This document shows, one piece after another, positions 1 to 64,000 of a stretch of DNA of 64,000 bases. The stretch's first letter is position 1. The number at the start of each line of letters is the position of its first letter. The position numbers were made by a program, and so were the translations under genes. Below the pieces are notes generated by a model. The model searched no databases. It saw only the letters and a list, made by a program, of their open reading frames with translations, and was not told where the DNA came from. Source of the stretch: a bacterium (lineage in GTDB: Bacteria > Arandabacterota > Arandabacteria > Arandabacterales > JALGWA01); contig JASFEA010000001.1 of assembly GCA_050125095.1 (NCBI GenBank), positions 1,389 to 65,388 of the forward strand, in the 5' to 3' direction.

Positions 1-48
1 AACACGGAGGAGAGCAGCCGCTATTAACGTATGTGTTGGGGGAATACC

Positions 49-498
49 GTGAGCGACATTCTGGTCGTGAGGCCGTACAAGCCCGCAGACGAGAAGCACG
101 TTATCGACCTCTGGTTTCGATGCAATCTAGTCGTGCCATGGAATAATCCGAAGCGGGACATAGAGCGGAAGCTCAGGGTCAATCCCGACCTCTTCCTCGT
201 CGGCGAACTCGGCGGGAGGCTTGTGGCGACATGCATGGCCGGCTACGAGGGCCACAGGGGATGGATCAATTACCTTGCCACCGATCCAGATTGCCGGCGA
301 CGGGGCATCGCCGCCAGGATGATGGAGGCGGCGGAGGAGAGGCTTCTCGCGATGGGCTGTCCCAAGATCAACCTCCAGGTCCGGGCCGGGAACGACAGCG
401 CCATAAAGTTCTATGAGGCCATTGGCTATAAGCTTGACGATGTACGCAACATGGGTAAACCCCTTACCGAGGATGAGCCCTACAGTCGAGAGCAATAA
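49..498 (+). CDS. ypeA: GNAT family N-acetyltransferase, YpeA-like
   Basis: Translation VSDILVVRPYKPADEKHVIDLWFRCNLVVPWNNPKRDIERK...GYEGHRGWINYLATDPDCRRRGIAARMM...GCPKINLQV is colinear over its full length with E. coli YpeA, including the acetyl-CoA binding R-R-R-G-I-A segment. The ORF track frame opens at 31. GTG at 49 matches the YpeA N-terminus. Confidence 0.8.
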   Translation: MSDILVVRPYKPADEKHVIDLWFRCNLVVPWNNPKRDIERKLRVNPDLFLVGELGGRLVATCMAGYEGHRGWINYLATDPDCRRRGIAARMMEAAEERLLAMGCPKINLQVRAGNDSAIKFYEAIGYKLDDVRNMGKPLTEDEPYSREQ

Positions 499-511
499 AC
501 CGGGGGTAAGC

Positions 512-1210
512 GTGAAGTTCATTGAGATAGCCAACCTCAGGAAGGTTTATCGCAAGGGAAGCGTGAAGATCCCAGCGTTGAGGGGAGTGTCGCTTGAAGT
601 CGAGCGGGGCGAGTTCATATCAATTGTGGGGAGATCGGGTTCGGGGAAGTCAACCCTCCTCAACCTGGTCGGCGGCCTGGACACGGCGACCTCGGGCAGC
701 ATCGTCGTGGACGGGACCGACCTCGCCGGCATGGACCGTTCCGGACTGGCAAGGCACAGGCGCCATACGGTGGGCATGGTCTTCCAGTCTTTCAACCTCA
801 TCTCTCACCGGTCGGCGCTCGAAAACGTCATGCTGGCTCTCACCTTCGGGGGCGTGCCGCGCGGCGAAAGAAGGCCGAGAGCCACGAATCTCCTGAGGCG
901 GGTCGGCCTGGGACGGCGGCTCGACCACAATCCCTCCGAGCTCTCCGGGGGAGAGGCGCAGCGGGTGGCCCTTGCGCGCGCGCTAGCCAACGGGCCGGAT
1001 GCCCTGCTCCTCGACGAACCCACCGGAAACCTGGACAGCTCCACGGCAAGGGAGATCATCGACCTCATTGCCGGCCTCAACAGGGACGCCGGCCTCACGG
1101 CGATCATGGTCACGCATGAACAGGCCCTTGCGCGCGAAGTCTCGAGCCGGATTGTGGAACTCCTGGACGGCCGGGTCGTGGGAAGCGGGGAGGAGGGTAG
1201 GGCCTCGTGA
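512..1210 (+). CDS. ABC transporter ATP-binding protein (LolD/MacB-type)
   Basis: Walker A GRSGSGKST, Q-loop, ABC signature LSGGEAQRVALARAL, Walker B LLLDEPTGNLD and H-loop VTHE are all present. The in-frame GTG at 512 gives the typical N-terminus VKFIEIANLRKVYRKG. The track ORF from 413 would overlap the upstream gene. Confidence 0.85.
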   Translation: MKFIEIANLRKVYRKGSVKIPALRGVSLEVERGEFISIVGRSGSGKSTLLNLVGGLDTATSGSIVVDGTDLAGMDRSGLARHRRHTVGMVFQSFNLISHRSALENVMLALTFGGVPRGERRPRATNLLRRVGLGRRLDHNPSELSGGEAQRVALARALANGPDALLLDEPTGNLDSSTAREIIDLIAGLNRDAGLTAIMVTHEQALAREVSSRIVELLDGRVVGSGEEGRAS

Positions 1211-2619
1211 ATCTCCTCGACATGGTGGAGCTGGGCTTCGACAACCTGAGGCGCACCAAGCTGAGGACCGCGCTGACCACGCTCGGCGTCATAATCGGCA
1301 TCGGCGCGCTTACTTCGATGGTGTCCTTCGGCACGGGGATGCAGAAGAACATCACCGAGACCTTCGAAGAGAACGACCTATTCACGAGCCTCTTCGTTAC
1401 TGCGGCCGACGTCGAGGAAATGGCTGAGGCCGATCCCGGCCGGGTGCGTGAGATGATGGAGGAGGTCCCCGAGCCCCTCACCGACGAGACCCTGGAGGAC
1501 ATTCGCGGTGTCGGAGGAGTGGAGCTTGCCTTTCCCGAACTGCGTTTTCCCGTGAGGATCCAGGTGAATGGGAGCGAGACGAGAACCATGCTCAGGGCGC
1601 TGCCGGCCTCCATGGGCGCCTACAAGCCGTTCAGCGAGACCGCCTACGGCCGTTTCTATGACGATGACGAGTCGAATGAGGTGGTAGTGAGATGGCAGAC
1701 GCTTGAGCGCATGGGCATACTGGTGGAGGAGGAACCCAGCGGGGCCGCCGGGAGAGATACAACGGGCAAGACCCGCTCGGTTCACCCGGATTCCATTCTG
1801 GGGACTGAAATAGTCGTAATATCCTCAACCCTTGACGTGTCACGCATACCGACCAATCCCCTGGAGGCGTTTTCTCTCGTCAGGGATATCCCGGTTAAGG
1901 AGGTAGAGACCAGGCTCACTATCGGCGGCATCATGAAGCGCTCCGCCGCCTTCGGCAGCAACGCGTGGAACGCGGGACTGCTCATCCCCATGGAGACCGG
2001 AAAGCGAATTCCCAGCCTTGGTTTCTCCAGCATATGGGAAATCCTCAGAAGGCAGCGAAGGGGAGATGCCTACGCGTCGATTTATGTCCGCGTCGGCGAC
2101 GTGCGCAATGTCGAAGCCGCGCGGGACAGCATTGAGAGCATGGGGCTCAATGTTTTCTCGATTGCCGACCAGCTCGAGGATATCAAGAAGGGATTCATGA
2201 TCATGGACGCGGTGCTTGGCGCGGTGGGTACTATCGCGCTGGTCGTCGCGGCCCTCGGCATCATAAACACCATGGTCATGTCCATACTGGAGCGGAGGCG
2301 CGAGATCGGAGTGATGAAAGCCATAGGCGGGAGCGAAAACGACATCAAGATGATCTTCGTTGTGGAGGCCGGGGCCATCGGTTTTGTCGGGGCTCTACTG
2401 GGTCTCCTCTTGGGCTGGGTTGTGACCAAGATAGCCAATTTCGTGGCCAACTCCTATCTGCTGCCTGACGATGCTCCCTTCATCAACTTCTTCCATTTTC
2501 CCGCGTGGCTCATACTGGGCGCGGTGGCGTTCTCGGTGGTGGTGAGCCTGGCTGCCGGGCTCTATCCGGCCGTGCAGGCGGCCAGGGTTGACCCTGTCAC
2601 CGCTCTGAGGCATGACTAG
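1207..2619 (+). CDS. ABC transporter permease, FtsX/MacB/LolC-type (N-terminal TM, periplasmic domain, C-terminal FtsX 3-TM bundle)
   Basis: N-terminal LRRTKLRTALTTLGVIIGIGALTSMVSFGTG is the classic MacB/LolCE opening helix. The C-terminus has FtsX-like TMs (ILERRREIGVMKAIGGSENDI...). The 4-nt overlap with the ATPase gene indicates an operon. Confidence 0.8.
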   Translation: MNLLDMVELGFDNLRRTKLRTALTTLGVIIGIGALTSMVSFGTGMQKNITETFEENDLFTSLFVTAADVEEMAEADPGRVREMMEEVPEPLTDETLEDIRGVGGVELAFPELRFPVRIQVNGSETRTMLRALPASMGAYKPFSETAYGRFYDDDESNEVVVRWQTLERMGILVEEEPSGAAGRDTTGKTRSVHPDSILGTEIVVISSTLDVSRIPTNPLEAFSLVRDIPVKEVETRLTIGGIMKRSAAFGSNAWNAGLLIPMETGKRIPSLGFSSIWEILRRQRRGDAYASIYVRVGDVRNVEAARDSIESMGLNVFSIADQLEDIKKGFMIMDAVLGAVGTIALVVAALGIINTMVMSILERRREIGVMKAIGGSENDIKMIFVVEAGAIGFVGALLGLLLGWVVTKIANFVANSYLLPDDAPFINFFHFPAWLILGAVAFSVVVSLAAGLYPAVQAARVDPVTALRHD

Positions 2620-4465
2620 CGCCATGCGGATACTGCACGTCCTCTCTCAGATTTTCACCTCGGGCCCCGAGTTCTATGTCTCCGCACTTTCCGAGAAGCA
2701 CGCCGCGCTGGGCCACAAGATATTCGTTGTGTCGGATACCCTGACGGCCCCCGTGCGGGGTGAGTTCTACAGCCGGCCAATAGCCAACCGCAGGTACCCG
2801 CAGCGCCTCAAGAACATCTGGTTCCTGAGACAATTAATCAGGGAAAGGGGCATCGACATAGTCCATGCCCACTCGCGGGCCGCGAGCTGGGTAGCTTACT
2901 ACGCCACCCGGGGGAGCGGCGTACCTCTTGTTTCAACTGTCCACGGCAGGCAGTTCCCGCATGCCTCGGCCCGGTGGTTCGACATATACGGCGACCGGGT
3001 CATCGCCGTGTGCGAGAACCTGCGGGAGCATCTGGTCAATGAAATGCGCATGAAGCGCAGCAAGATTGAGCTTATCCGCAACGGGCTCGATTTTTCGACG
3101 CTCGGCTCTTCCCGTGCGAGTGAGACCGGCCCCCCCGTTAGCGGCCGGACGATAGCCATAGTCGGCAGAACGAACGGTCCCAAGGGAGAAAATATAGTGA
3201 AGGTGGTGGAAGAGGTAATAGATCCACTGCTTGCCGAGAATGACGATCTCAAGGCATTCATACTGGGGGGTGACGCCGGAGACCTCCCGGGTGACGGCTA
3301 CCGGCGCGTGAAGAAGGTGTCGGAAAAACACGGCGGTCGTCTCGAGACTCCGGGCTTCGTCGATGATCTTGCCGCGTGGATCGCACGCAGCAGTGTTGTA
3401 GTCTGCGCCGGGAGAGTCGCGGTTGAGGCGCTTTACCTGGGCCGCCCTGTCGTCGCGGTCGGCGAAGACGTCTCGCACGGCGTGGTGACGGAAGCGAACC
3501 TCGAGGATGCCATGGCGTCCAACTTCGGCGACATTCTGCCCACCTCCGTCAGGAAGGAGCCCGACTTCGATCTTATAAGGACGCATGCCCGGTCGTTGCT
3601 GACGGCGCCGGTTGCCGCGCCGTCCCTGCGCAGCAAGGTCGTCCGGGAGTACGACGCCGAAAGCGTCTCCCGAGACGTGATGAGGGTATACGAATCGGCG
3701 CGCATGAAGAAACGCTATCCGCGGCACATACCGGTGCTCATGTATCACAAGATACCCGATGAGCCTTTCGAAACCGAGCACGGGGTCTACATAACAAGGG
3801 CGAATTTCAGGAGGCATCTCGAGTACTTCCGGAGAAGGGGATTCACTGCCATCACCTTCAGGGAATACGGTGAATTCGCAAGCGGTATGAGGGACATGAG
3901 CGACTTCCCGCGCCGCCCCATTATCCTGACTTTCGATGACGGCTACCGGGATAATTTCACCAATCTCCTTCCCATGATGAATGAGTTCGGATTCAGGGGC
4001 GTCCTGTTCCTGTTGGGAGACAATTCGGCGGACTACAATTTCTGGGACGCCGACCGCGGTGACCACTATGACCCGCTGATGACGCTTGAGGAGAAGAAGG
4101 CGTTTCTTCAGGCGGGCTGGGAGATTGGAGCCCATTCCATGACGCATCCGGACCTCACGGCCATGGACTACGGCCAGGCGAAATGGGAGATCGAAGAGAG
4201 CAGGAGGCGCCTTGAGGCCGACCTCGGGGCGGAGATCGTTTCCTTCGCCTATCCGGGCGGGCGCGTGGACGAGCGCGTCAAGAGGCTGACGCAGCAGGCC
4301 GGCTTCGTCTTCGGCATATCAACAGACACGGGCGGACTTCATATCGAGGACGACCGTTTCCAGGTCTTCAGGGTCAACATGTTTCCGGGCGACGCGGATT
4401 TCCAGCTTTGGAAGAAGTCGTCTTCCTGGTACCGGAGGTACTACAGGCATAAGAGGGGCAAGTGA
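2612..4465 (+). CDS. Fusion protein: GT4 glycosyltransferase (N-terminal) plus polysaccharide deacetylase/CE4 (C-terminal)
   Basis: N-terminal half has GT-B/GT4 hallmarks (MRILHVLSQIF..., VHAHSRAASW, C-terminal nucleotide-sugar-binding region). C-terminal half has NodB/CE4 deacetylase motifs (ILTFDDGYRDN, GWEIGAHSMTHPDL, FAYPGG). It is a single uninterrupted 617-codon ORF. Confidence 0.75.
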   Translation: MTSAMRILHVLSQIFTSGPEFYVSALSEKHAALGHKIFVVSDTLTAPVRGEFYSRPIANRRYPQRLKNIWFLRQLIRERGIDIVHAHSRAASWVAYYATRGSGVPLVSTVHGRQFPHASARWFDIYGDRVIAVCENLREHLVNEMRMKRSKIELIRNGLDFSTLGSSRASETGPPVSGRTIAIVGRTNGPKGENIVKVVEEVIDPLLAENDDLKAFILGGDAGDLPGDGYRRVKKVSEKHGGRLETPGFVDDLAAWIARSSVVVCAGRVAVEALYLGRPVVAVGEDVSHGVVTEANLEDAMASNFGDILPTSVRKEPDFDLIRTHARSLLTAPVAAPSLRSKVVREYDAESVSRDVMRVYESARMKKRYPRHIPVLMYHKIPDEPFETEHGVYITRANFRRHLEYFRRRGFTAITFREYGEFASGMRDMSDFPRRPIILTFDDGYRDNFTNLLPMMNEFGFRGVLFLLGDNSADYNFWDADRGDHYDPLMTLEEKKAFLQAGWEIGAHSMTHPDLTAMDYGQAKWEIEESRRRLEADLGAEIVSFAYPGGRVDERVKRLTQQAGFVFGISTDTGGLHIEDDRFQVFRVNMFPGDADFQLWKKSSSWYRRYYRHKRGK

Positions 4466-4466
4466 G

Positions 4467-5144
4467 ATGAGGGGCAGGAGACGAATCGAAGAGATGAACG
4501 CCTATTACGACAAGGTGGCGCCGCTGCATGACAAGTTCATGGGGTACACGACCAACGAGGCCATGGAGGAGCTGCTTGCGCCCATAATCGAGTGGGTCGA
4601 GCCCTTCGTCAGTGACAGGGACGTGCTCGAGATCGCGTGCGGCACAGGTAACTGGACCCAGGTCCTCTCCAGGCGCGCAAAGGCGGTTGTCGCCACCGAC
4701 CGGAGTCCGGCCTACCTCCGGATTGCCCGGTCGAAGACCTATGCACGGGACAATGTCACTTTCCTCAATGAGGACGCATACTCGCTCGAAGGAGTGAAGG
4801 GTGAATTCGACACGGCATTCGCCGCGGACTGGTGGTCGCATATTCCCCGGTCCCATGTGCCGGTGTTTGCCCGTAGCATGATGGAGAAGCTCCGGCGGGG
4901 AAGCGCAGTGGTTCTTCTCGATATGTTGCCGAGCCCCGGTCTTGACGCCATGTTCTCGCATTACGATGAAGACGGGAACTGCATTCATATGCGGAGATTC
5001 GACGACGGCACCGAATTCGAGGTCGTCAAGAACTTCCCTGCGGAGTCTGAGCTCCGCGAGGCGCTGGGCGAATATGCCGATGAAATGGAGTACAGAGAGC
5101 ACGACGGGCTTCGCCGTTGGGTGCTGACCCTGAAAGTGAGGTGA
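4467..5144 (+). CDS. Class I SAM-dependent methyltransferase
   Basis: Motif I VLEIACGTGNWT followed by an acidic residue (VVATDRS) marks a Rossmann-fold methyltransferase. The start codon is 2 nt after the upstream stop. Confidence 0.7.
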   Translation: MRGRRRIEEMNAYYDKVAPLHDKFMGYTTNEAMEELLAPIIEWVEPFVSDRDVLEIACGTGNWTQVLSRRAKAVVATDRSPAYLRIARSKTYARDNVTFLNEDAYSLEGVKGEFDTAFAADWWSHIPRSHVPVFARSMMEKLRRGSAVVLLDMLPSPGLDAMFSHYDEDGNCIHMRRFDDGTEFEVVKNFPAESELREALGEYADEMEYREHDGLRRWVLTLKVR

Positions 5145-5362
5145 GTGGCAGCCTGGGCGATTTCTTTCAAACCGTATTCATGGTCATGCTCTTCATGATC
5201 TTCATGGTATTGCTGCCGGTGGCCCTGGTGGTTGCCACGCCTTTCGTGCTTCTCTGGCCCGGAAAAAGGCTTCCCGGCGGCGGACGGGCGAAGCGCGATA
5301 TCGAAGGAAGGTATAGAAAGATCCTCAGCGTCTGGATAGAACTGGGAAAGGGGATCGCCTGA
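5117..5362 (+). CDS. Small hydrophobic protein (hypothetical)
   Basis: 81-codon ORF with one strongly hydrophobic helix (FFQTVFMVMLFMIFMVLLPVALVVATPFVLLW). No homology recognised. It overlaps the end of the upstream gene. Confidence 0.3.
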   Translation: MGADPESEVSGSLGDFFQTVFMVMLFMIFMVLLPVALVVATPFVLLWPGKRLPGGGRAKRDIEGRYRKILSVWIELGKGIA

Positions 5363-5422
5363 AGAGAGCGCCGCTACCCGCGGGCAACGGCGCTTCTCTT
5401 CTATGAATCTTGTGTTTCTGCC

Positions 5423-5977
5423 TTACTTGGGCGGAAAACCGGCCAGGATTCTGTCGACGACCTTGTCTATGTTCTTCTGTGCGTCCTCGGGAGTGCTGTA
5501 GCCCTTCACTATGGCGGTCCCCAGTCCCCTCCAGGCCAGCTCCTTGGTCCCGACGTCCACGAAGTCGATAACAAGGGTGCCTTCGGTGTAGTAGCTGACG
5601 TCTGTGTGGCCGCCATAGGGTCCCCACCACGGGTCGTAACTGTAATATCCGGAGTAGCCCCCGTAATTGGTAACCTGCATTTTCTCCTGGGTGCCCGCGT
5701 GAATCACTACCGCGAAGTCGGCGTTCTCGGGGTCGTCCACCATGGCAAAACCCCTGGCCTTCAGGTCCCTGTTCACGGACTCGGCGACGCGCTTGGCGAC
5801 CAGCGGGTAATCGGCCAGTGAGCTTCCTTCAATGACTCCGCTGTCTCCGACCCAGGCGTAAGTCTTGTACTTGCTGAAATCGACGTCCGGGTCGTAATCG
5901 GTCTTGACATCGACTGACGAACACCCGGCCAGCATAGCCAGTAAGAGGAAGGCTGAAGCTGCGGCAACCAGTCTCAT
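5423..5977 (-). CDS. DUF4136 family lipoprotein
   Basis: Lipoprotein signal MRLVAAASAFLLLAMLAGCSS, then the DUF4136 signature (DYDPDVDFSKYKTYAW ... ADFAVVIH ... GTLVIDFVD). The internal Met after a track ORF extension was chosen as the start. Confidence 0.7.
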   Translation of the reverse strand: MRLVAAASAFLLLAMLAGCSSVDVKTDYDPDVDFSKYKTYAWVGDSGVIEGSSLADYPLVAKRVAESVNRDLKARGFAMVDDPENADFAVVIHAGTQEKMQVTNYGGYSGYYSYDPWWGPYGGHTDVSYYTEGTLVIDFVDVGTKELAWRGLGTAIVKGYSTPEDAQKNIDKVVDRILAGFPPK

Positions 5978-6082
5978 TTTAATACCTCCTTGCTTTCCAT
6001 CGACTTGCCCCGGTGGATCCTGTGCGCGCTTATTGTAAATGCGGTCCTGCAGCGTGTCAACCATAATAGCCGCGCTTTGGAT

Positions 6083-6111
6083 TGACGTCCGGAGGCCGTG
6101 AATGTAGAATA
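6083..6111 (+). promoter_or_regulatory. Sigma-70-like promoter candidate TTGACG-N17-TAGAAT
   Basis: Lies 33 nt upstream of the 6144 OMP gene start. Spacing is optimal. Confidence 0.4.
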
Positions 6112-6143
6112 CAGTCTGTCTTCTGGCATGTGGACGAGGTTAA

Positions 6144-7559
6144 ATGCTCCTGAAAACTGGCGGTTACAGGGCCGGATTCCGGCTGTCCCTGACCTTACGG
6201 GCAGCTATAGCGGCCATAGCGGTGTTGGCTCTCTCCACGCCACTGTGGGCGCAGGACTCGCACTACTGGACGCTTACCTACGGCGCAAGAGCCTCGCTCC
6301 TGGGCGGAGCTCTCATAGGTTCGGTGATGGACCTCAGCGCCACGTACTATAATCCCGGAGCGCTTCCGCTTACTGAAGACCTCGACGTCGTTATGACCTC
6401 TACGGTGTTCAACTACCCGAATGTCTGGATGAAGGACATAGGTGGCACCGACATCGACATAAGGTCATCCAATCTCAACCAGGTGCCGATCGTCGTGGCC
6501 GGTATGTTCAAAGTCGACTGGCATGGGTCGAATCGCCTGGGCTATTCGGTTCTCACCCGCCACCGCGTCCGCCTGGACTTTTACGGCAGTGTGGTCCAGG
6601 GGGTCTATGACCTGCCGGATACCATCGATCTCAGCGCTTTCGCAGGTGACCTGAACCTTAACGAAGAACTGAGTGAGACATGGGTCGGGCTGTGCTGGGC
6701 ACGGCGTCTCAGGTCCGGCATAGGGTTCGGCCTTACGGCCTACGGCACCTTCAGGAATCACGATGCAAGTCTCGGCGTGAGCACCCAGGCTCTGGACCAG
6801 CGCGGCAATCTGGCATGTACGCAGGACATCGGGTACTATAGATACTCCGACTACGGGATTCTGGTTAAGATGGGAGTCTCATTCGGTTTCCAGGGTATTT
6901 CCTGCGGGCTGACACTCACGACGCCCAATTTGAGCGTTTACAGCGACGCCAAGGTCGGCACCAACCACACGAAAGCGGGATATGAAACCGGCGATCCGCC
7001 GAATCGGGGAGATTACATGGCCGTCCGGTACCAGGAGGGGCTCAAAGCCCATCACAAGATGCCCCTCTCGCTCGGGGCCGGTGCCAACTACAGCCTGGAC
7101 AATACGAGCCTGCACTTCAGCGTGGAGTATTTTTTCCCGGTCGATGAATACGATGTCATCAGTGCCGGTGATTTCGTGGGGCAGACCCATGGAGATACTC
7201 TCAGTCAGGGGGTTACCCATGCGGCGCGCGGCGTGCTCAACTTCGGCCTGGGGATCGAGCAGACACTGGGAGAGGATGTAAAAGCCTATGCCAGCTTCTC
7301 CACGGACTTCTCATCCAAAAGAAGGGACGTCCAGACCAACCTGTCGGTGAGCGACTGGGACATTTACAGCATAATGATTGGGTCCACATTCAGGGTAATG
7401 AAGGCCCGGTTCACCCTGGGCCTGGGCCTCGGCTGGGGCTCGGAGCTGCGCGGAAGTGGTGAGCCCGTGGCCATAGGGGGCGACGAGGGCGCGAGCCTCA
7501 TAAGGGAGGCTTCCTTCAAGTACCGCATGTATAAGTTCGTACTTGGATTCTCATTCTAG
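6144..7559 (+). CDS. Predicted outer-membrane beta-barrel protein (hypothetical)
   Basis: Signal peptide ...AVLALSTPLWAQ. Alternating amphipathic beta-strand composition rich in G/Y/T/S. The C-terminal ...FVLGFSF ends in Phe as in OMP beta-barrel signatures. A promoter-like motif lies upstream. Confidence 0.55.
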   Translation: MLLKTGGYRAGFRLSLTLRAAIAAIAVLALSTPLWAQDSHYWTLTYGARASLLGGALIGSVMDLSATYYNPGALPLTEDLDVVMTSTVFNYPNVWMKDIGGTDIDIRSSNLNQVPIVVAGMFKVDWHGSNRLGYSVLTRHRVRLDFYGSVVQGVYDLPDTIDLSAFAGDLNLNEELSETWVGLCWARRLRSGIGFGLTAYGTFRNHDASLGVSTQALDQRGNLACTQDIGYYRYSDYGILVKMGVSFGFQGISCGLTLTTPNLSVYSDAKVGTNHTKAGYETGDPPNRGDYMAVRYQEGLKAHHKMPLSLGAGANYSLDNTSLHFSVEYFFPVDEYDVISAGDFVGQTHGDTLSQGVTHAARGVLNFGLGIEQTLGEDVKAYASFSTDFSSKRRDVQTNLSVSDWDIYSIMIGSTFRVMKARFTLGLGLGWGSELRGSGEPVAIGGDEGASLIREASFKYRMYKFVLGFSF

Positions 7560-7705
7560 GGCAGTTATGATCTGACATAGGTATTGAGCCGTAAAAGAGG
7601 CCTACCCCGTACATCGACGGAGGAAGTCGCGGCAAGGAGGTGATCACGCAGAAGTAACCCCCTGACGGGATTCTCCAAGTCAGTTCTTCACTGGAGGTTG
7701 AGAAG

Positions 7706-8392
7706 ATGAAGCACAATGGTTTCAGCAAGCTCAAGTTTCTTTCGGCGGGTGCGGTGGCGTCGGCTGGAGTTGTCCTCCTGCTGCTGCTCTGCTCGTGCTA
7801 TCCGAGCTCCGACTTCAACTCGGTGGCCGACTACGACGTAGTGCTGACGCTTTACGATGAGGAACAGGACTTCAACGAGTACGTCACCTACTACATGGAG
7901 GACACCGTCTACCATTACAGGGACCCGGAGGACACATCCGACGACAATCTCAGCCGGGCACATGACGCGCTCATAATAGCCACGATCAAGTCCAACATGA
8001 ATGATCTGGGGTATCAGTTCAAGGCGGACGCCGACTCGGCGGACCCATCGGACCTCTACATAGTGGTGGGAGCGTCATCAAGCGACTGGTACAGCGTATG
8101 GTACCCGTATTACCCCTCATATCCGGGCTGGGGCTGGTGGGGCCCCGGCTGGTGGTGGGGCTATCCCGGGCCGCCTCAGGTCTCCTACGCGTACACTACC
8201 GGCACGCTTTCCATAGACATGTGGGACGCCAAGAACGCCGACGAGGACTATGAGATCGTGCCCGTGCCCTGGGCTGCGACCGTGAACGGCATATTGAATG
8301 ATAAATCGGCGGGCGTGGGAAACCGGATCGAGGACAGCGTAAATCAGGCGTTCGCACAGTCACCGTACCTTGGAACGAGCGAGGGGAGGTAG
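7706..8392 (+). CDS. DUF4136-like lipoprotein, divergent paralog A
   Basis: Lipobox LLLLCSC. Contains DYDVVLTLYDEE ... IVVGASSSDW ... TGTLSIDMWD. It carries a W/G/P-rich insert (YPGWGWWGPGWWWGYPGPP). It is paralogous to the 16494-17171 gene. Confidence 0.65.
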   Translation: MKHNGFSKLKFLSAGAVASAGVVLLLLLCSCYPSSDFNSVADYDVVLTLYDEEQDFNEYVTYYMEDTVYHYRDPEDTSDDNLSRAHDALIIATIKSNMNDLGYQFKADADSADPSDLYIVVGASSSDWYSVWYPYYPSYPGWGWWGPGWWWGYPGPPQVSYAYTTGTLSIDMWDAKNADEDYEIVPVPWAATVNGILNDKSAGVGNRIEDSVNQAFAQSPYLGTSEGR

Positions 8393-8398
8393 ACAGAT

Positions 8399-8995
8399 AT
8401 GAAATACGTACTTGCGATTCTGCTGTTGCTCGCCCTCTCTTCGTCGGCGCAAGCCTTTAGTTCCATGGGAGGGGCCACCTACAACGTGTCATTCGCGCTG
8501 GGCGACACGCGGGAGTTCATAGACGCGGTGAGCTGGAGGGGCTGGAACCTCGAAGGCCGTTGGTTCCATAACGATAATCTCTCTTTCGGACTCTCCTGGC
8601 ACTGGACCACCCTTCACGAGCAGGAGACCGGCACGTGGCCCGTAGAGGGAGGTCATGTGACAGGCGGCCAGTTCAGGCGGATAAGCACATCGCCCTTCCT
8701 GGTGAATACGCACTGGCACTTCGTCAACACCCGCGACCGCTACCAGAAATACATACCCTATCTGGGAATGGGTCTTGGCGCTTACTGGATCGAGACCCGG
8801 CACGAGATAGGCGTCTTCGCATTTGAGGACCGCAACTGGCACTTCGGGCTCGCTCCCGAGGCCGGGATGTTCGTCAACCTGAAGTTCGAGACCTATCTGA
8901 TGGTAACGCTGAGATATAATTACGCATTCAAGTCGGGTAGCGCGGAGAGCATGCAGTACGTCGCGCTCATGGTGGGACTGGCTTATCTGGAGTAG
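8399..8995 (+). CDS. Small predicted outer-membrane beta-barrel protein (OmpW/OmpA-beta-barrel-like), paralog A
   Basis: Signal peptide LLLLALSSSAQA. About 180 aa of alternating beta-strand pattern. Shares the GDTREFI motif with the 17175 paralog. The C-terminal aromatic-rich strand is LMVGLAYLE. The start is 7 nt after the DUF4136-like gene. Confidence 0.55.
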   Translation: MKYVLAILLLLALSSSAQAFSSMGGATYNVSFALGDTREFIDAVSWRGWNLEGRWFHNDNLSFGLSWHWTTLHEQETGTWPVEGGHVTGGQFRRISTSPFLVNTHWHFVNTRDRYQKYIPYLGMGLGAYWIETRHEIGVFAFEDRNWHFGLAPEAGMFVNLKFETYLMVTLRYNYAFKSGSAESMQYVALMVGLAYLE

Positions 8996-9041
8996 GCGGC
9001 CTGAGGACTTGCGGTCCGGTCGGGCCGGGTGGGATAATGAA

Positions 9042-9063
9042 GGGGCGTGCTTCGGCACGCCCC
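9042..9063 (+). terminator. Stem-loop ggggcgtgc-TTCG-gcacgcccc downstream of the 8399-8995 gene
   Basis: Perfect 9-bp GC-rich stem with a TTCG tetraloop, 47 nt after the stop codon. No U-run follows, so this is a terminator-like or RNA-stability hairpin. Confidence 0.4.
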
Positions 9064-9116
9064 TCTGCCAGATGTGAGTTGACTCGAGCCCGCTTTTCGA
9101 ATACGCTGAGCGCCGG

Positions 9117-9470
9117 TTGGTATCTGAACCTCAGTCATCCTTCATCTGTGAGGTAACGTCTATGCGACGATCAGGTATAGTCTGCGGCCCCCTTGTCGTC
9201 TTTCTGGCGACAGGTATTCTCGTCGGCGCTCTCGCCGGGGACGTCCAGGCGCGCACGGAGACTGTCGGCGTTGTCAGCGATGGGCCGGTTTCGATGGCTG
9301 CTGTCACAACAATCATGGGAATGATACCGCTTCCGGGTGGCGCGTTCTCCGCCGCCATGGCTGTGACCATAATGGCGGGGTCTCGGCGTGGCCACGGTTC
9401 TGGTCCTGGTGGTCTTGCCGGTGCTCTATGCTGTAATCTTCAGGGTACCGGCGCGAGAGGCCTGGACGTA
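9117..9470 (+). pseudogene. Remnant of the C-terminus of an RND (AcrB/CzcA family) efflux permease, frameshifted
   Basis: Frame 0 encodes ...AAVTTIMGMIPLPGGAFSAAMAVTIMAG, then the +1 frame continues GLGVATVLVLVVLPVLYAVIFRV. Together these match the last TM helices of AcrB (LMTSLAFILGVMPL...GAGSGAQNAVGTGVMGG MVTATVLAIFFVPVFFVVV). The frame switches at the GGGG run near 9377. The rest of the roughly 1000-aa pump is absent. Confidence 0.5.
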
Positions 9471-9528
9471 AGCAGGCGAAGACGTCGGCTGCTTTAGTAC
9501 AGCGTGGAGTATTAGCAGGGGAGGCGTA

Positions 9529-10356
9529 TTGAGACTTACGGGCCCCGGCGGAATCCATCACTACGTGGAGCGATTCCTGCGCTCCAATTCAAGCAGATTC
9601 GCAGGAAAGACGGTCGTAGATATTCCGGCAGGGACGGGGCGTTCTTCGGACGTGTTACGGAGCCTGGGAGCCCGGGTTGAGGCCTTCGACCTCTTTCCGG
9701 AGTCGTTCGCGGTGGATGGCCTGGAATGCAGGAAGGCCGACCTATCGCGTGACATCCCTCTTATGAGCGGCGCGGCGGATTATGTGCTCTCTCAGGAAGG
9801 AGTCGAGCATATTCCCGACCAGGTCGGCATGTTCCGAGAGTTCAATCGCATTCTCAAGAAAGGCGGCGGTCTCTTAATCACAACTCCCAACTATTCCAAC
9901 CTGAGAATCAAGATCGGGCAGCTTCTTTCGGAAAGCGAATACGCGTATAAGAAGATGCCGCCCAATGAACTGGACTCGATCTGGGGGCACGGCGCCGAAT
10001 GTGGTGATGTCTATTATGGGCATGTGTTCCCTGTCGGTATACAGAAACTGCGACTGCTCGCGAGGGTGGCCGGTTTTGCGATCAAGAAGGTCCACCGTAC
10101 CCGGGTGAACGGCTCTTCACTTGCCCTGATGTTTCTTTTCTATCCCCTGATTCTGACGGTGAATTATCTCGCGTATCTGAGGGCGATCGCGAAGCGAAAG
10201 GAAATTCCAATCGAGCAAAAGAGAGAGGTGTACGGCGAGGTCCTGAGATATGGAATCGACCCGCGAATTCTCCTCGACGGCTATCTGTTTGTGGAGTTCG
10301 AGAAAGAACATGAGGTCTCCGAGGAATTCTCGCGCCTGAGGGACAGGGACGCATAG
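9529..10356 (+). CDS. Class I SAM-dependent methyltransferase
   Basis: Motif I VVDIPAGTGRSS, the acidic residue after beta-2 (EAFDL), and motif post-I/II ...NRILKKGGGLLITTPN. The ORF begins with a non-ATG or leucine codon in the track, so the start is uncertain. Confidence 0.65.
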   Translation: MRLTGPGGIHHYVERFLRSNSSRFAGKTVVDIPAGTGRSSDVLRSLGARVEAFDLFPESFAVDGLECRKADLSRDIPLMSGAADYVLSQEGVEHIPDQVGMFREFNRILKKGGGLLITTPNYSNLRIKIGQLLSESEYAYKKMPPNELDSIWGHGAECGDVYYGHVFPVGIQKLRLLARVAGFAIKKVHRTRVNGSSLALMFLFYPLILTVNYLAYLRAIAKRKEIPIEQKREVYGEVLRYGIDPRILLDGYLFVEFEKEHEVSEEFSRLRDRDA

Positions 10357-10365
10357 AGATATGTC

Positions 10366-10393
10366 TTGACGGGTTGTGGAGCGTCACTAGACT
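10366..10393 (+). promoter_or_regulatory. Sigma-70-like promoter candidate TTGACG-N16-TAGACT
   Basis: Located 44 nt upstream of the 10437 start. Follows the same TTGACR/TAGNNT pattern seen at four other intergenic sites in the window. Confidence 0.35.
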
Positions 10394-10436
10394 CTGAGAC
10401 ATAGATGTCGGATTTAAGACAGGGAGAGATACACAT

Positions 10437-11279
10437 ATGACAATCCGGAAGACTTCGCTAGTGCTGCTTGCTTTACTGGTCTGTTTCTGTCCCGCGCTGG
10501 CTGCTGATGACGGCGTGGCAGAGCTGCCCTGGGAGAAGGGGTCCGTGAACCTGGGCGCGTACATGGCCGACCTCAACAGCTCTTTTCGCCTGGGGCTCGA
10601 CAATGTGGGACTCGGTCTCATTCTCGATACTGAGAAGTTTCTCGGGATGAAGGCCAATGACTACGCCTTCCGCGTCGGGGGCGCATACCGTATGGGCGAG
10701 AGCATGCGGCATAAGTTCGAGTTCGTATGGTTCAGCTTCGACCGGCGCTCTGAGAAGGAGATCACTGAAGATATAGAGCTGCCCCCGGAGCTGGGCGGAG
10801 ACACGCTCTACGTGGGCACGACGATCACCAGCACCTTCAAGTTCGACATAATAAAGGCCAAGTACAAGTATTCGATTGTACTCGACAACCGGGTCGACAT
10901 GAATGTCGGGTTGGGCTTTTATGTAATGCCGGTGACGATAGGTCTCGGGAAGAAGGGTGAGGAGCTCAAGTCTCAGGACATCACCGCGCCGCTCCCGGTT
11001 TTCGGTCTTGGCGTCGATGTGATCCTCACGCCCCGCTGGTTGCTCAAACAGAACCTGGACATCTTCTTCCTTAAGATCGGCAATTTCAGGGGGTCCATAC
11101 TGAACGCCCAAATGGCGCTCGAATACTCCAGATGGAAACACTGGGGAGTGGGGGCGGGCGTCGACGGGCTGCAGCTCAAGGTAGAGGCAGACGGCGACGA
11201 CTACCCGCTTATGGATTTCGTCGGGTCCCTTCAATTCTCTTATTTCGGCGCCCAGCTGTATGTCAAGTTCCTGTATTGA
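10437..11279 (+). CDS. Predicted secreted/outer-membrane beta-barrel protein (hypothetical)
   Basis: Signal peptide LVLLALLVCFCPALAADDG. Beta-strand-rich composition. C-terminal LYVKFLY has terminal aromatic residues. Confidence 0.5.
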   Translation: MTIRKTSLVLLALLVCFCPALAADDGVAELPWEKGSVNLGAYMADLNSSFRLGLDNVGLGLILDTEKFLGMKANDYAFRVGGAYRMGESMRHKFEFVWFSFDRRSEKEITEDIELPPELGGDTLYVGTTITSTFKFDIIKAKYKYSIVLDNRVDMNVGLGFYVMPVTIGLGKKGEELKSQDITAPLPVFGLGVDVILTPRWLLKQNLDIFFLKIGNFRGSILNAQMALEYSRWKHWGVGAGVDGLQLKVEADGDDYPLMDFVGSLQFSYFGAQLYVKFLY

Positions 11280-11315
11280 TCTGGCAGGTTTCAGGTCTGC
11301 CGCTGTGACGCGCAT

Positions 11316-11344
11316 TTGACACGCGGACGCGGTCTGGATATATT
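11316..11344 (+). promoter_or_regulatory. Sigma-70-like promoter candidate TTGACA-N17-TATATT
   Basis: The spacing is optimal (17 nt). Located about 25 nt upstream of the 11369 start. Confidence 0.4.
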
Positions 11345-11368
11345 CTGCCAGGGGCACTCCTTTCCAAT

Positions 11369-12478
11369 ATGCGGAAGGTCGGTATGAAGAGAATCTTGCT
11401 GCTTGCCGTGTTCCCGATTGTTCTCGCCTTAACCGTTCCCGCCCGCACCGCTACTCCGGATGAAAACCTGGAGGAGGCCATCGATTACCTGGTGGAGTTC
11501 GTCCGGACTTCGGATGTCGTATTCATACGTAACGACAAGGAGCACAATCCGGAAGAGGCGGCCTCGCATATGCTCAAGAAATACAAGTACGCAAAGAGGA
11601 AGGTGAAGACCCCCGAGGATTTCATCAGGTACTGCGCCACCGAGAGCACGATGAGCGGGAAGCCCTACCGTGTGAGGCTTGAGGACGGCAGAACCATTAC
11701 GTCTGAGGAGTGGCTGCTCGCGGCGCTCGAAGACTACAGGAGAGCCGACGGGGGTGAGGGTTTCGTCTTCGAGATGAGGGAGTTCCGCAAGCAGTATGGC
11801 ACCTGTCCGGCGCCGCAGGAGGACTGCGCGTCGGTAGTGGTGCGCTACCCGGAAATAAGCGGGGCGGACGCGAATTCCGCCATGGGAGCGATCGCCCGCG
11901 ATATCATGGCGCGCCTGGTGGCTCCCGTGTATGAGGATACGGAGCCCGGCACTCTTGCGGAGCTGGCCGATACCTTCATTGGGGCCTACAAGAACATGCA
12001 GACCGATTTCCCGGACTACAGGCTGGGCTGGATGCTCGAAAGAGAGGCCTCGGTCGAGTTCACGTGTGACTCTCTTGTCTCCATCGCCTACACCGAGATG
12101 TCCTTTGCGGGGGGCGCCCATCCCAACTCCAGGAAGAGATTCGCCAACTACCGGATGTCGGACGGCTCGTTGATCGATCTTAAGGATATCCTGGTTGAAG
12201 GGTACCGGAAGCAACTCACGAGGGCGGCGGAGATGGCCTTCAGGGCGGACAGACAACTGGATGAAGACGACAGCCTCGAGGAGGCCGGCTTCTGGTTCGA
12301 GGGCGGCGAGTTTGATCTGAATGACAACTTCGGTATCGCTGCCGGCGGACTCGTTTTTCACTTCGGTTATTACGAGATCGCGCCCTATGCTATGGGGCCG
12401 ACGGAGATTGTCGTGCCTTACGATAAGATATCTTCATTTATACGGGCGGACGGGCTTCTAAAAGGAGTTGTCAGGTGA
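11369..12478 (+). CDS. Exported hypothetical protein with DUF3298-like (RsiV-type, GGAHP motif) C-terminal region
   Basis: Signal peptide ILLLAVFPIVLALTVPA. The C-terminal region contains ...YTEMSFAGGAHPNS..., which is reminiscent of DUF3298/DUF4163. The N-terminal domain is unassigned. Confidence 0.5.
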   Translation: MRKVGMKRILLLAVFPIVLALTVPARTATPDENLEEAIDYLVEFVRTSDVVFIRNDKEHNPEEAASHMLKKYKYAKRKVKTPEDFIRYCATESTMSGKPYRVRLEDGRTITSEEWLLAALEDYRRADGGEGFVFEMREFRKQYGTCPAPQEDCASVVVRYPEISGADANSAMGAIARDIMARLVAPVYEDTEPGTLAELADTFIGAYKNMQTDFPDYRLGWMLEREASVEFTCDSLVSIAYTEMSFAGGAHPNSRKRFANYRMSDGSLIDLKDILVEGYRKQLTRAAEMAFRADRQLDEDDSLEEAGFWFEGGEFDLNDNFGIAAGGLVFHFGYYEIAPYAMGPTEIVVPYDKISSFIRADGLLKGVVR

Positions 12479-14844
12479 AATCTATTATCACTGCTTTGAC
12501 GGTGGTGGTGGGCCTGGCCGGCCCGTCGACTGCATCGGGCGCGATAGAGTGGCCTCAGCAGATCGACACGGCCGAGGCCACTATTGTCATATACCAGCCC
12601 CAGCTGGAGTCATTTGAGGGGAACAAACTGTCCGCGCGGGCGGCCGTTTCGGTTAAGGGCCGCGAAGCCCAGGAGCCCGTCTTCGGGGCCGCCTGGGTGG
12701 ACGCCAGGGTATCGACAGACACCGATGAGAGGACAGTGCATCTGATATCGGCTGAAGTCACGGCGGTCAAGTTCCCCGAGGCGACGGACGAGCAGGTCGA
12801 GTGGTTCAAAGGGGTGGTGAAGGCGGAGATCGAGAGCTGGGGTCTGACGATGTCGCTTGACCAGCTCATAGCTGACCTAGACCTCACGGAGAAGGAGATA
12901 GCAGCCTCCGAGAACCTCAAAAACGATCCCCCCCGGGTCATTTACAGAACCGAGCCCGCGGTCCTGGTCCTGATCGACGGCGACCCGGTTCTACAGGATG
13001 TCGAGGAAGGCCTCAAGGCGGTCGTGAACACGTCATTCTTCATAGTCTACGACACGCAATCTGAGACGTATTATCTGACGGGAGGCGATTACTGGTACTC
13101 GACCAATAACCTCGAAGGTGAGTGGAGGCAGATCGATTCGCCGCCGAAGAAAATCAGCGACCTGGCCGCTGAGATGCAGATGATGTCAGAGGACGACATG
13201 GAGAAGGTCTCCGCGGCGATGGACAGCGCGGGTTTCTCGGCCGATGTCGCCCCTGAGATCGTCGTTGCCGACGAGCCCGCAGAGCTCATCGTCTCTGACG
13301 GAGCCGCAGATTTCGCGCCGATTGAGGGGACGGGTCTCCTCTATATGACCAACTCCGAGACGGACATCATAATGGTGATAGACAGCCAGAAGTACTACGT
13401 GCTTCTGGCCGGCCGCTGGTATGCGTCGGAAAAAATGTCGGGGGGTACCTGGGCTTTCGTTCCCCCGGACGATCTGCCGGAGGACTTTGCAAGCATCCCC
13501 GAGGACTCGGACATCGGAGAAGTGAGGGCGAGCGTCCCGGGCACGGTGGAGGCCAAGGAGGCCGTGCTCGAGAACCAGATCCCGCAGACGGCGGCGGTGC
13601 ACCGAGACAGCGCGGCGGTGGAGGTCACCTATGACGGAGATCCGGAGTTCGAGAAGTGCGGCGACTCGGGTGTTTATTATGCGAAGAATACCGACAAAGC
13701 CGTGCTCATGATTGACAGGACCTATTACTGCTGTGACGACGCGGTCTGGTTCGTATCCGGCTCGCCCGACGGACCTTACGAGGTAGCGGACGAAGTGCCC
13801 GATGAGATAAGGACGATGGGCCCGGAGTGCCCTCACTATAACGTCAAGTATGTCTATATATATGATTCCACGCCTGAAGTCGTCTATGTGGGTTACACGC
13901 CCGGATACACCTGCTCTTATGTGTACGCGGGGACAGTCGTCTACGGCACGGGATGGTGGTACCGGCCATGGTGGGGCACATATTATTATCCGAGGCCTGT
14001 GACCTGGGGGTTCGGAGTCCACTACAATCCCTATACCGGCTGGGGCTTTTCCTTCGGTATGAGCTTCGGGTGGGTGGGATGGCGTTGGGGTTGGTGGGGA
14101 CCGCATTATGGCGGTTGGTGGGGACCGGGGGGTTATCGATGGGGTTACAGGCACGGCTATCGGCACGGATATTATCATGGTTACCGCCATGGATACTATG
14201 CCGGACGACGCGCGGGCTATGTTCATGGTCGCGCCGACGCCGCGCTCCGTAATCATAATAACATTTACAGAAACAAGCCGGGAGTGAGGCCGGCGGACCG
14301 CCCCGTTACGCGGCCGTCCACCCGACCGTCGACGCAGCCATCGACCCGGCCGTCGACCCGGCCGTCCACGCAGCCATCGACGCGGCCGTCCACGCAGCCG
14401 TCCACCCGGCCGTCGACGCAGCCATCGACCCGGCCGTCGACGCAGCCATCGACGCGGCCGTCGACGCAGCCATCGACCCGGCCGTCGACAATGCCGGCAT
14501 CCCCTGCGGATGGTTCGACTATGGACAGGAGTAGACCTGCCCAGACTCAGAATAATGTGTTTGCCGACAAGAACGGCAATGTCTACAGAAAGACCGACAG
14601 CGGGTGGCAGTCGCGGGACGGGGGCAACTGGAACAGCCCCGACAGGTCCTCGCCGAGTACGAGGCAGAATTTCAATAGCAATAGATCAGATCTCAACCGG
14701 CAGTCCATGGCGCGCGACCGTGGGAATCAGAGGACCCAGACCTATAATAACTGGCAGAGCACCCAGCCCGCGGGCCGGCAACGGCCCCAGACCCAGCAGC
14801 GGCCGAGCGGCGCAAAGGGCGGGAGCAACCGCACGCGCAGGTGA
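12475..14844 (+). CDS. Large secreted hypothetical protein with a Trp/Gly/Tyr-rich segment, PST[RQ]P tandem repeats and an N/Q/R-rich tail
   Basis: Signal peptide VVVGLAGPSTASGA, a 789-codon ORF, and 4-nt overlap with the upstream gene. The composition is described under the findings. Confidence 0.6.
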   Translation: MKSIITALTVVVGLAGPSTASGAIEWPQQIDTAEATIVIYQPQLESFEGNKLSARAAVSVKGREAQEPVFGAAWVDARVSTDTDERTVHLISAEVTAVKFPEATDEQVEWFKGVVKAEIESWGLTMSLDQLIADLDLTEKEIAASENLKNDPPRVIYRTEPAVLVLIDGDPVLQDVEEGLKAVVNTSFFIVYDTQSETYYLTGGDYWYSTNNLEGEWRQIDSPPKKISDLAAEMQMMSEDDMEKVSAAMDSAGFSADVAPEIVVADEPAELIVSDGAADFAPIEGTGLLYMTNSETDIIMVIDSQKYYVLLAGRWYASEKMSGGTWAFVPPDDLPEDFASIPEDSDIGEVRASVPGTVEAKEAVLENQIPQTAAVHRDSAAVEVTYDGDPEFEKCGDSGVYYAKNTDKAVLMIDRTYYCCDDAVWFVSGSPDGPYEVADEVPDEIRTMGPECPHYNVKYVYIYDSTPEVVYVGYTPGYTCSYVYAGTVVYGTGWWYRPWWGTYYYPRPVTWGFGVHYNPYTGWGFSFGMSFGWVGWRWGWWGPHYGGWWGPGGYRWGYRHGYRHGYYHGYRHGYYAGRRAGYVHGRADAALRNHNNIYRNKPGVRPADRPVTRPSTRPSTQPSTRPSTRPSTQPSTRPSTQPSTRPSTQPSTRPSTQPSTRPSTQPSTRPSTMPASPADGSTMDRSRPAQTQNNVFADKNGNVYRKTDSGWQSRDGGNWNSPDRSSPSTRQNFNSNRSDLNRQSMARDRGNQRTQTYNNWQSTQPAGRQRPQTQQRPSGAKGGSNRTRR
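14305..14492 (+). repeat. In-frame tandem repeat, 15-nt unit (PSTRP/PSTQP) about 12 copies, equal to a 30-nt unit about 6 copies
   Basis: DNA ccgtcgac[cg]c[ag]gcc[ga]tc... repeats in phase with the ORF, giving RPSTRPSTQPSTRPSTRPSTQPST.... The opposite-strand track ORF 14306-14500 is its shadow. Confidence 0.85.
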
Positions 14845-14867
14845 AATGTCGGCGGGTCCTGAGGACG

Positions 14868-14920
14868 TTGCGCATTTTCAGACCTGACCCCGGCTGTTGT
14901 GCATTTTCAGACCTGACCCC
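14868..14920 (-). repeat. Two direct copies of a 24-nt element (minus-strand reading GGGGTCAGGTCTGAAAATGC[GA]CAA) with period 29
   Basis: Plus strand has TTGCGCATTTTCAGACCTGACCCC at 14868-14891 and TTGTGCATTTTCAGACCTGACCCC at 14897-14920. The same element recurs at 50473-50497, see findings. Confidence 0.7.
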
Positions 14921-14981
14921 TACGATGACCACGTCTATTCTCTCCTGCGGCCGGCGGGGAAGCCGGGGGGAGAACGACCGC

Positions 14982-16106
14982 CTATTTCCGGGGACGCGTA
15001 GCGACCCGGTAAGCGGCGAGCCCGGCGAAGATGGCCCCGATGAGTATCAGGCCCCTCCAGAAGGCGTGGTCCACCACCGCTCTTGTGCGGGCCTCGTAAT
15101 CTGCCGCGGCGCCGTCCACAGTCTTCTGGAGCTCGGCGAGCACCGGTTCCAGGTCGGTGCTCAGGCCCGCGAAAGCCTCAATCCTCTGGTTTCGGATTCC
15201 GTCGACAAGCGTCACTCCCAGCCTGTCGAATCCACCCGAGATGGACGAGTTGACGTCGTCTATTGACCCTGCAGTCCTTCCGAAACCCCCTGACAGGGAG
15301 TTGTCCATCCTGTCGAGGCTCCCGCGTAGCTCGGAGATGTCCCTGAAAGCGACCTGGATGTCCTCGACCTCCATGAGGCCCAGCGAGGCGAGCTCCAGCT
15401 GCCACTGAACCTGCCTGGGGATTATGTCGGTGTAAACGGTCAGGCGCATCCGCAGCTCCTGGACGCTCTCCTCCAGGGACTCGAAACCCGCGGTCCAGTC
15501 CGGCTTCTGGGCGACCATCACCCCGGCGACAAGGGGAATGACCGAGTCGCGAATGAAGAAGTGACTCTGAACGGGGTGATCCTGGGCCCAGCCATAGACG
15601 TCATGTCTTACCGCGGCAACCCCGTCATCGCCCAGTGCCAGCGCTGCAATGCCGGCGAGTTCCCTCTCCATGCCTTCGGCCGCCTCGAGGGCGATGGCCT
15701 GCCCCTCGCCGAAGGCCCCGGCTCCCGGGCCGGTGGCGAAGTAGTCCCTCATCTGTACGGTGAGCACCCACGTATCGATGAGCGCCGCATAGGGGTCCAG
15801 CCTGAACATGGCCTTGTGATAGGCCGGTATGGCATAGATCTTCCACAGCAGTGCCTGCTTATAGATCTCGGGGTCGTCCGTCCCCGCGTCTATCCTGTAG
15901 GCGGCCTCCTCGATCAGAACAGGATAGCGCACCGCGAATTCGTGCATCCTTATCCTGAGTTCGGCCGCCGACATGTCCCTGACACCGGCATGCTCCATGA
16001 GGGGCGTCATGCCGGGGGACGAAGAGCAGGCCGATACACAAAGCAAGGCGATTGCGGTCAAGGCCCTCACAGGGGCCTGCCCGTGGAGCCTCAAGGACGC
16101 ATTCAT
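14982..16106 (-). CDS. Hypothetical lipoprotein/membrane-associated protein
   Basis: The internal start MNASLRLHG... gives a lipoprotein-like signal (ALLCVSACSS). Contains repeated SxSGGF[GD]R segments and a C-terminal TM helix GLILIGAIFAGLAAY. The track ORF extends to 16181. Confidence 0.5.
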   Translation of the reverse strand: MNASLRLHGQAPVRALTAIALLCVSACSSSPGMTPLMEHAGVRDMSAAELRIRMHEFAVRYPVLIEEAAYRIDAGTDDPEIYKQALLWKIYAIPAYHKAMFRLDPYAALIDTWVLTVQMRDYFATGPGAGAFGEGQAIALEAAEGMERELAGIAALALGDDGVAAVRHDVYGWAQDHPVQSHFFIRDSVIPLVAGVMVAQKPDWTAGFESLEESVQELRMRLTVYTDIIPRQVQWQLELASLGLMEVEDIQVAFRDISELRGSLDRMDNSLSGGFGRTAGSIDDVNSSISGGFDRLGVTLVDGIRNQRIEAFAGLSTDLEPVLAELQKTVDGAAADYEARTRAVVDHAFWRGLILIGAIFAGLAAYRVATRPRK

Positions 16107-16493
16107 ATGTATCCTCCCGCGATATGCTCTTTGTTGCGCTTCCTGCTCTTTATAGCACAGAAGCCCGGAGTTTGCGAGCACCTAATGCCTCAGGCCAGCC
16201 ATCGCTCATCAAGGGGTCACCGCTTCCGTAGACAGGACGCCGTGGATCGGTGTATCGTTACCGGAAAGGGCTTGTCACATATGACCTACCGGGGCAAGGT
16301 GTATATACTGGCCTGGATGTTGTCATTGACGGCCCATCTATCGGCGTGAGCTTCTTCTGTTGAGGGCGGCGGGAGGGGCCGCCCGGCCGCGGAACGGAGC
16401 TGTTCCGGATTCGCTCGAGTCCGTCTTGGTTCTGGACGATTCTTTATGCATGGGTTAGTGTTAGGGTAAGTGGTGGTGAAGGAGGATGGCCAT

Positions 16494-17171
16494 ATGAGAA
16501 TCAGAGGGCTCAGAATTTGCGCCATCAGGGCCGCCGTCGGCCTGATTGCGGCTGCCCTGGGAAGCGTCATGCTCGCGTCGTGCACCCCCGAGGGCGCCTT
16601 CCAGAACGCCGAGGACTATGATGTCGTGGTGACGCTCTACGATAAGGAAACCGATTACGGCTCCATACGGACTTACCTTATGCCCGATTCGGTGGTGCAT
16701 TTCCAGGATCCCCAGAATCCGGGCCAGTCTCTCACGCATGACTACGATGACCTCATTCTCGAGAGGGTGGAGTATAATCTCCAGGCAATAGGCTACAGGA
16801 GGGAGAGTGACCCCGAGAACGAGGACCCCGACATAATCGTCATGGTCTCGGCCACTTCGTCCGACTGGCAGGCGTATAGTTACCCCTGGCTTCCCAGGTG
16901 GGGATGGTGGGGCCAGTGGCCTGGCGGAACCACAGACTGGTATTACCAGAGTCCGTACTACGGCAGCGGAGGCGTGTATACTTTCTCAACGGGCACGCTT
17001 CTTATCGACATGGGTGACATCAGGGAAGCGGATGAGGAAGAGGAGATGAAGGGGATCTGGACGGCCGCCATGAACGGCGTGCTTATGGAGGAAGCCTCGG
17101 GCGCTCCCCAGAGACTGGTCGACTTCATCGACCGGGCTTTCAGCCAGTCGCCATACCTAGGAGCGGACTGA
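16494..17171 (+). CDS. DUF4136-like lipoprotein, divergent paralog B
   Basis: SD AAGGAGGA lies 7 nt upstream of ATG 16494. Lipobox MLASCT. Contains DYDVVVTLYDKE ... IVMVSATSSDW ... PRWGWWGQWPGG ... TGTLLIDMGD. Colinear with the 7706-8392 gene. Confidence 0.65.
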   Translation: MRIRGLRICAIRAAVGLIAAALGSVMLASCTPEGAFQNAEDYDVVVTLYDKETDYGSIRTYLMPDSVVHFQDPQNPGQSLTHDYDDLILERVEYNLQAIGYRRESDPENEDPDIIVMVSATSSDWQAYSYPWLPRWGWWGQWPGGTTDWYYQSPYYGSGGVYTFSTGTLLIDMGDIREADEEEEMKGIWTAAMNGVLMEEASGAPQRLVDFIDRAFSQSPYLGAD

Positions 17172-17174
17172 TAG

Positions 17175-17780
17175 ATGAAGAACAACCTGCTGGCCGCACT
17201 GATTGCGTTGCTCATATTGATTTCCTCGGCACCTGCCGCCGTCGGCCAGGGATCGCTTACGAGCCTGTCCTGGGACCCGTCGTTTCCCACGGGCGATACC
17301 CGGGAGTTTATAGGCAAGTTCTCCTGGCGAAGTTTCGGTCTCGACGTCAAGGGGTTCATGACGCCGCGTTTTGCAATGGGCGCGTCTTTTGACTGGCGCC
17401 TATTCAACGAAGTGAGCAGCAAGACAATAGAGATCGAGGACGGCCATGTGAGCGGCACCCAGACACGCCGGCTGTATGCGATTCCCGTGCTTCTCACCAC
17501 GAGCTATTACTTCGGTTCATTCAGGGACTATCCCCGGTTTATACCCTATATCGGGGGCGGGGGAGGGGCGTACTATATAGAGGAGAAACTCGAAATCGGC
17601 GTCTATACGATGAAGCAGAAAGCCTGGAACTTCGGGCTCTGCGCCGAGATCGGGACGCTTTTCCAGTTCTCCTATGGATACGCCATGCTGCGGTTCAAGT
17701 ATCACTATGCATTCGAAAGTGAGGACGTCGCTCCGGTCTCGTGGTGGAGCGTGGGGATAGGCATAGTGGACACGCATTAG
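17175..17780 (+). CDS. Small predicted outer-membrane beta-barrel protein, paralog B
   Basis: Signal peptide ALLILISSAPAAVGQ. Shares the GDTREFI motif and is colinear with the 8399-8995 gene. The start is 4 nt after the DUF4136-like gene, the same cassette arrangement as paralog A. Confidence 0.55.
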   Translation: MKNNLLAALIALLILISSAPAAVGQGSLTSLSWDPSFPTGDTREFIGKFSWRSFGLDVKGFMTPRFAMGASFDWRLFNEVSSKTIEIEDGHVSGTQTRRLYAIPVLLTTSYYFGSFRDYPRFIPYIGGGGGAYYIEEKLEIGVYTMKQKAWNFGLCAEIGTLFQFSYGYAMLRFKYHYAFESEDVAPVSWWSVGIGIVDTH

Positions 17781-17868
17781 CCGGCTTCCGTATCAGGCAG
17801 CCGGAACCGGCCCTTCCGCAGGGATCACACAAAAGGCCTCTTCGCCTGCTTGGTCCCGAACATCCTCA

Positions 17869-18432
17869 TCACTGGGCCTGCCCCGTGGGCGGGTAGAGCG
17901 CCATGACTTCCCGGACGATGTCTTTGATCATCTGGTCGGCCTCCTCCGGCGTCAGATTCTCAAGCACCTTCTGCGCCGAACCCCTCCAGACCAGCACCTT
18001 GGTGTTGGCGTCCACGAAATCTATTATGAGCGTGCCCTCCTGGTATTCATAAGTGTCCACGTTCCTAGTATTCCATCCCCAGTAGCGCCCGGTTGAGGCG
18101 TAGGAGTAGCCCCAGTCGGTGACGTCCACTTTATCTTCGACGCCGACGTGGTAGAACACGACGATGTCCGGGCTGGACGTCGTGGCGGTGAAACCCTTGG
18201 CCGCCATCTCGCTGTCTACCGCGCTTCGGATGCGCATGTCGGTTATATCGCCGGCGGTCCTCAGGTGCTCGGGGATCTTGTCCGGCGGCAGGACTTCATC
18301 GAGCCAGGCATAGGTCCTGTATACCGAGAAGTCCGCGGAGGTATCGTAGTCGGCGTTTACGGCTGTCTGCTGCGAGCAGGTCAATGCCACGGCAGCGAGG
18401 CAGAATAGCGCGAGGCAGGCGGCGAGTTTCAT
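17869..18432 (-). CDS. DUF4136 family lipoprotein
   Basis: Lipobox AVALTCSQ. Contains DYDTSADFSVYRTYAW ... DIVVFYH ... GTLIIDFVD. Colinear with the 5423-5977 gene. Confidence 0.7.
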   Translation of the reverse strand: MKLAACLALFCLAAVALTCSQQTAVNADYDTSADFSVYRTYAWLDEVLPPDKIPEHLRTAGDITDMRIRSAVDSEMAAKGFTATTSSPDIVVFYHVGVEDKVDVTDWGYSYASTGRYWGWNTRNVDTYEYQEGTLIIDFVDANTKVLVWRGSAQKVLENLTPEEADQMIKDIVREVMALYPPTGQAQ

Positions 18433-18592
18433 GCAATCCTCCTTGGGTGAGCGAGCGTTTCCAGATTATAGGCGTGTCCTCCGGGGGTTGTCAATGCCGG
18501 GCTTGTGTCGCCGTTCTCCAGGCCACTTGCCGGTTGACAATGACGGGGATATGGTCGAGATTCCATATATTGAGGTCTTGAACGGGGGGATT

Positions 18593-19447
18593 ATGAGGGG
18601 TCCACGAGGTTCGGCACTCGCATCACTCGCGATTATTATGGCGCTGACAGCCGCATCCTGTGGAATGCGGAGGACGTACACCGAACCCGGCGGGCCGGTG
18701 TATGAAGGTGACTTTCGCTCCGAGACGGCGGAGTTCTCGGGAACCGCCAAAGTCGTCTCCTATAACGTGGCCCTGGCCGAGCGAATCGATCTGGCGATTG
18801 CTGAACTGCGCGGATTCCCCGAGCTCAGCGGCGCCGACATTATTCTGCTGCAGGAGATGGACCCTGAAGGCGTCTCGGCAATCGCGGAGAGCCTCGGCTG
18901 CGAATACGTTTACTACCCCTCGGTTGTCCATGCAAAACACGGCAAGGAATTCGGGACGGCCATACTCTCAAAGCTGCCGATCATATCCCACAGAAAGGTC
19001 GTGCTTCCATATGAGGATCCCGTCCGAAAGTCACGCAGGGCCGTCACGGTCGCGGAGGTTGCCGCCGGAGTCAACAGGGTACTTGTAGTCAGCAGTCATA
19101 CGGAAAGCGCCCTGATGAATATTGACACCAGGGTGGCGCAGGCCGACTCGCTCGTCAGGAGCCTCATGAGCGAACACCGCTTCGCCATAGTGGGGGGCGA
19201 TTTCAATACGGTGTCACGGGAAGCCCTGGATGCCCTTGACGCCATGTTCTACTGGGTGGGCTTCGAGCGCGCCACCGCCGGAGTGGGCGCCACCGCCAGG
19301 TGGGGTCCGCAGGGAATAGTCGAGCTGGAGCTGGATCATATCTATGTCAAGGGATTCGACGTCCTGGAGTCCGGCAAAGTCTGGGAAGCCGACGCCAGCG
19401 ACCACAAGCCCATATGGGCCGTGCTCGAACTGCGCGCTCCAGATTGA
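18593..19447 (+). CDS. Endonuclease/exonuclease/phosphatase (EEP) family lipoprotein
   Basis: Lipoprotein signal ...LTAASCG from ATG 18593. EEP motifs: VVSYNV, LQEM, GGDFN, SDHKPIWAVL. The track ORF extends upstream to 18431. Confidence 0.7.
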   Translation: MRGPRGSALASLAIIMALTAASCGMRRTYTEPGGPVYEGDFRSETAEFSGTAKVVSYNVALAERIDLAIAELRGFPELSGADIILLQEMDPEGVSAIAESLGCEYVYYPSVVHAKHGKEFGTAILSKLPIISHRKVVLPYEDPVRKSRRAVTVAEVAAGVNRVLVVSSHTESALMNIDTRVAQADSLVRSLMSEHRFAIVGGDFNTVSREALDALDAMFYWVGFERATAGVGATARWGPQGIVELELDHIYVKGFDVLESGKVWEADASDHKPIWAVLELRAPD

Positions 19448-19520
19448 TCACCCCGCATGCCGCCTGCGCCCGTCCTCTCCGGTTCGCTCCAGCGGGCCGC
19501 GCACCTGAGACATGCCTTTC

Positions 19521-19539
19521 ACCCGCCGGCCGGCGGCGG
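19521..19539. terminator. GC-rich hairpin cccgccgg-cc-ggcggcggg between convergent genes
   Basis: Inverted repeat in the 95-nt gap between the 18593-19447 gene (+) and the 19543-22611 gene (-). Candidate bidirectional terminator. No strong U-run. Confidence 0.35.
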
Positions 19540-19542
19540 GCC

Positions 19543-22500
19543 CTAGAGTGCCGTCTTGAGCCAGCGGCCCAGCCATTCCTTGAAGCCGCCGTACCTCGGC
19601 ATCAGGTCTTGAAGTTCCTCGATGCTGTTGACCCAGGTGGTCGTGGAGATCATGCCCAGAAAGTCAAGATAGGCCAGCATGGCCCCCCGCTGGCCCACGA
19701 CATAAAGCACTTCGGCATCCATGAACTTGCCGCGGTAGTTCTGGTTGTGTGAGCCCAGAGTGAGGTATATGACCATTCTCTCTATTTCCGCGGGCGTGTG
19801 CGCCTGGAAGAAGGCCGTCGTGACCCTGCCGGTGTCGTCAGACAGCTCGTCCCGGAGGTCTTCTGTGCTAACATACTCGTCCCTGCGGCTCGTCTGCTCC
19901 GCTCTGGCCAGGAAGTAGCTGAGTATAAGCTCACGCCAGCCCTCAACTCCGAGTATCCCGTCAAGGGCTTCCTGGGACACGAAGAACTGCGTTTTGAGAT
20001 GAAGCTTGGGCTTCCGGTTCTCGACGTCGGCCACGAGGTAGACCGGCTCGTAGCCCTGGGCGACCAGGCGGTCGACTAGCTCATTGAGGACCCCGCGCAC
20101 GGACGGCTGGAAGGGCATGAGGTCGAGCAGCCAGGGGTTCTTCTTGAGCCCCTCCTGGACGCCCTCCGCATGAGCGATCTGGTTGCCGACGTCGACGTCA
20201 AGGTTGTAAACGCCTGTCCTGAAAAGCCCCCCGGCATGAGCTATGTCCTCTGCCATCTCCTCCTGTATCACCACAAACTTGGTGAAGAGCTCATTGGCGC
20301 GTGACATCTGGGGGACTCCGCTCGAGGGGGCGTTCTCGAGCGAAGGCGCGATCACGAGCACCTTGCATCCCCGGAAGGCGGCCCCGACGAGCATCCCTCC
20401 CCAGAAGGGGCTGTTCCAGAGGGAGTCCGGTATGTACATATGCGAGCCGGCTGGCATGAGATTGTACAGCACGGCCTTTACGAGGTTGGCGTGCTTGGGA
20501 TGGAGGTAGCCCGTGGCGTTGTGTGCCTGCATGGCTTGCTGAGTCCATCCCCGGGCAACCAGGTCCCCGACCATGTCAGTGTAATTGTCGGGCCTCCGAA
20601 TGGGGCGGAGGCAGGGAGGAATCTCACCCGGCTTGAATCCCTGCGAAAGGAGGACCTCTCGCGCCGCATGCTTGGTATAAACGGCGGCGGGCCCTCGAAC
20701 CAGCAGCGCCCTGTCGTCCCAGGTGGGCCCGGAGTAATGCTCGCCCACTCCCATCCCGGTGAACATTGACTCGCCGCGGCCGGGGTCGCGTTCGGTGACG
20801 TCGTAGAAACTTATCTTCCTGTGGTCCCTCATCACGTTGTCGGGCGCAAGCGGGAAGTAGTCAAAGAGATGGGAGGCCCTGAACGAAAGGTCCGAGGGGT
20901 TGGTGATATTCACATGCACTTTTATCTTGTTATAGAGCCAGTCCTTGCCGTATATCCTGAGTCCATTCTGCAGCTCTTCCGATTCGGCCACGGCCTTGCG
21001 CAATTCATCCTGTAGACTGAGTATCTCTTCTTCCCACCCCTCAAAGCCCCCGGGGAGGCTCATCCTGTGCCTAAGCGGGTCCGCGAGGAGCTCGAGCCAG
21101 AGCGCGCCGTCATTGACGGCGTAATAGAACTCGTCGATTATGATGATATATGTAGGTATTTTGCCCGTCTTATCGAACTCCCTGACCTTGTCGATGAGGG
21201 CCCGCATATATCCTTCAGTGGTCATGGCGTAGCCGACGGTGTCCGGCGTGCCGGCCGCGTTCACGCCCTTGTAGTCGTGAATCCAGAGGACGTGATAGTC
21301 CTCCGCCGCGTGTATCATGCGGTGGAGCTCCCACTGGAACTGCTCATTGATGATATAGTGAATGTCATTGCCCGTGGTCATCTCGGACTCGAGGAACTTC
21401 TCGAGAATGGCGTCAATCTCGCTCTGGGTGTCGTGGTCCTCAATTGTGAAAACGTAGTGGAGCGGCAGCCAGACCACCCGGGGCGTCCGCCAGAGCTTGC
21501 GCTGCCGGGCCCTGCTCTCATCCATGATCTCGATAAGGCGGTGAAAGACGTATTCGGCCGCCCTCACTTGCTCCCCGGGGAGGCCGGATGCCTCAAGCAG
21601 GTAATCGTGGAAGGCTTCTTCCGCCTCTGCCCCCAGTCCAAGCAGAGTGTCATTGGCCTTCCACTGGCCCAGGAGCCGGTTATAGGGAAGCACGACCTCC
21701 TCTAAGAGTATCTCCCTCGCCCTTACCGCGAGAGCGCTTCCGGCCTCTTCGCTGCCTGCGGCCAGGGTGAAGGCATGAATGAGGTTCCTGTGGTAGAACC
21801 GTATCTCGGCTTCGAAGGTGTGCCCCCCGGGGAAGTCCTCGTCGGTGGCGTAGTATTTCTCGCGGGCCTGAGCCAGCGCCTTCCGGAATTCAACGATGTC
21901 GCCCTCGTCGGAGCCGCGCTTGCGGTCGAGGAAAGGAGACGTGAAGTAGGTGATTTCTTCGGCTCCTTCGGAGATGTTGGCGAGCGCTTCCGCCAGTTCG
22001 GCCGACGGCCGGTATGGCTTCTCGAATGTGCGCCCGGGTTCGGGCGGCAGCGTCACATGGGCCAGCCGCGGCCGAGTCCTGCCCATATACGGCTGGCGGA
22101 GAGGCGTGACTATGCCGAAGTTATAGGACCTCCCGCGGCCTCCCGAAACGATGTCAAGCCGGAAGTCGCCGCCGCGCTGTATGGGCCCGCCCCTCCACAT
22201 GGGGAGCTGTATGTTCCAGATGAATCTCAGCGTCTCCTCCCTGAAGGAATAGTCCGCGCCGATGCCCAGGAGAAACGTCTTTACCGTGAAAAAACCGCGA
22301 AGGCCCCCGTCGGCTTCGGATTCTATCGCGGCGAGGTAAGCCTCGCCCATGAGGCCTATGCCCATGTTGGGATTTCCCAGGTCGCGGTAAACGCCCAGAA
22401 GGACCTCGCCGCCCCCGCGGGATTCCTCCTCGCGCCGGTCCCACTTGAGCATGGCCCCGGCGTAGGGCTTGTACTTGGAATGGAATCCCATGGACTTGAT

Positions 22501-22611
22501 TTCTTCGCCGCGCTCGGGCCAGCCGGCGTCATCCTGTCCGAATGCCGGCGCCGCCGCGCCGGCGACCAGTGAGGCTGCAAGAAGAACCGCCAGAGTTCCC
22601 GCTTTCTTCAT
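19543..22611 (-). CDS. Large secreted hypothetical protein (1022 aa)
   Basis: Signal peptide MKKAGTLAVLLAASLVAGAAAPAFGQ. Uninterrupted 1022-codon ORF with coding-like composition. No domain confidently recognised. Confidence 0.6.
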   Translation of the reverse strand: MKKAGTLAVLLAASLVAGAAAPAFGQDDAGWPERGEEIKSMGFHSKYKPYAGAMLKWDRREEESRGGGEVLLGVYRDLGNPNMGIGLMGEAYLAAIESEADGGLRGFFTVKTFLLGIGADYSFREETLRFIWNIQLPMWRGGPIQRGGDFRLDIVSGGRGRSYNFGIVTPLRQPYMGRTRPRLAHVTLPPEPGRTFEKPYRPSAELAEALANISEGAEEITYFTSPFLDRKRGSDEGDIVEFRKALAQAREKYYATDEDFPGGHTFEAEIRFYHRNLIHAFTLAAGSEEAGSALAVRAREILLEEVVLPYNRLLGQWKANDTLLGLGAEAEEAFHDYLLEASGLPGEQVRAAEYVFHRLIEIMDESRARQRKLWRTPRVVWLPLHYVFTIEDHDTQSEIDAILEKFLESEMTTGNDIHYIINEQFQWELHRMIHAAEDYHVLWIHDYKGVNAAGTPDTVGYAMTTEGYMRALIDKVREFDKTGKIPTYIIIIDEFYYAVNDGALWLELLADPLRHRMSLPGGFEGWEEEILSLQDELRKAVAESEELQNGLRIYGKDWLYNKIKVHVNITNPSDLSFRASHLFDYFPLAPDNVMRDHRKISFYDVTERDPGRGESMFTGMGVGEHYSGPTWDDRALLVRGPAAVYTKHAAREVLLSQGFKPGEIPPCLRPIRRPDNYTDMVGDLVARGWTQQAMQAHNATGYLHPKHANLVKAVLYNLMPAGSHMYIPDSLWNSPFWGGMLVGAAFRGCKVLVIAPSLENAPSSGVPQMSRANELFTKFVVIQEEMAEDIAHAGGLFRTGVYNLDVDVGNQIAHAEGVQEGLKKNPWLLDLMPFQPSVRGVLNELVDRLVAQGYEPVYLVADVENRKPKLHLKTQFFVSQEALDGILGVEGWRELILSYFLARAEQTSRRDEYVSTEDLRDELSDDTGRVTTAFFQAHTPAEIERMVIYLTLGSHNQNYRGKFMDAEVLYVVGQRGAMLAYLDFLGMISTTTWVNSIEELQDLMPRYGGFKEWLGRWLKTAL

Positions 22612-22789
22612 TACTGATTACTCCCTGTGTGAAATGCACGGAGGGTCCACGGTAGCCATTATCAGATGTCTTTATTGTATTCGCCGGGAGGTATATTTCA
22701 ACCTAAATCAACTGCGAATAATGTGGCAGGGCGAAGGGATGCGTTATAAGATATTGAATGACAGCCAAACAGACGATACGGAGGGCGGA

Positions 22790-24184
22790 ATGCCGAAAGC
22801 CAGGTTCATCTCGGTCATACTCTTAGTGCTTGCGCTTCTGTCGGGATGCGGTGCGGACCGTGGAAGCGACCTCGTCCTGGGACTCTGGGAGGGCAGGCTC
22901 CAGTACCCGGGCGTTGAAGTCAGAATAGTCTTCAAGATAGAGAAATCGCCGGTCGGGACTCTGACGGCGTTCCTCATGACCCCTGACCAGGATGACAGGG
23001 AAGTGCTGGCGAACAGGATCGTCTATCAGGACCGTGATATACACATCGAAGTCGCCACCGTCGCCGGGTCCTTCAACGGCACCGTACTCGAGTCGGACAA
23101 TGTGATAGAGGGCGTATGGACCCAGGCCCGAGTCACGCAGCCGCTTGTCCTGGCCAGGGTACCTGAGATTTTCAAGCACCCGAGGCCCCAGGAGCCGCGG
23201 CCGCCTTTCCCCTATGATGTCGAGGAGGTCGGGTTCGAGAACCGTGAAGCCGGAGCCGAGTTCGGCGCGACTCTCACCATACCGCTTGAGGGCAGGCCGG
23301 TGCCCGCGGCCGTCCTCATTTCGGGCGGCGGTGCCCAGGACAGGGACGCGACCATGCTGCGTCACCGGCCGTTTCTCGTGCTGGCCGATCACCTGGCCAG
23401 GAATGGCATTGCAGTGCTGCGATACGACGACCGCGGAGTGGGTGAGTCCACCGGCGACCGGTCGAAGGCTACGACCGGGGACTATGCGGGTGACGCCGCC
23501 GCGGCGCTGGCCTATCTCAGGTCACGTCCGGAGATCGACTCCGGGCGAATCGGCCTTATCGGGCACAGCGAGGGGGGGCTCATAGCGCCCATGGTGGCTG
23601 AGCGGCACCGGGATATCGCCTTCATCGTAATGCTGGCGGCGCCGGGCCTTCCCGGCGACGAGTACAACTACCAGTACGAGGAGTCGGCGGGAAGAGCTTT
23701 CGGGATGAGCGAGGACGTCATCGCGGCCAAGCGCGAGATGCAGGAGCGCATGTATGCGGTACTGCTTTCGGATGACAGCGACGAAGCCGCGGCACAGAAG
23801 ATAAGGGACATAATGCTGGAAATGGATCCCAACACCCCGCCTTCGAGGATGGAGAACGCGATTCAGAGGTTCATATCCCCGTGGTTCAGGTTCGCGCTCG
23901 CCTACGACCCCGGCGCCGCTCTTAAGAAGGTAAGGTGCCCGGTGCTGGCTCTTTATGGAGAAAAGGACATACAGGTTCCGCCAGAGGGCAACACCGACGC
24001 GGTCGAGCGCGCTCTCAGGGCGGGCGGCAACAGGGACTACCGGGTGGAGGTCGTCCCCGGTCTCAACCACATTTTCCAGACCGCCCGGACCGGCCTTCCG
24101 GACGAGTACGGCAAGATAGACGAGACCTTCGCGCCGGCCGCTCTGGACACGATTACCAGGTGGATCGTCGAGAGGGTGAAATAG
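22790..24184 (+). CDS. Alpha/beta hydrolase lipoprotein (S9/dienelactone hydrolase-like serine hydrolase)
   Basis: Lipoprotein signal LVLALLSGCGA from the ATG at 22790. Nucleophile elbow LIGHSEGG. A late GEKD...NHIF segment supplies the Asp/His. The track ORF extends upstream to 22469. Confidence 0.7.
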   Translation: MPKARFISVILLVLALLSGCGADRGSDLVLGLWEGRLQYPGVEVRIVFKIEKSPVGTLTAFLMTPDQDDREVLANRIVYQDRDIHIEVATVAGSFNGTVLESDNVIEGVWTQARVTQPLVLARVPEIFKHPRPQEPRPPFPYDVEEVGFENREAGAEFGATLTIPLEGRPVPAAVLISGGGAQDRDATMLRHRPFLVLADHLARNGIAVLRYDDRGVGESTGDRSKATTGDYAGDAAAALAYLRSRPEIDSGRIGLIGHSEGGLIAPMVAERHRDIAFIVMLAAPGLPGDEYNYQYEESAGRAFGMSEDVIAAKREMQERMYAVLLSDDSDEAAAQKIRDIMLEMDPNTPPSRMENAIQRFISPWFRFALAYDPGAALKKVRCPVLALYGEKDIQVPPEGNTDAVERALRAGGNRDYRVEVVPGLNHIFQTARTGLPDEYGKIDETFAPAALDTITRWIVERVK

Positions 24185-24197
24185 CCCTGCCGGCCTG

Positions 24198-26033
24198 TCA
24201 GTCTATGTAACCAATGGCTTTCAGCTTCCGGCGCAGTTCTTCCTGCTTTTCATCGAGGGCGGTGGGCTGGCTGCCCGGGTCCACCCAGAAGACCACCAGG
24301 TCCGCCGGGGTCTCGGCGAATACGCGGCCAAGGTCCCGACGGCCCACCCTGGCCTCATCCGGACGCAGCGTCACCGGGAACGAGAGTTCGCGCAGCTGGT
24401 TTCCCACCTGCGTCATGACTTTTCCGGAGCCCGTGACCTCTATGTCGAAGCCGGCCTCTGCAGCACCGGCCATGCGGAGTTCGACGCCTTCCCATGTCCG
24501 GCCGAGCTGGCTGCCGAAGGTTACAGTTCTTCTGTCAGGGGATGTCGCCAGGGCGTCGACATGACTGTCGACGTCCGGGAGTATATTGTGGCCGGCCGTC
24601 TCTATCAGGCCCGCCGGGATCTGGACGCTGCCTTCGATTCGGCCCCTCGCGTTCTGGTTTCTCCAGGCGATGCCCCAGCCCCCGGGGTAATATGACTCCA
24701 TGGCGGTCAGCAGGAGATCCACAAGCTGGTCCGCCATGTCCGGATTGGCGGGGGAGATGTCGCTGGTCTCCCGCGGGTCCGTATCGAGGTTGTACACCTC
24801 GGTTGACCCGAAGAAGGGATCGAATATGAGCTTGTATGGCGGACAGCGCAGGGCCTTCCTCTCGGGCCGGTGGGCAATGGACTCGGCCAGGTAGCATGAA
24901 TATGGAAGCCCGCCCGGGCGCAGGCCGTCCTCGCTGTTTTCGAATCTATCCGACATGAAGGGCATGAGACTCCTCCCCTCGAAGTGCCCGGGCACATCTA
25001 TGCCCGCCGATTGGAGGACGGTGGGGCCCAGGTCGATCAGGCCCACCTGCTCGGGCACCCTGCGGCCCGCCTCCACGCATGATGGAGCGAATACCACCAG
25101 CGGCACCCTGAGGCTCTCGTCATAAACCGTCTGCCCGTGGTCCAGGCTCCCGTGCTCCAGGAATTCCTCGCCGTGGTCGGCCGTGATTATTATCATCGCC
25201 CTGTCGAGCCTGCCCCAGGCCTCGAGCGAATCCACCAGCGCACCTATGGATGAGTCAGTGCGGACAATCTCGCAGTCGTAAAGCGCCTTGATATGCCGCA
25301 TGTCGCCGTCTGTGAGCCCGATCTCCGACAGCCTCCCTATTCTGGCCTTCTTGAGTATTCTCAATGATGAATCGCCGAACCTGAGGCGGTACTCCCCGTT
25401 ATATTCGGGATCGAAGCGGTTTATGCATGCGGCGCTGGCTCTGTATGGATAGTGCGTATCGTAATGGTGGACAAGGAGGAAGCACTTCTCCTCCCGCTGG
25501 CGGCGCAACCACTTTATGGCGGCCCCGGAGAGTTCCATTGCGGCGATTTTCTCAAGTACGTCTTTCGTGCCCCCGATCACATACGATTCATCGAAGCCCT
25601 GTTTGAGGCCGAGCGCCGGTTTGTAGAGTTCGGCCGTGCTCATTGCGCAGGTCTTGTAGCCGCTCGCGGCCAGCACTTCCACGAAAGTATTCTCGCCCGT
25701 CTTCAGGGGTACGTTCTTGCCCTCGCGCCTCCTTGCGCCGTGCTGGGACGGAAAGGTGGATGACAGCAACGTCGCCACCGACGGCAGCGTCCACGGCGCC
25801 TGCGAAACGGCGCCCTCAAACAGGGTTCCCCGGGCGGCGAGGTCGTCGATCCTGGGGCTTGTGTCGCGCTCGTAACCATAGCAGCCCAGGTGGTCGGGTC
25901 TCACGGCGTCCATTATGATGAGGATGACGTACTGGGGAGGACCGGAGCGCCCCCGGAGCAGGTAGGCGGCCGCGGTCACCGCCACGAGCGCGACCAATAT
26001 GAGCGCGATTACATGTGCTCTCCGCATGGGCAC
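24198..26033 (-). CDS. Sulfatase-like hydrolase/transferase (alkaline phosphatase superfamily, PF00884-type)
   Basis: N-terminal TM then YVILIIMDAVRPDHLGCYG (metal-binding Asp). The nucleophile region is APWTLPSVATLLSS, aligned to sulfatase APVCSPSRAALLTG. Thr sits at the Cys/Ser position, suggesting a phosphotransferase or LtaS/EptA-type chemistry rather than a formylglycine sulfatase. Confidence 0.7.
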   Translation of the reverse strand: MPMRRAHVIALILVALVAVTAAAYLLRGRSGPPQYVILIIMDAVRPDHLGCYGYERDTSPRIDDLAARGTLFEGAVSQAPWTLPSVATLLSSTFPSQHGARRREGKNVPLKTGENTFVEVLAASGYKTCAMSTAELYKPALGLKQGFDESYVIGGTKDVLEKIAAMELSGAAIKWLRRQREEKCFLLVHHYDTHYPYRASAACINRFDPEYNGEYRLRFGDSSLRILKKARIGRLSEIGLTDGDMRHIKALYDCEIVRTDSSIGALVDSLEAWGRLDRAMIIITADHGEEFLEHGSLDHGQTVYDESLRVPLVVFAPSCVEAGRRVPEQVGLIDLGPTVLQSAGIDVPGHFEGRSLMPFMSDRFENSEDGLRPGGLPYSCYLAESIAHRPERKALRCPPYKLIFDPFFGSTEVYNLDTDPRETSDISPANPDMADQLVDLLLTAMESYYPGGWGIAWRNQNARGRIEGSVQIPAGLIETAGHNILPDVDSHVDALATSPDRRTVTFGSQLGRTWEGVELRMAGAAEAGFDIEVTGSGKVMTQVGNQLRELSFPVTLRPDEARVGRRDLGRVFAETPADLVVFWVDPGSQPTALDEKQEELRRKLKAIGYID

Positions 26034-26085
26034 ATTGTAATCGGGGCCGCCTCCATAGTCAAGAGTGGCAGGGGGGGCGATATTT

Positions 26086-26094
26086 TGGTAGAAT
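26086..26094 (+). promoter_or_regulatory. Extended -10 promoter candidate TGgTAGAAT
   Basis: TG-N-TAGAAT lies about 70 nt upstream of the 26162 start. No good -35 is present, consistent with an extended -10 promoter. Confidence 0.35.
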
Positions 26095-26161
26095 AGAAGG
26101 TGGCAGCTTGTGTCTGCGTCCCGATACTGAGTGAATGATCGTGTTGTGAAAGGAGCACGAG

Positions 26162-29100
26162 ATGAACAGGGGTCTCACTCTCGGTTTAGTCATCGTTCTC
26201 GTATCCGCATTCTCCGCGGGAGCCGCGGCCGTAAAGCAGACCGCGCATGACCAGATGGTGATCGATCTGACCTTCGAAAGCGGCCAGTTCTCTTTCGATA
26301 AGGTCGACGGTTACGACCTTATAAGCGCCGACGGCATGGCCTGCCTTGCCGAAGAGGGCGCGCCCTCCCTGCCCAGGTATCCGGTGCATATCACGGTGCC
26401 ATACAATACCCGGGTAGAGCGGGTGCGCGTGGAAAGCGCGCATGAGGTGGAACTCGAAGACCGCTTCAATGTAATGGCGACTCAGCCGCCCACCGCGCTG
26501 GGCTCAGTGCCCGCGCGCTATGCGGACCCGGATCCGTCCATATACGGCGCCAATGCATATTATCCCTACCAGCTCCTCGGCGGAATTAAAGAAGGCTTCA
26601 TGGGCAACAGTCATGTAGTGAGTTTCTACGTGTCTCCGCTTCGCTATAATCCCATTACGCGCTCCATGATGCTGATAGATGAGATGACCGTGAGCATCTC
26701 GCTGGCTGACGCGAGGCCGGAGCGGCCCGTACGCCGCGTCGCCGGCAGCCGGGACCCGGTGGGGGAGACAGTGCGGGGCATGGTGTCGAACCCGCGAGAC
26801 GTAGACAGGTTCGCGCCCGATTTTGTCCCCGCGGCCGCTACTCAACTGCCGGCCGGCGACTTCGAATACGTCATAATCACCGTGGATTCGCTGGTCGCAG
26901 CTTTCCAGCCCCTGGTCGACTGGAAGACCGAGAAGGGCGTGCCGGCCACATGCGTGACGCTTGATTTCATCGAAGTCAATTACACGGGTGACAACACGGC
27001 CGAGAAGATCAAGGCATGCATTATCGACGCCTACGAGAACTGGGGGGCGGCCTATGTGCTGCTGGGAGGGGACACCGAGCTCATCACGGGCCGCTGGGCC
27101 TTTGCGATGGACTGCGAGATGGGCCTCACGGGCAACAGAATACGGGCCGACCTCTTCTATGGCGATCTGGACAATTACTGGAACGATAACGGCGTGGCTC
27201 CATACGGCGAGGTGGACGACAATGTCGACATGCTGCCGGACGTATTCGTGGGCAGGGCTCCGGCCGAATGCGTCGCCGAAGCGGAGACTTTCGTCGACAA
27301 GGTGCTTCTCTACGAAAAGAACCCGCCTTCCGACTACGTCCTCAAGATGCTGATGGCAGGAGAGGTTCTCTGGACGAACCCGTTTACGGACGCCGGAATC
27401 GGTCTCGACAGGATAGACGAGGAGTGCGTGCCGCCCAGGTTCGATCCCATCCTCAAGCTCTACCAGACCCTTGGCAACGAGTCGCCCGAGACCGTTATCG
27501 CGGCCATGAACGCAGGCCAGAACTTCATTATACACGACGGGCATTGCTATTACTACGTGATGGGGGCGGGCGACGGTTCCATTTACATTCCCGACGCCGA
27601 CAGCGTCACCAACTATCCCCGCAACTTTATTCTGACATCCATAGGGTGCTGGCCCGCGGCCATCGAAACCGACTGCATCGCCGAGCACTTCATGAACAAT
27701 CCAAACGGCGGATGCGTGGCCTTCCTGGGCAATTCCAGGTACGGCTGGGGATCTCCCGGGAATCCGGGTATGGGCTACTCGGACATCATCCAGCATGAAT
27801 TCGTGCGGCGGGTGTTCGTTGAGGAAGATGTTCACATAGGACATGCCCACGGACTTGCGAAGGCGCGCTATGTGCCTTTCGCCGCAGGCGAGAACGTCTT
27901 CCGGTACTGCGAGTACCAGTACAACCTGCTGGGCGACCCGGAGATGATGATGTGGACGGATGAGCCGCTGGCCTTCAGCGTCGACCTCCCCGGGAACGTA
28001 ATGGCTACGGGGGGCGGCCTGAGGGTCACGGTGAGCGACGCGGGCGGCGCCTGCGAAGGAGCGGTTGTCTGCGTTTCAAACGGCGCGGATGTCTATCTCA
28101 GAGAAAATACCGGCGTTTCCGGCTCGGTCGACTTCGCCGTCGATACCGCCAGCCCCGACTCGCTGCTTGTCACTGTGAGCGCCTACAACCACTTACCCTT
28201 CCAGGAGCGCGTCAATGTTGTGACGGCGGGCATACATCTGGCATGGACGGCATGCGACGTACTGGACGGCGCCGACGGGATGGCGAACCCGGGAGAGACC
28301 GCGGAGGTAGATGTCACGGTCAAGAACTTCGGCACGATAGACGCCGAGGGTGTCTCCGGCGTCCTGCGTTCCAAAGACATGGACTGCTCGGTGACAGACA
28401 GCGTCTTCTACTACGGCACCGTGGGAGCCGGCCAGGAAGTGCACTCCAACGGATTCGAGATCTCCCTGGGCGGCGGCCTCGAGAACGGAGACGTGGTTGC
28501 GCTGGAGCTCGCTCTGGAAGATACACTATCGAACGAATGGACCGTCCAGGTACCGGTCGTGGTCGCCGCGCCGGTGCTCGAAGTGGTTTCATACGGCATG
28601 GACGAAATCGTGGGCGACGGCGACTTCATAATCGAGCCCGGAGAGGAGATACTGATCACGCTGCAGGTGATGAACCGCGGTCTCACCTACTGCACGGCCA
28701 CCGCGACCGCCTCCACGACAGACCCCCATTTCTCGGTCACGGACTCGGTCACGGCGACGGGCAACATAGACGCAGGTTCAACGGGATTCTCGCTCCACAG
28801 ACTGGCGGTCACGGGCGGCGCTCCCGAGCCCCATGTCGGAGTGGTCACGGTCGACCTCGATGCTTCGGACGGCTCCGGCTTCACCGACAGCATATACGTC
28901 AACGTGGGCGACCTGTGGTTCGCCGACGACTGCGAGGCGGGAGACGGCAACTGGACAAGGGCCGGCTCACCGGACCTCTGGCACCTCTCGGACTACCGCG
29001 CCCATTCGGGGGATCACTCCTGGTACTTCGGCGTCGATTCCACCCACTATTATCCGCGGAACGCCGACGGCAGCATAACGTCGGTGAACTTCATGGCCGG

Positions 29101-29707
29101 TGAGGAGAACGAGTTCAGCTTCTGGTACTGGTACGACCTGACCACCTACGGCAGCGACGGGGTATATGTAATCATACACGCCGGGGGAGAGGCCGATACG
29201 GTGGAGTTCATCGGGTCCGGAGGAGCGCTCAATAACCCGCCGCAGGAGCCGCTGAATATCTACTCGGACTGGGTCGAGTGGAGCACGGACATACCGGAAC
29301 TCACTCCCGGTGACCTGTTCTGGGTTGAGTTCGCCTTTTACAGCGACCACGATGACGAGGCCGAGGGCGTATATCTCGACGACATATCGATCCGGTCGTG
29401 GACTCCGGAGAAAACAGGTGTCGGCGACCTGCCCGGCGCGGCAGTCAAAGACGTTCTGGCGATTCTCCCCAATCCCGTTCGCGACGAGGTGAGTATACTC
29501 ATGGCACCTCATACAGAGGCCATGTCGCTCTGCATATATGACGTGGAGGGACGATTCATAAGCGAGCTCGCCAAGCCGGCGGGCGCACAATCGGTGTCCT
29601 GGGACCTCAGGGACGCCGGCGGGCGCCGCGTGGCGCCGGGAATTTACCTTGCAAAGATAAAAGGCGGCGCCTATTCTTCGACCAGGAAGATAGTCGTACT
29701 TCGTTAG
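26162..29707 (+). CDS. Peptidase C25 (gingipain-like cysteine protease) with Ig-like repeats and T9SS-type C-terminal sorting domain
   Basis: Signal peptide. Catalytic His HDGHCYYY and Cys LTSIGCWPAA typical of C25. The final about 80 aa (NPVRDEVSI...IYDVEGRFI...GIYLAKIKGGAYSSTRKIVVLR) match the Por/T9SS C-terminal secretion-domain pattern. Confidence 0.8.
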   Translation: MNRGLTLGLVIVLVSAFSAGAAAVKQTAHDQMVIDLTFESGQFSFDKVDGYDLISADGMACLAEEGAPSLPRYPVHITVPYNTRVERVRVESAHEVELEDRFNVMATQPPTALGSVPARYADPDPSIYGANAYYPYQLLGGIKEGFMGNSHVVSFYVSPLRYNPITRSMMLIDEMTVSISLADARPERPVRRVAGSRDPVGETVRGMVSNPRDVDRFAPDFVPAAATQLPAGDFEYVIITVDSLVAAFQPLVDWKTEKGVPATCVTLDFIEVNYTGDNTAEKIKACIIDAYENWGAAYVLLGGDTELITGRWAFAMDCEMGLTGNRIRADLFYGDLDNYWNDNGVAPYGEVDDNVDMLPDVFVGRAPAECVAEAETFVDKVLLYEKNPPSDYVLKMLMAGEVLWTNPFTDAGIGLDRIDEECVPPRFDPILKLYQTLGNESPETVIAAMNAGQNFIIHDGHCYYYVMGAGDGSIYIPDADSVTNYPRNFILTSIGCWPAAIETDCIAEHFMNNPNGGCVAFLGNSRYGWGSPGNPGMGYSDIIQHEFVRRVFVEEDVHIGHAHGLAKARYVPFAAGENVFRYCEYQYNLLGDPEMMMWTDEPLAFSVDLPGNVMATGGGLRVTVSDAGGACEGAVVCVSNGADVYLRENTGVSGSVDFAVDTASPDSLLVTVSAYNHLPFQERVNVVTAGIHLAWTACDVLDGADGMANPGETAEVDVTVKNFGTIDAEGVSGVLRSKDMDCSVTDSVFYYGTVGAGQEVHSNGFEISLGGGLENGDVVALELALEDTLSNEWTVQVPVVVAAPVLEVVSYGMDEIVGDGDFIIEPGEEILITLQVMNRGLTYCTATATASTTDPHFSVTDSVTATGNIDAGSTGFSLHRLAVTGGAPEPHVGVVTVDLDASDGSGFTDSIYVNVGDLWFADDCEAGDGNWTRAGSPDLWHLSDYRAHSGDHSWYFGVDSTHYYPRNADGSITSVNFMAGEENEFSFWYWYDLTTYGSDGVYVIIHAGGEADTVEFIGSGGALNNPPQEPLNIYSDWVEWSTDIPELTPGDLFWVEFAFYSDHDDEAEGVYLDDISIRSWTPEKTGVGDLPGAAVKDVLAILPNPVRDEVSILMAPHTEAMSLCIYDVEGRFISELAKPAGAQSVSWDLRDAGGRRVAPGIYLAKIKGGAYSSTRKIVVLR

Positions 29708-29720
29708 ACCTGGAGACGAG

Positions 29721-30125
29721 TTGACGGCAAGCCACAGGAGCACGGCATTGAGAGCGGTTGCGGCCGCTCTGGTCTTGCTGCTCCTTTCCGCGGGCGCTGC
29801 CCCTGCCGGGGAATTGCGCCTTCCCTTCTCGCGATACAGGCTTCCGCACGTGTCCCAGGTGGGCGAGGTCGATGAAGAGTCCGATAAGGGCAATCAGGTT
29901 CTCATCGGGGAAGAGAAGGAAGAAGGCTCCGACACGGGCAAGAAGATCGCCGGCGCAGTTATGTTCGGGAGTGGCGTGTTCCTCTGTTCATGGGGGATAG
30001 TGGACTGGCAGTTTTCCGACGCCCAGTGCTGCCCCGCCCGTAACACCGAAAACGTGGCCAAGATCGTGGTGGGCGTCGTGCTCATCAACGCCGGGCTCGT
30101 TTACCTGATCGCAGGCGGTCTTTAG
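29721..30125 (+). CDS. Small membrane protein (hypothetical)
   Basis: Signal/TM at the N-terminus and two C-terminal hydrophobic helices (AVMFGSGVFLCSWGIV, VVGVVLINAGLVYLIAGGL). Lies between the C25 gene and the GT-C gene. The start codon is unclear. Confidence 0.35.
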   Translation: MTASHRSTALRAVAAALVLLLLSAGAAPAGELRLPFSRYRLPHVSQVGEVDEESDKGNQVLIGEEKEEGSDTGKKIAGAVMFGSGVFLCSWGIVDWQFSDAQCCPARNTENVAKIVVGVVLINAGLVYLIAGGL

Positions 30126-30140
30126 CCCGGGGGTATACTG

Positions 30141-31664
30141 ATGGGCGACACCTCCGGCAGGGAACTAAAGGCGGGCATACTGCTTCTCGTGTGTTCGGTG
30201 CTCATCCTGTTTTTTCACGCATACTCCTACAATTACGTGGTCGACGACGCTTACATTTCCTACCGCTACGCGCGCAATCTCGTGGACGGGCACGGGCTCG
30301 TTTTCAATCCCGGGGAGAGGGTCGAGGGCTATACCAACTTCCTGTGGGTGATGATCACGGCACTGGGCATGCAGGCCGGCATCGCCCCGGTGCTGCTGAC
30401 CAAGACGCTCTGCTTCGCTTTCTCGGCCTTGACGCTGGTGGTTCTGTACCGCTATGCCGGCCCGGTCTTCGGGCTCAAGGGCCCCTTGAGGGCGCTTCCG
30501 CCGCTCCTCGCGGCCGCGAGCCCGGCTATGGCCGTCTGGAGCCTGGGCGGGCTCGAGACCACGTTTTTCGCATTCCTGGTGACGCTGGCAGTGCTGTCCC
30601 ACCTGAGCGGCGTGCAGCGCGGGAGAGTCCCTATGGCCTCTTCGGCATGTGCCCTCATAGCTTCGCTCACCCGCCCGGAGGGCATTCTCATCGCCGCGAT
30701 TCTCTTCGTTGACCTGCTCTGGCGCCGGCCGGGAGCCCGGGCGCTGTGGCTCTGGCTCATCCCCCTCGCCGCCGGCTACATTCCATACTTCGTCTGGCGC
30801 TATTCATACTATGGCTTTCTGTTTCCCAACACCTTCTATGCCAAGACGGGCGGCGGGCTGTACCACGCGGCACGGGGCCTGTCCTATGCGAAGGGCTACT
30901 TCATCTCCCCGGGCGGGTGGTTGTTTATGTTGGCGATTGTACCGCTGATCGCCTGCCGCAGAAAATGGGGCCTTGTCCTTGCAATATGCGCGGCCTGGAT
31001 CGCCTATGTCGTCGCGGTCGGAGGGGACGGCCTGGCCATGCACCGCTTCTTCGTACCCGTTATTCCCCTCCTCTTCCTGCTGGCCGCCGGGGGGGCGCGC
31101 GAAGTCTCACGGCGCCTGGCCGGCTCGCTCGGCCCGCGGGCCTCAGCCGGCCTAATCGCAGTCATTTCAGCACTGGGCCTTCTCACCACTCTCTACCCGT
31201 CGATGTCGAGCGCCGATAGGGACTTCGTGATCGAGGACCGGATAAGGGTGCAGGGCAACTGGGTCCCCATAGGCAAATGGCTGAGGGACTATGCCCGGCC
31301 GGGGGATTCCATAGCCGTCACGGCGGCGGGCGCACTTCCATATTACTCGGGCCTTTATACCATTGACATGCTCGGCATCAACGACGTCCATATCGCCCAC
31401 CGCGATATGCCCGCCGGCGGAGGGGGCATTGCCGGTCACGAGAAGCATGACATGGAGTATGTTCTCCTGAAAAGGCCCACCTATATCTTCCACTACCCGT
31501 TCTTCACCGGGCGCCCGGTCATAACGCGCGACCAGTTCGTGACCGAATGGAATCCCGGGATGATACTCCTCTTCGAGTCGGAGGACTTCAGGCGCAATTA
31601 CGAGCCGGTGAGTGAGAGATTCGGTGAAGCCGTCCTCAACTTCTTCAGGCTCAGGGCGGGATAG
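30141..31664 (+). CDS. Integral-membrane GT-C glycosyltransferase (ArnT/PMT-like, GT83/GT39-type)
   Basis: About 11 predicted TM helices. First periplasmic loop VVDDAYISYRYARNL matches the ArnT/PMT D-E/D...RYA catalytic signature. Confidence 0.7.
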   Translation: MGDTSGRELKAGILLLVCSVLILFFHAYSYNYVVDDAYISYRYARNLVDGHGLVFNPGERVEGYTNFLWVMITALGMQAGIAPVLLTKTLCFAFSALTLVVLYRYAGPVFGLKGPLRALPPLLAAASPAMAVWSLGGLETTFFAFLVTLAVLSHLSGVQRGRVPMASSACALIASLTRPEGILIAAILFVDLLWRRPGARALWLWLIPLAAGYIPYFVWRYSYYGFLFPNTFYAKTGGGLYHAARGLSYAKGYFISPGGWLFMLAIVPLIACRRKWGLVLAICAAWIAYVVAVGGDGLAMHRFFVPVIPLLFLLAAGGAREVSRRLAGSLGPRASAGLIAVISALGLLTTLYPSMSSADRDFVIEDRIRVQGNWVPIGKWLRDYARPGDSIAVTAAGALPYYSGLYTIDMLGINDVHIAHRDMPAGGGGIAGHEKHDMEYVLLKRPTYIFHYPFFTGRPVITRDQFVTEWNPGMILLFESEDFRRNYEPVSERFGEAVLNFFRLRAG

Positions 31665-31670
31665 CCGGGA

Positions 31671-32513
31671 CTACAGGGTCTCGGCGAACCACCTCACGGT
31701 GGCGCCTATCACCTGTTCCTCCCAGTGACCGCTGTTGAAGTTGTGGTCCGCTCCGTCCACAACCACGAGCAGCTTCTGACCCTTCGCGCTCTCGTTGAGA
31801 AGCTGGCTGTTGATGAGCGAAACGCCCTGGTCCTCGCTGCCGTGCAGGAGCAGAAGGGGGCCGGAGTATTCTGATACCGCGCTCAGGGGGTCGTAGAACC
31901 TTATGCTCTCGAAGAAGGCCTTGCCCCGGGTGAAGCCCCCAATGTCGACGCTGCCCTTCTTCTCCAGGGCGCCGCGGTATTCGTCCGGGAGCCATATATA
32001 AGGGTCCTTGAAGGTCTCGCCGTCTTTTTCGACGAGATAGTCGGCGAAAGCCGTGGCGGCCCAGAGGGCGACCGAGGCGGCTTCGCATTCGGCGGCGATG
32101 CAGGCTGCAACGCATCCGCCGAGGTCGTGGCCCAGCAGGGCGACCCTTTTCGCGTCGATCTCGGGCAGAGCCCTTACCAGCTTGAGCGCCTCAAGGGCGT
32201 CGCTTATCTCGCTCTCCACGCTGATGTCCTTGAAGTCGCCCTCGCTCTCCCCCGAACCCCTGAAATCGAAACGGAAGACCGCCATGCCGTTGCGCGCGAG
32301 CTCGCGCGCAGCCTTCACGAATATGAAGTGCTCGCCGACCCGGTTTCCCGTATAACCGTGGAGCATGACCACGCATGGTTTGGCGCCCTTGCCCCGGGGA
32401 AGGTGCAGCATGCCGAAGAGCTTCATGCCCTCGTTTTCAAACTGGATACATCTCTCTTCCAAGATGATACCTCCGGTCTGATTCTCATTGACGCCCGTCG
32501 CGTTGTCCAGCAA
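31671..32513 (-). CDS. Alpha/beta hydrolase fold protein
   Basis: Oxyanion-hole VVMLHGYTGN. Nucleophile elbow LLGHDLGG has Asp, not Ser, confirmed at DNA level (gac). C-terminal HGSEDQ..ADHNF. Confidence 0.7.
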   Translation of the reverse strand: MLDNATGVNENQTGGIILEERCIQFENEGMKLFGMLHLPRGKGAKPCVVMLHGYTGNRVGEHFIFVKAARELARNGMAVFRFDFRGSGESEGDFKDISVESEISDALEALKLVRALPEIDAKRVALLGHDLGGCVAACIAAECEAASVALWAATAFADYLVEKDGETFKDPYIWLPDEYRGALEKKGSVDIGGFTRGKAFFESIRFYDPLSAVSEYSGPLLLLHGSEDQGVSLINSQLLNESAKGQKLLVVVDGADHNFNSGHWEEQVIGATVRWFAETL

Positions 32514-32530
32514 TTAGTTGACAGGGCCCG

Positions 32531-33412
32531 TTGAATCTGGGAAACTCCAGTTGCCAATCTTGTGTTCGGAGGTCAATCGGAGTGAGAATTCTGGGGATTG
32601 CAGCGTCCGGCCGCAAATGGGGGAACAGCGAGTGCTCCGCGAGTATGATATTGAACTCGGCCCGCGCGGCGGGCGCGGAGACCGAATTCCACCGTCTCAC
32701 GGACTTCGATCTGCTTCATTGCATGGGCTGCCTCAAATGCGTCTATAAGGACGGCTGCCCGCTCGAGGACGACCTCTATAAACTGCTCGATCTTTGTGAA
32801 GCCGCCGACGCGCTGGTACTTGCCGCGCCGGTCTACTTCCTTGCCCCGAACTCCCTTCTTACCGCGCTCATGGACAGGCTGCTCACGACCGACGCCCTGC
32901 CCTCCGACCGCGCGGGCCGGCCGGCGGTCACCGTGAATGTGCTCGGCAAGAGGGAGTGGAGGGGCGTCGGGCGGAGCTATCTCAACATGACGGCCTGGCT
33001 GCTGGGCTTCAAAGTGGAACAATGTCTCGACATCGTCGCCGAGGGGCCCGGCGATGTGCTCATGCACAGGGTCAATTGCGACAGGCTCGAGAAGACGGGC
33101 GCGGCCCTCACAGGGAGCGCCGGCTTCCCCGTAGAAAGGGATAAAGCCCTGTGCCCGGGCTGCATGAGCGATTTCTTCCGAATCGAGCCGCCCTTCATAG
33201 TCTGCCCGGTATGCGGTTATCGCGGGAACCTCGCCGTCTATACCGGGCGCGGGGAGTTTGAAGACGCCGGCTCGAAACCGAGGATAGGAAGAGAGTGGCT
33301 CAAGTGGCACATCGACGACTGGCTGAGGCCCTCGGCCGCGAGGTACATGAAACGAAGACGCGAAGTGCTCCGCAGGCTGCGCAGCCTCAAGAGCGCGAGC
33401 GAGGCTGACTAG
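32531..33412 (+). CDS. Iron-sulfur flavoprotein (Isf)/NADPH-dependent FMN reductase-like with C-terminal zinc-ribbon extension
   Basis: Flavodoxin-like start ILGIAASGRKWGNS. Compact Cys motif HCMGCLKCVYKDGCP (CX2CX2CX5C) characteristic of Isf. An extra C-terminal CPGC...CPVC pair is present. The track start is TTG 32531, with alternative GTG 32582. Confidence 0.65.
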   Translation: MNLGNSSCQSCVRRSIGVRILGIAASGRKWGNSECSASMILNSARAAGAETEFHRLTDFDLLHCMGCLKCVYKDGCPLEDDLYKLLDLCEAADALVLAAPVYFLAPNSLLTALMDRLLTTDALPSDRAGRPAVTVNVLGKREWRGVGRSYLNMTAWLLGFKVEQCLDIVAEGPGDVLMHRVNCDRLEKTGAALTGSAGFPVERDKALCPGCMSDFFRIEPPFIVCPVCGYRGNLAVYTGRGEFEDAGSKPRIGREWLKWHIDDWLRPSAARYMKRRREVLRRLRSLKSASEAD

Positions 33413-33428
33413 GGAGGAGACAGGTCTG

Positions 33429-33845
33429 ATGATCAAGAAGATACTCGTTGCGTCCGACGGGTCGAGCCCCGCAATGGAAGCGGCCCGGGCGGCAGCGCGG
33501 ATCGCCGGGGCTTTCGACGCGGAGTTGACTGTGGTAACGGTCGCCAACATTCCCAGGATGTATAAGGTGGACCTCGGCGATGAGATGGAGAGAGCTTACA
33601 TTGAGGACTGGGAACATGCGCTGAAGGATACCGTGCGCGCAATAGGCGATGTCGTGAAGCCGCGGGCCAAGCTTCTCAGGGAGGATTCGCCTGCGGAAGC
33701 CATACTCGCCGAGGCCGAGAGCGGCGGGTACGACCTGATAGTGGTGGGCAGCACGGGAGCCGGCAATCCCGGCGAAAGGGCCATGGGCAGCGTGGCGGCG
33801 AGGGTGGGGGCGGGGGCGCATTGCAGCGTCCTCGTTATAAGGTAG
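33429..33845 (+). CDS. Universal stress protein (UspA family)
   Basis: MIKKILVASDGS... and ATP-binding motif GYDLIVVGSTGAGNPGERAMGSVA. Confidence 0.8.
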   Translation: MIKKILVASDGSSPAMEAARAAARIAGAFDAELTVVTVANIPRMYKVDLGDEMERAYIEDWEHALKDTVRAIGDVVKPRAKLLREDSPAEAILAEAESGGYDLIVVGSTGAGNPGERAMGSVAARVGAGAHCSVLVIR

Positions 33846-33871
33846 TATAAGGGCAGAGGCAAGGAGGGAGG

Positions 33872-34942
33872 ATGAGTCTGATACTGGTGATCAATCCCGG
33901 CGGAGGGTCAACCAAGATCGCCGTTTACGACGGCGGGGAATGCGTCATGAGCCGGAAGATCTCACACCCGCCGGAGGTACTCGGCGAATTCCCCGACACT
34001 TTCTCCCAGAGGGAATACCGGGAGGAGTGCATCATGGATGCCCTGGGGGAGGAGAATATCGACCTGGCGAATCTGGACGCCGTGGTCGGCCGAGGCGGCG
34101 CGCTCAAGCCGCTGGAGAGCGGCACGTATGAGGTGAACGAGCTCCTCGTCGAGGACGTGAAGAACGGCATCGTGCAGACGGATCATGCGTCCAACCTGGG
34201 CGCGCTCATGGCCTTCGAGATGGCGGCGCCGCTGGGGAAGCCCGCCTACATGGTTGACCCGGTTTCGGTTGACGAGTTTATCGATGAGGCGAGAATCTCG
34301 GGCCATCCCAGGATGGAACGCAAGAGCCTCGACCATCCGCTTAACGCCAAAATGGTGGCGAGAAAGGCGGCGAGAGAACTCGGAACGCGGTATGAAGACA
34401 TGAACGTCATAGTCGCCCATCTCGGAACGGGCATTTCCATCAGCGTTCACGAGAAGGGCAGGATAATAGACGTCAATTGCGCGCATGACGGCGGGCCGTT
34501 TTCAACGCAACGCACCGGCACGCTTCCGGTGACCCAGCTCATGGACTGGTGCTATTCGGGGGAGCTGACGCGGGACGAAATGTTCGCCCAGTTGACGAGC
34601 AAGGGCGGGCTACTGGCCTATACGGGCACGGACGACGCAGCCCGGGTCGAGGAGATGGCGAGGGGGGGCAACGCTGAGGCCGGGCTGGTGCTCCGCGCAA
34701 TGGCATATCAGATAGCGAAGGAAATCGGGGGCGCAGCGACCGCGCTCAGGGGGAAAGTGGACGCTATCATATATACGGGCGGCGTCGCGCATTCGGATTT
34801 CATAGTGGGCCTGGTGAGGGAACGCGTCGACTTCATCACGCCCAGCGTATTCCTCTATCCCGGCGAGCATGAAATGGACTCGATGGCCCAGGGGGCCCTG
34901 CGCGCGCTTCGGGGCGAAGAGAAGCCGAAGCAGTACAGGTGA
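33872..34942 (+). CDS. buk: Butyrate kinase
   Basis: ASKHA-fold kinase with the butyrate-kinase N-terminus LILVINPGGGSTKIAVYDG. Length 356 aa. Internal motifs VVGRGGALKP, IVAHLGTGISISVHEKGRIID, IIYTGGVAHSDF. No adjacent ptb gene. Confidence 0.8.
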   Translation: MSLILVINPGGGSTKIAVYDGGECVMSRKISHPPEVLGEFPDTFSQREYREECIMDALGEENIDLANLDAVVGRGGALKPLESGTYEVNELLVEDVKNGIVQTDHASNLGALMAFEMAAPLGKPAYMVDPVSVDEFIDEARISGHPRMERKSLDHPLNAKMVARKAARELGTRYEDMNVIVAHLGTGISISVHEKGRIIDVNCAHDGGPFSTQRTGTLPVTQLMDWCYSGELTRDEMFAQLTSKGGLLAYTGTDDAARVEEMARGGNAEAGLVLRAMAYQIAKEIGGAATALRGKVDAIIYTGGVAHSDFIVGLVRERVDFITPSVFLYPGEHEMDSMAQGALRALRGEEKPKQYR

Positions 34943-35844
34943 GACGTTCATCCCACATAGCCGTCCTCATGACGGTTCTTGCCGCCCTGCTCTGGGCGAC
35001 GTCTTTCAGCGTCATAAAGGTCGGGCTGCGGAGTATCGAACCCTACACATTCCTATTCCTCAGGTTCGTCATCGCCACTGCCCTGCTTGTTCCGGGCGTG
35101 CTGGCCGCGCGCAAGGGGCGCCTTCTCCTTAAGTATATCGCGGGCAGGTACCCGGCGCTTCTCGGCCTTGCGCTTGCGGCGAGCTTCGGCTTCCAGTTCC
35201 GCGCTCAGACCGAAATACCCGCTTCAACCGCCGCCATCATCATAAACTCGAGCACCTTGCTCGTCGCGCCCCTGTCGGCCGCACTCCTTACCGAACGCAT
35301 CGGGATAAGGAAGGTCATAGCGCTGGTTCTGGGGATGGCGGGAGTGTATCTCATAACCGCGAGGTCCGCCGGAGGCGGTGCCGGTGGCACCTTGCTCGGC
35401 AATCTGCTGATATCGGCGTCGGCGGTGTCCACCGCCATATACATAGTGGTGACGAAGAAGGCGCTCAGCGAAAAGAGGCTGGAGGAATTTCCGCTTATCA
35501 CCGCCGTTTTCATCTGGACCCTGCCGGTGTATCTTGTGCTGGCCGCGCCCGCCCTTCGGCGGGGCGTGGACATTACGGGGGAGGCCTGGGTCGCCATTAT
35601 TTACCTTGCCGTTTTCTGCACGGCGCTGGCCTTCATGCTCTGGGCCAGGGCCATAAGGAGGATCGGGGCCCTCACCTCTGCCATAGTGCTGCTCTCTGAG
35701 CTGGTGTTCGGCGTGCTGATCGCCCGCATCTTCCTGGCCGAGGCGCTTCCCGTGCCGACCCTTGCCGGCTGCGCGCTCATAGGCCTCGGCATCTTCGTAG
35801 TCGGAGTGAGGGAGCAGGACGAACGGGCCTCAGTCGCCGCTTAA
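34939..35844 (+). CDS. EamA/DMT-family transporter
   Basis: Ten hydrophobic helices in two EamA repeats (LLWATSFSVIKVGL..., FCTALAFMLWARAIRRIGA). 4-nt overlap with buk. Confidence 0.75.
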   Translation: MRRSSHIAVLMTVLAALLWATSFSVIKVGLRSIEPYTFLFLRFVIATALLVPGVLAARKGRLLLKYIAGRYPALLGLALAASFGFQFRAQTEIPASTAAIIINSSTLLVAPLSAALLTERIGIRKVIALVLGMAGVYLITARSAGGGAGGTLLGNLLISASAVSTAIYIVVTKKALSEKRLEEFPLITAVFIWTLPVYLVLAAPALRRGVDITGEAWVAIIYLAVFCTALAFMLWARAIRRIGALTSAIVLLSELVFGVLIARIFLAEALPVPTLAGCALIGLGIFVVGVREQDERASVAA

Positions 35845-37713
35845 GATGTTCCTTAAGTTGTCGGTGATTTCCTCTATTTCTTCGTCCTCGAGGGCACGGC
35901 CCTGGTGTGCGAGCCGGTACAGAACCAGCCTGTAGTCTTCGCCGTCGTATATGACCGAGGACTCAGCGCCCGAACCGTCCAGCAGCTTGACGACGCCGAC
36001 CAGGCTGGGCGACGCGGGCCGCTGCACCACGGCGATGAGCGTATAGGAGGAACCCCGGCCGGCCGAGCTCATCTCTATGTTGCGCCACCTGACCTGCGGG
36101 ACTCTACTGCCCGATTCCTTCCAGTCGCCGACCGTACTGACGCCGGTCTCCACCTGCGCGAAGACCTCGTCGTCGCTGACCGTGGGCGAGAGTATGAGCC
36201 TGTCCCCGAACCGGCCCATGACCTGGCGCGTCAGGTCCGCGTCCAGGCCCCGGTCAGCCGCCATTGCCGTAATTCGCTCGGTGCGCACCCTGCGGAGCTG
36301 TCTGCCCGTCCTGTCGAATATGCGCAGGCGCGGTCCGATATCCCTCGCCCGCCTCAGCGCCTCCTCTATGGCTATAAGAATGAGCTCGTCATCGTAAGGC
36401 CCCCGGGGCGTCCCGAAAAAGGCCTCGAAATTTATCCATACGTCGATGATGGCGACTTCCTGCAAGCCCGCGGAGGCGCCGTCGCCATGCTGAACAATAG
36501 ACGGCGGGTCGGGCATAGCGGCCTCCAGCCCCTTGATCTTGTTAATCTCCTCGATGCACTTGAAGGCCTGGCCCCTGTCGTTGCCGGACGCCACGATAAT
36601 CACCTTCACATTGGACCTGCTGTGCGGATGCATGTACACCTGCGGGATGTGTATCTCGCGTTCCTCTTCGAGCATCGCGGGGCATATCTTCCTCCCGACG
36701 AGTTCCACGCCGGGCGAGAGCCTGTTGCAGGCGGGGGCCTCCTTGAAGGCGAGTATTTTCTGCACGAGTTCAACCCGATGGTCATGCGTGAGCGGCATCC
36801 CCTTGGCGTCCACGAATTCGATTCTCATGACATTGATGCCTTCGCCCGTTATGAAGGCCTTGTCGTATTTGCGCTGGTAACCGGGCGCCACTTCCTCTAT
36901 GAGCCGGAACACGTCCCCCATTGAGAGGTCGTGACCGTATGCGGCCACCGAGATGCCCGTGAGGTCTCCCGCGGGGGTGCTCACGTTGCCCGAGTTGGCG
37001 TAGATCTTCCCGGTTTCCCTGACCCCTCTTATGAATGCGAAGTTGTCATGTATCTGTTCGGCGAGGTCCTTGGGGTCCCTTTCGGTGAGGTAGGCGAAGG
37101 TCCTTGCGGCGAAGAACCGCACTGCCTCCCCCTTGCGGCCGAAGAAGGCCTGGTAGTCGGACGGGTCGCCTATCGACTTGAGCTCCTTGGCGACCAGCGA
37201 GTACTGCTCGGCCTTTCTGGTCTCCAGAATCAGCAGCTCGTCCTTGCCGGTTTCCGCGGCGGCCGCCCTTATGAGGCTCTGCTGTATCTCGCCTTCCATG
37301 CTCAGAAGGTGTTCGAACTCCTCCTTGTCGCCGGCCTCGATCTCCATGAAGACGAGGCCCACCCGCTTGTCGGGCTCGTCGATGACGATGGCCTCGCAAA
37401 AGGCGACGTTGAAGCCCTTCTCATGGAGGGTTCCTGTGCAGGAGTTGAGAAGGCCGGGCCAGTCCAGCGCCAGCACGGCGAAGGTCACAGACGGCATGCC
37501 CACGGCGTGCTTGCGCGGTTTCTCGCTTATATGAATCTGGACGCGGCCCGGGTTCTTGAGATCGCGCTCGATGAGCTCAATGGCAATGGCGAGATAGGGG
37601 GGCGGCATTTTCGCCGGGTATTTACCCGAGCCCTTTATGAGCTCGTAGGTCTTCTCTACCGTCTCCTCGTCAATGCCTTTGCCCTTTAGAATCTGCTTGA
37701 CTCTTATGAGCAA
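35830..37713 (-). CDS. ACT-domain-containing hypothetical protein (627 aa)
   Basis: ACT-like beta-alpha-beta-beta-alpha-beta segments at both ends (N-terminal VTFAVLALDWPGLLNSCTGTLHEKGFNVAFCEAIVID, C-terminal YTLIAVVQRPASPSLVGVVKLLDGSGAESSVIYD). The central about 350 aa is unassigned. Confidence 0.5.
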   Translation of the reverse strand: MLIRVKQILKGKGIDEETVEKTYELIKGSGKYPAKMPPPYLAIAIELIERDLKNPGRVQIHISEKPRKHAVGMPSVTFAVLALDWPGLLNSCTGTLHEKGFNVAFCEAIVIDEPDKRVGLVFMEIEAGDKEEFEHLLSMEGEIQQSLIRAAAAETGKDELLILETRKAEQYSLVAKELKSIGDPSDYQAFFGRKGEAVRFFAARTFAYLTERDPKDLAEQIHDNFAFIRGVRETGKIYANSGNVSTPAGDLTGISVAAYGHDLSMGDVFRLIEEVAPGYQRKYDKAFITGEGINVMRIEFVDAKGMPLTHDHRVELVQKILAFKEAPACNRLSPGVELVGRKICPAMLEEEREIHIPQVYMHPHSRSNVKVIIVASGNDRGQAFKCIEEINKIKGLEAAMPDPPSIVQHGDGASAGLQEVAIIDVWINFEAFFGTPRGPYDDELILIAIEEALRRARDIGPRLRIFDRTGRQLRRVRTERITAMAADRGLDADLTRQVMGRFGDRLILSPTVSDDEVFAQVETGVSTVGDWKESGSRVPQVRWRNIEMSSAGRGSSYTLIAVVQRPASPSLVGVVKLLDGSGAESSVIYDGEDYRLVLYRLAHQGRALEDEEIEEITDNLRNILSGD

Positions 37714-37724
37714 AGCCTGCCTCC

Positions 37725-38531
37725 TCAGTCCTCCTCTTCAGGGGGCGGGGGAGGGGGCAGGGTAGACAGCGTTGACTGCGCCTCTCGCGCCTCCATCGTC
37801 GTGGGGTACCTCGAGACCACTATCTTGAAGTACTCCCTGGCGGTCTCTATATCATCTATCTCGATATAGCAGAGTCCGAGATTGTACATGGCCGGCGGCA
37901 CCCGGTCTCCCGACGGGTAATTGTCCAGCACCTTGCGGAATTCGACTATGGCGTCGTCATAATCACCGAGGAGGAAGTGGGACCGGCCTATCATGAACTG
38001 CGCGTCGTCCGAAAAGTCGGTCATGGGAAAGCCGCTGACGAAGTCCGAGAAACCCGCGATTGCGGACTCGAAGTCGCCCTTGGTAAAATCCACGTAGGCG
38101 GTCTCGAAGAGATGCTGCGCGAGCGACGCCTGCATCATCACCGAGTCTTCCCCCGCCGGAGTTGCGGCCCCGGCTCCGATGCCGGCCCCGACCCCGGCTC
38201 CCGCGCCGCCCCTCAAGGTGGCCTGCGAGATGCGATACCTGTTCTCCTTTACAAGGGACTCGAGTATTTCGACCCTCGTCTGGAGCTCGTCCATCCTGGT
38301 TCCCATGTCGGCTCTGCGCGTGCGGTACGGAACGGATTCCCTTCCCACCAGCGAATCGAGATCGGCTATGGCCCGGCGGCTCATGGCCAGTGAGTCCTCA
38401 AGCGCCTCGATGACCCTCTCCTGCCTGGCCGCCTGGGTTTCGAGTTCGTAGATTTTCTTTCCGTAGCAGCCGCAGAGCAGCAGGATCCCCGCGAAGAGGA
38501 AAAGCAGAACCAGCAGTCTCCTTCTTATCAT
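37725..38531 (-). CDS. cpoB: Tol-Pal system protein CpoB/YbgF (coiled-coil plus TPR)
   Basis: Single N-terminal TM/signal, coiled-coil (LETQAARQERVIEALEDSLAMSRRAIADLD...), Gly/Ala linker, C-terminal TPR repeats (AIAGFSDFVSGFP...AQFMIGRSHFLLGDYDDAIVEFRKVLDNYP...AMYNLGLCY). It sits immediately downstream of pal, as in the canonical operon. Confidence 0.7.
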   Translation of the reverse strand: MIRRRLLVLLFLFAGILLLCGCYGKKIYELETQAARQERVIEALEDSLAMSRRAIADLDSLVGRESVPYRTRRADMGTRMDELQTRVEILESLVKENRYRISQATLRGGAGAGVGAGIGAGAATPAGEDSVMMQASLAQHLFETAYVDFTKGDFESAIAGFSDFVSGFPMTDFSDDAQFMIGRSHFLLGDYDDAIVEFRKVLDNYPSGDRVPPAMYNLGLCYIEIDDIETAREYFKIVVSRYPTTMEAREAQSTLSTLPPPPPPEEED

Positions 38532-38559
38532 TGTGGCTTCCCCTGTCAGGTTCCCGGCC

Positions 38560-39087
38560 CTACTTGGTTACGACGAACCGGGCCCTTCGATTCTTCGCCC
38601 AGGCTTCCTCGTTGTGCCGGGGATCCACCGGCTTTTCCTCACCATAGCTTATTACGGATATGCGGTCTTTCGCAATCCCGAATCCCACGAGGTAGTCCCT
38701 CGCCGCGAGAGCGCGCTTCTCGCCGAGGGCGAGGTTGTAGTCCTCCGTGCCTCTCTCGTCACAGTGCCCCTCGATGAGGATACTGAAGCTCGAGTGCTCC
38801 ATCATGATGCTCGCGTTCGCCGAGAGCGTCATCTTGGACTCGGGGGTGAGGTCGTACTTGTCGAACTCGAAGTAGATGTTGTCCAGCTTTATGTCCTCGG
38901 GCCGGACGGGCACGACCGGTTCGACTTCGCGCTCGGGGAGCTTGGGCTCCTTGGCGGCCTCGGCCTCGCGCGCGGCCCTTTCGGCCGCCTCGCGTTCGGC
39001 GTCGATGTCGGGTTCGGCCTTCTTCTTGCCGCAGCCCACGATGGTAACGGCCAGCGCTATTACCAGCAAAATCGCAATGACTCTCAT
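38560..39087 (-). CDS. pal: Peptidoglycan-associated lipoprotein Pal (OmpA-family)
   Basis: Lipobox TIVGCG. OmpA-like domain with the peptidoglycan-binding motif (IEGHCDERGTEDYNLALGEKRALAARDYL) and C-terminal NRRARFVV. Confidence 0.85.
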   Translation of the reverse strand: MRVIAILLVIALAVTIVGCGKKKAEPDIDAEREAAERAAREAEAAKEPKLPEREVEPVVPVRPEDIKLDNIYFEFDKYDLTPESKMTLSANASIMMEHSSFSILIEGHCDERGTEDYNLALGEKRALAARDYLVGFGIAKDRISVISYGEEKPVDPRHNEEAWAKNRRARFVVTK

Positions 39088-39102
39088 GATTCCTCCTTGT
39101 CG

Positions 39103-40434
39103 TTACTCCGCCGCGAGGCCCTGTGTCCTCTGGTGGCCCGGCAGGGTCGCCCAGCTGGGGCTCCGCGGTCCCACGAGTCCGTCGAATATCTTGGTCTTGT
39201 TCCCGCCGTCACGGTTCATAATGTAGATAGCGGAATTGCCTGCTGCTGTCGAGCAAAAAACCAGATGCATGCCGTCCGGCGACCAGCCGGGGTCCTCGTT
39301 GTTTCCGCCGGACGTGAGCTGGGTCGAGGAAATTCCGAACGGGTCGGCCGCGAATATCTGAAAACGTCCCTCCACTCTCGACACATAAGCTATGAGATCC
39401 CCCTCCGGCGACCACGCCGGGGAGGTGTTGTAATAGCTGCCGTAGCTTATGCGCCTGGGGGAGAGGCCCTGGACGTCCGTCACGAATATGTGGGGCGAAC
39501 CCGCGCGGTCGGAGGTGAACGCGAGCTCGATGCCGTTGGGGGCCCAGGTAGGGGACGTGTCTATTCCTGAATAGTAGGTGAGTCGCTTTCTCGTCATGCC
39601 GTCTAAGGAGATTATGTAGACTTCGGGATTGCCGTCCTTGCTCAGGGTGAGCGCGATCCTATCCCCGTCCGGCGCCCATGCGGGGGAGGAGTTGAGGCCC
39701 TCGAACGAGGAGAACCTGGTCCTCGCCATGGTCATGACGTTGAGTATATAGACGGCGGGCACCCCGCTTTCATAGGAGAGGTATGCGATCCTTGTCCCGT
39801 CCGGCGACCATGCTGGCCCCATGACTATGCTCGGGGTCTCGGTGAGTCGTTCAAGATTCCTGCCGTCGATGTCGACCATATACAGATGAGATTTGCCCTT
39901 CTCGCCCGCCACGAAGGCGATCCTCGTATTGGCGATACCGTGCCTCCCGGTGAGGGCGTACACGATGTCGTCGGCGACCGTATGGGTCAGCTTGACGATC
40001 TCGCCGGCCGGCTCCCGGTACCTGCGGCTGAAGACGGAGGCCTTGGAGTTGAAGTCGGCGAGCTTGACACCCGCGGTTACGTCTCCTCCGGCCAGTGCGA
40101 TTTCCGACTCGACCACGGCGTGCATGTCGCCATCCTTGACGTCCACGATCTCGAAGTAGCCGGTCAGCTTGAGGTCCTTTTCCAGCGTTTCGATATAGGT
40201 CTCGTATTTCTCCCGGGCTTCCCCGGTCGGCTTCCTGGAGGGCTCGGCGAAGCCGATCTTGATCCGGCTGAATGAGTCCGACGTGATCCTCAGGTGGACG
40301 TCCTTCTGCCCGAGGCAGGGGCAGGCGGCCCCCGCCACGAGCAGAAACAGGCTCAAGGCACATAACGCTTTGAAGGGCGAATGCCGATTCGACTTGCGTC
40401 TTTCAGGGCTGCTCGGATGTCTGTTCGAATTCAA
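39103..40434 (-). CDS. tolB: TolB periplasmic beta-propeller protein
   Basis: N-terminal TolB domain followed by repeated WSPDG/WAPDG/WAPNG/WSPEG propeller blades. Located between tolA and pal. Confidence 0.8.
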   Translation of the reverse strand: MNSNRHPSSPERRKSNRHSPFKALCALSLFLLVAGAACPCLGQKDVHLRITSDSFSRIKIGFAEPSRKPTGEAREKYETYIETLEKDLKLTGYFEIVDVKDGDMHAVVESEIALAGGDVTAGVKLADFNSKASVFSRRYREPAGEIVKLTHTVADDIVYALTGRHGIANTRIAFVAGEKGKSHLYMVDIDGRNLERLTETPSIVMGPAWSPDGTRIAYLSYESGVPAVYILNVMTMARTRFSSFEGLNSSPAWAPDGDRIALTLSKDGNPEVYIISLDGMTRKRLTYYSGIDTSPTWAPNGIELAFTSDRAGSPHIFVTDVQGLSPRRISYGSYYNTSPAWSPEGDLIAYVSRVEGRFQIFAADPFGISSTQLTSGGNNEDPGWSPDGMHLVFCSTAAGNSAIYIMNRDGGNKTKIFDGLVGPRSPSWATLPGHQRTQGLAAE

Positions 40435-41062
40435 AGTGAACTCCCAACCATTTGCTCTTGTAACCCGCCGGCAGCGGCGGCAGCGGGTCGCACAGTTTAA
40501 TTGCTCTCACGGCGGCCTTGTCGAACAGGTCGTATCCGGATTTCCTCTCGACCTTGGTGTCGGCGATGCCGCCCGACTTGGAGATTCTGAAGTATATGAC
40601 GGACGAGGTCGGACTTCCCGAGCCGGAAATGGGAGGGGGGGACCAGTTCGAGCCCACCCGCTCCCTGATGATCTCAAGGTAGTAGGCGAACTTGAAGTCC
40701 GGGTCGTCCACCGTCACGGCGGACCCCGCGGCGGCCGCGGACGGCTTCTTTTCGGGCTCGGCCTTCTTGGCCGTGCTCTCCGGCTTGGGCTCGGTCTTCT
40801 TCTTCGTCGTCTTCTTCTCGGGTTTATAGGTCATCTTGGGCTCGGCCTTCTTCTCGGGTTCCGGAGCCTTCTCTTCCTTGACGACCTCGGGCTTCTTCTC
40901 GGGCGCGGGTTTGGGGGGCGCGGGCCTGGGTTTCTCTTCCGCGATGAGTTTGACGTTCATCACCTGTGTCGTGACCGTCTTCCCCGTCCAGAGCGCCGGC
41001 AATACGATGACGCCGAGGAAGACCGCGTGAGCGATGAGAGAGGTCAGCAGGGAAGATCTCAA
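40403..41062 (-). CDS. tolA: TolA-like protein (TM anchor, Lys/Pro/Glu-rich linker, TonB/TolA C-terminal domain)
   Basis: N-terminal TM HAVFLGVIVLPALW, a low-complexity EKKPE/PKPE linker, and a C-terminal domain with ...YYLEIIRERVGSNW...GYDLFDKAAVRAIKLCDPLPPLP typical of the TonB_C/TolA fold. Position follows tolR. Confidence 0.6.
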   Translation of the reverse strand: MRSSLLTSLIAHAVFLGVIVLPALWTGKTVTTQVMNVKLIAEEKPRPAPPKPAPEKKPEVVKEEKAPEPEKKAEPKMTYKPEKKTTKKKTEPKPESTAKKAEPEKKPSAAAAGSAVTVDDPDFKFAYYLEIIRERVGSNWSPPPISGSGSPTSSVIYFRISKSGGIADTKVERKSGYDLFDKAAVRAIKLCDPLPPLPAGYKSKWLGVHFEFEQTSEQP

Positions 41063-41463
41063 CGTCTTGCTTCCTCCTCCAGTTCCGTCACGAGACCGAC
41101 CTCGACTATCCCATGTTTCCTCGCGGCGTCGAGCACCTTCACCACCGCGCCGTACGGCACCTGCTGGTCGGCCCTTATGAGCACGCCCTTGGCCCCCCTG
41201 GCCCTGGCTCTCTCCAGGCTCTGCCCTAGAGCTGCGAGGGGCACCAGCTCCCCTGCTATCGAGAGCGCGCCGTCCTTGCGCACGGTTATTGTCAGGGTTT
41301 CCCTCTTCTCTATGGGCTTGGCAGACGCCTTGGGCAGATTGACCTCGATCCCCAGCTGCATCAGGGGGGAAGTGATCATGAAGATGATGAGCAGAACGAG
41401 AGTCACGTCCACCAGCGATGTCACGTTTATCTCAGAGAGTAACTTCTTCTCGCTCAATTTCAC
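41059..41463 (-). CDS. tolR: TolR/ExbD biopolymer transport protein
   Basis: ExbD/TolR signature INVTSLVDVTLVLLIIFMITSP and a periplasmic domain. 4-nt overlap with tolA. Confidence 0.8.
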   Translation of the reverse strand: MKLSEKKLLSEINVTSLVDVTLVLLIIFMITSPLMQLGIEVNLPKASAKPIEKRETLTITVRKDGALSIAGELVPLAALGQSLERARARGAKGVLIRADQQVPYGAVVKVLDAARKHGIVEVGLVTELEEEARR

Positions 41464-42163
41464 CTTGTATCTCCCTTTCCGCGCGGTTGGATACGCGAGA
41501 GATGAATGAGTCCATGAGAGAGGCCTCGCGGCGCACGCGGGCCACGAAGTAGTTGTAGATAATGAGCGCCGGTATGGCCGCGCCGAGACCGAAGACGGTG
41601 GTTATGAGGGCCTCCGCGATGCCCGAGCCCACGACGGTAATGCTCGCCGACCCGGCGGCCCCCATGCTGAGAAACGAGTTCATGACGCCCCATACCGTTC
41701 CGAAAAGGCCGAGGAACGGCGCGACACTGGCCGTCGTGGCGAGCACGGTGAGATTGCGCTCCATATCCTCGAGTATCTCGCCTGCCTTGCGCTCCATTGC
41801 CCCGCGCGCGGCGTCGGTGAGCGTGCGCGAGGTGTCGGCCCGTATTTCCTTTATTGCCCCGACCTCGTCGTTCAGGGTCTCTTCCCCCGAGAGCATGATG
41901 CGGCCGAGGCTCGAGCTCTTGTATTTCTCGACATAGCGCCTGGCTTCGAAAACCGAGAATTCCCTGGGAAGCCCGGCCAGGAAGCCCTTGTTGAGGGCGG
42001 CGTTGCTCCTCAAGCGCCTGAACTTGTCGATGGCGATCGCCCAGGAGATCATAGAGAGTACCGCGAGAATCAGGAGAACGATCGTTGCGACAAGCCCGGA
42101 ATTGAGAATGATGTCGCCGACTCCGGGCTTGGATGTAATTAGAACGGCGAGAATAGAATTCAC
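41432..42163 (-). CDS. tolQ: TolQ/ExbB (MotA/TolQ/ExbB proton-channel family)
   Basis: Three TM helices with the conserved ...APFLGLFGTVWGVMNSF...GIAEALITTVFGL. The proposed start is a GTG (VNSILAV...) preceded by AAGGAAGG at 8 nt. The track ORF extends to 42196. Confidence 0.8.
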   Translation of the reverse strand: MNSILAVLITSKPGVGDIILNSGLVATIVLLILAVLSMISWAIAIDKFRRLRSNAALNKGFLAGLPREFSVFEARRYVEKYKSSSLGRIMLSGEETLNDEVGAIKEIRADTSRTLTDAARGAMERKAGEILEDMERNLTVLATTASVAPFLGLFGTVWGVMNSFLSMGAAGSASITVVGSGIAEALITTVFGLGAAIPALIIYNYFVARVRREASLMDSFISRVSNRAEREIQGEIEREEVTL

Positions 42164-42223
42164 GTCTGGCACCTTCCTTGACGTCGGAACGTCCAAGTTG
42201 GCGCCGCTTCGAAGGGCAAGCCG

Positions 42224-42252
42224 ACTTTAGCCATTCGGAACGGATTTGTCAA
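42224..42252 (-). promoter_or_regulatory. Promoter candidate for the tol-pal operon: TTGACA-N17-TAAAGT (minus strand)
   Basis: Minus-strand reading ttgacaaatccgttccgaatggctaaagt sits 60-90 nt upstream of tolQ. The spacer is optimal at 17 nt. Confidence 0.35.
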
Positions 42253-42322
42253 GCCAATTCAGGCGCTCTTTTTTAAATGACGGTCCGGGTCGCCAGAGAC
42301 CCGGGTATGGCTTATAAACGGG

Positions 42323-42352
42323 TTGACAAAAGCGGGGTTGAAGTGATAGCTT
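42323..42352 (+). promoter_or_regulatory. Promoter candidate for the hdrCBA-sdhBA operon: TTGACA-N18-TAGCTTCC
   Basis: Lies 55 nt upstream of the hdrC ATG. The same -10 octamer TAGCTTCC follows a TTGACA at 48262-48290. A perfect 7-bp hairpin (ccgggtc-gccaga-gacccgg, 42285-42304) lies just upstream. Confidence 0.35.
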
Positions 42353-42411
42353 CCCTTGAATGTGTCAGGCCTTTTTTTTGCGTATAGGGCGGTTTCAAGG
42401 AGAATTGCAGC

Positions 42412-42831
42412 ATGGGTGATACACGCGTCAGGTTGTCCAGAGACAGGGTAATGAGTGACTTCGTAAAGCGCGTAAACGAAATAAGCGGTCAGAACGTCCT
42501 CAACTGCTATCAATGCGGCAGGTGTTCTTCCGGATGTCCCCTGACCTTCGCAATGGACCTTCTCCCGAGCCAGGTGATCAGGCTCGTTCAGCTGGGTCTG
42601 GAAGAGGAAGCTCTCGAGGGAAACACGCAGTGGCTCTGCGCATCATGCCTGACCTGTCATGCAAGATGCCCCAGGGGCGTTGATCTGGCCAAGGTAATGG
42701 AGGCGCTGAGAGCTCTCAAGCTGAGGCCGGGTAAGGAAAGCCGCATAAAGATAGAGGATATTCCCAAAGAGCAGCTGGCGAAGATGCCTCAGCAGGGTAT
42801 TGTCAGTGGTTTCAGGAAACTCACCGGTTAA
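42412..42831 (+). CDS. hdrC: Heterodisulfide reductase subunit C-like (HdrC; two [4Fe-4S] ferredoxin motifs)
   Basis: CYQCGRCSSGCP and CASCLTCHARCP motifs with the HdrC-type spacing. SD AAGGAGA lies 9 nt upstream of ATG 42412. Confidence 0.8.
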   Translation: MGDTRVRLSRDRVMSDFVKRVNEISGQNVLNCYQCGRCSSGCPLTFAMDLLPSQVIRLVQLGLEEEALEGNTQWLCASCLTCHARCPRGVDLAKVMEALRALKLRPGKESRIKIEDIPKEQLAKMPQQGIVSGFRKLTG

Positions 42832-42855
42832 GAGTCAGTGTCCCAGGAGGATATC

Positions 42856-43785
42856 GTGAAGGTAGCTTACTTTCCCGGTTGTACGCTCAAGACCAAGGCG
42901 AAGGGACTCGACGACTCGGTCGTGGACACCGCCAGGGCCCTGGGGTACGACCTCGAAGAGGTCCCGGACTGGACCTGCTGCGGGGCGACATTCAACCTTT
43001 CGGTTGACAACATCATGGCCCTCGCGCCGCCCATCCGCATACTCGCCAACGCGCAACAGATAGGAAAAGAAGTCGTGACGGTCTGCGCCGGTTGCTACAA
43101 CGTCCTCAAGCGCGCGAATTACACCGTCCGGAACGACCCCGAGAAACTCCAGAAGATCACCGATTTTATCGAACTCGATTACAACGGAGATACGGAGGTG
43201 CTCCACTACCTGGAGTTCCTGAGAGACAGGGTGGGGTTCGAGAAGATATCGAAGAACTTGAAGAGGGATCTTGGCGAGCTCAAGGTCGTACCCTATTACG
43301 GCTGCCAGCTCCTGAGGCCGCATGAGGAAGTCCTCCTGGACGATCCCGAGAATCCCATGATACTGGACAACATGCTCGAGGCCATCGGCTGCGATGTCCT
43401 CGAGTTTCCGCATAAGGGCGAGTGCTGCGGCGCGTTTCTCACCGTCTGCAGCAACCTCGAGGCCCGCCTGGCCGAGCCCGGCGACAGGCCGGACAACGCC
43501 GTCAGCGACTGCTCCTACACCATAGTGAACTCGGCCGGCAAGAGAGGGGCGGACCTCATCGTTCTGTCATGCCCGCTCTGCCAGTACAATATCGATTACT
43601 CGCAGGAGCGGATCATAAAGGAGCATTACGGCTTCAAGCAGGTGCCTTCGCTTTATTTCTCGCAGCTTCTGGCGCTTGCCCTCGGCCTCGACATGAACAA
43701 GTATTCTCTTGATGATAAGCATCATTTCATTAATCCCAAAGGAGTCATAGAACAGAAAGTCCTGTCTCAACGTGAGGTAGCCTGA
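42856..43785 (+). CDS. hdrB: Heterodisulfide reductase subunit B-like (HdrB; two CCG Cys-rich domains)
   Basis: Two CCG domains (YFPGCTL...WTCCGATF...CAGCY and YYGCQL...GECCGAFL...SCPLCQYN). Proposed GTG start at 42856 is preceded by AGGAGG at 6 nt. The track ORF is from 42838. Confidence 0.8.
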   Translation: MKVAYFPGCTLKTKAKGLDDSVVDTARALGYDLEEVPDWTCCGATFNLSVDNIMALAPPIRILANAQQIGKEVVTVCAGCYNVLKRANYTVRNDPEKLQKITDFIELDYNGDTEVLHYLEFLRDRVGFEKISKNLKRDLGELKVVPYYGCQLLRPHEEVLLDDPENPMILDNMLEAIGCDVLEFPHKGECCGAFLTVCSNLEARLAEPGDRPDNAVSDCSYTIVNSAGKRGADLIVLSCPLCQYNIDYSQERIIKEHYGFKQVPSLYFSQLLALALGLDMNKYSLDDKHHFINPKGVIEQKVLSQREVA

Positions 43786-45758
43786 TGAAAAGGATAGGCG
43801 TTTTCGTTTGCTGGTGCGGATCCAATATAGCTTCTACGGTCGACGTCGGCAAGGTGGTCGAGGCCGCGAAGAAGATGCCGGGTGTCGTGCACGCGGAGGA
43901 CTACAAGTACCTGTGCTCCGATCCCGGTCAGAACATAGTACAGAAGGCGATCGCGGACCACAACCTCGATGCCGTGGTCATAAGCGCTTGCACTCCGAGC
44001 CTCCACGAGCCCACGTTCAGGAAGGCCTGCGAGCTCTCGGGGCTCAACCCCTATCAGTGCGAGATAGCCAACATCCGCGAGCAGTGCAGCTGGGTGCACG
44101 ACGATCCGGAAGCCGCGACCAGGAAGGCGGTTCTGGTCATAAGGTCGATTGTAGAGAAGGTCAAGCTCAACGAGTCTCTCGATCCGATTACCGCGCCGCT
44201 CACGAAGCGCGCGATGGTGATCGGAGCCGGCATAAGCGGCATACAGTCCGCGCTTGACATCGCCAACGCCGGCTATGAGGTCGTTCTGGTCGAGCGCGAG
44301 CCGGCCATCGGCGGCCACATGGCGCAGCTATCGGAGACATTCCCGACGCTCGATTGCTCCCAGTGTATCCTCACTCCCAAGATGGTGGAAGTAAGCCGCC
44401 ATCCCAATATCAAGCTCATGACCTACAGCGAGGTCCTTGAGGTATCCGGCTTTGTGGGCAACTTCACCGCGAAGATACTCAAGAAGCCCAGGTACGTCAA
44501 AGAAGACGTGTGCACAAACTGCGGAGACTGCTCGGACGTATGCCCCGTGGTCGTGCCCAACGAGTTCGACCGGGGCCTTTCCTCCAGGCACGCCATATAC
44601 GTGCCTTTCCCGCAGGCCGTGCCCGCGATCTACACGCTGGACGCGAACTCATGTCTCGGGCTCTTCCCGCTGGCCTGCGAGAACTGCCGCAATGCATGCG
44701 AGGTCGACGCGATAGACTATGACATGGAACCCGAGGTCGTCGAAGAGCAGGTCGGAGCCATAGTGGTCGCCACCGGCTTCGACGTCTTTCCCATCGAGGA
44801 GATCAAGGAATACGGCTACGGCAAGTGCCCGGACATAATAGACGGGCTGCATTTCGAGCGGCTTCTCTCGGCCTCCGGTCCCACGCAGGGCGAGGTCAGG
44901 AGGCCTTCGGACGGCAAGGTTCCCAAGGAAGTGGTGTTCGTCCAGTGCGCCGGCTCGAGGGACACCGAACGCGGCAAGCCCTATTGCTCCAAGATATGCT
45001 GCATGTACACGGCCAAGCACGCGATGCTCTACAAGCACAAGGTGCATGACGGCCAGGCGTATATCTTCTATATCGACGTTCGCGCAGCCGGCAAGAACTA
45101 CGAGGAGTTCTACCAGCGCGGCGTCGAAGAGGACGGGACCATGTACTTGAGGGGCAAGGCCTCCAAGATCTTCGAGGAGGACGGCAAGGTCTATGTCTGG
45201 GGCTCTGATACGCTCACGGGCAAGAAGATCGAGATAGCCGCGGACATGGTAGTGCTGGCGGCCCCCATCATCCCGAGCGTGGGCACCGCCGAGCTCGCCA
45301 AGAAGCTCAGGATCCAGACCGATATAAACGGCTTCCTCTCGGAAGTGCATCCCAAGCTCAGGCCCGTGGAAAGTATCACTGCCGGGTACTTCCTGGCAGG
45401 CGCGGGGCAGGCTCCCAAGGACATTCCGGAGGCCGTCGCCCAGGCGAGCGGCGCCGCGAGCAAGGTGCTCGACCTCTTCAGCCAGAACGAGGTGCATCAC
45501 GACCCCATGATCGTCGGCATAGACGAGGACCTCTGCAGCGGCTGCGGCGTATGCGTCGGCGTATGCCCGTACTCGGCGAGGGAGCTGGATACCGAGCGCA
45601 AGAAGGTAAGGGTGATTGAGGTTCTCTGTGAAGGCTGCGGCGCCTGCGGGGCGGCCTGTCCCACAGGGGCGGCCCAGCAGAGGAACCTGACTGACAGGCA
45701 AGTTGCGACAATGGTCGGGGCCACGCTCGACACGTTAACAGAGGAAACAGAAGAGTAA
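43785..45758 (+). CDS. hdrA: Heterodisulfide reductase subunit A-like (HdrA; FAD plus multiple Fe-S clusters)
   Basis: HdrA N-terminal 4-Cys region (GVFVCWCGSNI...CSDPG...ISACTPS...REQCSW), FAD-binding GAGISGIQSALDIA, inserted ferredoxin CTNCGDCSDVCP, and C-terminal CSGCGVCVGVCP/CEGCGACGAACP. The start overlaps the hdrB stop (TGATG). Confidence 0.85.
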   Translation: MKRIGVFVCWCGSNIASTVDVGKVVEAAKKMPGVVHAEDYKYLCSDPGQNIVQKAIADHNLDAVVISACTPSLHEPTFRKACELSGLNPYQCEIANIREQCSWVHDDPEAATRKAVLVIRSIVEKVKLNESLDPITAPLTKRAMVIGAGISGIQSALDIANAGYEVVLVEREPAIGGHMAQLSETFPTLDCSQCILTPKMVEVSRHPNIKLMTYSEVLEVSGFVGNFTAKILKKPRYVKEDVCTNCGDCSDVCPVVVPNEFDRGLSSRHAIYVPFPQAVPAIYTLDANSCLGLFPLACENCRNACEVDAIDYDMEPEVVEEQVGAIVVATGFDVFPIEEIKEYGYGKCPDIIDGLHFERLLSASGPTQGEVRRPSDGKVPKEVVFVQCAGSRDTERGKPYCSKICCMYTAKHAMLYKHKVHDGQAYIFYIDVRAAGKNYEEFYQRGVEEDGTMYLRGKASKIFEEDGKVYVWGSDTLTGKKIEIAADMVVLAAPIIPSVGTAELAKKLRIQTDINGFLSEVHPKLRPVESITAGYFLAGAGQAPKDIPEAVAQASGAASKVLDLFSQNEVHHDPMIVGIDEDLCSGCGVCVGVCPYSARELDTERKKVRVIEVLCEGCGACGAACPTGAAQQRNLTDRQVATMVGATLDTLTEETEE

Positions 45759-45773
45759 AAAGGTGAGGTAACG

Positions 45774-46556
45774 ATGGCAGCGAAGAAAGCAGCTACTAAG
45801 CCCAAGACGAAGAAGGCAGCCAAAGACGCCGGGCCCGAGATGATTCCAATTTACATCATGGGCAAAAGGTACGACGTGCCCAAGGGCCTTACCATACAGA
45901 AGGCGCTTGAGTACGCGGGTATGACGCTTCTGCGCGGCTGCGGTTGCAGGGGTGGGTTCTGCGGCGCCTGCGGTACCGTTTACAGGACCAAAGGCGACTA
46001 CAAGCTCAAGGTCGCCCTGGCCTGCCAGACCGTCGTTGAAGACGGCATGTACCTTACCCAGATACCTTTCTATCCGGCTAACAAGGCCACGTACGATATC
46101 GAGAAACTCGGGCCCGTGCTCGAGGATGTTGTGCAGTGCTATCCCGAGCTCATGCGATGCGTGCAGTGCGGGACCTGCACCAAGGTGTGCCCGCAGGACA
46201 TCGACGTGATGCAGTACATGGCGACGGCCATGCGCGGAGACATCTCCCGCACGGCCGACCTCTCTTTCGACTGCATCATGTGCGGGCTCTGCGCGAGCCG
46301 CTGCCCGGCGGAGACGGTGCAGTACTACGTGGGCATCCTCAACAGGCGCCTCTACGGCAAGTATGTCGCGCCCGCGGCCAAGCACGTGCAGGAGAGAATC
46401 AAGGAGCTTGAGGCCAGCAAGTATGATAAGGAAATCGCCGACTACATGAAGATGGACAAAAAAGAACTTCAGAAAATATACGAATCAAGAGATATCGAAC
46501 CGGAAGACCTGAGTGTGGAGCCCGCTTTGACGGCTTCCGGCGAGAAGAACGACTGA
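45774..46556 (+). CDS. Succinate dehydrogenase/fumarate reductase iron-sulfur subunit-like protein (SdhB/FrdB/TfrB-type)
   Basis: Lys-rich N-terminal tail (KKAATKPKTKKAAKD), then a 2Fe-2S-type Cys pattern CGCRGGFCGACG and two ferredoxin-type motifs CVQCGTCTKVCP / CIMCGLCASRCP. No membrane-anchor gene is nearby. Confidence 0.7.
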   Translation: MAAKKAATKPKTKKAAKDAGPEMIPIYIMGKRYDVPKGLTIQKALEYAGMTLLRGCGCRGGFCGACGTVYRTKGDYKLKVALACQTVVEDGMYLTQIPFYPANKATYDIEKLGPVLEDVVQCYPELMRCVQCGTCTKVCPQDIDVMQYMATAMRGDISRTADLSFDCIMCGLCASRCPAETVQYYVGILNRRLYGKYVAPAAKHVQERIKELEASKYDKEIADYMKMDKKELQKIYESRDIEPEDLSVEPALTASGEKND

Positions 46557-46575
46557 ATTAAGGAGGAGAGTTGAG

Positions 46576-48243
46576 ATGGCACTGCAGCCGGGAGCTGACC
46601 CTTATCCCAAGTCAATGCGTGAGACCATAAAGAAGGTCGAAGCGACCCGTTCTCGCCGGATGTCAGAGGAGTTCGACCGGATTACCGCCGACCAGAAGGC
46701 GGACCTCTTGGAGAAGTACCATCCCGACCATAAAAGGGGCGAAATGGTCGAGATAAAGGTTGGCATTAGCAAGGGCGAGAAGACTCCCAAGGAAGTCGAG
46801 AACATACTGCAGGCATATAGCCGCCTCGACCCCAAGAGCTTCGACCTCAGCCGGGTCGACTTCGATGTCGACGTGCTCGTCATAGGCGGCGGCGGCGCCG
46901 GAGCGTCCGCGGCCCTTATGGCGCATGAGCAGGGCGCCAAGGTTCTGCTCACCACCAAGCTCCGTCTGGGCGATGCCAACACCATGATGGCGCAGGGCGG
47001 TATCCAGGCCGCCGACAAGCCCAATGATCCGCCGTCGAGGCACTATCTGGACGTCATAGGCGGCGGCGGATACTACAATATCCCCGAGCTCGTGAAGGCG
47101 CTCGTACTTGACGCGCCCCGCGTCATAGACTGGCTCCAGGGGCTCGGCACCATGTTCGACAAGACGGCCGACGGTACTTACGTCACGATACACGGCGGCG
47201 GCACGTCGAGAAGAAGGATGCACGCCGCGCGCGACTACAGCGGCGCCGAGATAATGAGAACGCTGAGGGACGAGGTCCTGAACCGGGGAATAGAGGTCGT
47301 CGAGTTCACAGCGGCCATCGAACTCCTGAAGGACGATGAAGGCAAGTGCGCCGGCGCCGTGCTCTATAATATGGAAACAGAAGAGCATTTCGTCTGCCGC
47401 GCCAAGACCACGGTGATAGCCACGGGCGGCGCCGGAAGGCTCCATGTCCAGGGCTTCCCGACTACCAACCATTACGGGGCGACGGCCGACGGGCTCGTTC
47501 TCGCCTATCGCGCGGGCGCTCCGTTCATATTCATGGACGCAATTCAGTACCACCCCACCGGGGCCGCATTTCCGGAGCAGATCCTGGGGCTCCTGGTAAC
47601 CGAGAAAGTGCGCGGCATGGGCGCCCAGCTGGTCAACATCGAAGGGGATCAGTTCATTTATCCCCTGGAGACCAGGGACGTTGTTGCGTCGGGCATCATA
47701 CGCGAGTGCGGCGAGAGGAAGAAGGGCATAAGCACGAACACCGGCATGGTCGGCGTGTGGCTGGACTCGCCCATGATAGACCTGAAGCACGGCCCGGGCT
47801 CGGTGAAGCGCGCGCTTCCCGCCATGGTCCGGCAATACGAGCGCTGCGACATAGACATGACCAAGGACCCGATCCTCGTCTTCCCTACGCAGCACTACCA
47901 GAACGGCGGTGTCCTCATCAACGACAAGGCCGAGGCCGGGTTGGCGAACCTCTTCATCGGTGGCGAGGCGGCCGGCGGCATTCACGGCCGTAACAGGCTG
48001 ATGGGGAACTCGCTGCTGGACATACTCGTATTCGGCAGGCGCGCGGGACTCAACGCTGCGGCGCTTTCCAAGAAGACCAAGATAGGCAAACTCACCCTCA
48101 AGCATGTTGGGGAATATCATAAGGATCTCGAGGCGGCAGGCGTTCCGAAGGAGAAGGTCTCGCCGATGCTGCTGCCCGACTACCGCACGCCTGAGACCAA
48201 GGAGAGGCAGAAAGGCCAGGTGCCGCTGGGCGGGGCTGTCTAG
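46576..48243 (+). CDS. Fumarate reductase/succinate dehydrogenase flavoprotein-family FAD oxidoreductase (FrdA/SdhA/TfrA-like), non-covalent FAD type
   Basis: FAD motif DVLVIGGGGAGASAA, QYHPTG (cf. QFHPTG), and active-site GEAAGGIHGRNRLMGNSLLDILVFGRRAG (cf. HGANRLGGNSLLD). There is no His at the covalent-FAD position (GDANTMMAQGG). There is a 90-aa N-terminal extension. SD AAGGAGGAG. Confidence 0.75.
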   Translation: MALQPGADPYPKSMRETIKKVEATRSRRMSEEFDRITADQKADLLEKYHPDHKRGEMVEIKVGISKGEKTPKEVENILQAYSRLDPKSFDLSRVDFDVDVLVIGGGGAGASAALMAHEQGAKVLLTTKLRLGDANTMMAQGGIQAADKPNDPPSRHYLDVIGGGGYYNIPELVKALVLDAPRVIDWLQGLGTMFDKTADGTYVTIHGGGTSRRRMHAARDYSGAEIMRTLRDEVLNRGIEVVEFTAAIELLKDDEGKCAGAVLYNMETEEHFVCRAKTTVIATGGAGRLHVQGFPTTNHYGATADGLVLAYRAGAPFIFMDAIQYHPTGAAFPEQILGLLVTEKVRGMGAQLVNIEGDQFIYPLETRDVVASGIIRECGERKKGISTNTGMVGVWLDSPMIDLKHGPGSVKRALPAMVRQYERCDIDMTKDPILVFPTQHYQNGGVLINDKAEAGLANLFIGGEAAGGIHGRNRLMGNSLLDILVFGRRAGLNAAALSKKTKIGKLTLKHVGEYHKDLEAAGVPKEKVSPMLLPDYRTPETKERQKGQVPLGGAV

Positions 48244-48261
48244 GCCGGGAAAGCACGGCGC

Positions 48262-48290
48262 TTGACACATGCGGTAGGGAATGCTAGCTT
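48262..48290 (+). promoter_or_regulatory. Promoter candidate TTGACA-N17-TAGCTTCC upstream of the EF-G-like gene
   Basis: Same -35 hexamer and identical -10 octamer as the hdr operon promoter candidate. Lies 70 nt upstream of the TTG start. Confidence 0.35.
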
Positions 48291-48358
48291 CCACGCTGGC
48301 CATCCGAGTTCCACCACACGGAAGCTTATCTTAGGCTATTACGAATGGGGGAAGGGAA

Positions 48359-50446
48359 TTGAAGGAGTATAACACTGCTGACATTCGCAACGTGGTAACG
48401 GTGTCCCATGGAGGTGCAGGCAAGACTTCTCTTGCCGAATCATTGCTATTCGCCGGCAAGGCGACCTCCAGATTCGGCAAGGTCGATGACGGGAGCTCTG
48501 TGCTCGACTACGGCGAGGACGAGGCCGAAAGGAAAATCACCTTAAATCTCGCTGTCGCTCATATCGAGTATAAGAACACAAAGATCAACCTCATCGATAC
48601 GCCCGGCTACGCCGACTTCTACGGCGACACCAAGGCGGGGATCCGCGCGGCGGACGCGGCCCTGGTGCTGGTAAGGGCCGACGCGGGCATCGAAGTCGGC
48701 ACCGACAAGGTATGGGAGTTCACCGGGGAAGTCGGAATTCCCAGGCTCATAGTCATGAATCGCATGGACAAGGAGCACGCCGACTTCGACAAGGTGCTGG
48801 CCCAGCTGCAGGACCATTACGGGACCTCCGTTGCGCCGATGCATATACCGGTGGGCGCCGGTGATGGCTTCAGCGGCGTGGTCGACCTCCTCACAATGAA
48901 GTACTACAAGTACGAGCGCGGCAAGCCCGGAGCCGGGCTCATGCAGGACATCCCCGGCGACCTCAGCGACCGGGCGAAGTCCATGAGGGAGAAGCTCATA
49001 GAGAGCATAGCCGAGTCCAGCGACGAACTCCTTGAAGCTTATCTCGAAGGCAAGGACATACAGCAGGACGCCCTGGTCGGCGCGCTTCAGGCCGGCTTCA
49101 AGATGGGCAAGATCGTCCCCGTATTCTGTTCGGCGGCCGTTCACGGCATAGGCGCCCAGCAGATACTGGATGCCATTGCCGGCTTCTTTCCGTCGCCCCT
49201 GGATGCCGGCGAGTTCAAATGCACCAAGCCGGGATCCACTGAGGAGATTACGAGGAAGATCTCGGTCGACGACCCCTTCGCTGCGCTGGTCTTCAAGACC
49301 ATATCCGAGCCCCACCTGGGAGACATGTCCATATTCAAGGTATATAGCGGCGCCTTCAAGGAGGGCACCGAGGTCCAGAACTCGGTCAAGGGCTCTTCCG
49401 AGAAGGTCACCCAGCTCTACAGCCTGATGGGCAAGGAGAGGAGAGAGGTGAACAAGGTGGTGGCGGGCGACATCGGCGCCACGGTGAAGCTGAGGGACAC
49501 CTCGACCAACGATACGCTCTGCCAGAAGGGCAATCAGGTCATCATAGACCCCATCAAGTTCCCCAGGCCCGTCGTCAGGGAGGCGCTCTTCCCCAAGAAC
49601 AAGGGTGAAGAGGACAAGGTGTCGAGCGGAATGGCCAGGCTGCTCCAGGAGGACCCGACATTTACCATGGTCGTGGACCCCGAGATCAAGCAGACCATCG
49701 TCTCGGGCCTCGGCGAGCTCCACCTCGCGGTAATACTCGAAAGGCTCAAGAAGCGCTCGGGCGTTGAAGTATTACTCGAGAAGCCGCGGATTCCCTACAG
49801 GGAGACCATCAAGGGCAAAGCCGAGAAGCAGGGGAAGTACAAGAAACAAACCGGAGGCCGCGGGCAGTACGGCGACGTCTGGCTTCGCATAGAGCCCATG
49901 CCCAGGGGAGAGGGCTTCGAGTTCGCCGACGAGATTGTGGGCGGGGCGGTTCCCTCCAAATTCGTGCCGGCCGTGGAGAAGGGCGTCAAGGAGACCATGG
50001 AGAAGGGCGCCTACGCCGGATACAACGTCGTAGACGTCAAGGCCATAATATATGACGGGTCGTTCCACCCGGTAGACTCATCCGATATGGCTTTCAAGGT
50101 GGCTGCTTCCATGGCTTTCAAGAAGGCGTTTCTCGAAGCCAAGCCGATTCTCTTAGAGCCCATCATGAACATCACGGTCACGGTGCCCGAGGAGAACCTG
50201 GGCGACGTCATGGGCGACGTATCGAGCCGCAGGGGCAAGATCCAGGGTGTCGAAGGCAAAGGCAACCTCCAGGTCGTGAGGGCGTCGGTGCCGCTTGCGG
50301 AGCTCTACAAGTACTCCACCCAGCTCCGGTCGATGACTCAGGGCAGGGGCATGTACGAGAACGAGTTCTCTCATTATGAAGAGGTGCCCCACGAGATCGC
50401 CCAGAAGATAGCCGAAGAGCACCAGACCCAGGCGGCCGAGAAATAG
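48359..50446 (+). CDS. Elongation factor G paralog (EF-G-like translational GTPase) with His to Tyr substitution in the G3 motif
   Basis: Five-domain EF-G architecture (695 aa). G1 SHGGAGKTS, G2 RKITL and G4 NRMD are present, but G3 reads DTPGYADF (DNA acg ccc ggc tac gcc gac) instead of DTPGHVDF. TTG start preceded by GGGGGAAGGG. Confidence 0.75.
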   Translation: MKEYNTADIRNVVTVSHGGAGKTSLAESLLFAGKATSRFGKVDDGSSVLDYGEDEAERKITLNLAVAHIEYKNTKINLIDTPGYADFYGDTKAGIRAADAALVLVRADAGIEVGTDKVWEFTGEVGIPRLIVMNRMDKEHADFDKVLAQLQDHYGTSVAPMHIPVGAGDGFSGVVDLLTMKYYKYERGKPGAGLMQDIPGDLSDRAKSMREKLIESIAESSDELLEAYLEGKDIQQDALVGALQAGFKMGKIVPVFCSAAVHGIGAQQILDAIAGFFPSPLDAGEFKCTKPGSTEEITRKISVDDPFAALVFKTISEPHLGDMSIFKVYSGAFKEGTEVQNSVKGSSEKVTQLYSLMGKERREVNKVVAGDIGATVKLRDTSTNDTLCQKGNQVIIDPIKFPRPVVREALFPKNKGEEDKVSSGMARLLQEDPTFTMVVDPEIKQTIVSGLGELHLAVILERLKKRSGVEVLLEKPRIPYRETIKGKAEKQGKYKKQTGGRGQYGDVWLRIEPMPRGEGFEFADEIVGGAVPSKFVPAVEKGVKETMEKGAYAGYNVVDVKAIIYDGSFHPVDSSDMAFKVAASMAFKKAFLEAKPILLEPIMNITVTVPEENLGDVMGDVSSRRGKIQGVEGKGNLQVVRASVPLAELYKYSTQLRSMTQGRGMYENEFSHYEEVPHEIAQKIAEEHQTQAAEK

Positions 50447-50448
50447 CC

Positions 50449-50497
50449 GGGGTCAGGTCTGGGGTCAGGTCTGGGGTCAGGTCTTGAAATGCACAGG
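50449..50497 (+). repeat. 3 x 12-bp tandem GGGGTCAGGTCT followed by TGAAATGCACA; this is the third copy of the dispersed element at 14868-14920
   Basis: Begins 2 nt after the EF-G-like stop codon. The last unit plus its tail (GGGGTCAGGTCTTGAAATGCACA) matches the minus-strand copies at 14.9 kb with one position shifted. Confidence 0.7.
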
Positions 50498-50577
50498 CCC
50501 CGGATGCACAGCCAAACATATGCCCCTTCCGGGCTCGGAGCCCGGGAGGGGTAGTTTTATCAGCCGAAGGACTCCAC

Positions 50578-51516
50578 ATGCCGTCTGAAGCGCAGCCGCT
50601 CGGGATATCGACGGCCTGGAACGCCGCCAGCCTCAGGGACGGCGAGAAGGTAATCGGCGAGATCCTGCGGGTCGGCTTCCGCTCGATTGAAGTTGACTAT
50701 CGACTGAGCGAAAACGCCGTTCCGCTTCTCAAGCAATACATCCGCGAGGGCAGGCTGACAGTCTCGAGCGTACACAATTTCGCCCCCCTGCCCAGGGGAG
50801 AGGACCCGAAGAATACGGGAGGCGACAAGCTGTCGCTGGCCTCCACGGATGAGGCGGAGAGGCAGGATGCCGTGGCCCTCACGAGGACGACCATAGACCT
50901 CGCAAGAGACCTCGGCGCACGGGCCGTAGTGCTTCACATAGGCCATGTCGAGGTAGGCATACGTTACTTCCAGGAGATCTCGGACATCTGCCGGGTAGAG
51001 GGCGTCAACTCAAAAAAGGCCATGCAGATGAGGGACATGGTGAGGAAGATGCGCAAAGACCTGCGGCCGCCCCACATGGACAGTGTGACGAGGAGCCTCA
51101 AGGAGCTCGTCGCTTATGTCGGCGAGGATGATTTGACGCTCTGTATCGAGAACCGGTATTTTTTCCACCAGATACCGCTCCCGGTCGAGGTTCTCTTTCT
51201 CATTGACGAGATATCCTCCGACCGGCTCAAGTACTGGCACGACATCGGCCACGCGCATGTGCTCGAGGTGCAGGGCTGGCTCCCGCATCTGCCCGCTCTG
51301 GACACTCTGAAGCAGCATCTCTTCGGAGTGCACATTCACGACTCGGTCTTCACCGGAGACCACATAGCGCCCGGCACGGGCGAGATCGACTTCGAGCCGA
51401 TATTCCGCCGGGTGCCCCCCGGGGCCATAAAGGTGATGGAGCTCTCCCCCAAGGTGAGTGAAGATGAGGTATTGAATTCAATAGACTTCCTCTCGAAGTT
51501 CGGCCTGAAGCCCTAG
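50578..51516 (+). CDS. Sugar phosphate isomerase/epimerase (xylose-isomerase-like TIM barrel)
   Basis: AP-endonuclease-2/xylose-isomerase-like TIM-barrel pattern: GFRSIEVDY, VVLHIGH, metal-binding E/D/H spacing (IENRYF...WHDIGHAHV...HIHD). Confidence 0.6.
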   Translation: MPSEAQPLGISTAWNAASLRDGEKVIGEILRVGFRSIEVDYRLSENAVPLLKQYIREGRLTVSSVHNFAPLPRGEDPKNTGGDKLSLASTDEAERQDAVALTRTTIDLARDLGARAVVLHIGHVEVGIRYFQEISDICRVEGVNSKKAMQMRDMVRKMRKDLRPPHMDSVTRSLKELVAYVGEDDLTLCIENRYFFHQIPLPVEVLFLIDEISSDRLKYWHDIGHAHVLEVQGWLPHLPALDTLKQHLFGVHIHDSVFTGDHIAPGTGEIDFEPIFRRVPPGAIKVMELSPKVSEDEVLNSIDFLSKFGLKP

Positions 51517-51898
51517 GTGCGGATCCCGCCCGGTGAGCCCAAAAACCGCGAGCGGTTCCGGCTTCGGCTTGAATCTCAAGAACCCCTGGACATGAGCGTG
51601 GGGCGTTTGCCGCTCGACGGCGCGATTAGCAGTACGAGGGTTACGGCCGGGACCGGCAGCGCCGAGACCTGGCCGCGCGCCGCTTGCTATTTCAGTGAGG
51701 CGGCACAAAAAAAAGCTTGAAAGAGCGGCCCGACTATACTAAATTCTTTCGCTGTATGCCGTCTGCCGTTGGTGCCGCCAGGAAGTGGACGGCGTTCCGG
51801 CGGATTGTGTACGGGCCCCGCCGTTAATGCCCATGGAGACAAGAAGCGTCCAGGGGTGTGACCGCGGCGGCAGTAAGACAGGAACAGAGGAATGTGCT

Positions 51899-52165
51899 GT
51901 GTTGAGCTATGAGAAGATCAGCGAGATTCTCAAGGCAATAGCGCATCCTACACGTATGGAGATAATCGTCCGGCTCAGGGAGGACGGCTGCAATGTCTCG
52001 GAGATACAGAAAAATCTCGGGCTGCCGCAGTCGACAATATCCCAGCATCTCAGAATACTGAAGAACGCTGGTGTTCTCTCGAGCCGAAGGGAAGGGACGA
52101 AGGTCTGCTACAACGTGGAGATGAAAGAAATCATCAGCATGATAGAAGCACTTGGGAGAGACTGA
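51899..52165 (+). CDS. ArsR/SmtB-family transcriptional regulator (candidate thiol/persulfide-responsive repressor)
   Basis: wHTH: LKAIAHPTRMEIIVRL...CNVSEIQKNLGLPQSTISQHLRILKNAGVLSSRREG. Cys in alpha-3 (DGCNVSE, position equivalent to BigR/SqrR Cys) and a second Cys in the wing (KVCY). The GTG/TTG start at 51899/51902 was chosen. The track ORF from 51785 is far longer than ArsR proteins. Confidence 0.7.
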   Translation: MLSYEKISEILKAIAHPTRMEIIVRLREDGCNVSEIQKNLGLPQSTISQHLRILKNAGVLSSRREGTKVCYNVEMKEIISMIEALGRD

Positions 52166-52174
52166 TTTTTTTTG

Positions 52175-52224
52175 CCCATTTCCACCGTATTATCCTAATA
52201 GACAGATTAGCCGGTGGAAGTGGT
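52175..52224 (+). promoter_or_regulatory. Imperfect 12-bp inverted repeat (CCATTTCCACCG...CGGTGGAAGTGG) enclosing TATTAT and a nested CTAAT/ATTAG palindrome: candidate ArsR operator and tusA-yeeE promoter
   Basis: Arms match 11/12 and are separated by 24 nt. Located between the arsR stop (52165) and the tusA start (52347). A -10-like TATTAT sits at 52188-52193. Confidence 0.4.
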
Positions 52225-52346
52225 GCGCGATGCGGGAGCGTCAAGCAAGCGCAGTTATGCAGCCGGATGATTCCGGCAGTATAAGGAGAAGTAAGGGAAG
52301 TGGTTTGAAACCGCCTGGTCAGATTGCCAGAAAGGGGAGGTAACAG

Positions 52347-52580
52347 ATGGACGTCAATGTTGACAAGACACTGGACTGCAAGGGCCTTTCCTGTCCCATG
52401 CCGATTCTGAAGCTCGCCAAAGAGATCAAGACGATGGAGAGCTCACAGGTCCTCGAGCTCCTTGGCACCGATCCCGGGTCCAAGGCCGATGTTCCCGGTT
52501 GGTGTGAGAAGACCGGAAACGAGTTCCTCGGTATGGAGGAAGAAGAGGGCGTCTACAAGTTCTATATCCGGAAGTCGTGA
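52347..52580 (+). CDS. tusA: TusA-family sulfur carrier protein
   Basis: 77 aa. LDCKGLSCPMPILKLAKEI contains the CPxP persulfide-carrying motif. Confidence 0.85.
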   Translation: MDVNVDKTLDCKGLSCPMPILKLAKEIKTMESSQVLELLGTDPGSKADVPGWCEKTGNEFLGMEEEEGVYKFYIRKS

Positions 52581-52639
52581 TTCGGGAAGACCTGCCGTCA
52601 CGGCAGGATAGGGCTCTGTCCACTTCGAGAAGGAGCTGA

Positions 52640-53854
52640 TTGATGGGAAACGATGAAAAGGGAGCCTGGCGCCAGCTGTGGAACACGTTCTTCGGCAAGA
52701 CATGGCCGATGTGGGCCGCAGGCATTTTGCTCGCTTTGCTCAACGTCTGTCTGTTCCTGGTTAAATCTCCATGGGGTGGAAGCGGGACGTACATTAACTG
52801 GGGGGAGAACATCTACAGCGGACTCAAGTTGTTTGGCCTCTCCGGCATCAAGCCGGTTCTCTCGCATACCTATGGCCTGCTGGGGTTGTTGACCCTGCTC
52901 GGGGCTTTTGCGGGGGCGCTGTTGGGGCGCGAGTTCGCGCTCAGGATCCCGCCGCCCGGAGAGATGTTTAAAGGGCTCCTGGGCGGCATCCTCATGGCGC
53001 TCGGTGCGACCCTGGGAATCGGCTGCACGATAGGCGGCTTCTTAAGCGGATGGGCAGCCCTCTCGGGCGGCGCCATCATCCTCGCGGTAGGATTCGTAAT
53101 AGGCACCTATATCGCCCTGCGTTATCTGCTCTGGGAGATGGAAAACCTCCCCAGGATGAGTACGGGCAAGAGCTACACCTGGCTGGCGGCTAAGGCAGGC
53201 GGCGGCGTCTGGCAACCCATACTGGGGGTTATGCTGACGGTCTTCCTTCTCGTCCTGTTCGGCCGGCGTTTCCAGAACGACAACGTACTGGCGATGTTCG
53301 CGATTATCGGCCTGGTGATCGGAATCATCCTCCAGCGTTCCCGTTTCTGCATTGTGAGGGCGTTCAGGGAGCCTTTCATGACGGGTGAATCCGAAGCCCC
53401 TCTGGGCGTCATGGTGGCGCTGGCTGTCGGGATATTCGGTTTTACCGTGATCAAATACATGGGCGTGGGCACTTCGACCCCGGGGGCGGCAAGGGTTCTC
53501 GCCATGACCTGGGTGTATCCCCACTTCTGGCTGAGGGCTCTGATCGGCGGAACCATCTTCGGCCTCGGGATGACAGTGGCCGGGGGATGCGCCATCGGCA
53601 CCATATGGAGGGCCGGCGAGGGACAGGTCAAGCTCTGGTTCTCGGCGCTCGGATTCATGCTGTTCGCCCCGATATCGAAGAAGTTCATCGTTCCGGGATT
53701 CGCCCACATTCTCCCTGAGTGGGCCCAGCAGAAAGTGTTCCTTCCTGATTGGTTCGGGTACTGGGGGGCGATGCTTTTATTCTTCGTCCTGATAGTGCTC
53801 TGGTACGTGTTCGTAAAGTGGAATGAGCGGACCGGCAGGTTTTCGGCTGTATAA
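52640..53854 (+). CDS. YeeE/YedE-family inner-membrane transporter (thiosulfate uptake, TsuA-like)
   Basis: Two YeeE/YedE repeats of about 9 TMs, with conserved Cys-containing loops LGIGCTIGGF and AGGCAIGTIWRAGEG. Directly downstream of tusA, the canonical tsuA-tsuB/yeeE-yeeD pairing. Confidence 0.8.
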   Translation: MMGNDEKGAWRQLWNTFFGKTWPMWAAGILLALLNVCLFLVKSPWGGSGTYINWGENIYSGLKLFGLSGIKPVLSHTYGLLGLLTLLGAFAGALLGREFALRIPPPGEMFKGLLGGILMALGATLGIGCTIGGFLSGWAALSGGAIILAVGFVIGTYIALRYLLWEMENLPRMSTGKSYTWLAAKAGGGVWQPILGVMLTVFLLVLFGRRFQNDNVLAMFAIIGLVIGIILQRSRFCIVRAFREPFMTGESEAPLGVMVALAVGIFGFTVIKYMGVGTSTPGAARVLAMTWVYPHFWLRALIGGTIFGLGMTVAGGCAIGTIWRAGEGQVKLWFSALGFMLFAPISKKFIVPGFAHILPEWAQQKVFLPDWFGYWGAMLLFFVLIVLWYVFVKWNERTGRFSAV

Positions 53855-53860
53855 GATGAG

Positions 53861-54382
53861 GTGAGAATGATGAGAATATTCGCACTCATATCGCTGCTTG
53901 CTCTTGTTGTGGCGCTTGCCGGCTGCGGGGGCGCGGGGACCGAAGGGAGAGGGCCCGCTGCATGCTCGGACGCCAAGGAAATGGTCGCCCATGCGAGGGC
54001 GGGAGTGGACGAGATACTGATCGACGAGTTCAATGCCCTGCTGGATAGCGATGAGTACTTCACCATTATCGACGTTCGCGAGCCGGACGAGTACGATGAA
54101 GGGTGCATCCCCGGCGCAATCAACATCCCGCGCGGCATATTGGAGTTCAAGATCGCCGACGAGAAGTACTGGGACAGCGAAGGCCTGTTCGTGCCCGAGA
54201 AGGACGAAGTCTTAATCGTCTACGGCCACAAGGTAGACCGCGGCGTGCTCGCGGCTGAGTCGCTGGTAAGGCTCGGTTACGGCAATGTCAGGCATCTCTA
54301 CGGGGGATGGGTCGTGTGGACCGAGGGTCCGGAGGCTGTGGAAGTAGAGGAAGTGGTTGAAGAGGGCGGTTGCGGAGGCTAG
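53861..54382 (+). CDS. Rhodanese-homology-domain lipoprotein lacking the catalytic Cys (predicted inactive)
   Basis: Lipobox LAGCGG. Single rhodanese fold (IDVREPDEYDEGCIPGAINIP...LIVYGHKVDRG...LYGGWVVW). The active-site loop has Gly where Cys is expected (DNA tac ggc cac). Ends with EEGGCGG. Confidence 0.7.
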   Translation: MRMMRIFALISLLALVVALAGCGGAGTEGRGPAACSDAKEMVAHARAGVDEILIDEFNALLDSDEYFTIIDVREPDEYDEGCIPGAINIPRGILEFKIADEKYWDSEGLFVPEKDEVLIVYGHKVDRGVLAAESLVRLGYGNVRHLYGGWVVWTEGPEAVEVEEVVEEGGCGG

Positions 54383-54586
54383 CCGGCCGACCCGCGGCAG
54401 CCGGGCAGACAGCAGAACGTGAAATAAAGCATGAATGGATGTAGTAGGTGTCGAGATAGAGCGTTGGCCTGCGGAATGGAATTAAAAAGGGGGTATCGTG
54501 GCCGGTTCCCAAGGGGACCGATTCCGCTCTGCAGCAGATTCAAGGATGGGTTAATCGGCAGTGGACCGCTTAATAGGAGGACAACA

Positions 54587-55555
54587 ATGAGAAGTGCGGC
54601 CAGATATTTCCTGGTCTCGATGGCCCTGGTGGCTGTGATCCTGGCCGGTTGTTCCGAGAACACGACCGCGCCCGGAGGTGACGCTTCAGCCACCCTGCGA
54701 GCCTATCTTGAAGACAATGATCTTGACCTTCCCGACATTCTAACCAGCTGGACAATACTGGCTTCCGAAGTGGAGACGAATCCCGCGGCATACTACATCA
54801 TGGACATCCGTCCTGACACGACGTATGCGAGGGGGCATATCGCCGGAGCCGTCAATTCCACGCTTGGCGATATCCTCGACGACGCGGCCAATAGCGGCGG
54901 CAAGCCCATAGTCGTCGCCTGTCTCACGGGCCAGTCCGCGGGGCATGCGATGTTGGCTCTGCGCTTGAGCGGATACCCCGACGCCAGGATCCTGAAGTGG
55001 GGTATGAGCTCGTGGAATGAGGACTTCGACAAGTGGACGGCCAACACCGCCAGTATCGCGGTGGGTCACTCAAACTGGTCTATGGACGCGACGCCGTCCC
55101 CGGGCACCTATGATTATCCGACGCTGATTACCACCGCCACCGACGGGCCGGGCATTCTGGCCGAGCGCGTGGAGGAAATGCTGTCCGGCGGCTTCAAGGG
55201 TGTAGAACCCGACGACGTTCTCGAATCGCCCGGAGACTACTATATCAACCTCTACTGGGAAGAGGATGACGTCACGACTTTCGGTCACATAGACGGCGCT
55301 TACAGGATACAGCCGCTCAGCCTGGCCGGCGACACGTTCAAGCACTACGACCCGGATGAGACCGTCGTCACGTACTGCTGGACGGGTCAGACCTCGTCAG
55401 TGATCACGGCGTACCTCAATATACTCGGGTACGACGCCAGGAGCCTCAAGTTCGGGGCCAATGCGCTCATATACAGCGAGCTGACCAAGCAGTACTGGGA
55501 AGGCTCAGAGGATTTCGAATACACGGTCTCATCACTGGCCTCGATGGCTGAGTGA
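54587..55555 (+). CDS. Tandem-rhodanese-domain lipoprotein (both domains with active-site Cys)
   Basis: AGGAGG lies 6 nt upstream of ATG 54587. Lipobox ILAGCSE. Domain 1 loop VVACLTGQSAG, domain 2 loop VTYCWTGQTSS. The track ORF extends to 54431. Confidence 0.75.
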   Translation: MRSAARYFLVSMALVAVILAGCSENTTAPGGDASATLRAYLEDNDLDLPDILTSWTILASEVETNPAAYYIMDIRPDTTYARGHIAGAVNSTLGDILDDAANSGGKPIVVACLTGQSAGHAMLALRLSGYPDARILKWGMSSWNEDFDKWTANTASIAVGHSNWSMDATPSPGTYDYPTLITTATDGPGILAERVEEMLSGGFKGVEPDDVLESPGDYYINLYWEEDDVTTFGHIDGAYRIQPLSLAGDTFKHYDPDETVVTYCWTGQTSSVITAYLNILGYDARSLKFGANALIYSELTKQYWEGSEDFEYTVSSLASMAE

Positions 55556-55670
55556 GCGGTTGTTGAGGGCGAGACCAACAGGAACTGTAAGTAAGCGATC
55601 AAGTGATGGTTCATAAGAGAGTGACAGTAGGGCCCGAAGAACTTCGGCTCGTGTCGAAAGGAGAGGGACT

Positions 55671-56714
55671 ATGAGGAAGCCGTGGATCTTGCTGCTGATT
55701 GCAGCGCTGGCTTTACCCGTGGCGGCATCGGGGCAGGGTTGCATGGGGGGTGGATCCGAGGAAGGCGTGAACGTCATAGGGTTCATTCAGCCTCAGTTTG
55801 AGTATCATCCGAATTACGATGACAGCGACCTGTCGGAGCTGACTTTCACATTCCTGAGAGCGAGGCTGGGCGTGACGGGCACTGTTCCCTATGACATCAG
55901 CTACTACTTCGTGATGGAGTTCGGTCCGTTTATGTCGGGCGAGCCGCCGTACATGCTTGACGCGTTCATAACTTATACGCGCCTGCCCTACGCGAATATC
56001 ACGTTGGGGCAATATAAGCAGCCTTTCAGCATGGAGAGGAATATCGCGTGCCATAAGCTGCATACGGTACGACGGGCGAATTTCGTAGAAGCGCTGGCAA
56101 TGGACAGGGACATAGGCCTCATGGCTTTCGGAGAAGTGGCGGAGGGACTCAACTACCACCTGGCATTGATGAACGGCACCGGGAAGAACACGGAAGACGA
56201 CAACAAGGGCAAGGATATTATCGGCCGCGTGACCTATGAGCCGATGGCGTACGTCACACTCGGGGCCGGATTCGTGTCGGGCAACTCCGCGACCGATGTG
56301 GAAGGCGCCGACGACAACACCAAGACGAGATACGGGGCCGATATCGAAGTGCGCTACAGGGACTTTCTTGCTCAGGGCGAGTACATATACGGCAAGGATG
56401 TGGGGGCCTATACGGAAGGCGGAGGCTGCGGCGGCGACCCGGTGGTCAAAGAGGGCTCCATCAAGAGAGACGGCTACTTCATCCTGCTGCTCTACAGGAC
56501 GGAGTATAACCTCGAGCCCGTGGTCAAGTACGAGAGATACAATGCGGACAAAGACGATGCCGAAGACGTGTGGCACGCCTGGACCTTTGGATTCAACTAC
56601 TTCATGAACGACTGGACCAGGATTCAGGCCAATTACATTCGCAGAATAGAGGATTTCGTGCCCGCGCTGAACAACGATGAATTCGTGGTCCAGTTGCAGG
56701 TGGTAATGCAGTAA
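55671..56714 (+). CDS. Anion-selective porin of the OprO/OprP (Porin_O_P) family
   Basis: Signal peptide. LRARLGVTG, LALMNGTGKN and C-terminal ...TRIQANYIRR... match the phosphate/polyphosphate porin family. 16-strand-sized barrel. Confidence 0.65.
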   Translation: MRKPWILLLIAALALPVAASGQGCMGGGSEEGVNVIGFIQPQFEYHPNYDDSDLSELTFTFLRARLGVTGTVPYDISYYFVMEFGPFMSGEPPYMLDAFITYTRLPYANITLGQYKQPFSMERNIACHKLHTVRRANFVEALAMDRDIGLMAFGEVAEGLNYHLALMNGTGKNTEDDNKGKDIIGRVTYEPMAYVTLGAGFVSGNSATDVEGADDNTKTRYGADIEVRYRDFLAQGEYIYGKDVGAYTEGGGCGGDPVVKEGSIKRDGYFILLLYRTEYNLEPVVKYERYNADKDDAEDVWHAWTFGFNYFMNDWTRIQANYIRRIEDFVPALNNDEFVVQLQVVMQ

Positions 56715-56761
56715 GGACGACGTTGTCATGCAGATGATGCCTGAAAGGAAGGAGGTCTGAC

Positions 56762-57628
56762 GTGAAGAAGTTGAGCCGTTACGCGGCGATACTCGTCATG
56801 TCGCTTTTGGTTTCGCAGGCGGCACTTGCCCAGCTCGTGACAGTCGACGAGCTCGCAGAGATGATGGAAAAGGGCGAAGTGGTCGTTGTGTCGGCGAGAT
56901 CGCCCAAGGACTATGAGAAAGTGCATATACCGGGCGCCGTGAATCTCTGGCACAAGGACCTGTATAAAGAGGGCGATATCCAGGCGCTTCTTAAGAGCCC
57001 CGAGGAGATAGCGGAAATACTCGGAAGCCTGGGGATAAGCGCGGATAAGACCATCGTCGTCTATGACAGCGGCAAGGCCAAATTCGCCGGGCGGATTTAC
57101 TGGATTCTCAAATACATGGGCGCACAGGACGTCAATATACTCGACGGCCATATGAAGATGTGGCGGAAGGGGCGCAAGCCGGTCACCAAGGATGTAACGG
57201 AAATTACCGCGGCCGAGTTCGTCCCCGCCCCGGTGAATTCGATTTACGCGTCGATAGATTACGTGAAGTCTCATCTCGGCAAGCCGGATTTCGTGTTGCT
57301 CGACGCCAGAGCCGAGGATGAATACGACGGCAAGAAGGGCGAGACCAAGAGGAAGGGGCATATACCCGGGTCTGTGCGCCTGGATTATGTGGAAGTCCTG
57401 AATGAGGACGGCACCATGAAGTCGAAGGCCGACCTCACCAAGGTCTTCGCCGACGCCGGGATCACACCCGACAAGGATGTTGTCATATATTGCGAGACAA
57501 GCGTGCGCGCGGGAATCGTGTTCCTGGCCCTGGACTCTATACTCGGTTATCCCAAAGTCAGGGTGTACGACGGCGCGCTGTATGAATGGTCCGCCGATGC
57601 CGGCAATGAGGTCGAAGCAAAGAAATAG
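56762..57628 (+). CDS. Periplasmic two-domain rhodanese (thiosulfate sulfurtransferase-like)
   Basis: GTG start. Signal peptide ILVMSLLVSQAALAQ. Inactive N-domain (VVYDSGKAKFAG) plus catalytic C-domain with a 6-residue loop IYCETSVRAG, as in TST/SseA-type enzymes. Confidence 0.8.
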   Translation: MKKLSRYAAILVMSLLVSQAALAQLVTVDELAEMMEKGEVVVVSARSPKDYEKVHIPGAVNLWHKDLYKEGDIQALLKSPEEIAEILGSLGISADKTIVVYDSGKAKFAGRIYWILKYMGAQDVNILDGHMKMWRKGRKPVTKDVTEITAAEFVPAPVNSIYASIDYVKSHLGKPDFVLLDARAEDEYDGKKGETKRKGHIPGSVRLDYVEVLNEDGTMKSKADLTKVFADAGITPDKDVVIYCETSVRAGIVFLALDSILGYPKVRVYDGALYEWSADAGNEVEAKK

Positions 57629-57654
57629 AACGGCCTGGAAGGGAGACAACCTAA

Positions 57655-58014
57655 ATGGGCAAAACGGCAATCACCATCAATGGTGCGGGCGTGCAGAACG
57701 TATTTCCGGCTGTCACCATAGCCGTCTCGGCGGCTGCAAGCGGTGACGAGGTCATTCTCTTCTTCACCCCCGGCGGGGCTCCCGCGATGGTAAAGGGAGC
57801 GCTGGAGAAGCTGAATGAGGAAGCCAAGAATCTGCCGGATCTGATGGAGATGATAGAGGGTCTTAAGATGCTCAATGCCAGATTCCTGGTATGCGAGCTG
57901 GCCTTCGGGGTACACGGATTCGGTGAAGAGGATCTAAGGGAAGGCGCTGAAGTTGTCGGCGCGACCACGTTCGTGGGCGCGGCCGATGGCGCAGGCCTGA
58001 CGCTTTCTTTCTGA
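57655..58014 (+). CDS. DsrE/DsrF-like sulfur-relay protein
   Basis: 119 aa, DsrE fold pattern. TINGAG...VILFFT...ARFLVCELAF with the conserved Cys in the CxxAF context. Confidence 0.7.
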   Translation: MGKTAITINGAGVQNVFPAVTIAVSAAASGDEVILFFTPGGAPAMVKGALEKLNEEAKNLPDLMEMIEGLKMLNARFLVCELAFGVHGFGEEDLREGAEVVGATTFVGAADGAGLTLSF

Positions 58015-58044
58015 AGTGGTCTCTAGTTGTAGGAGGAACGCAGA

Positions 58045-58269
58045 ATGGCGACAGAACAACTCGATTGTCTGGGACTGAAGTGCCCGCAGCCTATACTGAA
58101 AGTCGTGGCGAAGATACCGTCCATGCAGGCGGGCGACATCCTTGAAGTTCTGGCGGACTGCCCGTCCTTCCCGACGGACATGAAGGCCTGGTGCGAGAAG
58201 ACGGGCAAGGTCCTGCTCATGCTCACGACCGACGGGGCAGGCAAGCATACGGCGCAGATCCAGCTATAA
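58045..58269 (+). CDS. TusA-family sulfur carrier protein (second copy)
   Basis: 74 aa. LDCLGLKCPQPILKVVAKI CPxP motif. 30 nt downstream of the DsrE-like gene, the dsrE-tusA pairing known from sulfur-oxidiser hdr loci. Confidence 0.8.
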   Translation: MATEQLDCLGLKCPQPILKVVAKIPSMQAGDILEVLADCPSFPTDMKAWCEKTGKVLLMLTTDGAGKHTAQIQL

Positions 58270-58391
58270 GTTCATTCTGCCGGTTGGCACCGGGGGACAG
58301 GAAGGCGGCGGGATGCGGCTGTGAGAGCATCGACGGGCGCTGTGTCGTCGCCATTTCAGGATCCCGCTGCCCTTGAGAGAGAATTGTTGAT

Positions 58392-58832
58392 ATGAGCGAA
58401 GGTCAGCAAAAAGCGGAGTTCACCCCGAAGATAGTGGGTTTTCTCTGCAACTGGTGCACTTACGCGGCCGCCGATCTCGCCGGTTCGACCAAACTCGAGA
58501 TATCGCCGTCCCTCACCGTGATCCGGGTGATGTGCTCCAGCCGGGTAGACCATAACCTGGTTCTCACGACCTTTTTCCGGGGGGCGGACGGCATTCTGAT
58601 AGCGGGCTGTCATCCCGGTGACTGCCATTACGGCAAGGGCAATTATTACGCTAGACGCAGGTACGCGGTGCTCAAGAGGGTGATGGAGGGGCTGGGGCTG
58701 GAGCCGGAGAGACTCCAATTGTCGTGGGTATCGGCCTCTGAAGGCAATCGCTATGCCGATGTAGTGAACGCATTTTCGGAGAAGATAAAGGCGCTGGGGC
58801 CGAATCCCATAAGCGGCAGGGCGGACTTCTGA
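58392..58832 (+). CDS. MvhD-like (methyl-viologen-reducing hydrogenase delta subunit family) Fe-S protein
   Basis: FLCNWCTYAAADLAG...VMCSSRV...GADGILIAGCHPGDCHY is the MvhD/FlxD signature. Confidence 0.8.
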   Translation: MSEGQQKAEFTPKIVGFLCNWCTYAAADLAGSTKLEISPSLTVIRVMCSSRVDHNLVLTTFFRGADGILIAGCHPGDCHYGKGNYYARRRYAVLKRVMEGLGLEPERLQLSWVSASEGNRYADVVNAFSEKIKALGPNPISGRADF

Positions 58833-58847
58833 CGGAGGATACGCGAG

Positions 58848-60176
58848 ATGCACCATGAGAATGTAGTTGTGGTGGGAGCCGGACTCGCCGGGATGAAGGC
58901 GAGCCTCCTGCTTGCCCAGGCGGGCAAGAAGGTCCATCTCGTTGAGACTCTTCCCCTGATAGGCGGCAAGACCATCAAGAATGAGGAGAGCTTCCCGAAC
59001 CTGGAATGCTCGACATGCCTCGTGGCGCCCATACAGCAGGCCGTGCTTCAGAATCCGGACATAGAAGTCATGACGATGAGCGCTGTGGAGAAGGTAGAGG
59101 GAGACGAGGGCGACTACACCGTGACAGTCAAGAAGTCCGCGAGGTACGTGAAGGTGGCGGACTGTATCGGTTGTGGGATGTGTTATGAGCCGTGCCCCGT
59201 TTCCGTGTCCAACGAATGGGAAGAAAACCTTGGTGAGAGAAAGGCGATTTACGTGCCGTGCCCGGGTTCGCTGCCCAATGTGCCGACCGTGGATCCGGAA
59301 CACTGCCTGAAACTGAGCGGCAAGGGGGAATGCACCGCCTGTGTGGAGGCCTGCATGTTCGGAGCCGTCAATCTGGAGGACAGGGACGAGACAGTCAAAA
59401 TAGAGGCCGGCGCCATGATCGTGTCCACCGGCGCTGGCGTCTTCGACGTTTCGAAGCTCCCCGACCTCGGCTACGGCGAGTATCCCGGGGTCTACACGCC
59501 CTTCGAGTTCGAGAGGCTTTTCGCCTCAAACGGCCCCACGCTCGGGGAACTCAAGTTGCGGGGCACGGAGAACGCGCCCGGGAAGATAGCGATCATCCAC
59601 TGCGTGGGCCGGAAAGAGTGCGGGTACTGCTCGGGCGTATGCTGTATGTATTCTTTCAAGTTCGCGCACTTCCTCAAGAAGAAACTGCCGGAGGCGTCGG
59701 TTTACAATCTGCACTCGGATATCTGCGTGCCCGACAAGACCTATCAGAAGTTCTTCGATGGCGTCAACGGCAAGCATTCGGAGATGATTTACAACTCGTC
59801 GATGGAGAGTCTCAAGGTAACGGGTTCGGGCGACGGCCTGCAGGTCACCTATCTCGACGAGGCCGGCGCGGAGAAGAACCTCGAGGTCGATATGGTCATA
59901 TTGGCCGCCGCCATGGTCCCGGAAGAAGGGACACGGAATCTGGCCGAAGTGCTCGGGATAGACCTGGACGCCGCGGGCTTCTTCAAAGTGCGTGACGACG
60001 ACATAGCCTCGGTGGAGACCTCCAGGAAGGGGATATTCGTTGCCGGCACGGCTGAGGGCCCCAAGGACAGCCAGTCTTCCGTAATACAGGCCGATGCGGC
60101 CGTGGGCAAGGTCCTGGCCTTTCTGGAGTCCTTGAAGCCGCAGCCGGAAGAGGCGGCGGCGGGGGGACAGGGTTGA
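58848..60176 (+). CDS. HdrA/QmoA-like FAD oxidoreductase with one ferredoxin insert (no N-terminal 4-Cys domain)
   Basis: FAD-binding VVVVGAGLAGMKASLLLAQAGKKVHLVE...IGG. Ferredoxin motifs CIGCGMCYEPCP and CTACVEACMFGAV. HdrA-type motif HCVGRKECGYCSGVCCMYSFK. Confidence 0.75.
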   Translation: MHHENVVVVGAGLAGMKASLLLAQAGKKVHLVETLPLIGGKTIKNEESFPNLECSTCLVAPIQQAVLQNPDIEVMTMSAVEKVEGDEGDYTVTVKKSARYVKVADCIGCGMCYEPCPVSVSNEWEENLGERKAIYVPCPGSLPNVPTVDPEHCLKLSGKGECTACVEACMFGAVNLEDRDETVKIEAGAMIVSTGAGVFDVSKLPDLGYGEYPGVYTPFEFERLFASNGPTLGELKLRGTENAPGKIAIIHCVGRKECGYCSGVCCMYSFKFAHFLKKKLPEASVYNLHSDICVPDKTYQKFFDGVNGKHSEMIYNSSMESLKVTGSGDGLQVTYLDEAGAEKNLEVDMVILAAAMVPEEGTRNLAEVLGIDLDAAGFFKVRDDDIASVETSRKGIFVAGTAEGPKDSQSSVIQADAAVGKVLAFLESLKPQPEEAAAGGQG

Positions 60177-60190
60177 TGCAGGAAGCGTCT

Positions 60191-61873
60191 ATGAAAGCGA
60201 AAATCGGAGTATATGTCTGCGAATGCGGGCCCAATATCGGCCAGAGCATTGACATACCGAGGGTTCTCGAGTCGATTCCAGCCCTGGAAGGCTATGAGGA
60301 CGTAGAACTTGTCCCGAAGAGTTACGGCCTGCTCTGCTCTCCGGACGGCAAGGAACACCTGAAGAAGGAAATCCAGGAGAACGGATACACGCATCTTGTC
60401 ATAGCGGCCTGTTCGCCAAGGGACCACGATTCGACCTTCATGGGCATATGCAAGCAGGCCGGACTCAATCCCTATCTCTATAAGATCATAAACATACGCG
60501 AGCACTGCGGCTGGATAATACATGACAAAGACGCGGCAACCGAAAAGGCGATCCAGTACATAAGCGGGGGCATCAGCAGGGTCCTATATCAGTCGGAGCT
60601 CTTCGAGAGGCAGCTTGAGATTACCCCCGACGTGCTCGTCATAGGCGGCGGCGTGGCGGGCATAGAAACGGCGCTCTCGCTCGCCGGCGAGGACAGGAAA
60701 GTCTATCTGGTGGAGAGGGCGGAAGAACTGGGGGGAAGCGCGGCCCGGTTCGCCTCGCTTCTTCCCCGCCAGCAAGGCGGAGCGGACCTGATAAGAAGCA
60801 AAATCGAGGCGGTCGGAGAGAACGAGCATATCCGGGTCCTCCTCAATACCGAGGTCGAGAGCTCGATAGGGTTCCTGGGCAATTTTGAGGTTGTGCTTGC
60901 AGGCAAAAGTGACGGCGAGAAGACAGATATCAAGGTCGGGGCGATAGTGGTGGCCACGGGCTGCCGCATGTCGGACCCGAGGAGCTTCGCGGGCATAGAA
61001 TACGCCGACTCGGATGAGGTCTATACGTCGCCTGAGGTTGAGAAGATGAATACCGGCGGGGCGATTACCCTCCGCTCGGGCGAGAAGCCTGCATCGGTGG
61101 CGCTTGTCCACTGCGTGGGCCGGGGCGAGAAGGGCTACTGCTCACGGGTCTGCTGCAACTACATGATGAAGATCGCCGGCTATTTCAAGAAACAGTCGAA
61201 GGAAACCAAAGTAACTGAGTTCTTCGTTGATATGTGCGTTCCCCACAAGGCCGACCAGAAATTCTTCGACGAATCGGCGCGCCTTGGTATCGATTTCAAG
61301 CGTGTCCGTAAGATCGGACTTTCCGGCACCAGAGTCGAATTCAAGGGGATGGACGGCAAAAAGCAGCAAATGGACTTCGATATGGTTGTCCTGGCTTCGG
61401 CGTTGGAGCCCTCCGAGGGCACGGAGGCGCTGGCAGGGCTTCTGGAGATAGACCTCGATGATAGGGGATTCTACCGGGAGGCGCATCATACCACCGATCC
61501 GGTGGCCACTTCCATCGACGGCATTTTCGTGGCCGGTGCCTCACAGGGCCCCAGGGACATATCCGATTCGATATTGCTGGCCCAGGCCTCGGCGGGGCGA
61601 ATCCGCGCCCAGCTGATACCGGGAGGCAAGATAGTGCCCGAAGTCAAGGTGTCCGAGATCCTCGAAGCCTATTGCACGGGATGCAAGACCTGTCTCGAAG
61701 TGTGCGGTTATGGCGCAATCTACTTCGACGATCAGAAGGGAATATCGGTGGTGAACGAGGCGGTTTGCAGGGGTTGCGGCAATTGCTTCGGCAGTTGCCC
61801 GTCCGGGGCCCTCCGGACGAAGCACTTCACGAACAGCCAGCTCCTGCGGGAGGTAACCGAGGCGCTGAAATAG
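60191..61873 (+). CDS. HdrA-like FAD/Fe-S oxidoreductase (second copy, with N-terminal Cys cluster and C-terminal ferredoxin)
   Basis: KIGVYVCECGPNI...LLCSPDG...IAACSPRD...REHCGW (HdrA N-domain), FAD motif VLVIGGGVAGIETAL, HCVGRGEKGYCSRVCCNYMMK, C-terminal CTGCKTCLEVCG/CRGCGNCFGSCP. The ATG at 60191 is preceded by AGGAAG. The track ORF is from 60173. Confidence 0.8.
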   Translation: MKAKIGVYVCECGPNIGQSIDIPRVLESIPALEGYEDVELVPKSYGLLCSPDGKEHLKKEIQENGYTHLVIAACSPRDHDSTFMGICKQAGLNPYLYKIINIREHCGWIIHDKDAATEKAIQYISGGISRVLYQSELFERQLEITPDVLVIGGGVAGIETALSLAGEDRKVYLVERAEELGGSAARFASLLPRQQGGADLIRSKIEAVGENEHIRVLLNTEVESSIGFLGNFEVVLAGKSDGEKTDIKVGAIVVATGCRMSDPRSFAGIEYADSDEVYTSPEVEKMNTGGAITLRSGEKPASVALVHCVGRGEKGYCSRVCCNYMMKIAGYFKKQSKETKVTEFFVDMCVPHKADQKFFDESARLGIDFKRVRKIGLSGTRVEFKGMDGKKQQMDFDMVVLASALEPSEGTEALAGLLEIDLDDRGFYREAHHTTDPVATSIDGIFVAGASQGPRDISDSILLAQASAGRIRAQLIPGGKIVPEVKVSEILEAYCTGCKTCLEVCGYGAIYFDDQKGISVVNEAVCRGCGNCFGSCPSGALRTKHFTNSQLLREVTEALK

Positions 61874-61950
61874 GTCTGCCCGGGACGCCGCCCGTAAGGG
61901 GAGGGCCGGGCATGGAGATTGAGAGTGGTTAGAGCATTTGGAGAGGCGAT

Positions 61951-63117
61951 TTGATAAGCGATCCTGAAAAGCAAGGTGCCGCCATGAAGGCCGCCGGGGG
62001 GATAGAGGACGCAGTGCGGGGCTTCCTGCGCGAGGCGCTCAAGAGCTCCGCGGCCGATGCCGTGCTCGTGCCTGTGAGGACCCCGGCTGAGGATTCTTAC
62101 GCCTGGATACTGACCAATAATCCCTCGGTTCTGGACAATGCCAGGCCCGCGGCCCCCACGATGCCCGTTCAGGGCGCCAAGGCCCTTAAGAGCCTTACCA
62201 GGAAGGGAGAGGGCAAGGCCAGGATCATAGCCGTCATGAGACCCTGCGAGATCAGAGCGGCCATCGAGCTGTACAAGCTCAACCAGGTGCATCTGGACAA
62301 TATCACCCTCATAAGCTATGACTGTGTCGGAGCTGTCCCTCTTCAGGATTACATAAGTGACCCTGCGGGCAGTGAAAAGCGCTTCGATTCGATGCTCAAG
62401 GCAGGGAAGACGGATGACTCCGCGGTCAAACCCGTATGCAGGATATGCGTCGACTTCTCTCTGGTGGATTCGGACATACATATCGGGCTCATCGGGCAGT
62501 CGGGCGGTTCGGCCCTGCTGGTTCCCAACAGCGAGAAGGGGCAGGCCCTGCTCGAATCCATGGGAATGGCCTGCGGGGAGGACATCTCCGGATGGACCAA
62601 GACCGTAGCCCAGATGAAGGTGGAGAGAGAGGGCGCCAGAGCCAGGGCGCTCGCGGAAATGGGGACGAGGCTTCAGGGCTTCGACGGGCTCAGCGCGACT
62701 TTCGCGGATTGTATCGGTTGCCATAATTGCCAGAGCGTGTGCCCCATCTGTTACTGCAGGCAGTGCTACTTCGACTCCGATGCGTCAAGGCAGGACGCGG
62801 CCTCTATTCTGGATACCGCGATCGAACGCGGCGGCGTAGCTTTCCCGGGCAACAGGGTAATGTTCCATACAGGGAGAATGGCGCATATGAGCCTCTCCTG
62901 CGTTTCATGCGGGCAGTGCTCTGACGCTTGCCCGGTCTCTATTCCGGTAGCCGACATCTTCAGTTATATGGCCGGCCTCACACAGCCGACCTTCGAATAC
63001 ACGGCGGGCAGGAACGACGGCGAGCCGCTTCCTCTCAGGCATTTCAAGGAAAAAGAAGTCGAAAAAGTCCACGAAATCGTCAAGGGCGCCGAGGAAGAGG
63101 AGGTAGCTCATGAGTAG
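61951..63117 (+). CDS. FrhB/FdhB-family (coenzyme F420 hydrogenase/dehydrogenase beta-subunit-like) Fe-S flavoprotein
   Basis: FrhB N-domain followed by the C-domain Cys pattern CIGCHNCQSVCPICYC and CVSCGQCSDACP. Confidence 0.7.
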   Translation: MISDPEKQGAAMKAAGGIEDAVRGFLREALKSSAADAVLVPVRTPAEDSYAWILTNNPSVLDNARPAAPTMPVQGAKALKSLTRKGEGKARIIAVMRPCEIRAAIELYKLNQVHLDNITLISYDCVGAVPLQDYISDPAGSEKRFDSMLKAGKTDDSAVKPVCRICVDFSLVDSDIHIGLIGQSGGSALLVPNSEKGQALLESMGMACGEDISGWTKTVAQMKVEREGARARALAEMGTRLQGFDGLSATFADCIGCHNCQSVCPICYCRQCYFDSDASRQDAASILDTAIERGGVAFPGNRVMFHTGRMAHMSLSCVSCGQCSDACPVSIPVADIFSYMAGLTQPTFEYTAGRNDGEPLPLRHFKEKEVEKVHEIVKGAEEEEVAHE

Positions 63118-64000
63118 AGTCAGGATCGACATGAGCTCCTCGGAGGGTGCTGTCGCCTTCCTGAAGCACCTGCTTGGGTCCGGCAAGGTGAGCGCCATTC
63201 TCACGATGCGGAAGAATCCGGGCACGGGGGCCTATGACATAGGTCTTATCGCCGATGAGGCCGGCCTCGATAATGCGGCGCCGGTCGCCCCGGTGATGGT
63301 GGCCAATACCGGACGGGTTCTCTCCTCGCTGACGCCCGCGGCGAAGCCCCTGGCAGTGATGCTGAAGCCCTGCGAACTCCGCGCGTTTGTGGAGCGCGTT
63401 AAGCGGGACCAGGGTTCATTCGAGAACCTGCTGATCATATCCTATACATGCGGAGGGGTTTTCCCTCTGGATGAGGCCATCGGGGAGCACTTCCAGGATT
63501 CGATTCCCGATTATTTCAGACGCGTCGCCTCGGGCGAGATCGTAGAAGGCGTTCGGGAGACCTGCAAGGCATGCGAGCACTTTGTGCCCACCTGCGCCGA
63601 CGTGACCATCTCCATAGCGGGCGACCGGGATTCGACCTCGGGCTGCTCCATTTACCTCAATACCGACAGGGCCAGGGAAATGGCGGAAGGCCTCGAAGGA
63701 AAGCAGTCGGACGACGAATTCGATCCAGCCGTGACTGCGGAACTGGCCGTGAAGCGGACGGCGGAGAAGAAAAAGGTCTTTGATTCCCTCGCTCCGGCCG
63801 GTGACGGCCTGGACGGTCTTATAGAGATTTTCGGGAAGTGCGTGGGATGCCACGGTTGCGGGCACGTCTGCCCCATCTGTTACTGCGTCCTGTGTGATTT
63901 TGAATCGCATAGCTTCGATTACAATCTGCCCTACTTCGAAAAGGAGCTCTCCGAGAAGGGTTCCCTGAGGCTGCCGCCCGACACGATTTTCTTCCACCTG
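63110..64000 (+). CDS. Second FrhB/FdhB-family Fe-S flavoprotein, 3'-truncated by the window end
   Basis: The ATG at 63110 overlaps the upstream stop (ATGAGTAG). The in-frame ORF stays open to position 64000. Contains CKACEHFVPTCADV and CVGCHGCGHVCPICYC. Absent from the ORF track because no stop falls in the window. Confidence 0.7.
   Translation, partial: MSRVRIDMSSSEGAVAFLKHLLGSGKVSAILTMRKNPGTGAYDIGLIADEAGLDNAAPVAPVMVANTGRVLSSLTPAAKPLAVMLKPCELRAFVERVKRDQGSFENLLIISYTCGGVFPLDEAIGEHFQDSIPDYFRRVASGEIVEGVRETCKACEHFVPTCADVTISIAGDRDSTSGCSIYLNTDRAREMAEGLEGKQSDDEFDPAVTAELAVKRTAEKKKVFDSLAPAGDGLDGLIEIFGKCVGCHGCGHVCPICYCVLCDFESHSFDYNLPYFEKELSEKGSLRLPPDTIFFHL

What the first reader, a model, noticed from the sequence alone, without database searches (positions are those of the whole stretch)
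48359..50446. EF-G paralog with the catalytic G3 histidine replaced by tyrosine
All five EF-G domains and the other GTPase motifs are intact, but DTPGH is DTPGY at the DNA level (tac). The histidine at this position is the residue that activates the hydrolytic water in translational GTPases. A Tyr there predicts a GTP-binding but hydrolysis-impaired factor. The gene is embedded in the sulfur/redox locus and has its own promoter-like TTGACA-N17-TAGCTTCC. Its 3' end is immediately followed by the triplicated GGGGTCAGGTCT repeat. This looks like a specialised ribosome-associated factor, possibly for protection or hibernation under stress, rather than the housekeeping EF-G. The housekeeping EF-G would be expected elsewhere next to rpsG/tuf.
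Basis: seen in the sequence. Interest (0 to 1): 0.55.

Follow-up and report, generated by a model that had tools for sequence, protein, structure and literature searches.

The report
EF-G2-type elongation factor paralog
This gene encodes an ordinary member of the widespread, already described "EF-G2 / EFG II" family of second-copy elongation factors, in which loss of the catalytic histidine (here to tyrosine) is the family norm, not a peculiarity of this genome.

Summary
Window 48359-50446 (+) is an intact 695-aa five-domain EF-G homologue whose G3 motif reads DTPGY (tac, 48608-48610). It is not a sequencing error. All 118 close homologues that include the N-terminus (52-99% identity) have D-x-P-G-Y, and relatives use both TAT and TAC. 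It is also not special to this gene. Solved EF-G2 structures carry Tyr at this position (T. thermophilus 1WDT, M. smegmatis 9K0Z) or Ser (B. thetaiotaomicron 7UVP). Across 85 related loci and 150 distant cluster representatives, His is essentially confined to canonical EF-G. The protein carries the published EFG II signature residues (Leu25, Thr291, Gly333, Lys352, Lys471/472). It lies outside any rpsL-rpsG-fusA-tuf context. The active site is remodelled beyond the His: the P-loop is SHGGAGKTSL, G2 is RKITL and G4 is NRMD. The His-to-Tyr change in mycobacterial EF-G2 is already discussed in the literature. Whether GTP hydrolysis is lost is uncertain: Tyr-bearing T. thermophilus EF-G-2 hydrolyses GTP, but M. 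smegmatis EF-G2 does not. The gene has its own conserved extended -10 promoter and its own terminator. Its position next to an Hdr-like/flavoprotein cluster is conserved within this lineage only. Verdict: new member of a known kind, low interest.

The parts
48262..48267 (+). -35 hexamer TTGACA of the EF-G2 promoter
   Evidence: Read. CTTGACA is invariant in 6 orthologous upstream regions whose proteins are 66-100% identical, while the surrounding DNA diverges.
48282..48290 (+). Extended -10 element TGcTAGCTT (TG at 48282-48283, TAGCTT at 48285-48290), with a 17-nt spacer from the -35
   Evidence: TG-n-TA-n-C-n-T is invariant in the 6-way alignment. The hexamer matches TATAAT at only 3 of 6 positions (T1, A2, T6), so the generic scan does not call it.
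48347..48352 (+). Shine-Dalgarno-like GGGGGA, 6 nt before the TTG start
   Evidence: Invariant in all 6 orthologous regions.
48359..50446 (+). EF-G2 / EFG II-type elongation factor G paralogue, 695 aa, stop codon included
   Evidence: ORF. Five EF-G domains. NCBIfam best hit NF009381 'elongation factor G' subfamily at 931.6 bits. EFG II signature residues present.
48404..48433 (+). G1 / P-loop SHGGAGKTSL (canonical AHIDAGKTTT). The hydrophobic-gate Ile becomes Gly, the monovalent-cation Asp becomes Gly, and the EFG II-specific Leu25 equivalent is present
   Evidence: The roles of these residues come (literature).
48530..48544 (+). G2 / switch I RKITL (canonical RGITI). Arg, Ile and the Mg-binding Thr are kept; Gly becomes Lys
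   Evidence: A relaxed G2 is a defining EFG II trait.
48596..48610 (+). G3 / switch II DTPGY. Tyr84 (tac, 48608-48610) replaces the catalytic His
   Evidence: Conserved in 118 of 118 homologues. Also Tyr in 1WDT and 9K0Z.
48758..48769 (+). G4 NRMD (canonical NKMD). The guanine-specifying Asp is kept
49784..50143 (+). Domain IV, with conserved tip loops (KQTGGRGQYGD and YDGSFHPVDSS) and the EFG II-specific KK
   Evidence: Pfam EFG_IV 476-595. Alignment to S. aureus EF-G. K471/K472 equivalents.
50449..50484 (+). Perfect 3 x 12-nt tandem repeat GGGGTCAGGTCT in the 3' UTR. The last copy begins a ~25-nt motif, GGGGTCAGGTCTTGAAATGCACA
   Evidence: TRF score 72. Single copy in L006 and only a degenerate copy in L001. 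The same motif occurs twice at 14867-14920 (-).
50521..50562 (+). Intrinsic terminator: 15-bp stem (10 G-C pairs), 3-nt loop, then GTTTTAT
   Evidence: The hairpin is kept in L006 through changes on both arms.

Best explanation
The gene encodes a member of the EFG II (EF-G2) subfamily, the ancient and widespread second EF-G paralogue that coexists with a canonical fusA. It is transcribed on its own, from a conserved extended -10 promoter to its own intrinsic terminator. It keeps the elements needed to bind guanine nucleotide: GKT/S, the switch I Thr, DxxG, the Asp of NRMD, and SA. It also keeps what is needed to dock on the ribosome as EF-G does: five domains and conserved domain IV tip loops. 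The catalytic centre, however, is remodelled in the family-typical way. His becomes Tyr, the P-loop Ile-Asp becomes Gly-Gly, and the switch I Gly becomes Lys. The most likely mode of action (inferred, not shown) is this. The factor binds the ribosomal A-site/GTPase centre in the GTP form and promotes or gates translocation slowly, with GTP turnover much weaker than, or activated differently from, housekeeping EF-G. It would act as an auxiliary factor under particular conditions such as energy or nutrient limitation. My estimates: about 0.9 that it is an EFG II member; about 0.65 that ribosome-stimulated GTPase is at least ten-fold below canonical EF-G; about 0.45 that it works as a slow or GTP-sparing translocase, against about 0.3 for a non-translocating, stress-specific ribosome binder.
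For: Shown here. Five EF-G domains. The Tyr is invariant in 118 of 118 close homologues and is encoded by both Tyr codons across loci. Across 85 related loci the position is Y, L, D, F, V or Q and never H. Among 150 representatives from a library clustered at 50% identity it is 76 Y, 33 F and only 9 H; 5 of those 9 are canonical EF-G with AHIDAGKTT/RGITI/DTPGH/NKMD. In the G-domain core, the best PDB matches are the two solved Tyr-bearing EF-G2s, 9K0Z (DTPGYADF) and 1WDT (DAPGYGDF). B. thetaiotaomicron EF-G2 (7UVP) has DCPGS. Published EFG II type I/II positions are present: L25, T291, G333, K352, K471, K472, E513, G603. The window holds no str-operon genes and only one EF-G gene. The domain IV loops are conserved against S. 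aureus EF-G. In the best NJ tree the query groups with 1WDT in a clade that excludes canonical EF-G, and canonical EF-G is monophyletic at 83%. Promoter and terminator are conserved. From the literature. EFG II is defined and reported as always accompanied by another EF-G (PMC3150367). M. smegmatis EF-G2 has Tyr98 in place of His88, and an EF-G1 H88Y mutant nearly loses GTPase (bioRxiv 10.64898/2026.05.25.727771). B. thetaiotaomicron EF-G2 translocates without GTP hydrolysis (Han 2023, cited in PMC12775393).
Against: By overall score the protein is closer to canonical EF-G than to any solved EF-G2: 633 bits to S. aureus EF-G against 496-509 bits to 1WDT, 9K0Z and 7UVP. It passes the TIGR00484 EF-G cutoff (740 > 659) but fails the NF009377 'EF-G2' cutoff (656 < 890). 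Bootstrap support for a split placing the query with 1WDT, apart from canonical EF-G and RF3, is only 97 of 200 in my NJ analysis. Position 16 is Ser, which is neither the EFG I nor the EFG II consensus, and position 61 is Thr, as in EFG I and in 1WDT itself. I could not test whether a canonical fusA exists in the same genome. The functional consequence of Tyr is unresolved, since T. thermophilus EF-G-2 with Tyr is reported GTPase-active. No expression or biochemical data exist for this clade.
Confidence: 0.8

Rival explanations
1. It is a stress-specific ribosome-binding regulator, or hibernation-like factor, that does not translocate. It would work like M. smegmatis EF-G2, which binds non-rotated 70S ribosomes, sits away from the sarcin-ricin loop and lacks ribosome-dependent GTPase.
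For: It has the same Tyr substitution as 9K0Z, and in the G-domain core 9K0Z is the best PDB match. The mycobacterial data are described.
Against: Unlike MsmEF-G2, the query keeps the P-loop His (SHGG) and the switch I Arg, Ile and Thr (RKITL), residues reported to contact the SRL or gate catalysis. The domain IV tip loops are canonical. T. thermophilus and B. thetaiotaomicron EF-G2 do translocate.
Confidence: 0.3
2. It is the housekeeping, and possibly the only, EF-G of this organism, with an unusual but functional catalytic residue.
For: It scores above the TIGR00484 EF-G equivalog cutoff, and public sources name it simply 'elongation factor G'. It is full-length, with high similarity to canonical EF-G.
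Against: It is not next to rpsL, rpsG or tuf. It carries the EFG II signature residues, including Lys352 where EFG I has Gly in 100% of sequences. The P-loop and G2 are non-canonical. EFG II genes are reported to be always accompanied by another EF-G.
Confidence: 0.04
3. It is a Tet(M)/Tet(O)-like ribosomal protection protein that confers antibiotic resistance.
For: It gives weak hits to the tet_protect models. PDB depositors labelled B. thetaiotaomicron EF-G2 (7UVP) 'TetQ'.
Against: The tet_protect score of 330.7 bits is far below the 775 cutoff, and the match covers only residues 207-673. The protein is much closer to EF-G proper (633 bits) than to TetM (176-178 bits).
Confidence: 0.02
4. 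The Tyr codon is a sequencing or assembly error, or the gene is a decaying pseudogene.
For: A single T-to-C change at 48608 would restore His.
Against: The ORF is intact at 695 aa. Tyr is present in all 118 close homologues from independent samples and sources, with synonymous codon variation. The promoter, Shine-Dalgarno and terminator are conserved.
Confidence: 0.01

Closest known systems
EFG II subfamily (Margus, Remm & Tenson 2011, PLoS One, PMC3150367); called 'EFGII' in Atkinson 2015 (PMC4342817)
   Same: Five-domain EF-G fold. P-loop ending GKT(S/T)-Leu. Relaxed G2 instead of RGITI. Gly at the P-loop monovalent-cation Asp position. Signature residues T291, G333, K352, K471/K472. Located outside the str operon. 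The G2 form R-x-x-T/S-I/L matches the variant that paper lists for the delta-proteobacterial sub-subgroup.
   Different: It is much less diverged than most EFG II members: no large indels, about 40-43% identity to canonical EF-G, and a score above the TIGR00484 cutoff. Position 16 is Ser, not Gly. The host is an unclassified MAG lineage whose nearest named relatives are Candidatus Eisenbacteria, KSB1, Calditrichota and Latescibacteria. None of these appears among the sub-subgroups quoted from that paper in the passages read.
Thermus thermophilus EF-G-2 (PDB 1WDT/2DY1; Connell et al. 2007)
   Same: DxPGY at G3, GKTxL P-loop, Thr kept in switch I, KYKKQTGG in domain IV. About 40% identity over the trimmed alignment columns; 496 bits over nearly the full length.
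   Different: 1WDT is 30 residues shorter, with G' and linker deletions. It is reported to have ribosome-dependent GTPase and low poly(Phe) activity. Nothing is known for the query.
Mycobacterium smegmatis EF-G2 (PDB 9K0Z/9K10; Seshadri 2009; Sengupta lab)
   Same: Identical DTPGYADF switch II. The His-to-Tyr replacement is explicitly noted there and shown to abolish GTPase when introduced into EF-G1 as H88Y.
   Different: MsmEF-G2 has also lost the P-loop His/Ile/Asp (its loop reads GPSGG), the switch I Arg/Ile/Thr and G5. The query keeps His, Arg, Ile and Thr. MsmEF-G2 is reported not to translocate or recycle.
Bacteroides thetaiotaomicron EF-G2 (PDB 7UVP/8DMF; Han et al. 2023 EMBO J)
   Same: An EFG II-type paralogue that lacks the catalytic His, binds the ribosome, sustains slow translocation without GTP hydrolysis and matters under carbon starvation (plus my own knowledge of that paper, which the library does not hold).
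   Different: B. thetaiotaomicron has Ser (DCPGS), G2 YGYSV and G4 NQLD. It is 718 aa and the match breaks near residue 511-517, consistent with an insertion that the query lacks. The query scores 646 against a cutoff of 1000 for NF058620.

Membership tests
EFG II / EF-G2 subfamily | Five-domain EF-G architecture (G with G', II, III, IV, V) | tested here: met
   Pfam GTP_EFTU, EF-G_D2, EFG_III, EFG_IV and EFG_C are all above cutoff.
EFG II / EF-G2 subfamily | Type I signature positions of Margus 2011 (1WDT numbering): G16, L25, S61, T291, G333, K/R352 | tested here: met
   The query has S16, L25, T61, T291, G333, K352, so 4 of 6 match EFG II. Position 61 is Thr, as in 1WDT itself. Position 16 is Ser, seen in 25 of 154 relatives. 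The 5 canonical controls show A/T/T/I-V/A/G.
EFG II / EF-G2 subfamily | Type II positions D216, V250, L264, K471, K472, E513, G603 | tested here: met
   The query has S, V, I, K, K, E, G, so 5 of 7 are exact.
EFG II / EF-G2 subfamily | trGTPase G2 consensus RGITI relaxed | tested here: met
   RKITL in the query; ERKIT/SI across the clade.
EFG II / EF-G2 subfamily | Catalytic switch II His replaced. This is not in the 2011 definition but is seen in all three solved EF-G2 structures | tested here: met
   The query has Tyr84. 1WDT and 9K0Z have Tyr and 7UVP has Ser. Across 85 related loci the position is never His.
EFG II / EF-G2 subfamily | Phylogenetic grouping with bona fide EFG II, apart from EFG I | tested here: inconclusive
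   NJ tree of 160 sequences rooted on E. coli RF3. The query and 1WDT fall in a 147-tip clade that excludes canonical EF-G. Canonical EF-G is monophyletic in 83 of 100 replicates, but the split that places the query with 1WDT is recovered in only 97 of 200. No ML software was available.
EFG II / EF-G2 subfamily | Gene lies outside the str operon (rpsL-rpsG-fusA-tuf) | tested here: met
   tblastn of E. coli S12, S7 and EF-Tu against the window gives no gene-level hit. The neighbours are Hdr-like and flavoprotein genes and a TIM-barrel gene.
EFG II / EF-G2 subfamily | Accompanied by a canonical EF-G in the same genome | not testable with these tools
This rests on Margus 2011.
NCBIfam NF009377 'elongation factor G-like protein EF-G2' (equivalog) | Whole-protein score at or above the curated cutoff of 890 bits | tested here: not met
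   656.7 bits. The best model is instead NF009381 (PRK12740.1-5, the 'elongation factor G' subfamily) at 931.6 against a cutoff of 583.
Canonical EF-G (EFG I; TIGR00484) | HMM score at or above the curated cutoff | tested here: met
   740.1 against 659.4. The model does not discriminate against this slowly evolving paralogue.
Canonical EF-G (EFG I; TIGR00484) | Canonical catalytic motifs AHIDAGKTT / RGITI / DTPGH / NKMD, and a str-operon location | tested here: not met
   The query has SHGGAGKTS / RKITL / DTPGY / NRMD and no str-operon genes.
Bacteroidetes-type EF-G2 (NF058620) | Score at or above 1000 bits and a full-length match | tested here: not met
   646.2 bits, matching in two stretches; the best stretch is 1-516 against 1-510 of 717.
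Tetracycline ribosomal protection proteins (NF012153) | Score at or above 775 bits | tested here: not met
   330.7 bits, and a partial match only.

The most novel reading that the evidence does not exclude
In this uncultured lineage the EF-G2 gene may be functionally tied to the adjacent Hdr-like (HdrC/B/A) plus SdhB/SdhA-like flavoprotein cluster, so that an alternative, GTP-sparing translocase is deployed according to redox or energy state. The seven-gene block is kept in five genomes whose EF-G2 proteins are 66-100% identical, although both outer flanks have been rearranged. A further possibility is that the clade-conserved switch I Lys (RKIT), together with Tyr84, forms a cation-independent, His-independent route for GTP hydrolysis.
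Probability: 0.06. Interest if true: 0.5.

Novelty: new member of a known kind. Interest (0 to 1): 0.17.

Why it matters
It matters little as a discovery. The paralogue family, its divergent G domain and the His-to-Tyr replacement are all in the literature and in solved structures. It is useful in three smaller ways. First, it is an annotation caution: public sources and TIGR00484 call this protein plain 'elongation factor G'. Second, it shows that loss of the catalytic His is near-universal across a very large and diverse EF-G2-like clade, where the residue is mostly Tyr or Phe, but also Leu, Asp or Ser. Third, this slowly evolving clade keeps the P-loop His and the switch I Arg, Ile and Thr. 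That could make it a clean system for asking what Tyr alone does to GTP hydrolysis, given the contradictory results from Thermus and Mycobacterium.

Tried and rejected
(1) Sequencing error or pseudogene: rejected on conservation and synonymous codon variation.

(2) Tet-like protection protein, RF3, BipA or LepA: all NCBIfam scores are far below their cutoffs.

(3) A known RNA element in the 5' leader or 3' UTR: Rfam at E <= 1 found nothing in 48150-50650.

(4) Generic sigma-70 scan: no promoter called. I rely on the phylogenetic footprint instead.

(5) Reading Han et al. 2023 (PMC9841332): not held, so B. thetaiotaomicron functional claims rest on citing papers and my own knowledge. Its G3 sequence came from the PDB alignment.

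(6) Finding a canonical fusA in the same genome: not possible. The window has none, contig look-ups return only +/-10 kb, and the single genome-contig scan returned only EF-G2-type loci.

(7) A robust rooted phylogeny: only NJ was available and support for the key split was weak.

(8) A functional link to the Hdr cluster: the synteny is conserved only within the clade at 66% identity or above. It is absent at 54-56% identity. The gene also has its own promoter and terminator, so I treat the adjacency as lineage-level synteny.

(9) Structure prediction and fold search were not run. Sequence identity to many solved EF-G structures already fixes the fold, and a predicted model cannot decide catalysis.
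Full report
**Observation**

Window 48359-50446 (+) is an uninterrupted 695-codon ORF with a TTG start. Read directly, codons 80-84 are gat acg ccc ggc tac, which is D-T-P-G-Y. Tyr84 sits at 48608-48610. Pfam finds the complete EF-G architecture: GTP_EFTU, EF-G_D2, EFG_III, EFG_IV and EFG_C.

One refinement is needed, because the other G motifs are not canonical either:
- G1 is SHGGAGKTSL, against canonical AHIDAGKTTT.
- G2 is RKITL, against RGITI.
- G4 is NRMD, against NKMD.

**Is the Tyr real and selected?**

Yes. The best 120 homologues from a 5.8-billion-protein collection span 52-99% identity. All 118 that include the N-terminus read D-x-P-G-Y. In the related loci fetched, this Tyr is encoded by TAT in 15 and TAC in 13. 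Conservation is therefore at the amino-acid level, and a sequencing error is excluded.

**Is it unusual?**

No.
- I scanned one genome per GTDB species. Together with contigs fetched earlier, this gave 85 related loci from Zixibacteria, Nitrospirota, Thermodesulfobacteriota, Clostridia and others. The residue at this position is Y (25), L (35), D (19), F (4), V (1) or Q (1), and never H.
- An exhaustive HMMER search of 1.84 billion cluster representatives returned 150 top hits. These read 76 Y, 33 F, smaller numbers of D/L/A/N/S/T, and 9 H. Five of the nine His sequences are textbook EF-G with AHIDAGKTT / RGITI / DTPGH / NKMD.
- In the G-domain core, the query's best PDB matches are not canonical EF-G. 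They are M. smegmatis EF-G2 (9K0Z, DTPGYADF) and T. thermophilus EF-G-2 (1WDT, DAPGYGDF), both with Tyr.
- B. thetaiotaomicron EF-G2 (7UVP) has DCPGS.

Loss of the catalytic His is thus the norm for a very large, diverse clade of EF-G paralogues.

**Family assignment**

Margus et al. (2011, PMC3150367) defined the EFG II subfamily by phylogeny and by signature positions. I verified the 1WDT sequence and aligned it with the query.
- Type I positions present: Leu25, Thr291, Gly333 and Lys352. EFG I has Gly at position 352 in 100% of sequences.
- Type II positions present: Lys471, Lys472, Glu513 and Gly603.
- Position 61 is Thr, as in 1WDT itself. Position 16 is Ser, a minority state in the clade.
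- Five canonical EF-G controls in the same alignment show the EFG I states.
- The P-loop Asp that binds the monovalent cation is Gly, which Atkinson (2015) noted for EFGII.

I built an NJ tree of 160 sequences rooted on E. coli RF3. The query and 1WDT fall in a 147-tip clade that excludes canonical EF-G. Canonical EF-G is monophyletic in 83% of replicates. The split that places the query with 1WDT is recovered in only 97 of 200 replicates. I call the phylogenetic test inconclusive and rest membership on the signature residues, the motif pattern and the genomic context.

NCBIfam gives a mixed answer:
- The best model is a separate 'elongation factor G' subfamily, NF009381, at 931.6 bits.
- The protein passes TIGR00484 (EF-G) at 740 against a cutoff of 659.
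- It fails the NF009377 'EF-G2' equivalog at 657 against 890.
- It fails the Bacteroidetes EF-G2 model at 646 against 1000.

This fits a slowly evolving EFG II branch. The query is about 40-43% identical to canonical EF-G and about 40% identical to 1WDT, whereas 1WDT is only 34-36% identical to canonical EF-G.

**Context**

The window holds no second EF-G and no rpsL, rpsG or tuf.
- Upstream lie HdrC-like, HdrB-like (CCG) and HdrA-like genes, a 2Fe-2S/4Fe-4S SdhB-like gene and a FAD_binding_2 SdhA/FrdA-like gene.
- Downstream lie a xylose-isomerase-like TIM-barrel gene, an ArsR regulator, a YeeE/YedE sulfur transporter and rhodaneses.
- Further on are a DsrE-like gene and an MvhD/HdrA-like cluster.

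The block hdrC-hdrB-hdrA-FeS-flavoprotein-EF-G2-TIM barrel recurs in four other contigs whose EF-G2 is 66-86% identical. Their downstream flanks differ, and one differs upstream too. The block is absent at 54-56% identity. There EF-G2 sits beside unrelated genes, or beside yebC-ruvCA. I read this as lineage-level synteny, not proof of a functional link.

**Transcription unit**

A generic sigma-70 scan calls nothing upstream. I aligned six orthologous intergenic regions (66-100% protein identity). The only invariant blocks are CTTGACA, then TG-n-TA-n-C-n-T 14 nt later, and the GGGGGA Shine-Dalgarno. In window coordinates these are:
- -35 hexamer at 48262-48267.
- Extended -10 at 48282-48290.
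- Shine-Dalgarno at 48347-48352.

Downstream there is a strong terminator hairpin at 50521-50553 followed by a T-tract. It is preserved in a relative with 85% protein identity through changes on both arms. The gene is therefore most likely monocistronic.

**The 3' repeat**

GGGGTCAGGTCT occurs three times, perfectly, at 50449-50484. The 85%-identity relative has one copy at the same place, and the 86% relative has only a degenerate copy. The last copy starts a ~25-nt motif, GGGGTCAGGTCT(T)GAAA(A)TGCRCA. That motif also occurs twice at 14867-14920 on the minus strand, again just after a stop codon. It is a short dispersed intergenic motif with a strain-specific tandem expansion. No Rfam family matches it. 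I found no evidence that it bears on EF-G2 function.

**Mechanism**

What is shown:
- The nucleotide-binding elements are kept: GKT/S, the switch I Thr, DxxG, the Asp of NRMD, and SA.
- The P-loop His and the switch I Arg and Ile are kept.
- The domain IV tip loops are canonical: KQTGGRGQYGD and YDGSFHPVDSS.

What is changed:
- The catalytic His is Tyr.
- The hydrophobic-gate Ile and the cation-binding Asp of the P-loop are both Gly.
- The switch I Gly is Lys.

What the literature says about relatives:
- T. thermophilus EF-G-2 (Tyr) has ribosome-dependent GTPase and weak poly(Phe) activity.
- M. smegmatis EF-G2 (Tyr) binds the ribosome but has no meaningful ribosome-dependent GTPase. It neither translocates nor recycles, and is proposed to be a stress-specific factor. 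Introducing H88Y into EF-G1 nearly abolishes GTPase.
- B. thetaiotaomicron EF-G2 (Ser) catalyses translocation without GTP hydrolysis.

Inference: the query is an auxiliary, ribosome-binding, GTP-binding factor with weak or differently activated hydrolysis. Its domain IV and switch I are better preserved than in MsmEF-G2. I therefore favour a slow or GTP-sparing translocase (about 0.45) over a non-translocating regulator (about 0.3).

**Novelty and verdict**

The family, its divergent G domain, the His-to-Tyr replacement and its effect when engineered into EF-G1 are all already published or visible in PDB entries dating back years. This particular clade comes from unclassified MAGs. Its nearest named relatives are Candidatus Eisenbacteria, KSB1, Calditrichota and Latescibacteria. 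It is uncharacterised and is labelled simply 'elongation factor G'. It is a new member of a known kind, and interest is low (0.17).

The residual speculative angle is a link to the neighbouring Hdr-like redox cluster, or a Lys/Tyr-based alternative hydrolysis chemistry. I give that about 6%.

Noticed in passing
window 50449-50499 (+) and 14867-14920 (-): A ~25-nt motif, GGGGTCAGGTCT(T)GAAA(A)TGCRCA, lies just downstream of two unrelated stop codons, in gene orientation each time. Its first 12 nt are triplicated after EF-G2, and the whole motif is duplicated with a 29-nt period after the gene at 14982-16181 (-). There are five exact 12-mer copies against 0.41 expected by chance. It has no Rfam match and its function is unknown.
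   Followed up: partly
window 42412-48243 (+); also L001, L003, L088, L089: A five-gene cluster: HdrC-like (Fer4), HdrB-like (CCG), HdrA-like (657 aa), a 2Fe-2S/4Fe-4S SdhB-like protein (260 aa) and a FAD_binding_2 SdhA/FrdA-like flavoprotein (555 aa). This is an Hdr-coupled fumarate-reductase-like or thiol:fumarate-reductase-like arrangement. It is conserved together with EF-G2 and a TIM-barrel gene across relatives whose EF-G2 is 66-100% identical.
   Followed up: partly
L088 11387-14271 and L090 3867-5849: In two relatives (66% and 54% identity) the EF-G2 gene lies next to yebC (TACO1 family) followed by ruvC-ruvA(-ruvB). In L090 it is immediately adjacent; in L088 the TIM-barrel gene lies between. 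This may be an older neighbourhood for this EF-G2 clade.
   Followed up: no
L039-L085 (Clostridia loci): Many Clostridia EF-G2-like genes have Leu at the catalytic position (DAPGLFD) and have also lost the G4 NKxD motif (it reads NGLC). This suggests they no longer recognise guanine in the standard way.
   Followed up: no
window 51785-63117: A dense set of sulfur-trafficking and redox genes: an ArsR regulator, a YeeE/YedE sulfur transporter (52640-53854), two rhodanese-domain proteins (53861-54382 and 54431-55555), a porin O/P, a DsrE-like protein (57655-58014), an MvhD/FlpD protein (58392-58832), two HdrA/Qmo-like flavoproteins (58848-61873) and an FrhB/FdhB-like Fe-S protein (61951-63117).
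   Followed up: partly
P0134, P0224, P0229, P0243 (cluster representatives): Four EF-G2-like representatives with otherwise non-canonical P-loop and G2 motifs nevertheless carry His at the catalytic position. This could be retention or reversion. Two of the three that entered the NJ tree (P0229, P0243) branch near the root; P0224 does not. P0134's placement was not examined.
   Followed up: no

Follow-up and report, generated by a model that had tools for sequence, protein, structure and literature searches.

The closest precedent for the locus described here is the ExtI/ExtH pair of Geobacter sulfurreducens. ExtI, a Porin_O_P-type protein, takes up selenite and controls where ExtH, a rhodanese lipoprotein, is localised (PMC5877670; pmid 31229265 as cited in PMC13510729). 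The selenite/tellurite reduction cluster to which ExtI belongs also encodes a polysulfide-reducing selenoenzyme, ExtKL/MccSep. In Wolinella succinogenes, Sud is a periplasmic polysulfide-sulfur transferase of the rhodanese type, with a single catalytic Cys, that serves PsrABC; to our knowledge, it acts alone in the periplasm and has no assigned outer-membrane partner. The passage of insoluble or anionic forms of sulfur across the outer membrane is recognised as a gap in knowledge: the polysulfide route into the Geobacter periplasm 'remains unclear' (PMC13510729), and the 'special outer-membrane proteins' with reactive thiols that were proposed as activators of S8 were never confirmed (PMC10045233, PMC3440390).

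Within the window, by which we mean the whole stretch of 64,000 nucleotides that was analysed, the existence of a porin gene of 347 aa was confirmed for the ORF at 55671-56714 on the + strand. The features of its neighbourhood and of the porin itself are as follows:

51899..52165, +, ArsR-type HTH regulator of 88 aa at the head of the cluster (Pfam HTH_5, E=9.6e-14)
52347..52580, +, tusA, TusA-family sulfur carrier of 77 aa (Pfam TusA, E=1.5e-27)
52643..53854, +, yeeE, YeeE/YedE-family inner-membrane sulfur (thiosulfate/selenium) transporter (Pfam Sulf_transp, E=2e-46)
53870..54382, +, Rhd173, small rhodanese lipoprotein (Pfam Rhodanese, E=3.6e-18)
54587..55555, +, Rhd322, tandem-rhodanese lipoprotein (Pfam Rhodanese, two stretches, E=1.1e-21)
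55671..56714, +, porin, Cys-triad member of Porin_O_P (Pfam, AlphaFold2 model and alignment)
55671..55733, +, signal peptide of the porin, residues 1-21 (predicted cleavage)
55734..55742, +, Q22-G23-C24 at the mature N-terminus of the porin, on a flexible Gly-rich periplasmic arm (invariant, 81/81)
56049..56051, +, C127 of the porin, in constriction loop L3, aligned with OprP Ser125, a residue of the central phosphate site (82/82)
56418..56435, +, G250-G255 'GGGCGG' of the porin, at the tip of a long polar hairpin, loop L6 (strands 232-249 and 258-275)
56762..57628, +, Rhd288, soluble periplasmic tandem rhodanese (Pfam Rhodanese, E=2.3e-39)
57655..58014, +, DsrE-like sulfur-carrier protein, syntenic (Pfam DrsE_2 and DsrE)
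58045..58269, +, second TusA-family carrier (Pfam TusA, E=3.5e-18)
58392..63117, +, start of an Hdr-like cytoplasmic cluster with FlpD/MvhD, two HdrA-like flavoproteins and an Fe-S protein (Pfam FlpD, E=9.6e-51)

A previous sequence-only reading had placed the porin between two periplasmic rhodaneses and about 2 kb from yeeE-tusA, and both statements proved correct: the upstream rhodanese is a lipoprotein (54587-55555), the downstream one is soluble and periplasmic (56762-57628), and the end of tusA-yeeE lies 1.8 kb upstream of the porin start. The genes of the module are all on the + strand and separated by short gaps. A scan for promoters and terminators between 51.5 and 58.5 kb gave nothing above chance, which fits one or a few operons and is uninformative. 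The Hdr-like cluster runs on past 63117, and its two flavoproteins scored 357 and 416 bits as HdrA2-like, below the cutoff. The YeeE protein was also below the NCBIfam cutoffs, with 120 bits against YedE/FdhT and 94 bits against TsuA, and as the selenium-type YedE/FdhT model is slightly the better of the two, the chalcogen handled could be selenium. The window TusA also resembles YedF.

The porin is a genuine member of the OprO/OprP family of outer-membrane porins. Its match to Pfam Porin_O_P (PF07396; E=3.6e-14, 53.3 bits vs. a cutoff of 20.9) spans residues 42-325 and covers positions 10-344 of the 370 of the profile, and its AlphaFold2 model is a 16-strand barrel (pLDDT 86.7, pTM 0.82) with a long L3 loop (residues 117-145) that contains a short helix. 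Both results agree with the family assignment made in the sequence-only reading. OprP and OprO were among the best structural matches of the model in Foldseek (TM 0.71-0.72), with general porins reaching TM values nearly as high. Identity to OprP/OprO is 15-16%; a PDB search with the single sequence gave a marginal match to OprP (E=0.027), and a profile search was required for the alignment, with PDB 2o4v and 4rjw as references. Cleavage by signal peptidase I is predicted just before the invariant Q22, where the homologues read '...YA|QGC...'. By its sequence, the protein belongs to an unnamed subfamily of Porin_O_P that is flanked by rhodaneses and carries three invariant cysteines, of which no published description was found.

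The comparison with OprP and OprO covered R34, R59, R60, Y62/F62, D94, Y114/D114, K121, S124, S125, K126 and R133; for the ladder residues of the C-terminal half, no alignment was obtained. In the profile alignment, OprP R34, R59, K121, S124 and S125 are not conserved in the subfamily: the position of R34 is taken by Phe (F38 in the window), that of R59 by Asn in most homologues and by L62 in the window, that of K121 mostly by Leu and that of S124 by Ala or Pro. The OprP/OprO central phosphate site and Arg ladder are thus not reproduced, as counterparts are kept for no more than R60, R133 and the D94 region, namely R63, R135 and D97. Together with R65 and K116, which stand at the positions of OprP Y62 and Y114, these residues are invariant in the subfamily, and all five are also kept in relatives linked to pst genes. 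The ladder is therefore non-discriminating, and the Arg/Lys comparison, to which the sequence-only reading had looked for specificity, yielded nothing particular to this porin. A special cationic constriction formed by R65 and K116 was likewise ruled out, as the pst-linked relatives have the same residues.

A relative is encoded in 438 species genomes, which are spread over FCB phyla. The loci were fetched from 80 species-representative genomes along with 35 metagenome loci, about 120 in total from roughly ten FCB phyla. Wherever the contig permits, the order Rhd322-porin-Rhd288 was held in the 80 fetched and 35 metagenome loci, with Rhd173 upstream of Rhd322 in most of them, so that the typical arrangement consists of a rhodanese lipoprotein of ~170 aa, a tandem-rhodanese lipoprotein of ~320 aa, the porin and a periplasmic rhodanese of ~285 aa. 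Given its recurrence in ~120 independent loci, the rhodanese/porin/rhodanese arrangement is not due to chance. Two sets of partners accompany it. One consists of TusA-YeeE plus the DsrE-TusA-FlpD-HdrA (Hdr-like) genes; tusA is syntenic in the loci carrying YeeE, an ArsR-type regulator is kept upstream of TusA-YeeE in many loci, and the relatives keep the Hdr-like gene order of the window. The other, found in ~20 loci, is a PhsA/PsrABC-like molybdoenzyme, best matched by thiosulfate reductase PhsA (462 bits), together with Fe-S and NrfD subunits. Among the flanking genes, Crp/Fnr regulators (26/148) and c-type cytochromes are over-represented, and in certain loci the module has no recognisable sulfur enzyme close by. 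Marinilabiliales with a fermentative or anaerobic habit make up many of the carriers, Chlorobiota contribute one locus, and cultured hosts include Ancylomarina, Marinifilum, Maribellus and Draconibacterium aestuarii.

No pst genes were detected near the subfamily porins in the ~120 loci. Their presence beside relatives was one of the findings named in advance as speaking against a sulfur role, and within the subfamily it did not appear. Relatives of ~30% identity that have 0-1 Cys and no rhodanese neighbours lie directly upstream of PstS-PstC-PstA-PstB (pstSCAB). The predicted dedication of the porin to a sulfur pathway, and not to phosphate, is thus strongly supported by synteny, and for the rhodanese-linked subfamily the database name 'phosphate-selective porin' is misleading.

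At the level of the alignments, the subfamily is defined by the three invariant cysteines C24, C127 and C253. Within the superfamily, the triad is found only in the top-scoring tier (335 bits or more) and is absent from outgroups scoring 268 bits or less; at the position of C127, the pst-linked relatives have Asp. The arm bearing C24 is poorly ordered in the model (residues 14-28, pLDDT < 50), and the tip of the L6 hairpin, residues 251-260, has a mean pLDDT of 61, which means moderate model confidence. Porin topology would place this hairpin, whose distal residues are polar, on the extracellular side. Position 253 is Cys in 76 of 82 sequences and a TGA codon in the other six; in the window it is encoded by TGC (56427-56429).

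A similar cysteine is found at the end of Rhd173. In this protein, an LAGC lipobox is combined with one rhodanese domain, and the sequence closes with an acidic linker and GGCGG (...EEGGCGG), the Cys of which is encoded by TGC at 54371-54373. The tail, of median length 25 aa and median net charge -5, keeps this Cys in 44 of 46 homologues, which end G-C-(G)(G), and the remaining two have TGA (Sec). The Cys of the rhodanese loop is kept in 39/46 homologues and replaced by Gly in the clade of the window, so that the window Rhd173 is devoid of the rhodanese catalytic Cys. Threading of the acidic tail through a basic pore was considered and set aside as speculative; the conserved acidic residues of the barrel are about as many as the basic ones.

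Rhd322, also with an LAGC lipobox, has a catalytic Cys in both domains, and among its 72 homologues the lipobox Cys was found in 72, C112 in 70 and C264 in 72. In 39/72 homologues, the lipobox Cys is followed by a K/S-(D/E)2-3 motif that resembles the Bacteroidota lipoprotein export signal (LES), defined as a polar or basic residue and then at least two D/E right after the Cys (PMC5080379), a signal validated in Bacteroidota only. The window Rhd322 has only 'SEN' after its lipobox Cys (C-S-E-N) and departs from the strict LES pattern; among the Rhd173 homologues, the LES-like motif was seen in 0/46. The third rhodanese, Rhd288, has a signal-peptidase-I signal and an inactive N-terminal domain (Asp); its catalytic Cys lies in the C-terminal domain, where C244 is present in 75/75 homologues. 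Its NCBIfam scores, 129 bits as SseA-like and 75 bits as ExtH (ExtH cutoff 200), are both below cutoff.

The TGA codons of the porin were found at 22 loci (the six among the 82 sequences and 16 further ones), one in frame per porin, exactly at C253, and the frame of the porin continues past them. Downstream of the TGA, 13 of 17 distinct sequences form a hairpin in which a perfect stem of 5 bp or more carries an AGGU, UGGU, GGU or AGUU loop that begins at nt 20-22, compared to 5/76 in Cys-type controls (Fisher p=6e-9), and the folding z-scores of both groups were completely separated (mean -1.9 for the Sec loci vs. +0.6 for the controls). This SECIS-like hairpin shows compensatory changes in two stem pairs and an invariant G21-G22-U23. 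In four lineages, the tail of Rhd173 reads GG-TGA-GAT-stop followed by a hairpin, which is missing from the Cys-type relatives, and the tail Sec was found only alongside a porin Sec.

A global reassignment of UGA (code 4 or 25) was considered and rejected: each porin contains just one TGA, which invariably falls on the Cys column, the hairpins are specific to TGA loci, and other long ORFs of the same loci end in TGA without an open continuation, TGA being a true stop for these other genes.

A separate observation concerns FlpD, which at two of the loci (L069 and L097) has TGA at its conserved Cys (AG-U-HPGDCH), a position that we take to be the known MvhD/FlpD Sec site; this gives indirect support for the use of Sec in these genomes.

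The sequences thus point to two probable families of selenoproteins, a Porin_O_P porin and a rhodanese ending in GG-U-D. Neither was present in the 2026 selenoprotein catalogue (PMC13188914), where the word 'porin' appears nowhere and the five catalogued rhodanese selenoprotein forms all have other motifs. The combination of the Cys triad with Cys/Sec exchange points to covalent thiol or selenol chemistry and not mere anion selectivity, so that the porin is probably more than a passive anion pore and acts on sulfur through reactive thiols. The proposal of a thiosulfate-type anion channel in the sequence-only reading is in this way retained in part: synteny upholds its dedication to a sulfur pathway, whereas anion selectivity as the whole explanation is opposed by the triad and by the Cys/Sec exchange.

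The reading that we favour, to which we would assign a probability of about 55%, is that the porin and the three rhodanese proteins form an outer-membrane module for the capture and relay of sulfane sulfur, by which external zero-valent or sulfane sulfur would be imported. What we infer here comprises the identity of the substrate, the direction of transport, the topology of the proteins and the transfer of sulfur from Cys to Cys. The porin would be the outer-membrane core of a four-protein module with Rhd173, Rhd322 and Rhd288, and polysulfide, elemental sulfur or thiosulfate its putative substrates. The barrel keeps the OprP-superfamily anion-binding core (R63, R65, D97, K116 and R135), and the cysteines would be arranged at three depths, with C253 at the tip of the extracellular hairpin, C127 at the constriction and C24 on the periplasmic arm. 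The thiolate at the hairpin tip, or the selenolate in the Sec lineages, would attack the S-S bond of the external substrate, possibly helped by Rhd322, whose signal resembles one for surface export in many Bacteroidota. The sulfane sulfur could then move through the constriction to the periplasmic arm as a persulfide or a bound anion, be received by the Cys/Sec tail of Rhd173 and pass to the periplasmic rhodaneses. A periplasmic PhsA/PsrABC-type reductase would be one outlet; the other, that of the window, would be import by YeeE-TusA followed by DsrE-TusA and the cytoplasmic Hdr-like complex. The narrower proposal that the barrel itself catalyses sulfur transfer, with a relay of three Cys/Sec from surface hairpin to constriction, periplasmic arm and rhodaneses, is more tentative, and we would rate it somewhat short of even odds.

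Several other explanations have to be weighed against this module. Thiosulfate or polysulfide could simply diffuse through the porin as a passive, anion-selective channel with an OprP-like basic pore, the rhodaneses acting only later in the periplasm and the cysteines being incidental or structural. Membership and fold of Porin_O_P, the invariant anion-site residues of the superfamily (R63, R65, D97, K116 and R135) and the strong synteny with sulfur genes would all suit such a channel; unexplained by it are the three invariant cysteines exclusive to the rhodanese-linked subfamily, the Sec at one porin Cys in several lineages and the parallel Cys/Sec exchange in the Rhd173 tail, and Sec is hardly ever used outside catalytic redox sites (PMC13188914, PMC1794560), which makes this explanation unlikely. 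Should the cysteines be structural or regulatory, a disulfide or selenylsulfide could staple L6 to L3 as a redox gate, or tether the lipoprotein tail. They do lie in loops that gate other porins, and the finding of tail Sec only with porin Sec fits a pairing of both residues, but three cysteines leave one unpaired, flexible Gly-rich contexts and a terminal GGCGG identical to that of SoxY are typical of carriers and not of staples (PMC6067878), and the obligate co-occurrence with three sulfurtransferases also speaks against it; we consider this role improbable. An ordinary phosphate or polyphosphate porin of the OprP/OprO type scarcely enters into consideration: despite the Pfam match to Porin_O_P and the name given to homologues by some database sources, pst genes are absent from ~120 loci whereas they adjoin the Cys-less relatives, five of the OprP residues compared are not conserved, and identity to OprP/OprO is as low as stated above.

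Regarding the element and the direction of transport, the system could take up selenium (selenite or elemental selenium) in the manner of ExtI/ExtH, so as to supply, by way of YedE-type import, the synthesis of selenoproteins or selenouridine, or else to serve detoxification. ExtI is the sole NCBIfam model matched by the porin (41-59 bits), the YeeE protein scores best with the selenium-type YedE/FdhT model, the TusA resembles YedF, and Geobacter ExtI takes up selenite (PMC5877670). However, the scores of ExtI, YedE/FdhT and YedF type are all far under the family cutoffs, enzymes of respiratory scale (PhsA/Psr-like, Hdr-like, DsrE) are linked in most loci, and most carriers have Cys at both positions, and we hold uptake of selenium to be just as improbable as structural cysteines. 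Export, in which the module would expel periplasmic sulfane sulfur from the cell, as in extracellular sulfur deposition during sulfide oxidation or disproportionation, would be compatible with a direction that is not fixed by sequence, with the locus from Chlorobiota (L032) and with the occurrence of Hdr-like/DsrE/TusA sets in sulfur oxidisers as well (PMC6067878, PMC11129491); uptake agrees better with the linked genes for a PhsA/Psr-type reductase and for YeeE, an importer, and the fermentative or anaerobic habit of many carriers also argues against export, which is in our view slightly more doubtful still.

This module is a concrete and widespread candidate for the passage of sulfur across the outer membrane, it can be tested in the cultured hosts, and it makes predictions at the level of sequence, which name three particular cysteines, a tail serving as carrier and a rhodanese that is likely to be at the surface. 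If the relay is true, this porin would be the 'outer-membrane thiol protein' long postulated to activate and import elemental sulfur or polysulfide; among OprO/P-type porins it would moreover be the first selenoprotein, paired with a new rhodanese selenoprotein with penultimate Sec.

Compared to the described systems, the window porin shares with ExtI the Porin_O_P superfamily, an adjacent gene for a rhodanese-like lipoprotein and a link to chalcogens and not to phosphate (PMC5877670; PMC13510729). It is not an ExtI equivalog, since it scores 41 bits with the ExtI model (NF040900) and its relatives 32-59 bits, against a cutoff of 150. In addition, ExtI has ~403 aa and belongs to a cluster of multiheme cytochromes (extJKLMNOPQS), whereas the module of the window has three rhodaneses and no cytochromes; genes for cytochrome c flank some of the module loci, but no multiheme cytochrome cluster lies inside the module. 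Unlike the ExtI cluster, its partners are TusA-YeeE, DsrE and Hdr or PhsA/Psr. With Pseudomonas aeruginosa OprP and OprO (2o4v, 4rjw), the porin shares the Pfam family and the 16-strand fold, but OprP-type proteins are devoid of the N-terminal QGC arm and of the GGGCGG hairpin, and differ from it further by the low identity, the invariant Cys at the position of S125 and the absence of pst linkage in the subfamily.

The Rhd173 tail is comparable to the arm of SoxY, whose C-terminal GGCGG cysteine binds the sulfur substrate covalently (PMC6067878): both have Gly-Cys-Gly on a flexible end, and the GGGCGG loop of the porin is similar. In contrast to SoxY, Rhd173 has a rhodanese domain and is lipid-anchored, and neither SoxZ, SoxXAB nor other Sox genes were seen in the module cluster; because of this domain and the lack of Sox genes, it is not a member of SoxY, and the resemblance would be functional only. 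Rhd288, a periplasmic rhodanese with a single catalytic Cys that accompanies a Psr-type reductase in ~20 loci, is in these respects like Sud. Finally, selenoproteins are known among outer-membrane barrels (the GSU2204/MtrB-PioB family and the TonB-dependent receptor of the FCYXU type) and among proteins with Sec near the C-terminus (UXX-star and SaoC, where only a few residues separate Sec from the bacterial stop codon) (PMC13188914), and these set the precedent for Sec in exported barrels and next to stops, the two places at which it is predicted here.

The porin gene lies, as the sequence-only reading had it, between rhodanese genes, although the neighbourhood is richer than was described there and includes a second upstream rhodanese lipoprotein, Rhd173:

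53870-54382, + strand: Rhd173, small rhodanese lipoprotein, upstream of the porin
54587-55555, + strand: Rhd322, tandem-rhodanese lipoprotein, upstream of the porin
55671-56714, + strand: porin, 347 aa
56762-57628, + strand: Rhd288, soluble periplasmic rhodanese with a signal peptide, downstream of the porin

In a profile search the porin matched Pfam Porin_O_P with 53 bits (cutoff 20.9). An AlphaFold2 model with an input alignment of 61 homologues (pLDDT 86.7, pTM 0.82) showed 16 strands, short periplasmic turns and a long L3, and Foldseek placed OprP and OprO among its top matches (TM 0.71-0.72, identity 15-16%), with general porins scoring almost equally. Genes for ArsR, TusA and YeeE precede the rhodanese lipoproteins, and genes for DsrE, TusA, FlpD and HdrA-like proteins follow Rhd288.

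A cytoplasmic cluster conserved in many phyla continues after DsrE-TusA (58392-63117 and beyond; L001:12722-21044, L-numbers being fetched loci with porin relatives), in the order FlpD-HdrA(442)-HdrA(566)-FeS(388)-FeS(364)-FlpD-HdrA-like(~1020 aa); it is not the lipoate-dependent sHdr set. What looks like a second Hdr-like set lies upstream of the module at 42412-48243 (CCG-domain-like protein, 315 aa; HdrA-like, 657 aa; 4Fe-4S protein, 260 aa; FAD_binding_2 flavoprotein, 555 aa), followed by an EF-G paralogue (48359-50446) and an AP_endonuc_2/xylose-isomerase-like protein (50578-51516).

Relatives of the porin are encoded by 438 species-representative genomes, and a length of ~345 aa was kept throughout the best 120 protein-database matches. 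The named taxa belong throughout to the FCB group: Eisenbacteria, Krumholzibacteriota, Neomarinimicrobiota, KSB1, Calditrichota, Cloacimonadota, Chlorobiota, Zixibacteria and many Bacteroidota, including the cultured Ancylomarina, Marinifilum, Maribellus and Draconibacterium aestuarii. When synteny was surveyed by phmmer on six-frame ORFs of 80 fetched genome loci, the order Rhd322-porin-Rhd288 was found wherever the contig extended far enough, with Rhd173 upstream in most loci, and the same held for 35 metagenome loci. The partner genes fell into three classes: (i) TusA-YeeE upstream and DsrE-TusA-FlpD-HdrA downstream, to which the window belongs; (ii) a PhsA-like molybdoenzyme with 4Fe-4S and NrfD subunits (~20 loci), the molybdoenzyme scoring highest against the thiosulfate reductase PhsA (462 bits, short of the equivalog cutoff); and (iii) no obvious partners. 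In a Pfam census of 148 flanking genes, 26 encoded Crp/Fnr regulators, c-type cytochromes were also present, and none encoded a pst component.

Distant Porin_O_P relatives (~30% identity) were detected in a metagenome scan (L122-L124, L127, L129); these porins have 0-1 Cys and no rhodanese neighbours. A PstS-type binding protein is the next gene after the porin in L123, L124, L127 and L129, with permease genes also in L123 and L127 and an ABC ATPase in L123, together making up pstSCAB. Thus, phosphate-type members of the superfamily occur in similar environments and are linked to pst. The Cys-less genes upstream of pst genes (L123:3779-8496, L124, L127, L129) are apparently genuine phosphate porins and constitute a useful outgroup. 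In contrast to them, the window subfamily was never pst-linked, and the sulfur role proposed for the porin is well supported by synteny together with this contrast.

The ladder residues were compared through a profile alignment to OprP (2o4v) and OprO (4rjw), which covered the N-terminal half only (E about 2e-10) and in which chain numbering equals literature numbering, as printed. OprP R60 and R133 and the D94 region are conserved (window R63, R135 and D97). R34 is lost (F38), R59 corresponds to L62 (Asn in most homologues), Y62 (F62 in OprO) is changed to R65, Y114 (D114 in OprO) to K116 and S124 to Ala/Pro; K121 corresponds to position 123, mostly Leu, and S125 to C127, an invariant Cys. 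R63, R65, D97, K116 and R135 are kept just as well in the relatives linked to pst, which have Asp at position 127. Therefore, the ladder is not identical to that of OprP, but its differences are not specific to the subfamily. An anion-binding core has plausibly been kept, and the ladder comparison alone gives no sign of thiosulfate or polysulfide selectivity; the anion selectivity from which a sulfur substrate had been argued is not demonstrable from these residues.

At the sequence level, the subfamily is defined instead by a cysteine triad, C24/C127/C253. Among 82 non-redundant porin sequences, C24 was found in 81/81 and C127 in 82/82, whereas position 253 was Cys in 76 and TGA in 6. C24 belongs to an invariant Q22-G23-C24 that comes right after the cleavage site predicted for signal peptidase I ('...A|QGC...'); the Gly-rich arm carrying it is disordered in the model. 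C127 is a residue of L3 and aligns with Ser125 in the central site of OprP. The tip of the longest modelled hairpin (strands 232-249 and 258-275, with polar distal halves) is an almost invariant GGGCGG that contains C253; as both termini and the short turns are periplasmic in standard porin topology, this hairpin is predicted to be extracellular loop L6. Across 9,522 members of the Porin_O_P superfamily (retrieved from 1.8 billion cluster representatives), the triad was present only in the top tier (>=335 bits) and absent from the next-best proteins (<=268 bits).

A single in-frame TGA was located exactly at the C253 codon (equivalent to window 56427-56429) in 6 genome and 16 metagenome loci, 22 in total (L028:1806, L041:4435, L054:4268, L083:3230, L065:10721, L087:10766; L088-L102, L121), from several lineages including Cloacimonadota and Bacteroidales, with the frame conserved beyond it to the normal C-terminus. 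Global recoding of UGA was excluded, since other long ORFs in the same loci end in TGA without open continuation. A SECIS-like hairpin (perfect, >=5 bp, with a 3-4-nt loop starting nt 20-22 from the U of UGA) followed the TGA in 13/17 distinct sequences, compared to only 5/76 Cys-type controls (Fisher p=6e-9). Its loops are AGGU, UGGU, GGU or AGUU and its stems vary (CGUGG, CGUGC, CCAGGU, CCGAGG, GUGUG, CAAUAUC); in the in-register alignment 98% of cells pair, two stem pairs show compensatory changes (U:A to A:U, G:C to C:G) and G21-G22-U23 is invariant. Folding z-scores ranged from -0.9 to -3.4 at six TGA loci vs. -0.6 to +2.3 in 14 Cys controls, without overlap. The C253-TGA porins are probably Porin_O_P selenoproteins, and four truncated cluster representatives ending in '...GG' suggest further ones.

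In two Cys-type Prolixibacteraceae loci (L023, L073), the SECIS position of Sec-type loci, ~19 nt downstream of the codon equivalent to Cys253, is occupied by a perfect 7-bp hairpin (CCCUGAA-GUUG-UUCAGGG), which may be a relic of Sec-to-Cys conversion or due to chance. In L069 and L097, FlpD has a TGA at the conserved Cys of 'AGCHPGDCH', which we take to be the known MvhD/FlpD Sec site.

A comparable exchange was found in Rhd173. The lipobox Cys is present in 46/46 homologues, and the tail after the rhodanese domain (median 25 aa, median net charge -5) ends in ...GGCGG, ...GGCG or ...GGC in 44/46. The other two, and two more metagenome variants, end in GG-TGA-GAT-stop (L054:2341-2343, L083:1385-1387, L094:2842-2844, L101:2676-2678; equivalent to window codon 54371-54373), a reading that would put Sec second from the end; bacterial examples of Sec near the C-terminus exist (PMC13188914). 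At 15-17 nt after this TGA, in the 3' untranslated region, there is a hairpin (e.g. CCACAUA-GGU-UAUGUGG, ACACAUG-AGUU-CAUGUGU, UGCAUG-AGUU-CAUGCA), which is absent in Cys-type relatives of the same clade. Tail-Sec was found only in genomes that also have the Sec porin. The rhodanese-loop Cys is kept in 39/46 homologues; in the window's Eisenbacteria/Krumholzibacteriota-like clade (7/46) this catalytic residue, 122, is Gly and the C-terminal GGCGG Cys remains, so that the domain may be only a scaffold for a carrier tail.

Rhd322 has its lipobox Cys in 72/72 homologues and the catalytic Cys of its two domains in 70/72 and 72/72; the single catalytic Cys of Rhd288 is present in 75/75. K/S-(D/E)2-3 directly follows the lipobox Cys in 39/72 Rhd322 but in 0/46 Rhd173 homologues, and is similar to the lipoprotein export signal of Bacteroidota, in which two or more acidic residues come after a polar or basic one (PMC5080379). 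This difference suggests that Rhd322 is surface-exposed and Rhd173 periplasm-facing, at least in Bacteroidota; the window Rhd322 has only 'C-S-E-N' (54650-54664).

The reading that best joins these facts would be capture and relay of sulfane sulfur at the outer membrane, for which we infer the substrate, the direction, the topology and every transfer step. A reactive Cys/Sec on the protruding surface hairpin (C253), possibly served by the surface tandem rhodanese, would be followed by relay cysteines at the anion-binding constriction and on the periplasmic N-terminal arm, with participation of the Cys/Sec carrier tail of the periplasm-facing lipoprotein. The soluble Sud-like rhodanese would then have two outlets, a PhsA/Psr-type reductase, or YeeE-TusA import towards DsrE-TusA-Hdr-like chemistry. 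That at least two of these residues would be chemically active rather than structural is argued most strongly by the Cys/Sec exchanges, Sec being nearly restricted to catalytic redox sites (PMC13188914, PMC1794560). The Cys/Sec triad points to a mechanism more unusual than the anion selectivity first proposed.

Full-text searches of open-access papers for porins with rhodanese, polysulfide or selenoprotein yielded no description of the rhodanese-porin module. The 2026 selenoproteome review nowhere mentions a porin, and its five rhodanese selenoprotein forms have motifs different from the Rhd173 tail (PMC13188914). Import of sulfur compounds by an OprO/P-like porin beside ttr genes was raised as a speculation in a 2026 proteomics paper (PMC13490349). 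The Rhd173 tail itself resembles SoxY, in which sulfur is known to bind covalently to the Cys of the C-terminal GGCGG (PMC6067878). Among characterised systems, the nearest is ExtI/ExtH of Geobacter, likewise a Porin_O_P porin with a rhodanese lipoprotein. ExtI is not phosphate-regulated, is needed for selenite/tellurite reduction (PMC5877670) and is reported to affect the localisation of ExtH (PMC5877670; PMID 31229265 as cited in PMC13510729); its cluster also encodes the polysulfide-reducing selenoenzyme MccSep, for which the authors described the outer-membrane route of polysulfide as unknown (PMC13510729). The window porin is not an equivalog of ExtI (41 bits vs. a cutoff of 150), and no NCBIfam model covers its subfamily. 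The pairing of a Porin_O_P porin with rhodanese lipoproteins is known from ExtI/ExtH, and there is a substantial chance that the window porin is mechanistically new.
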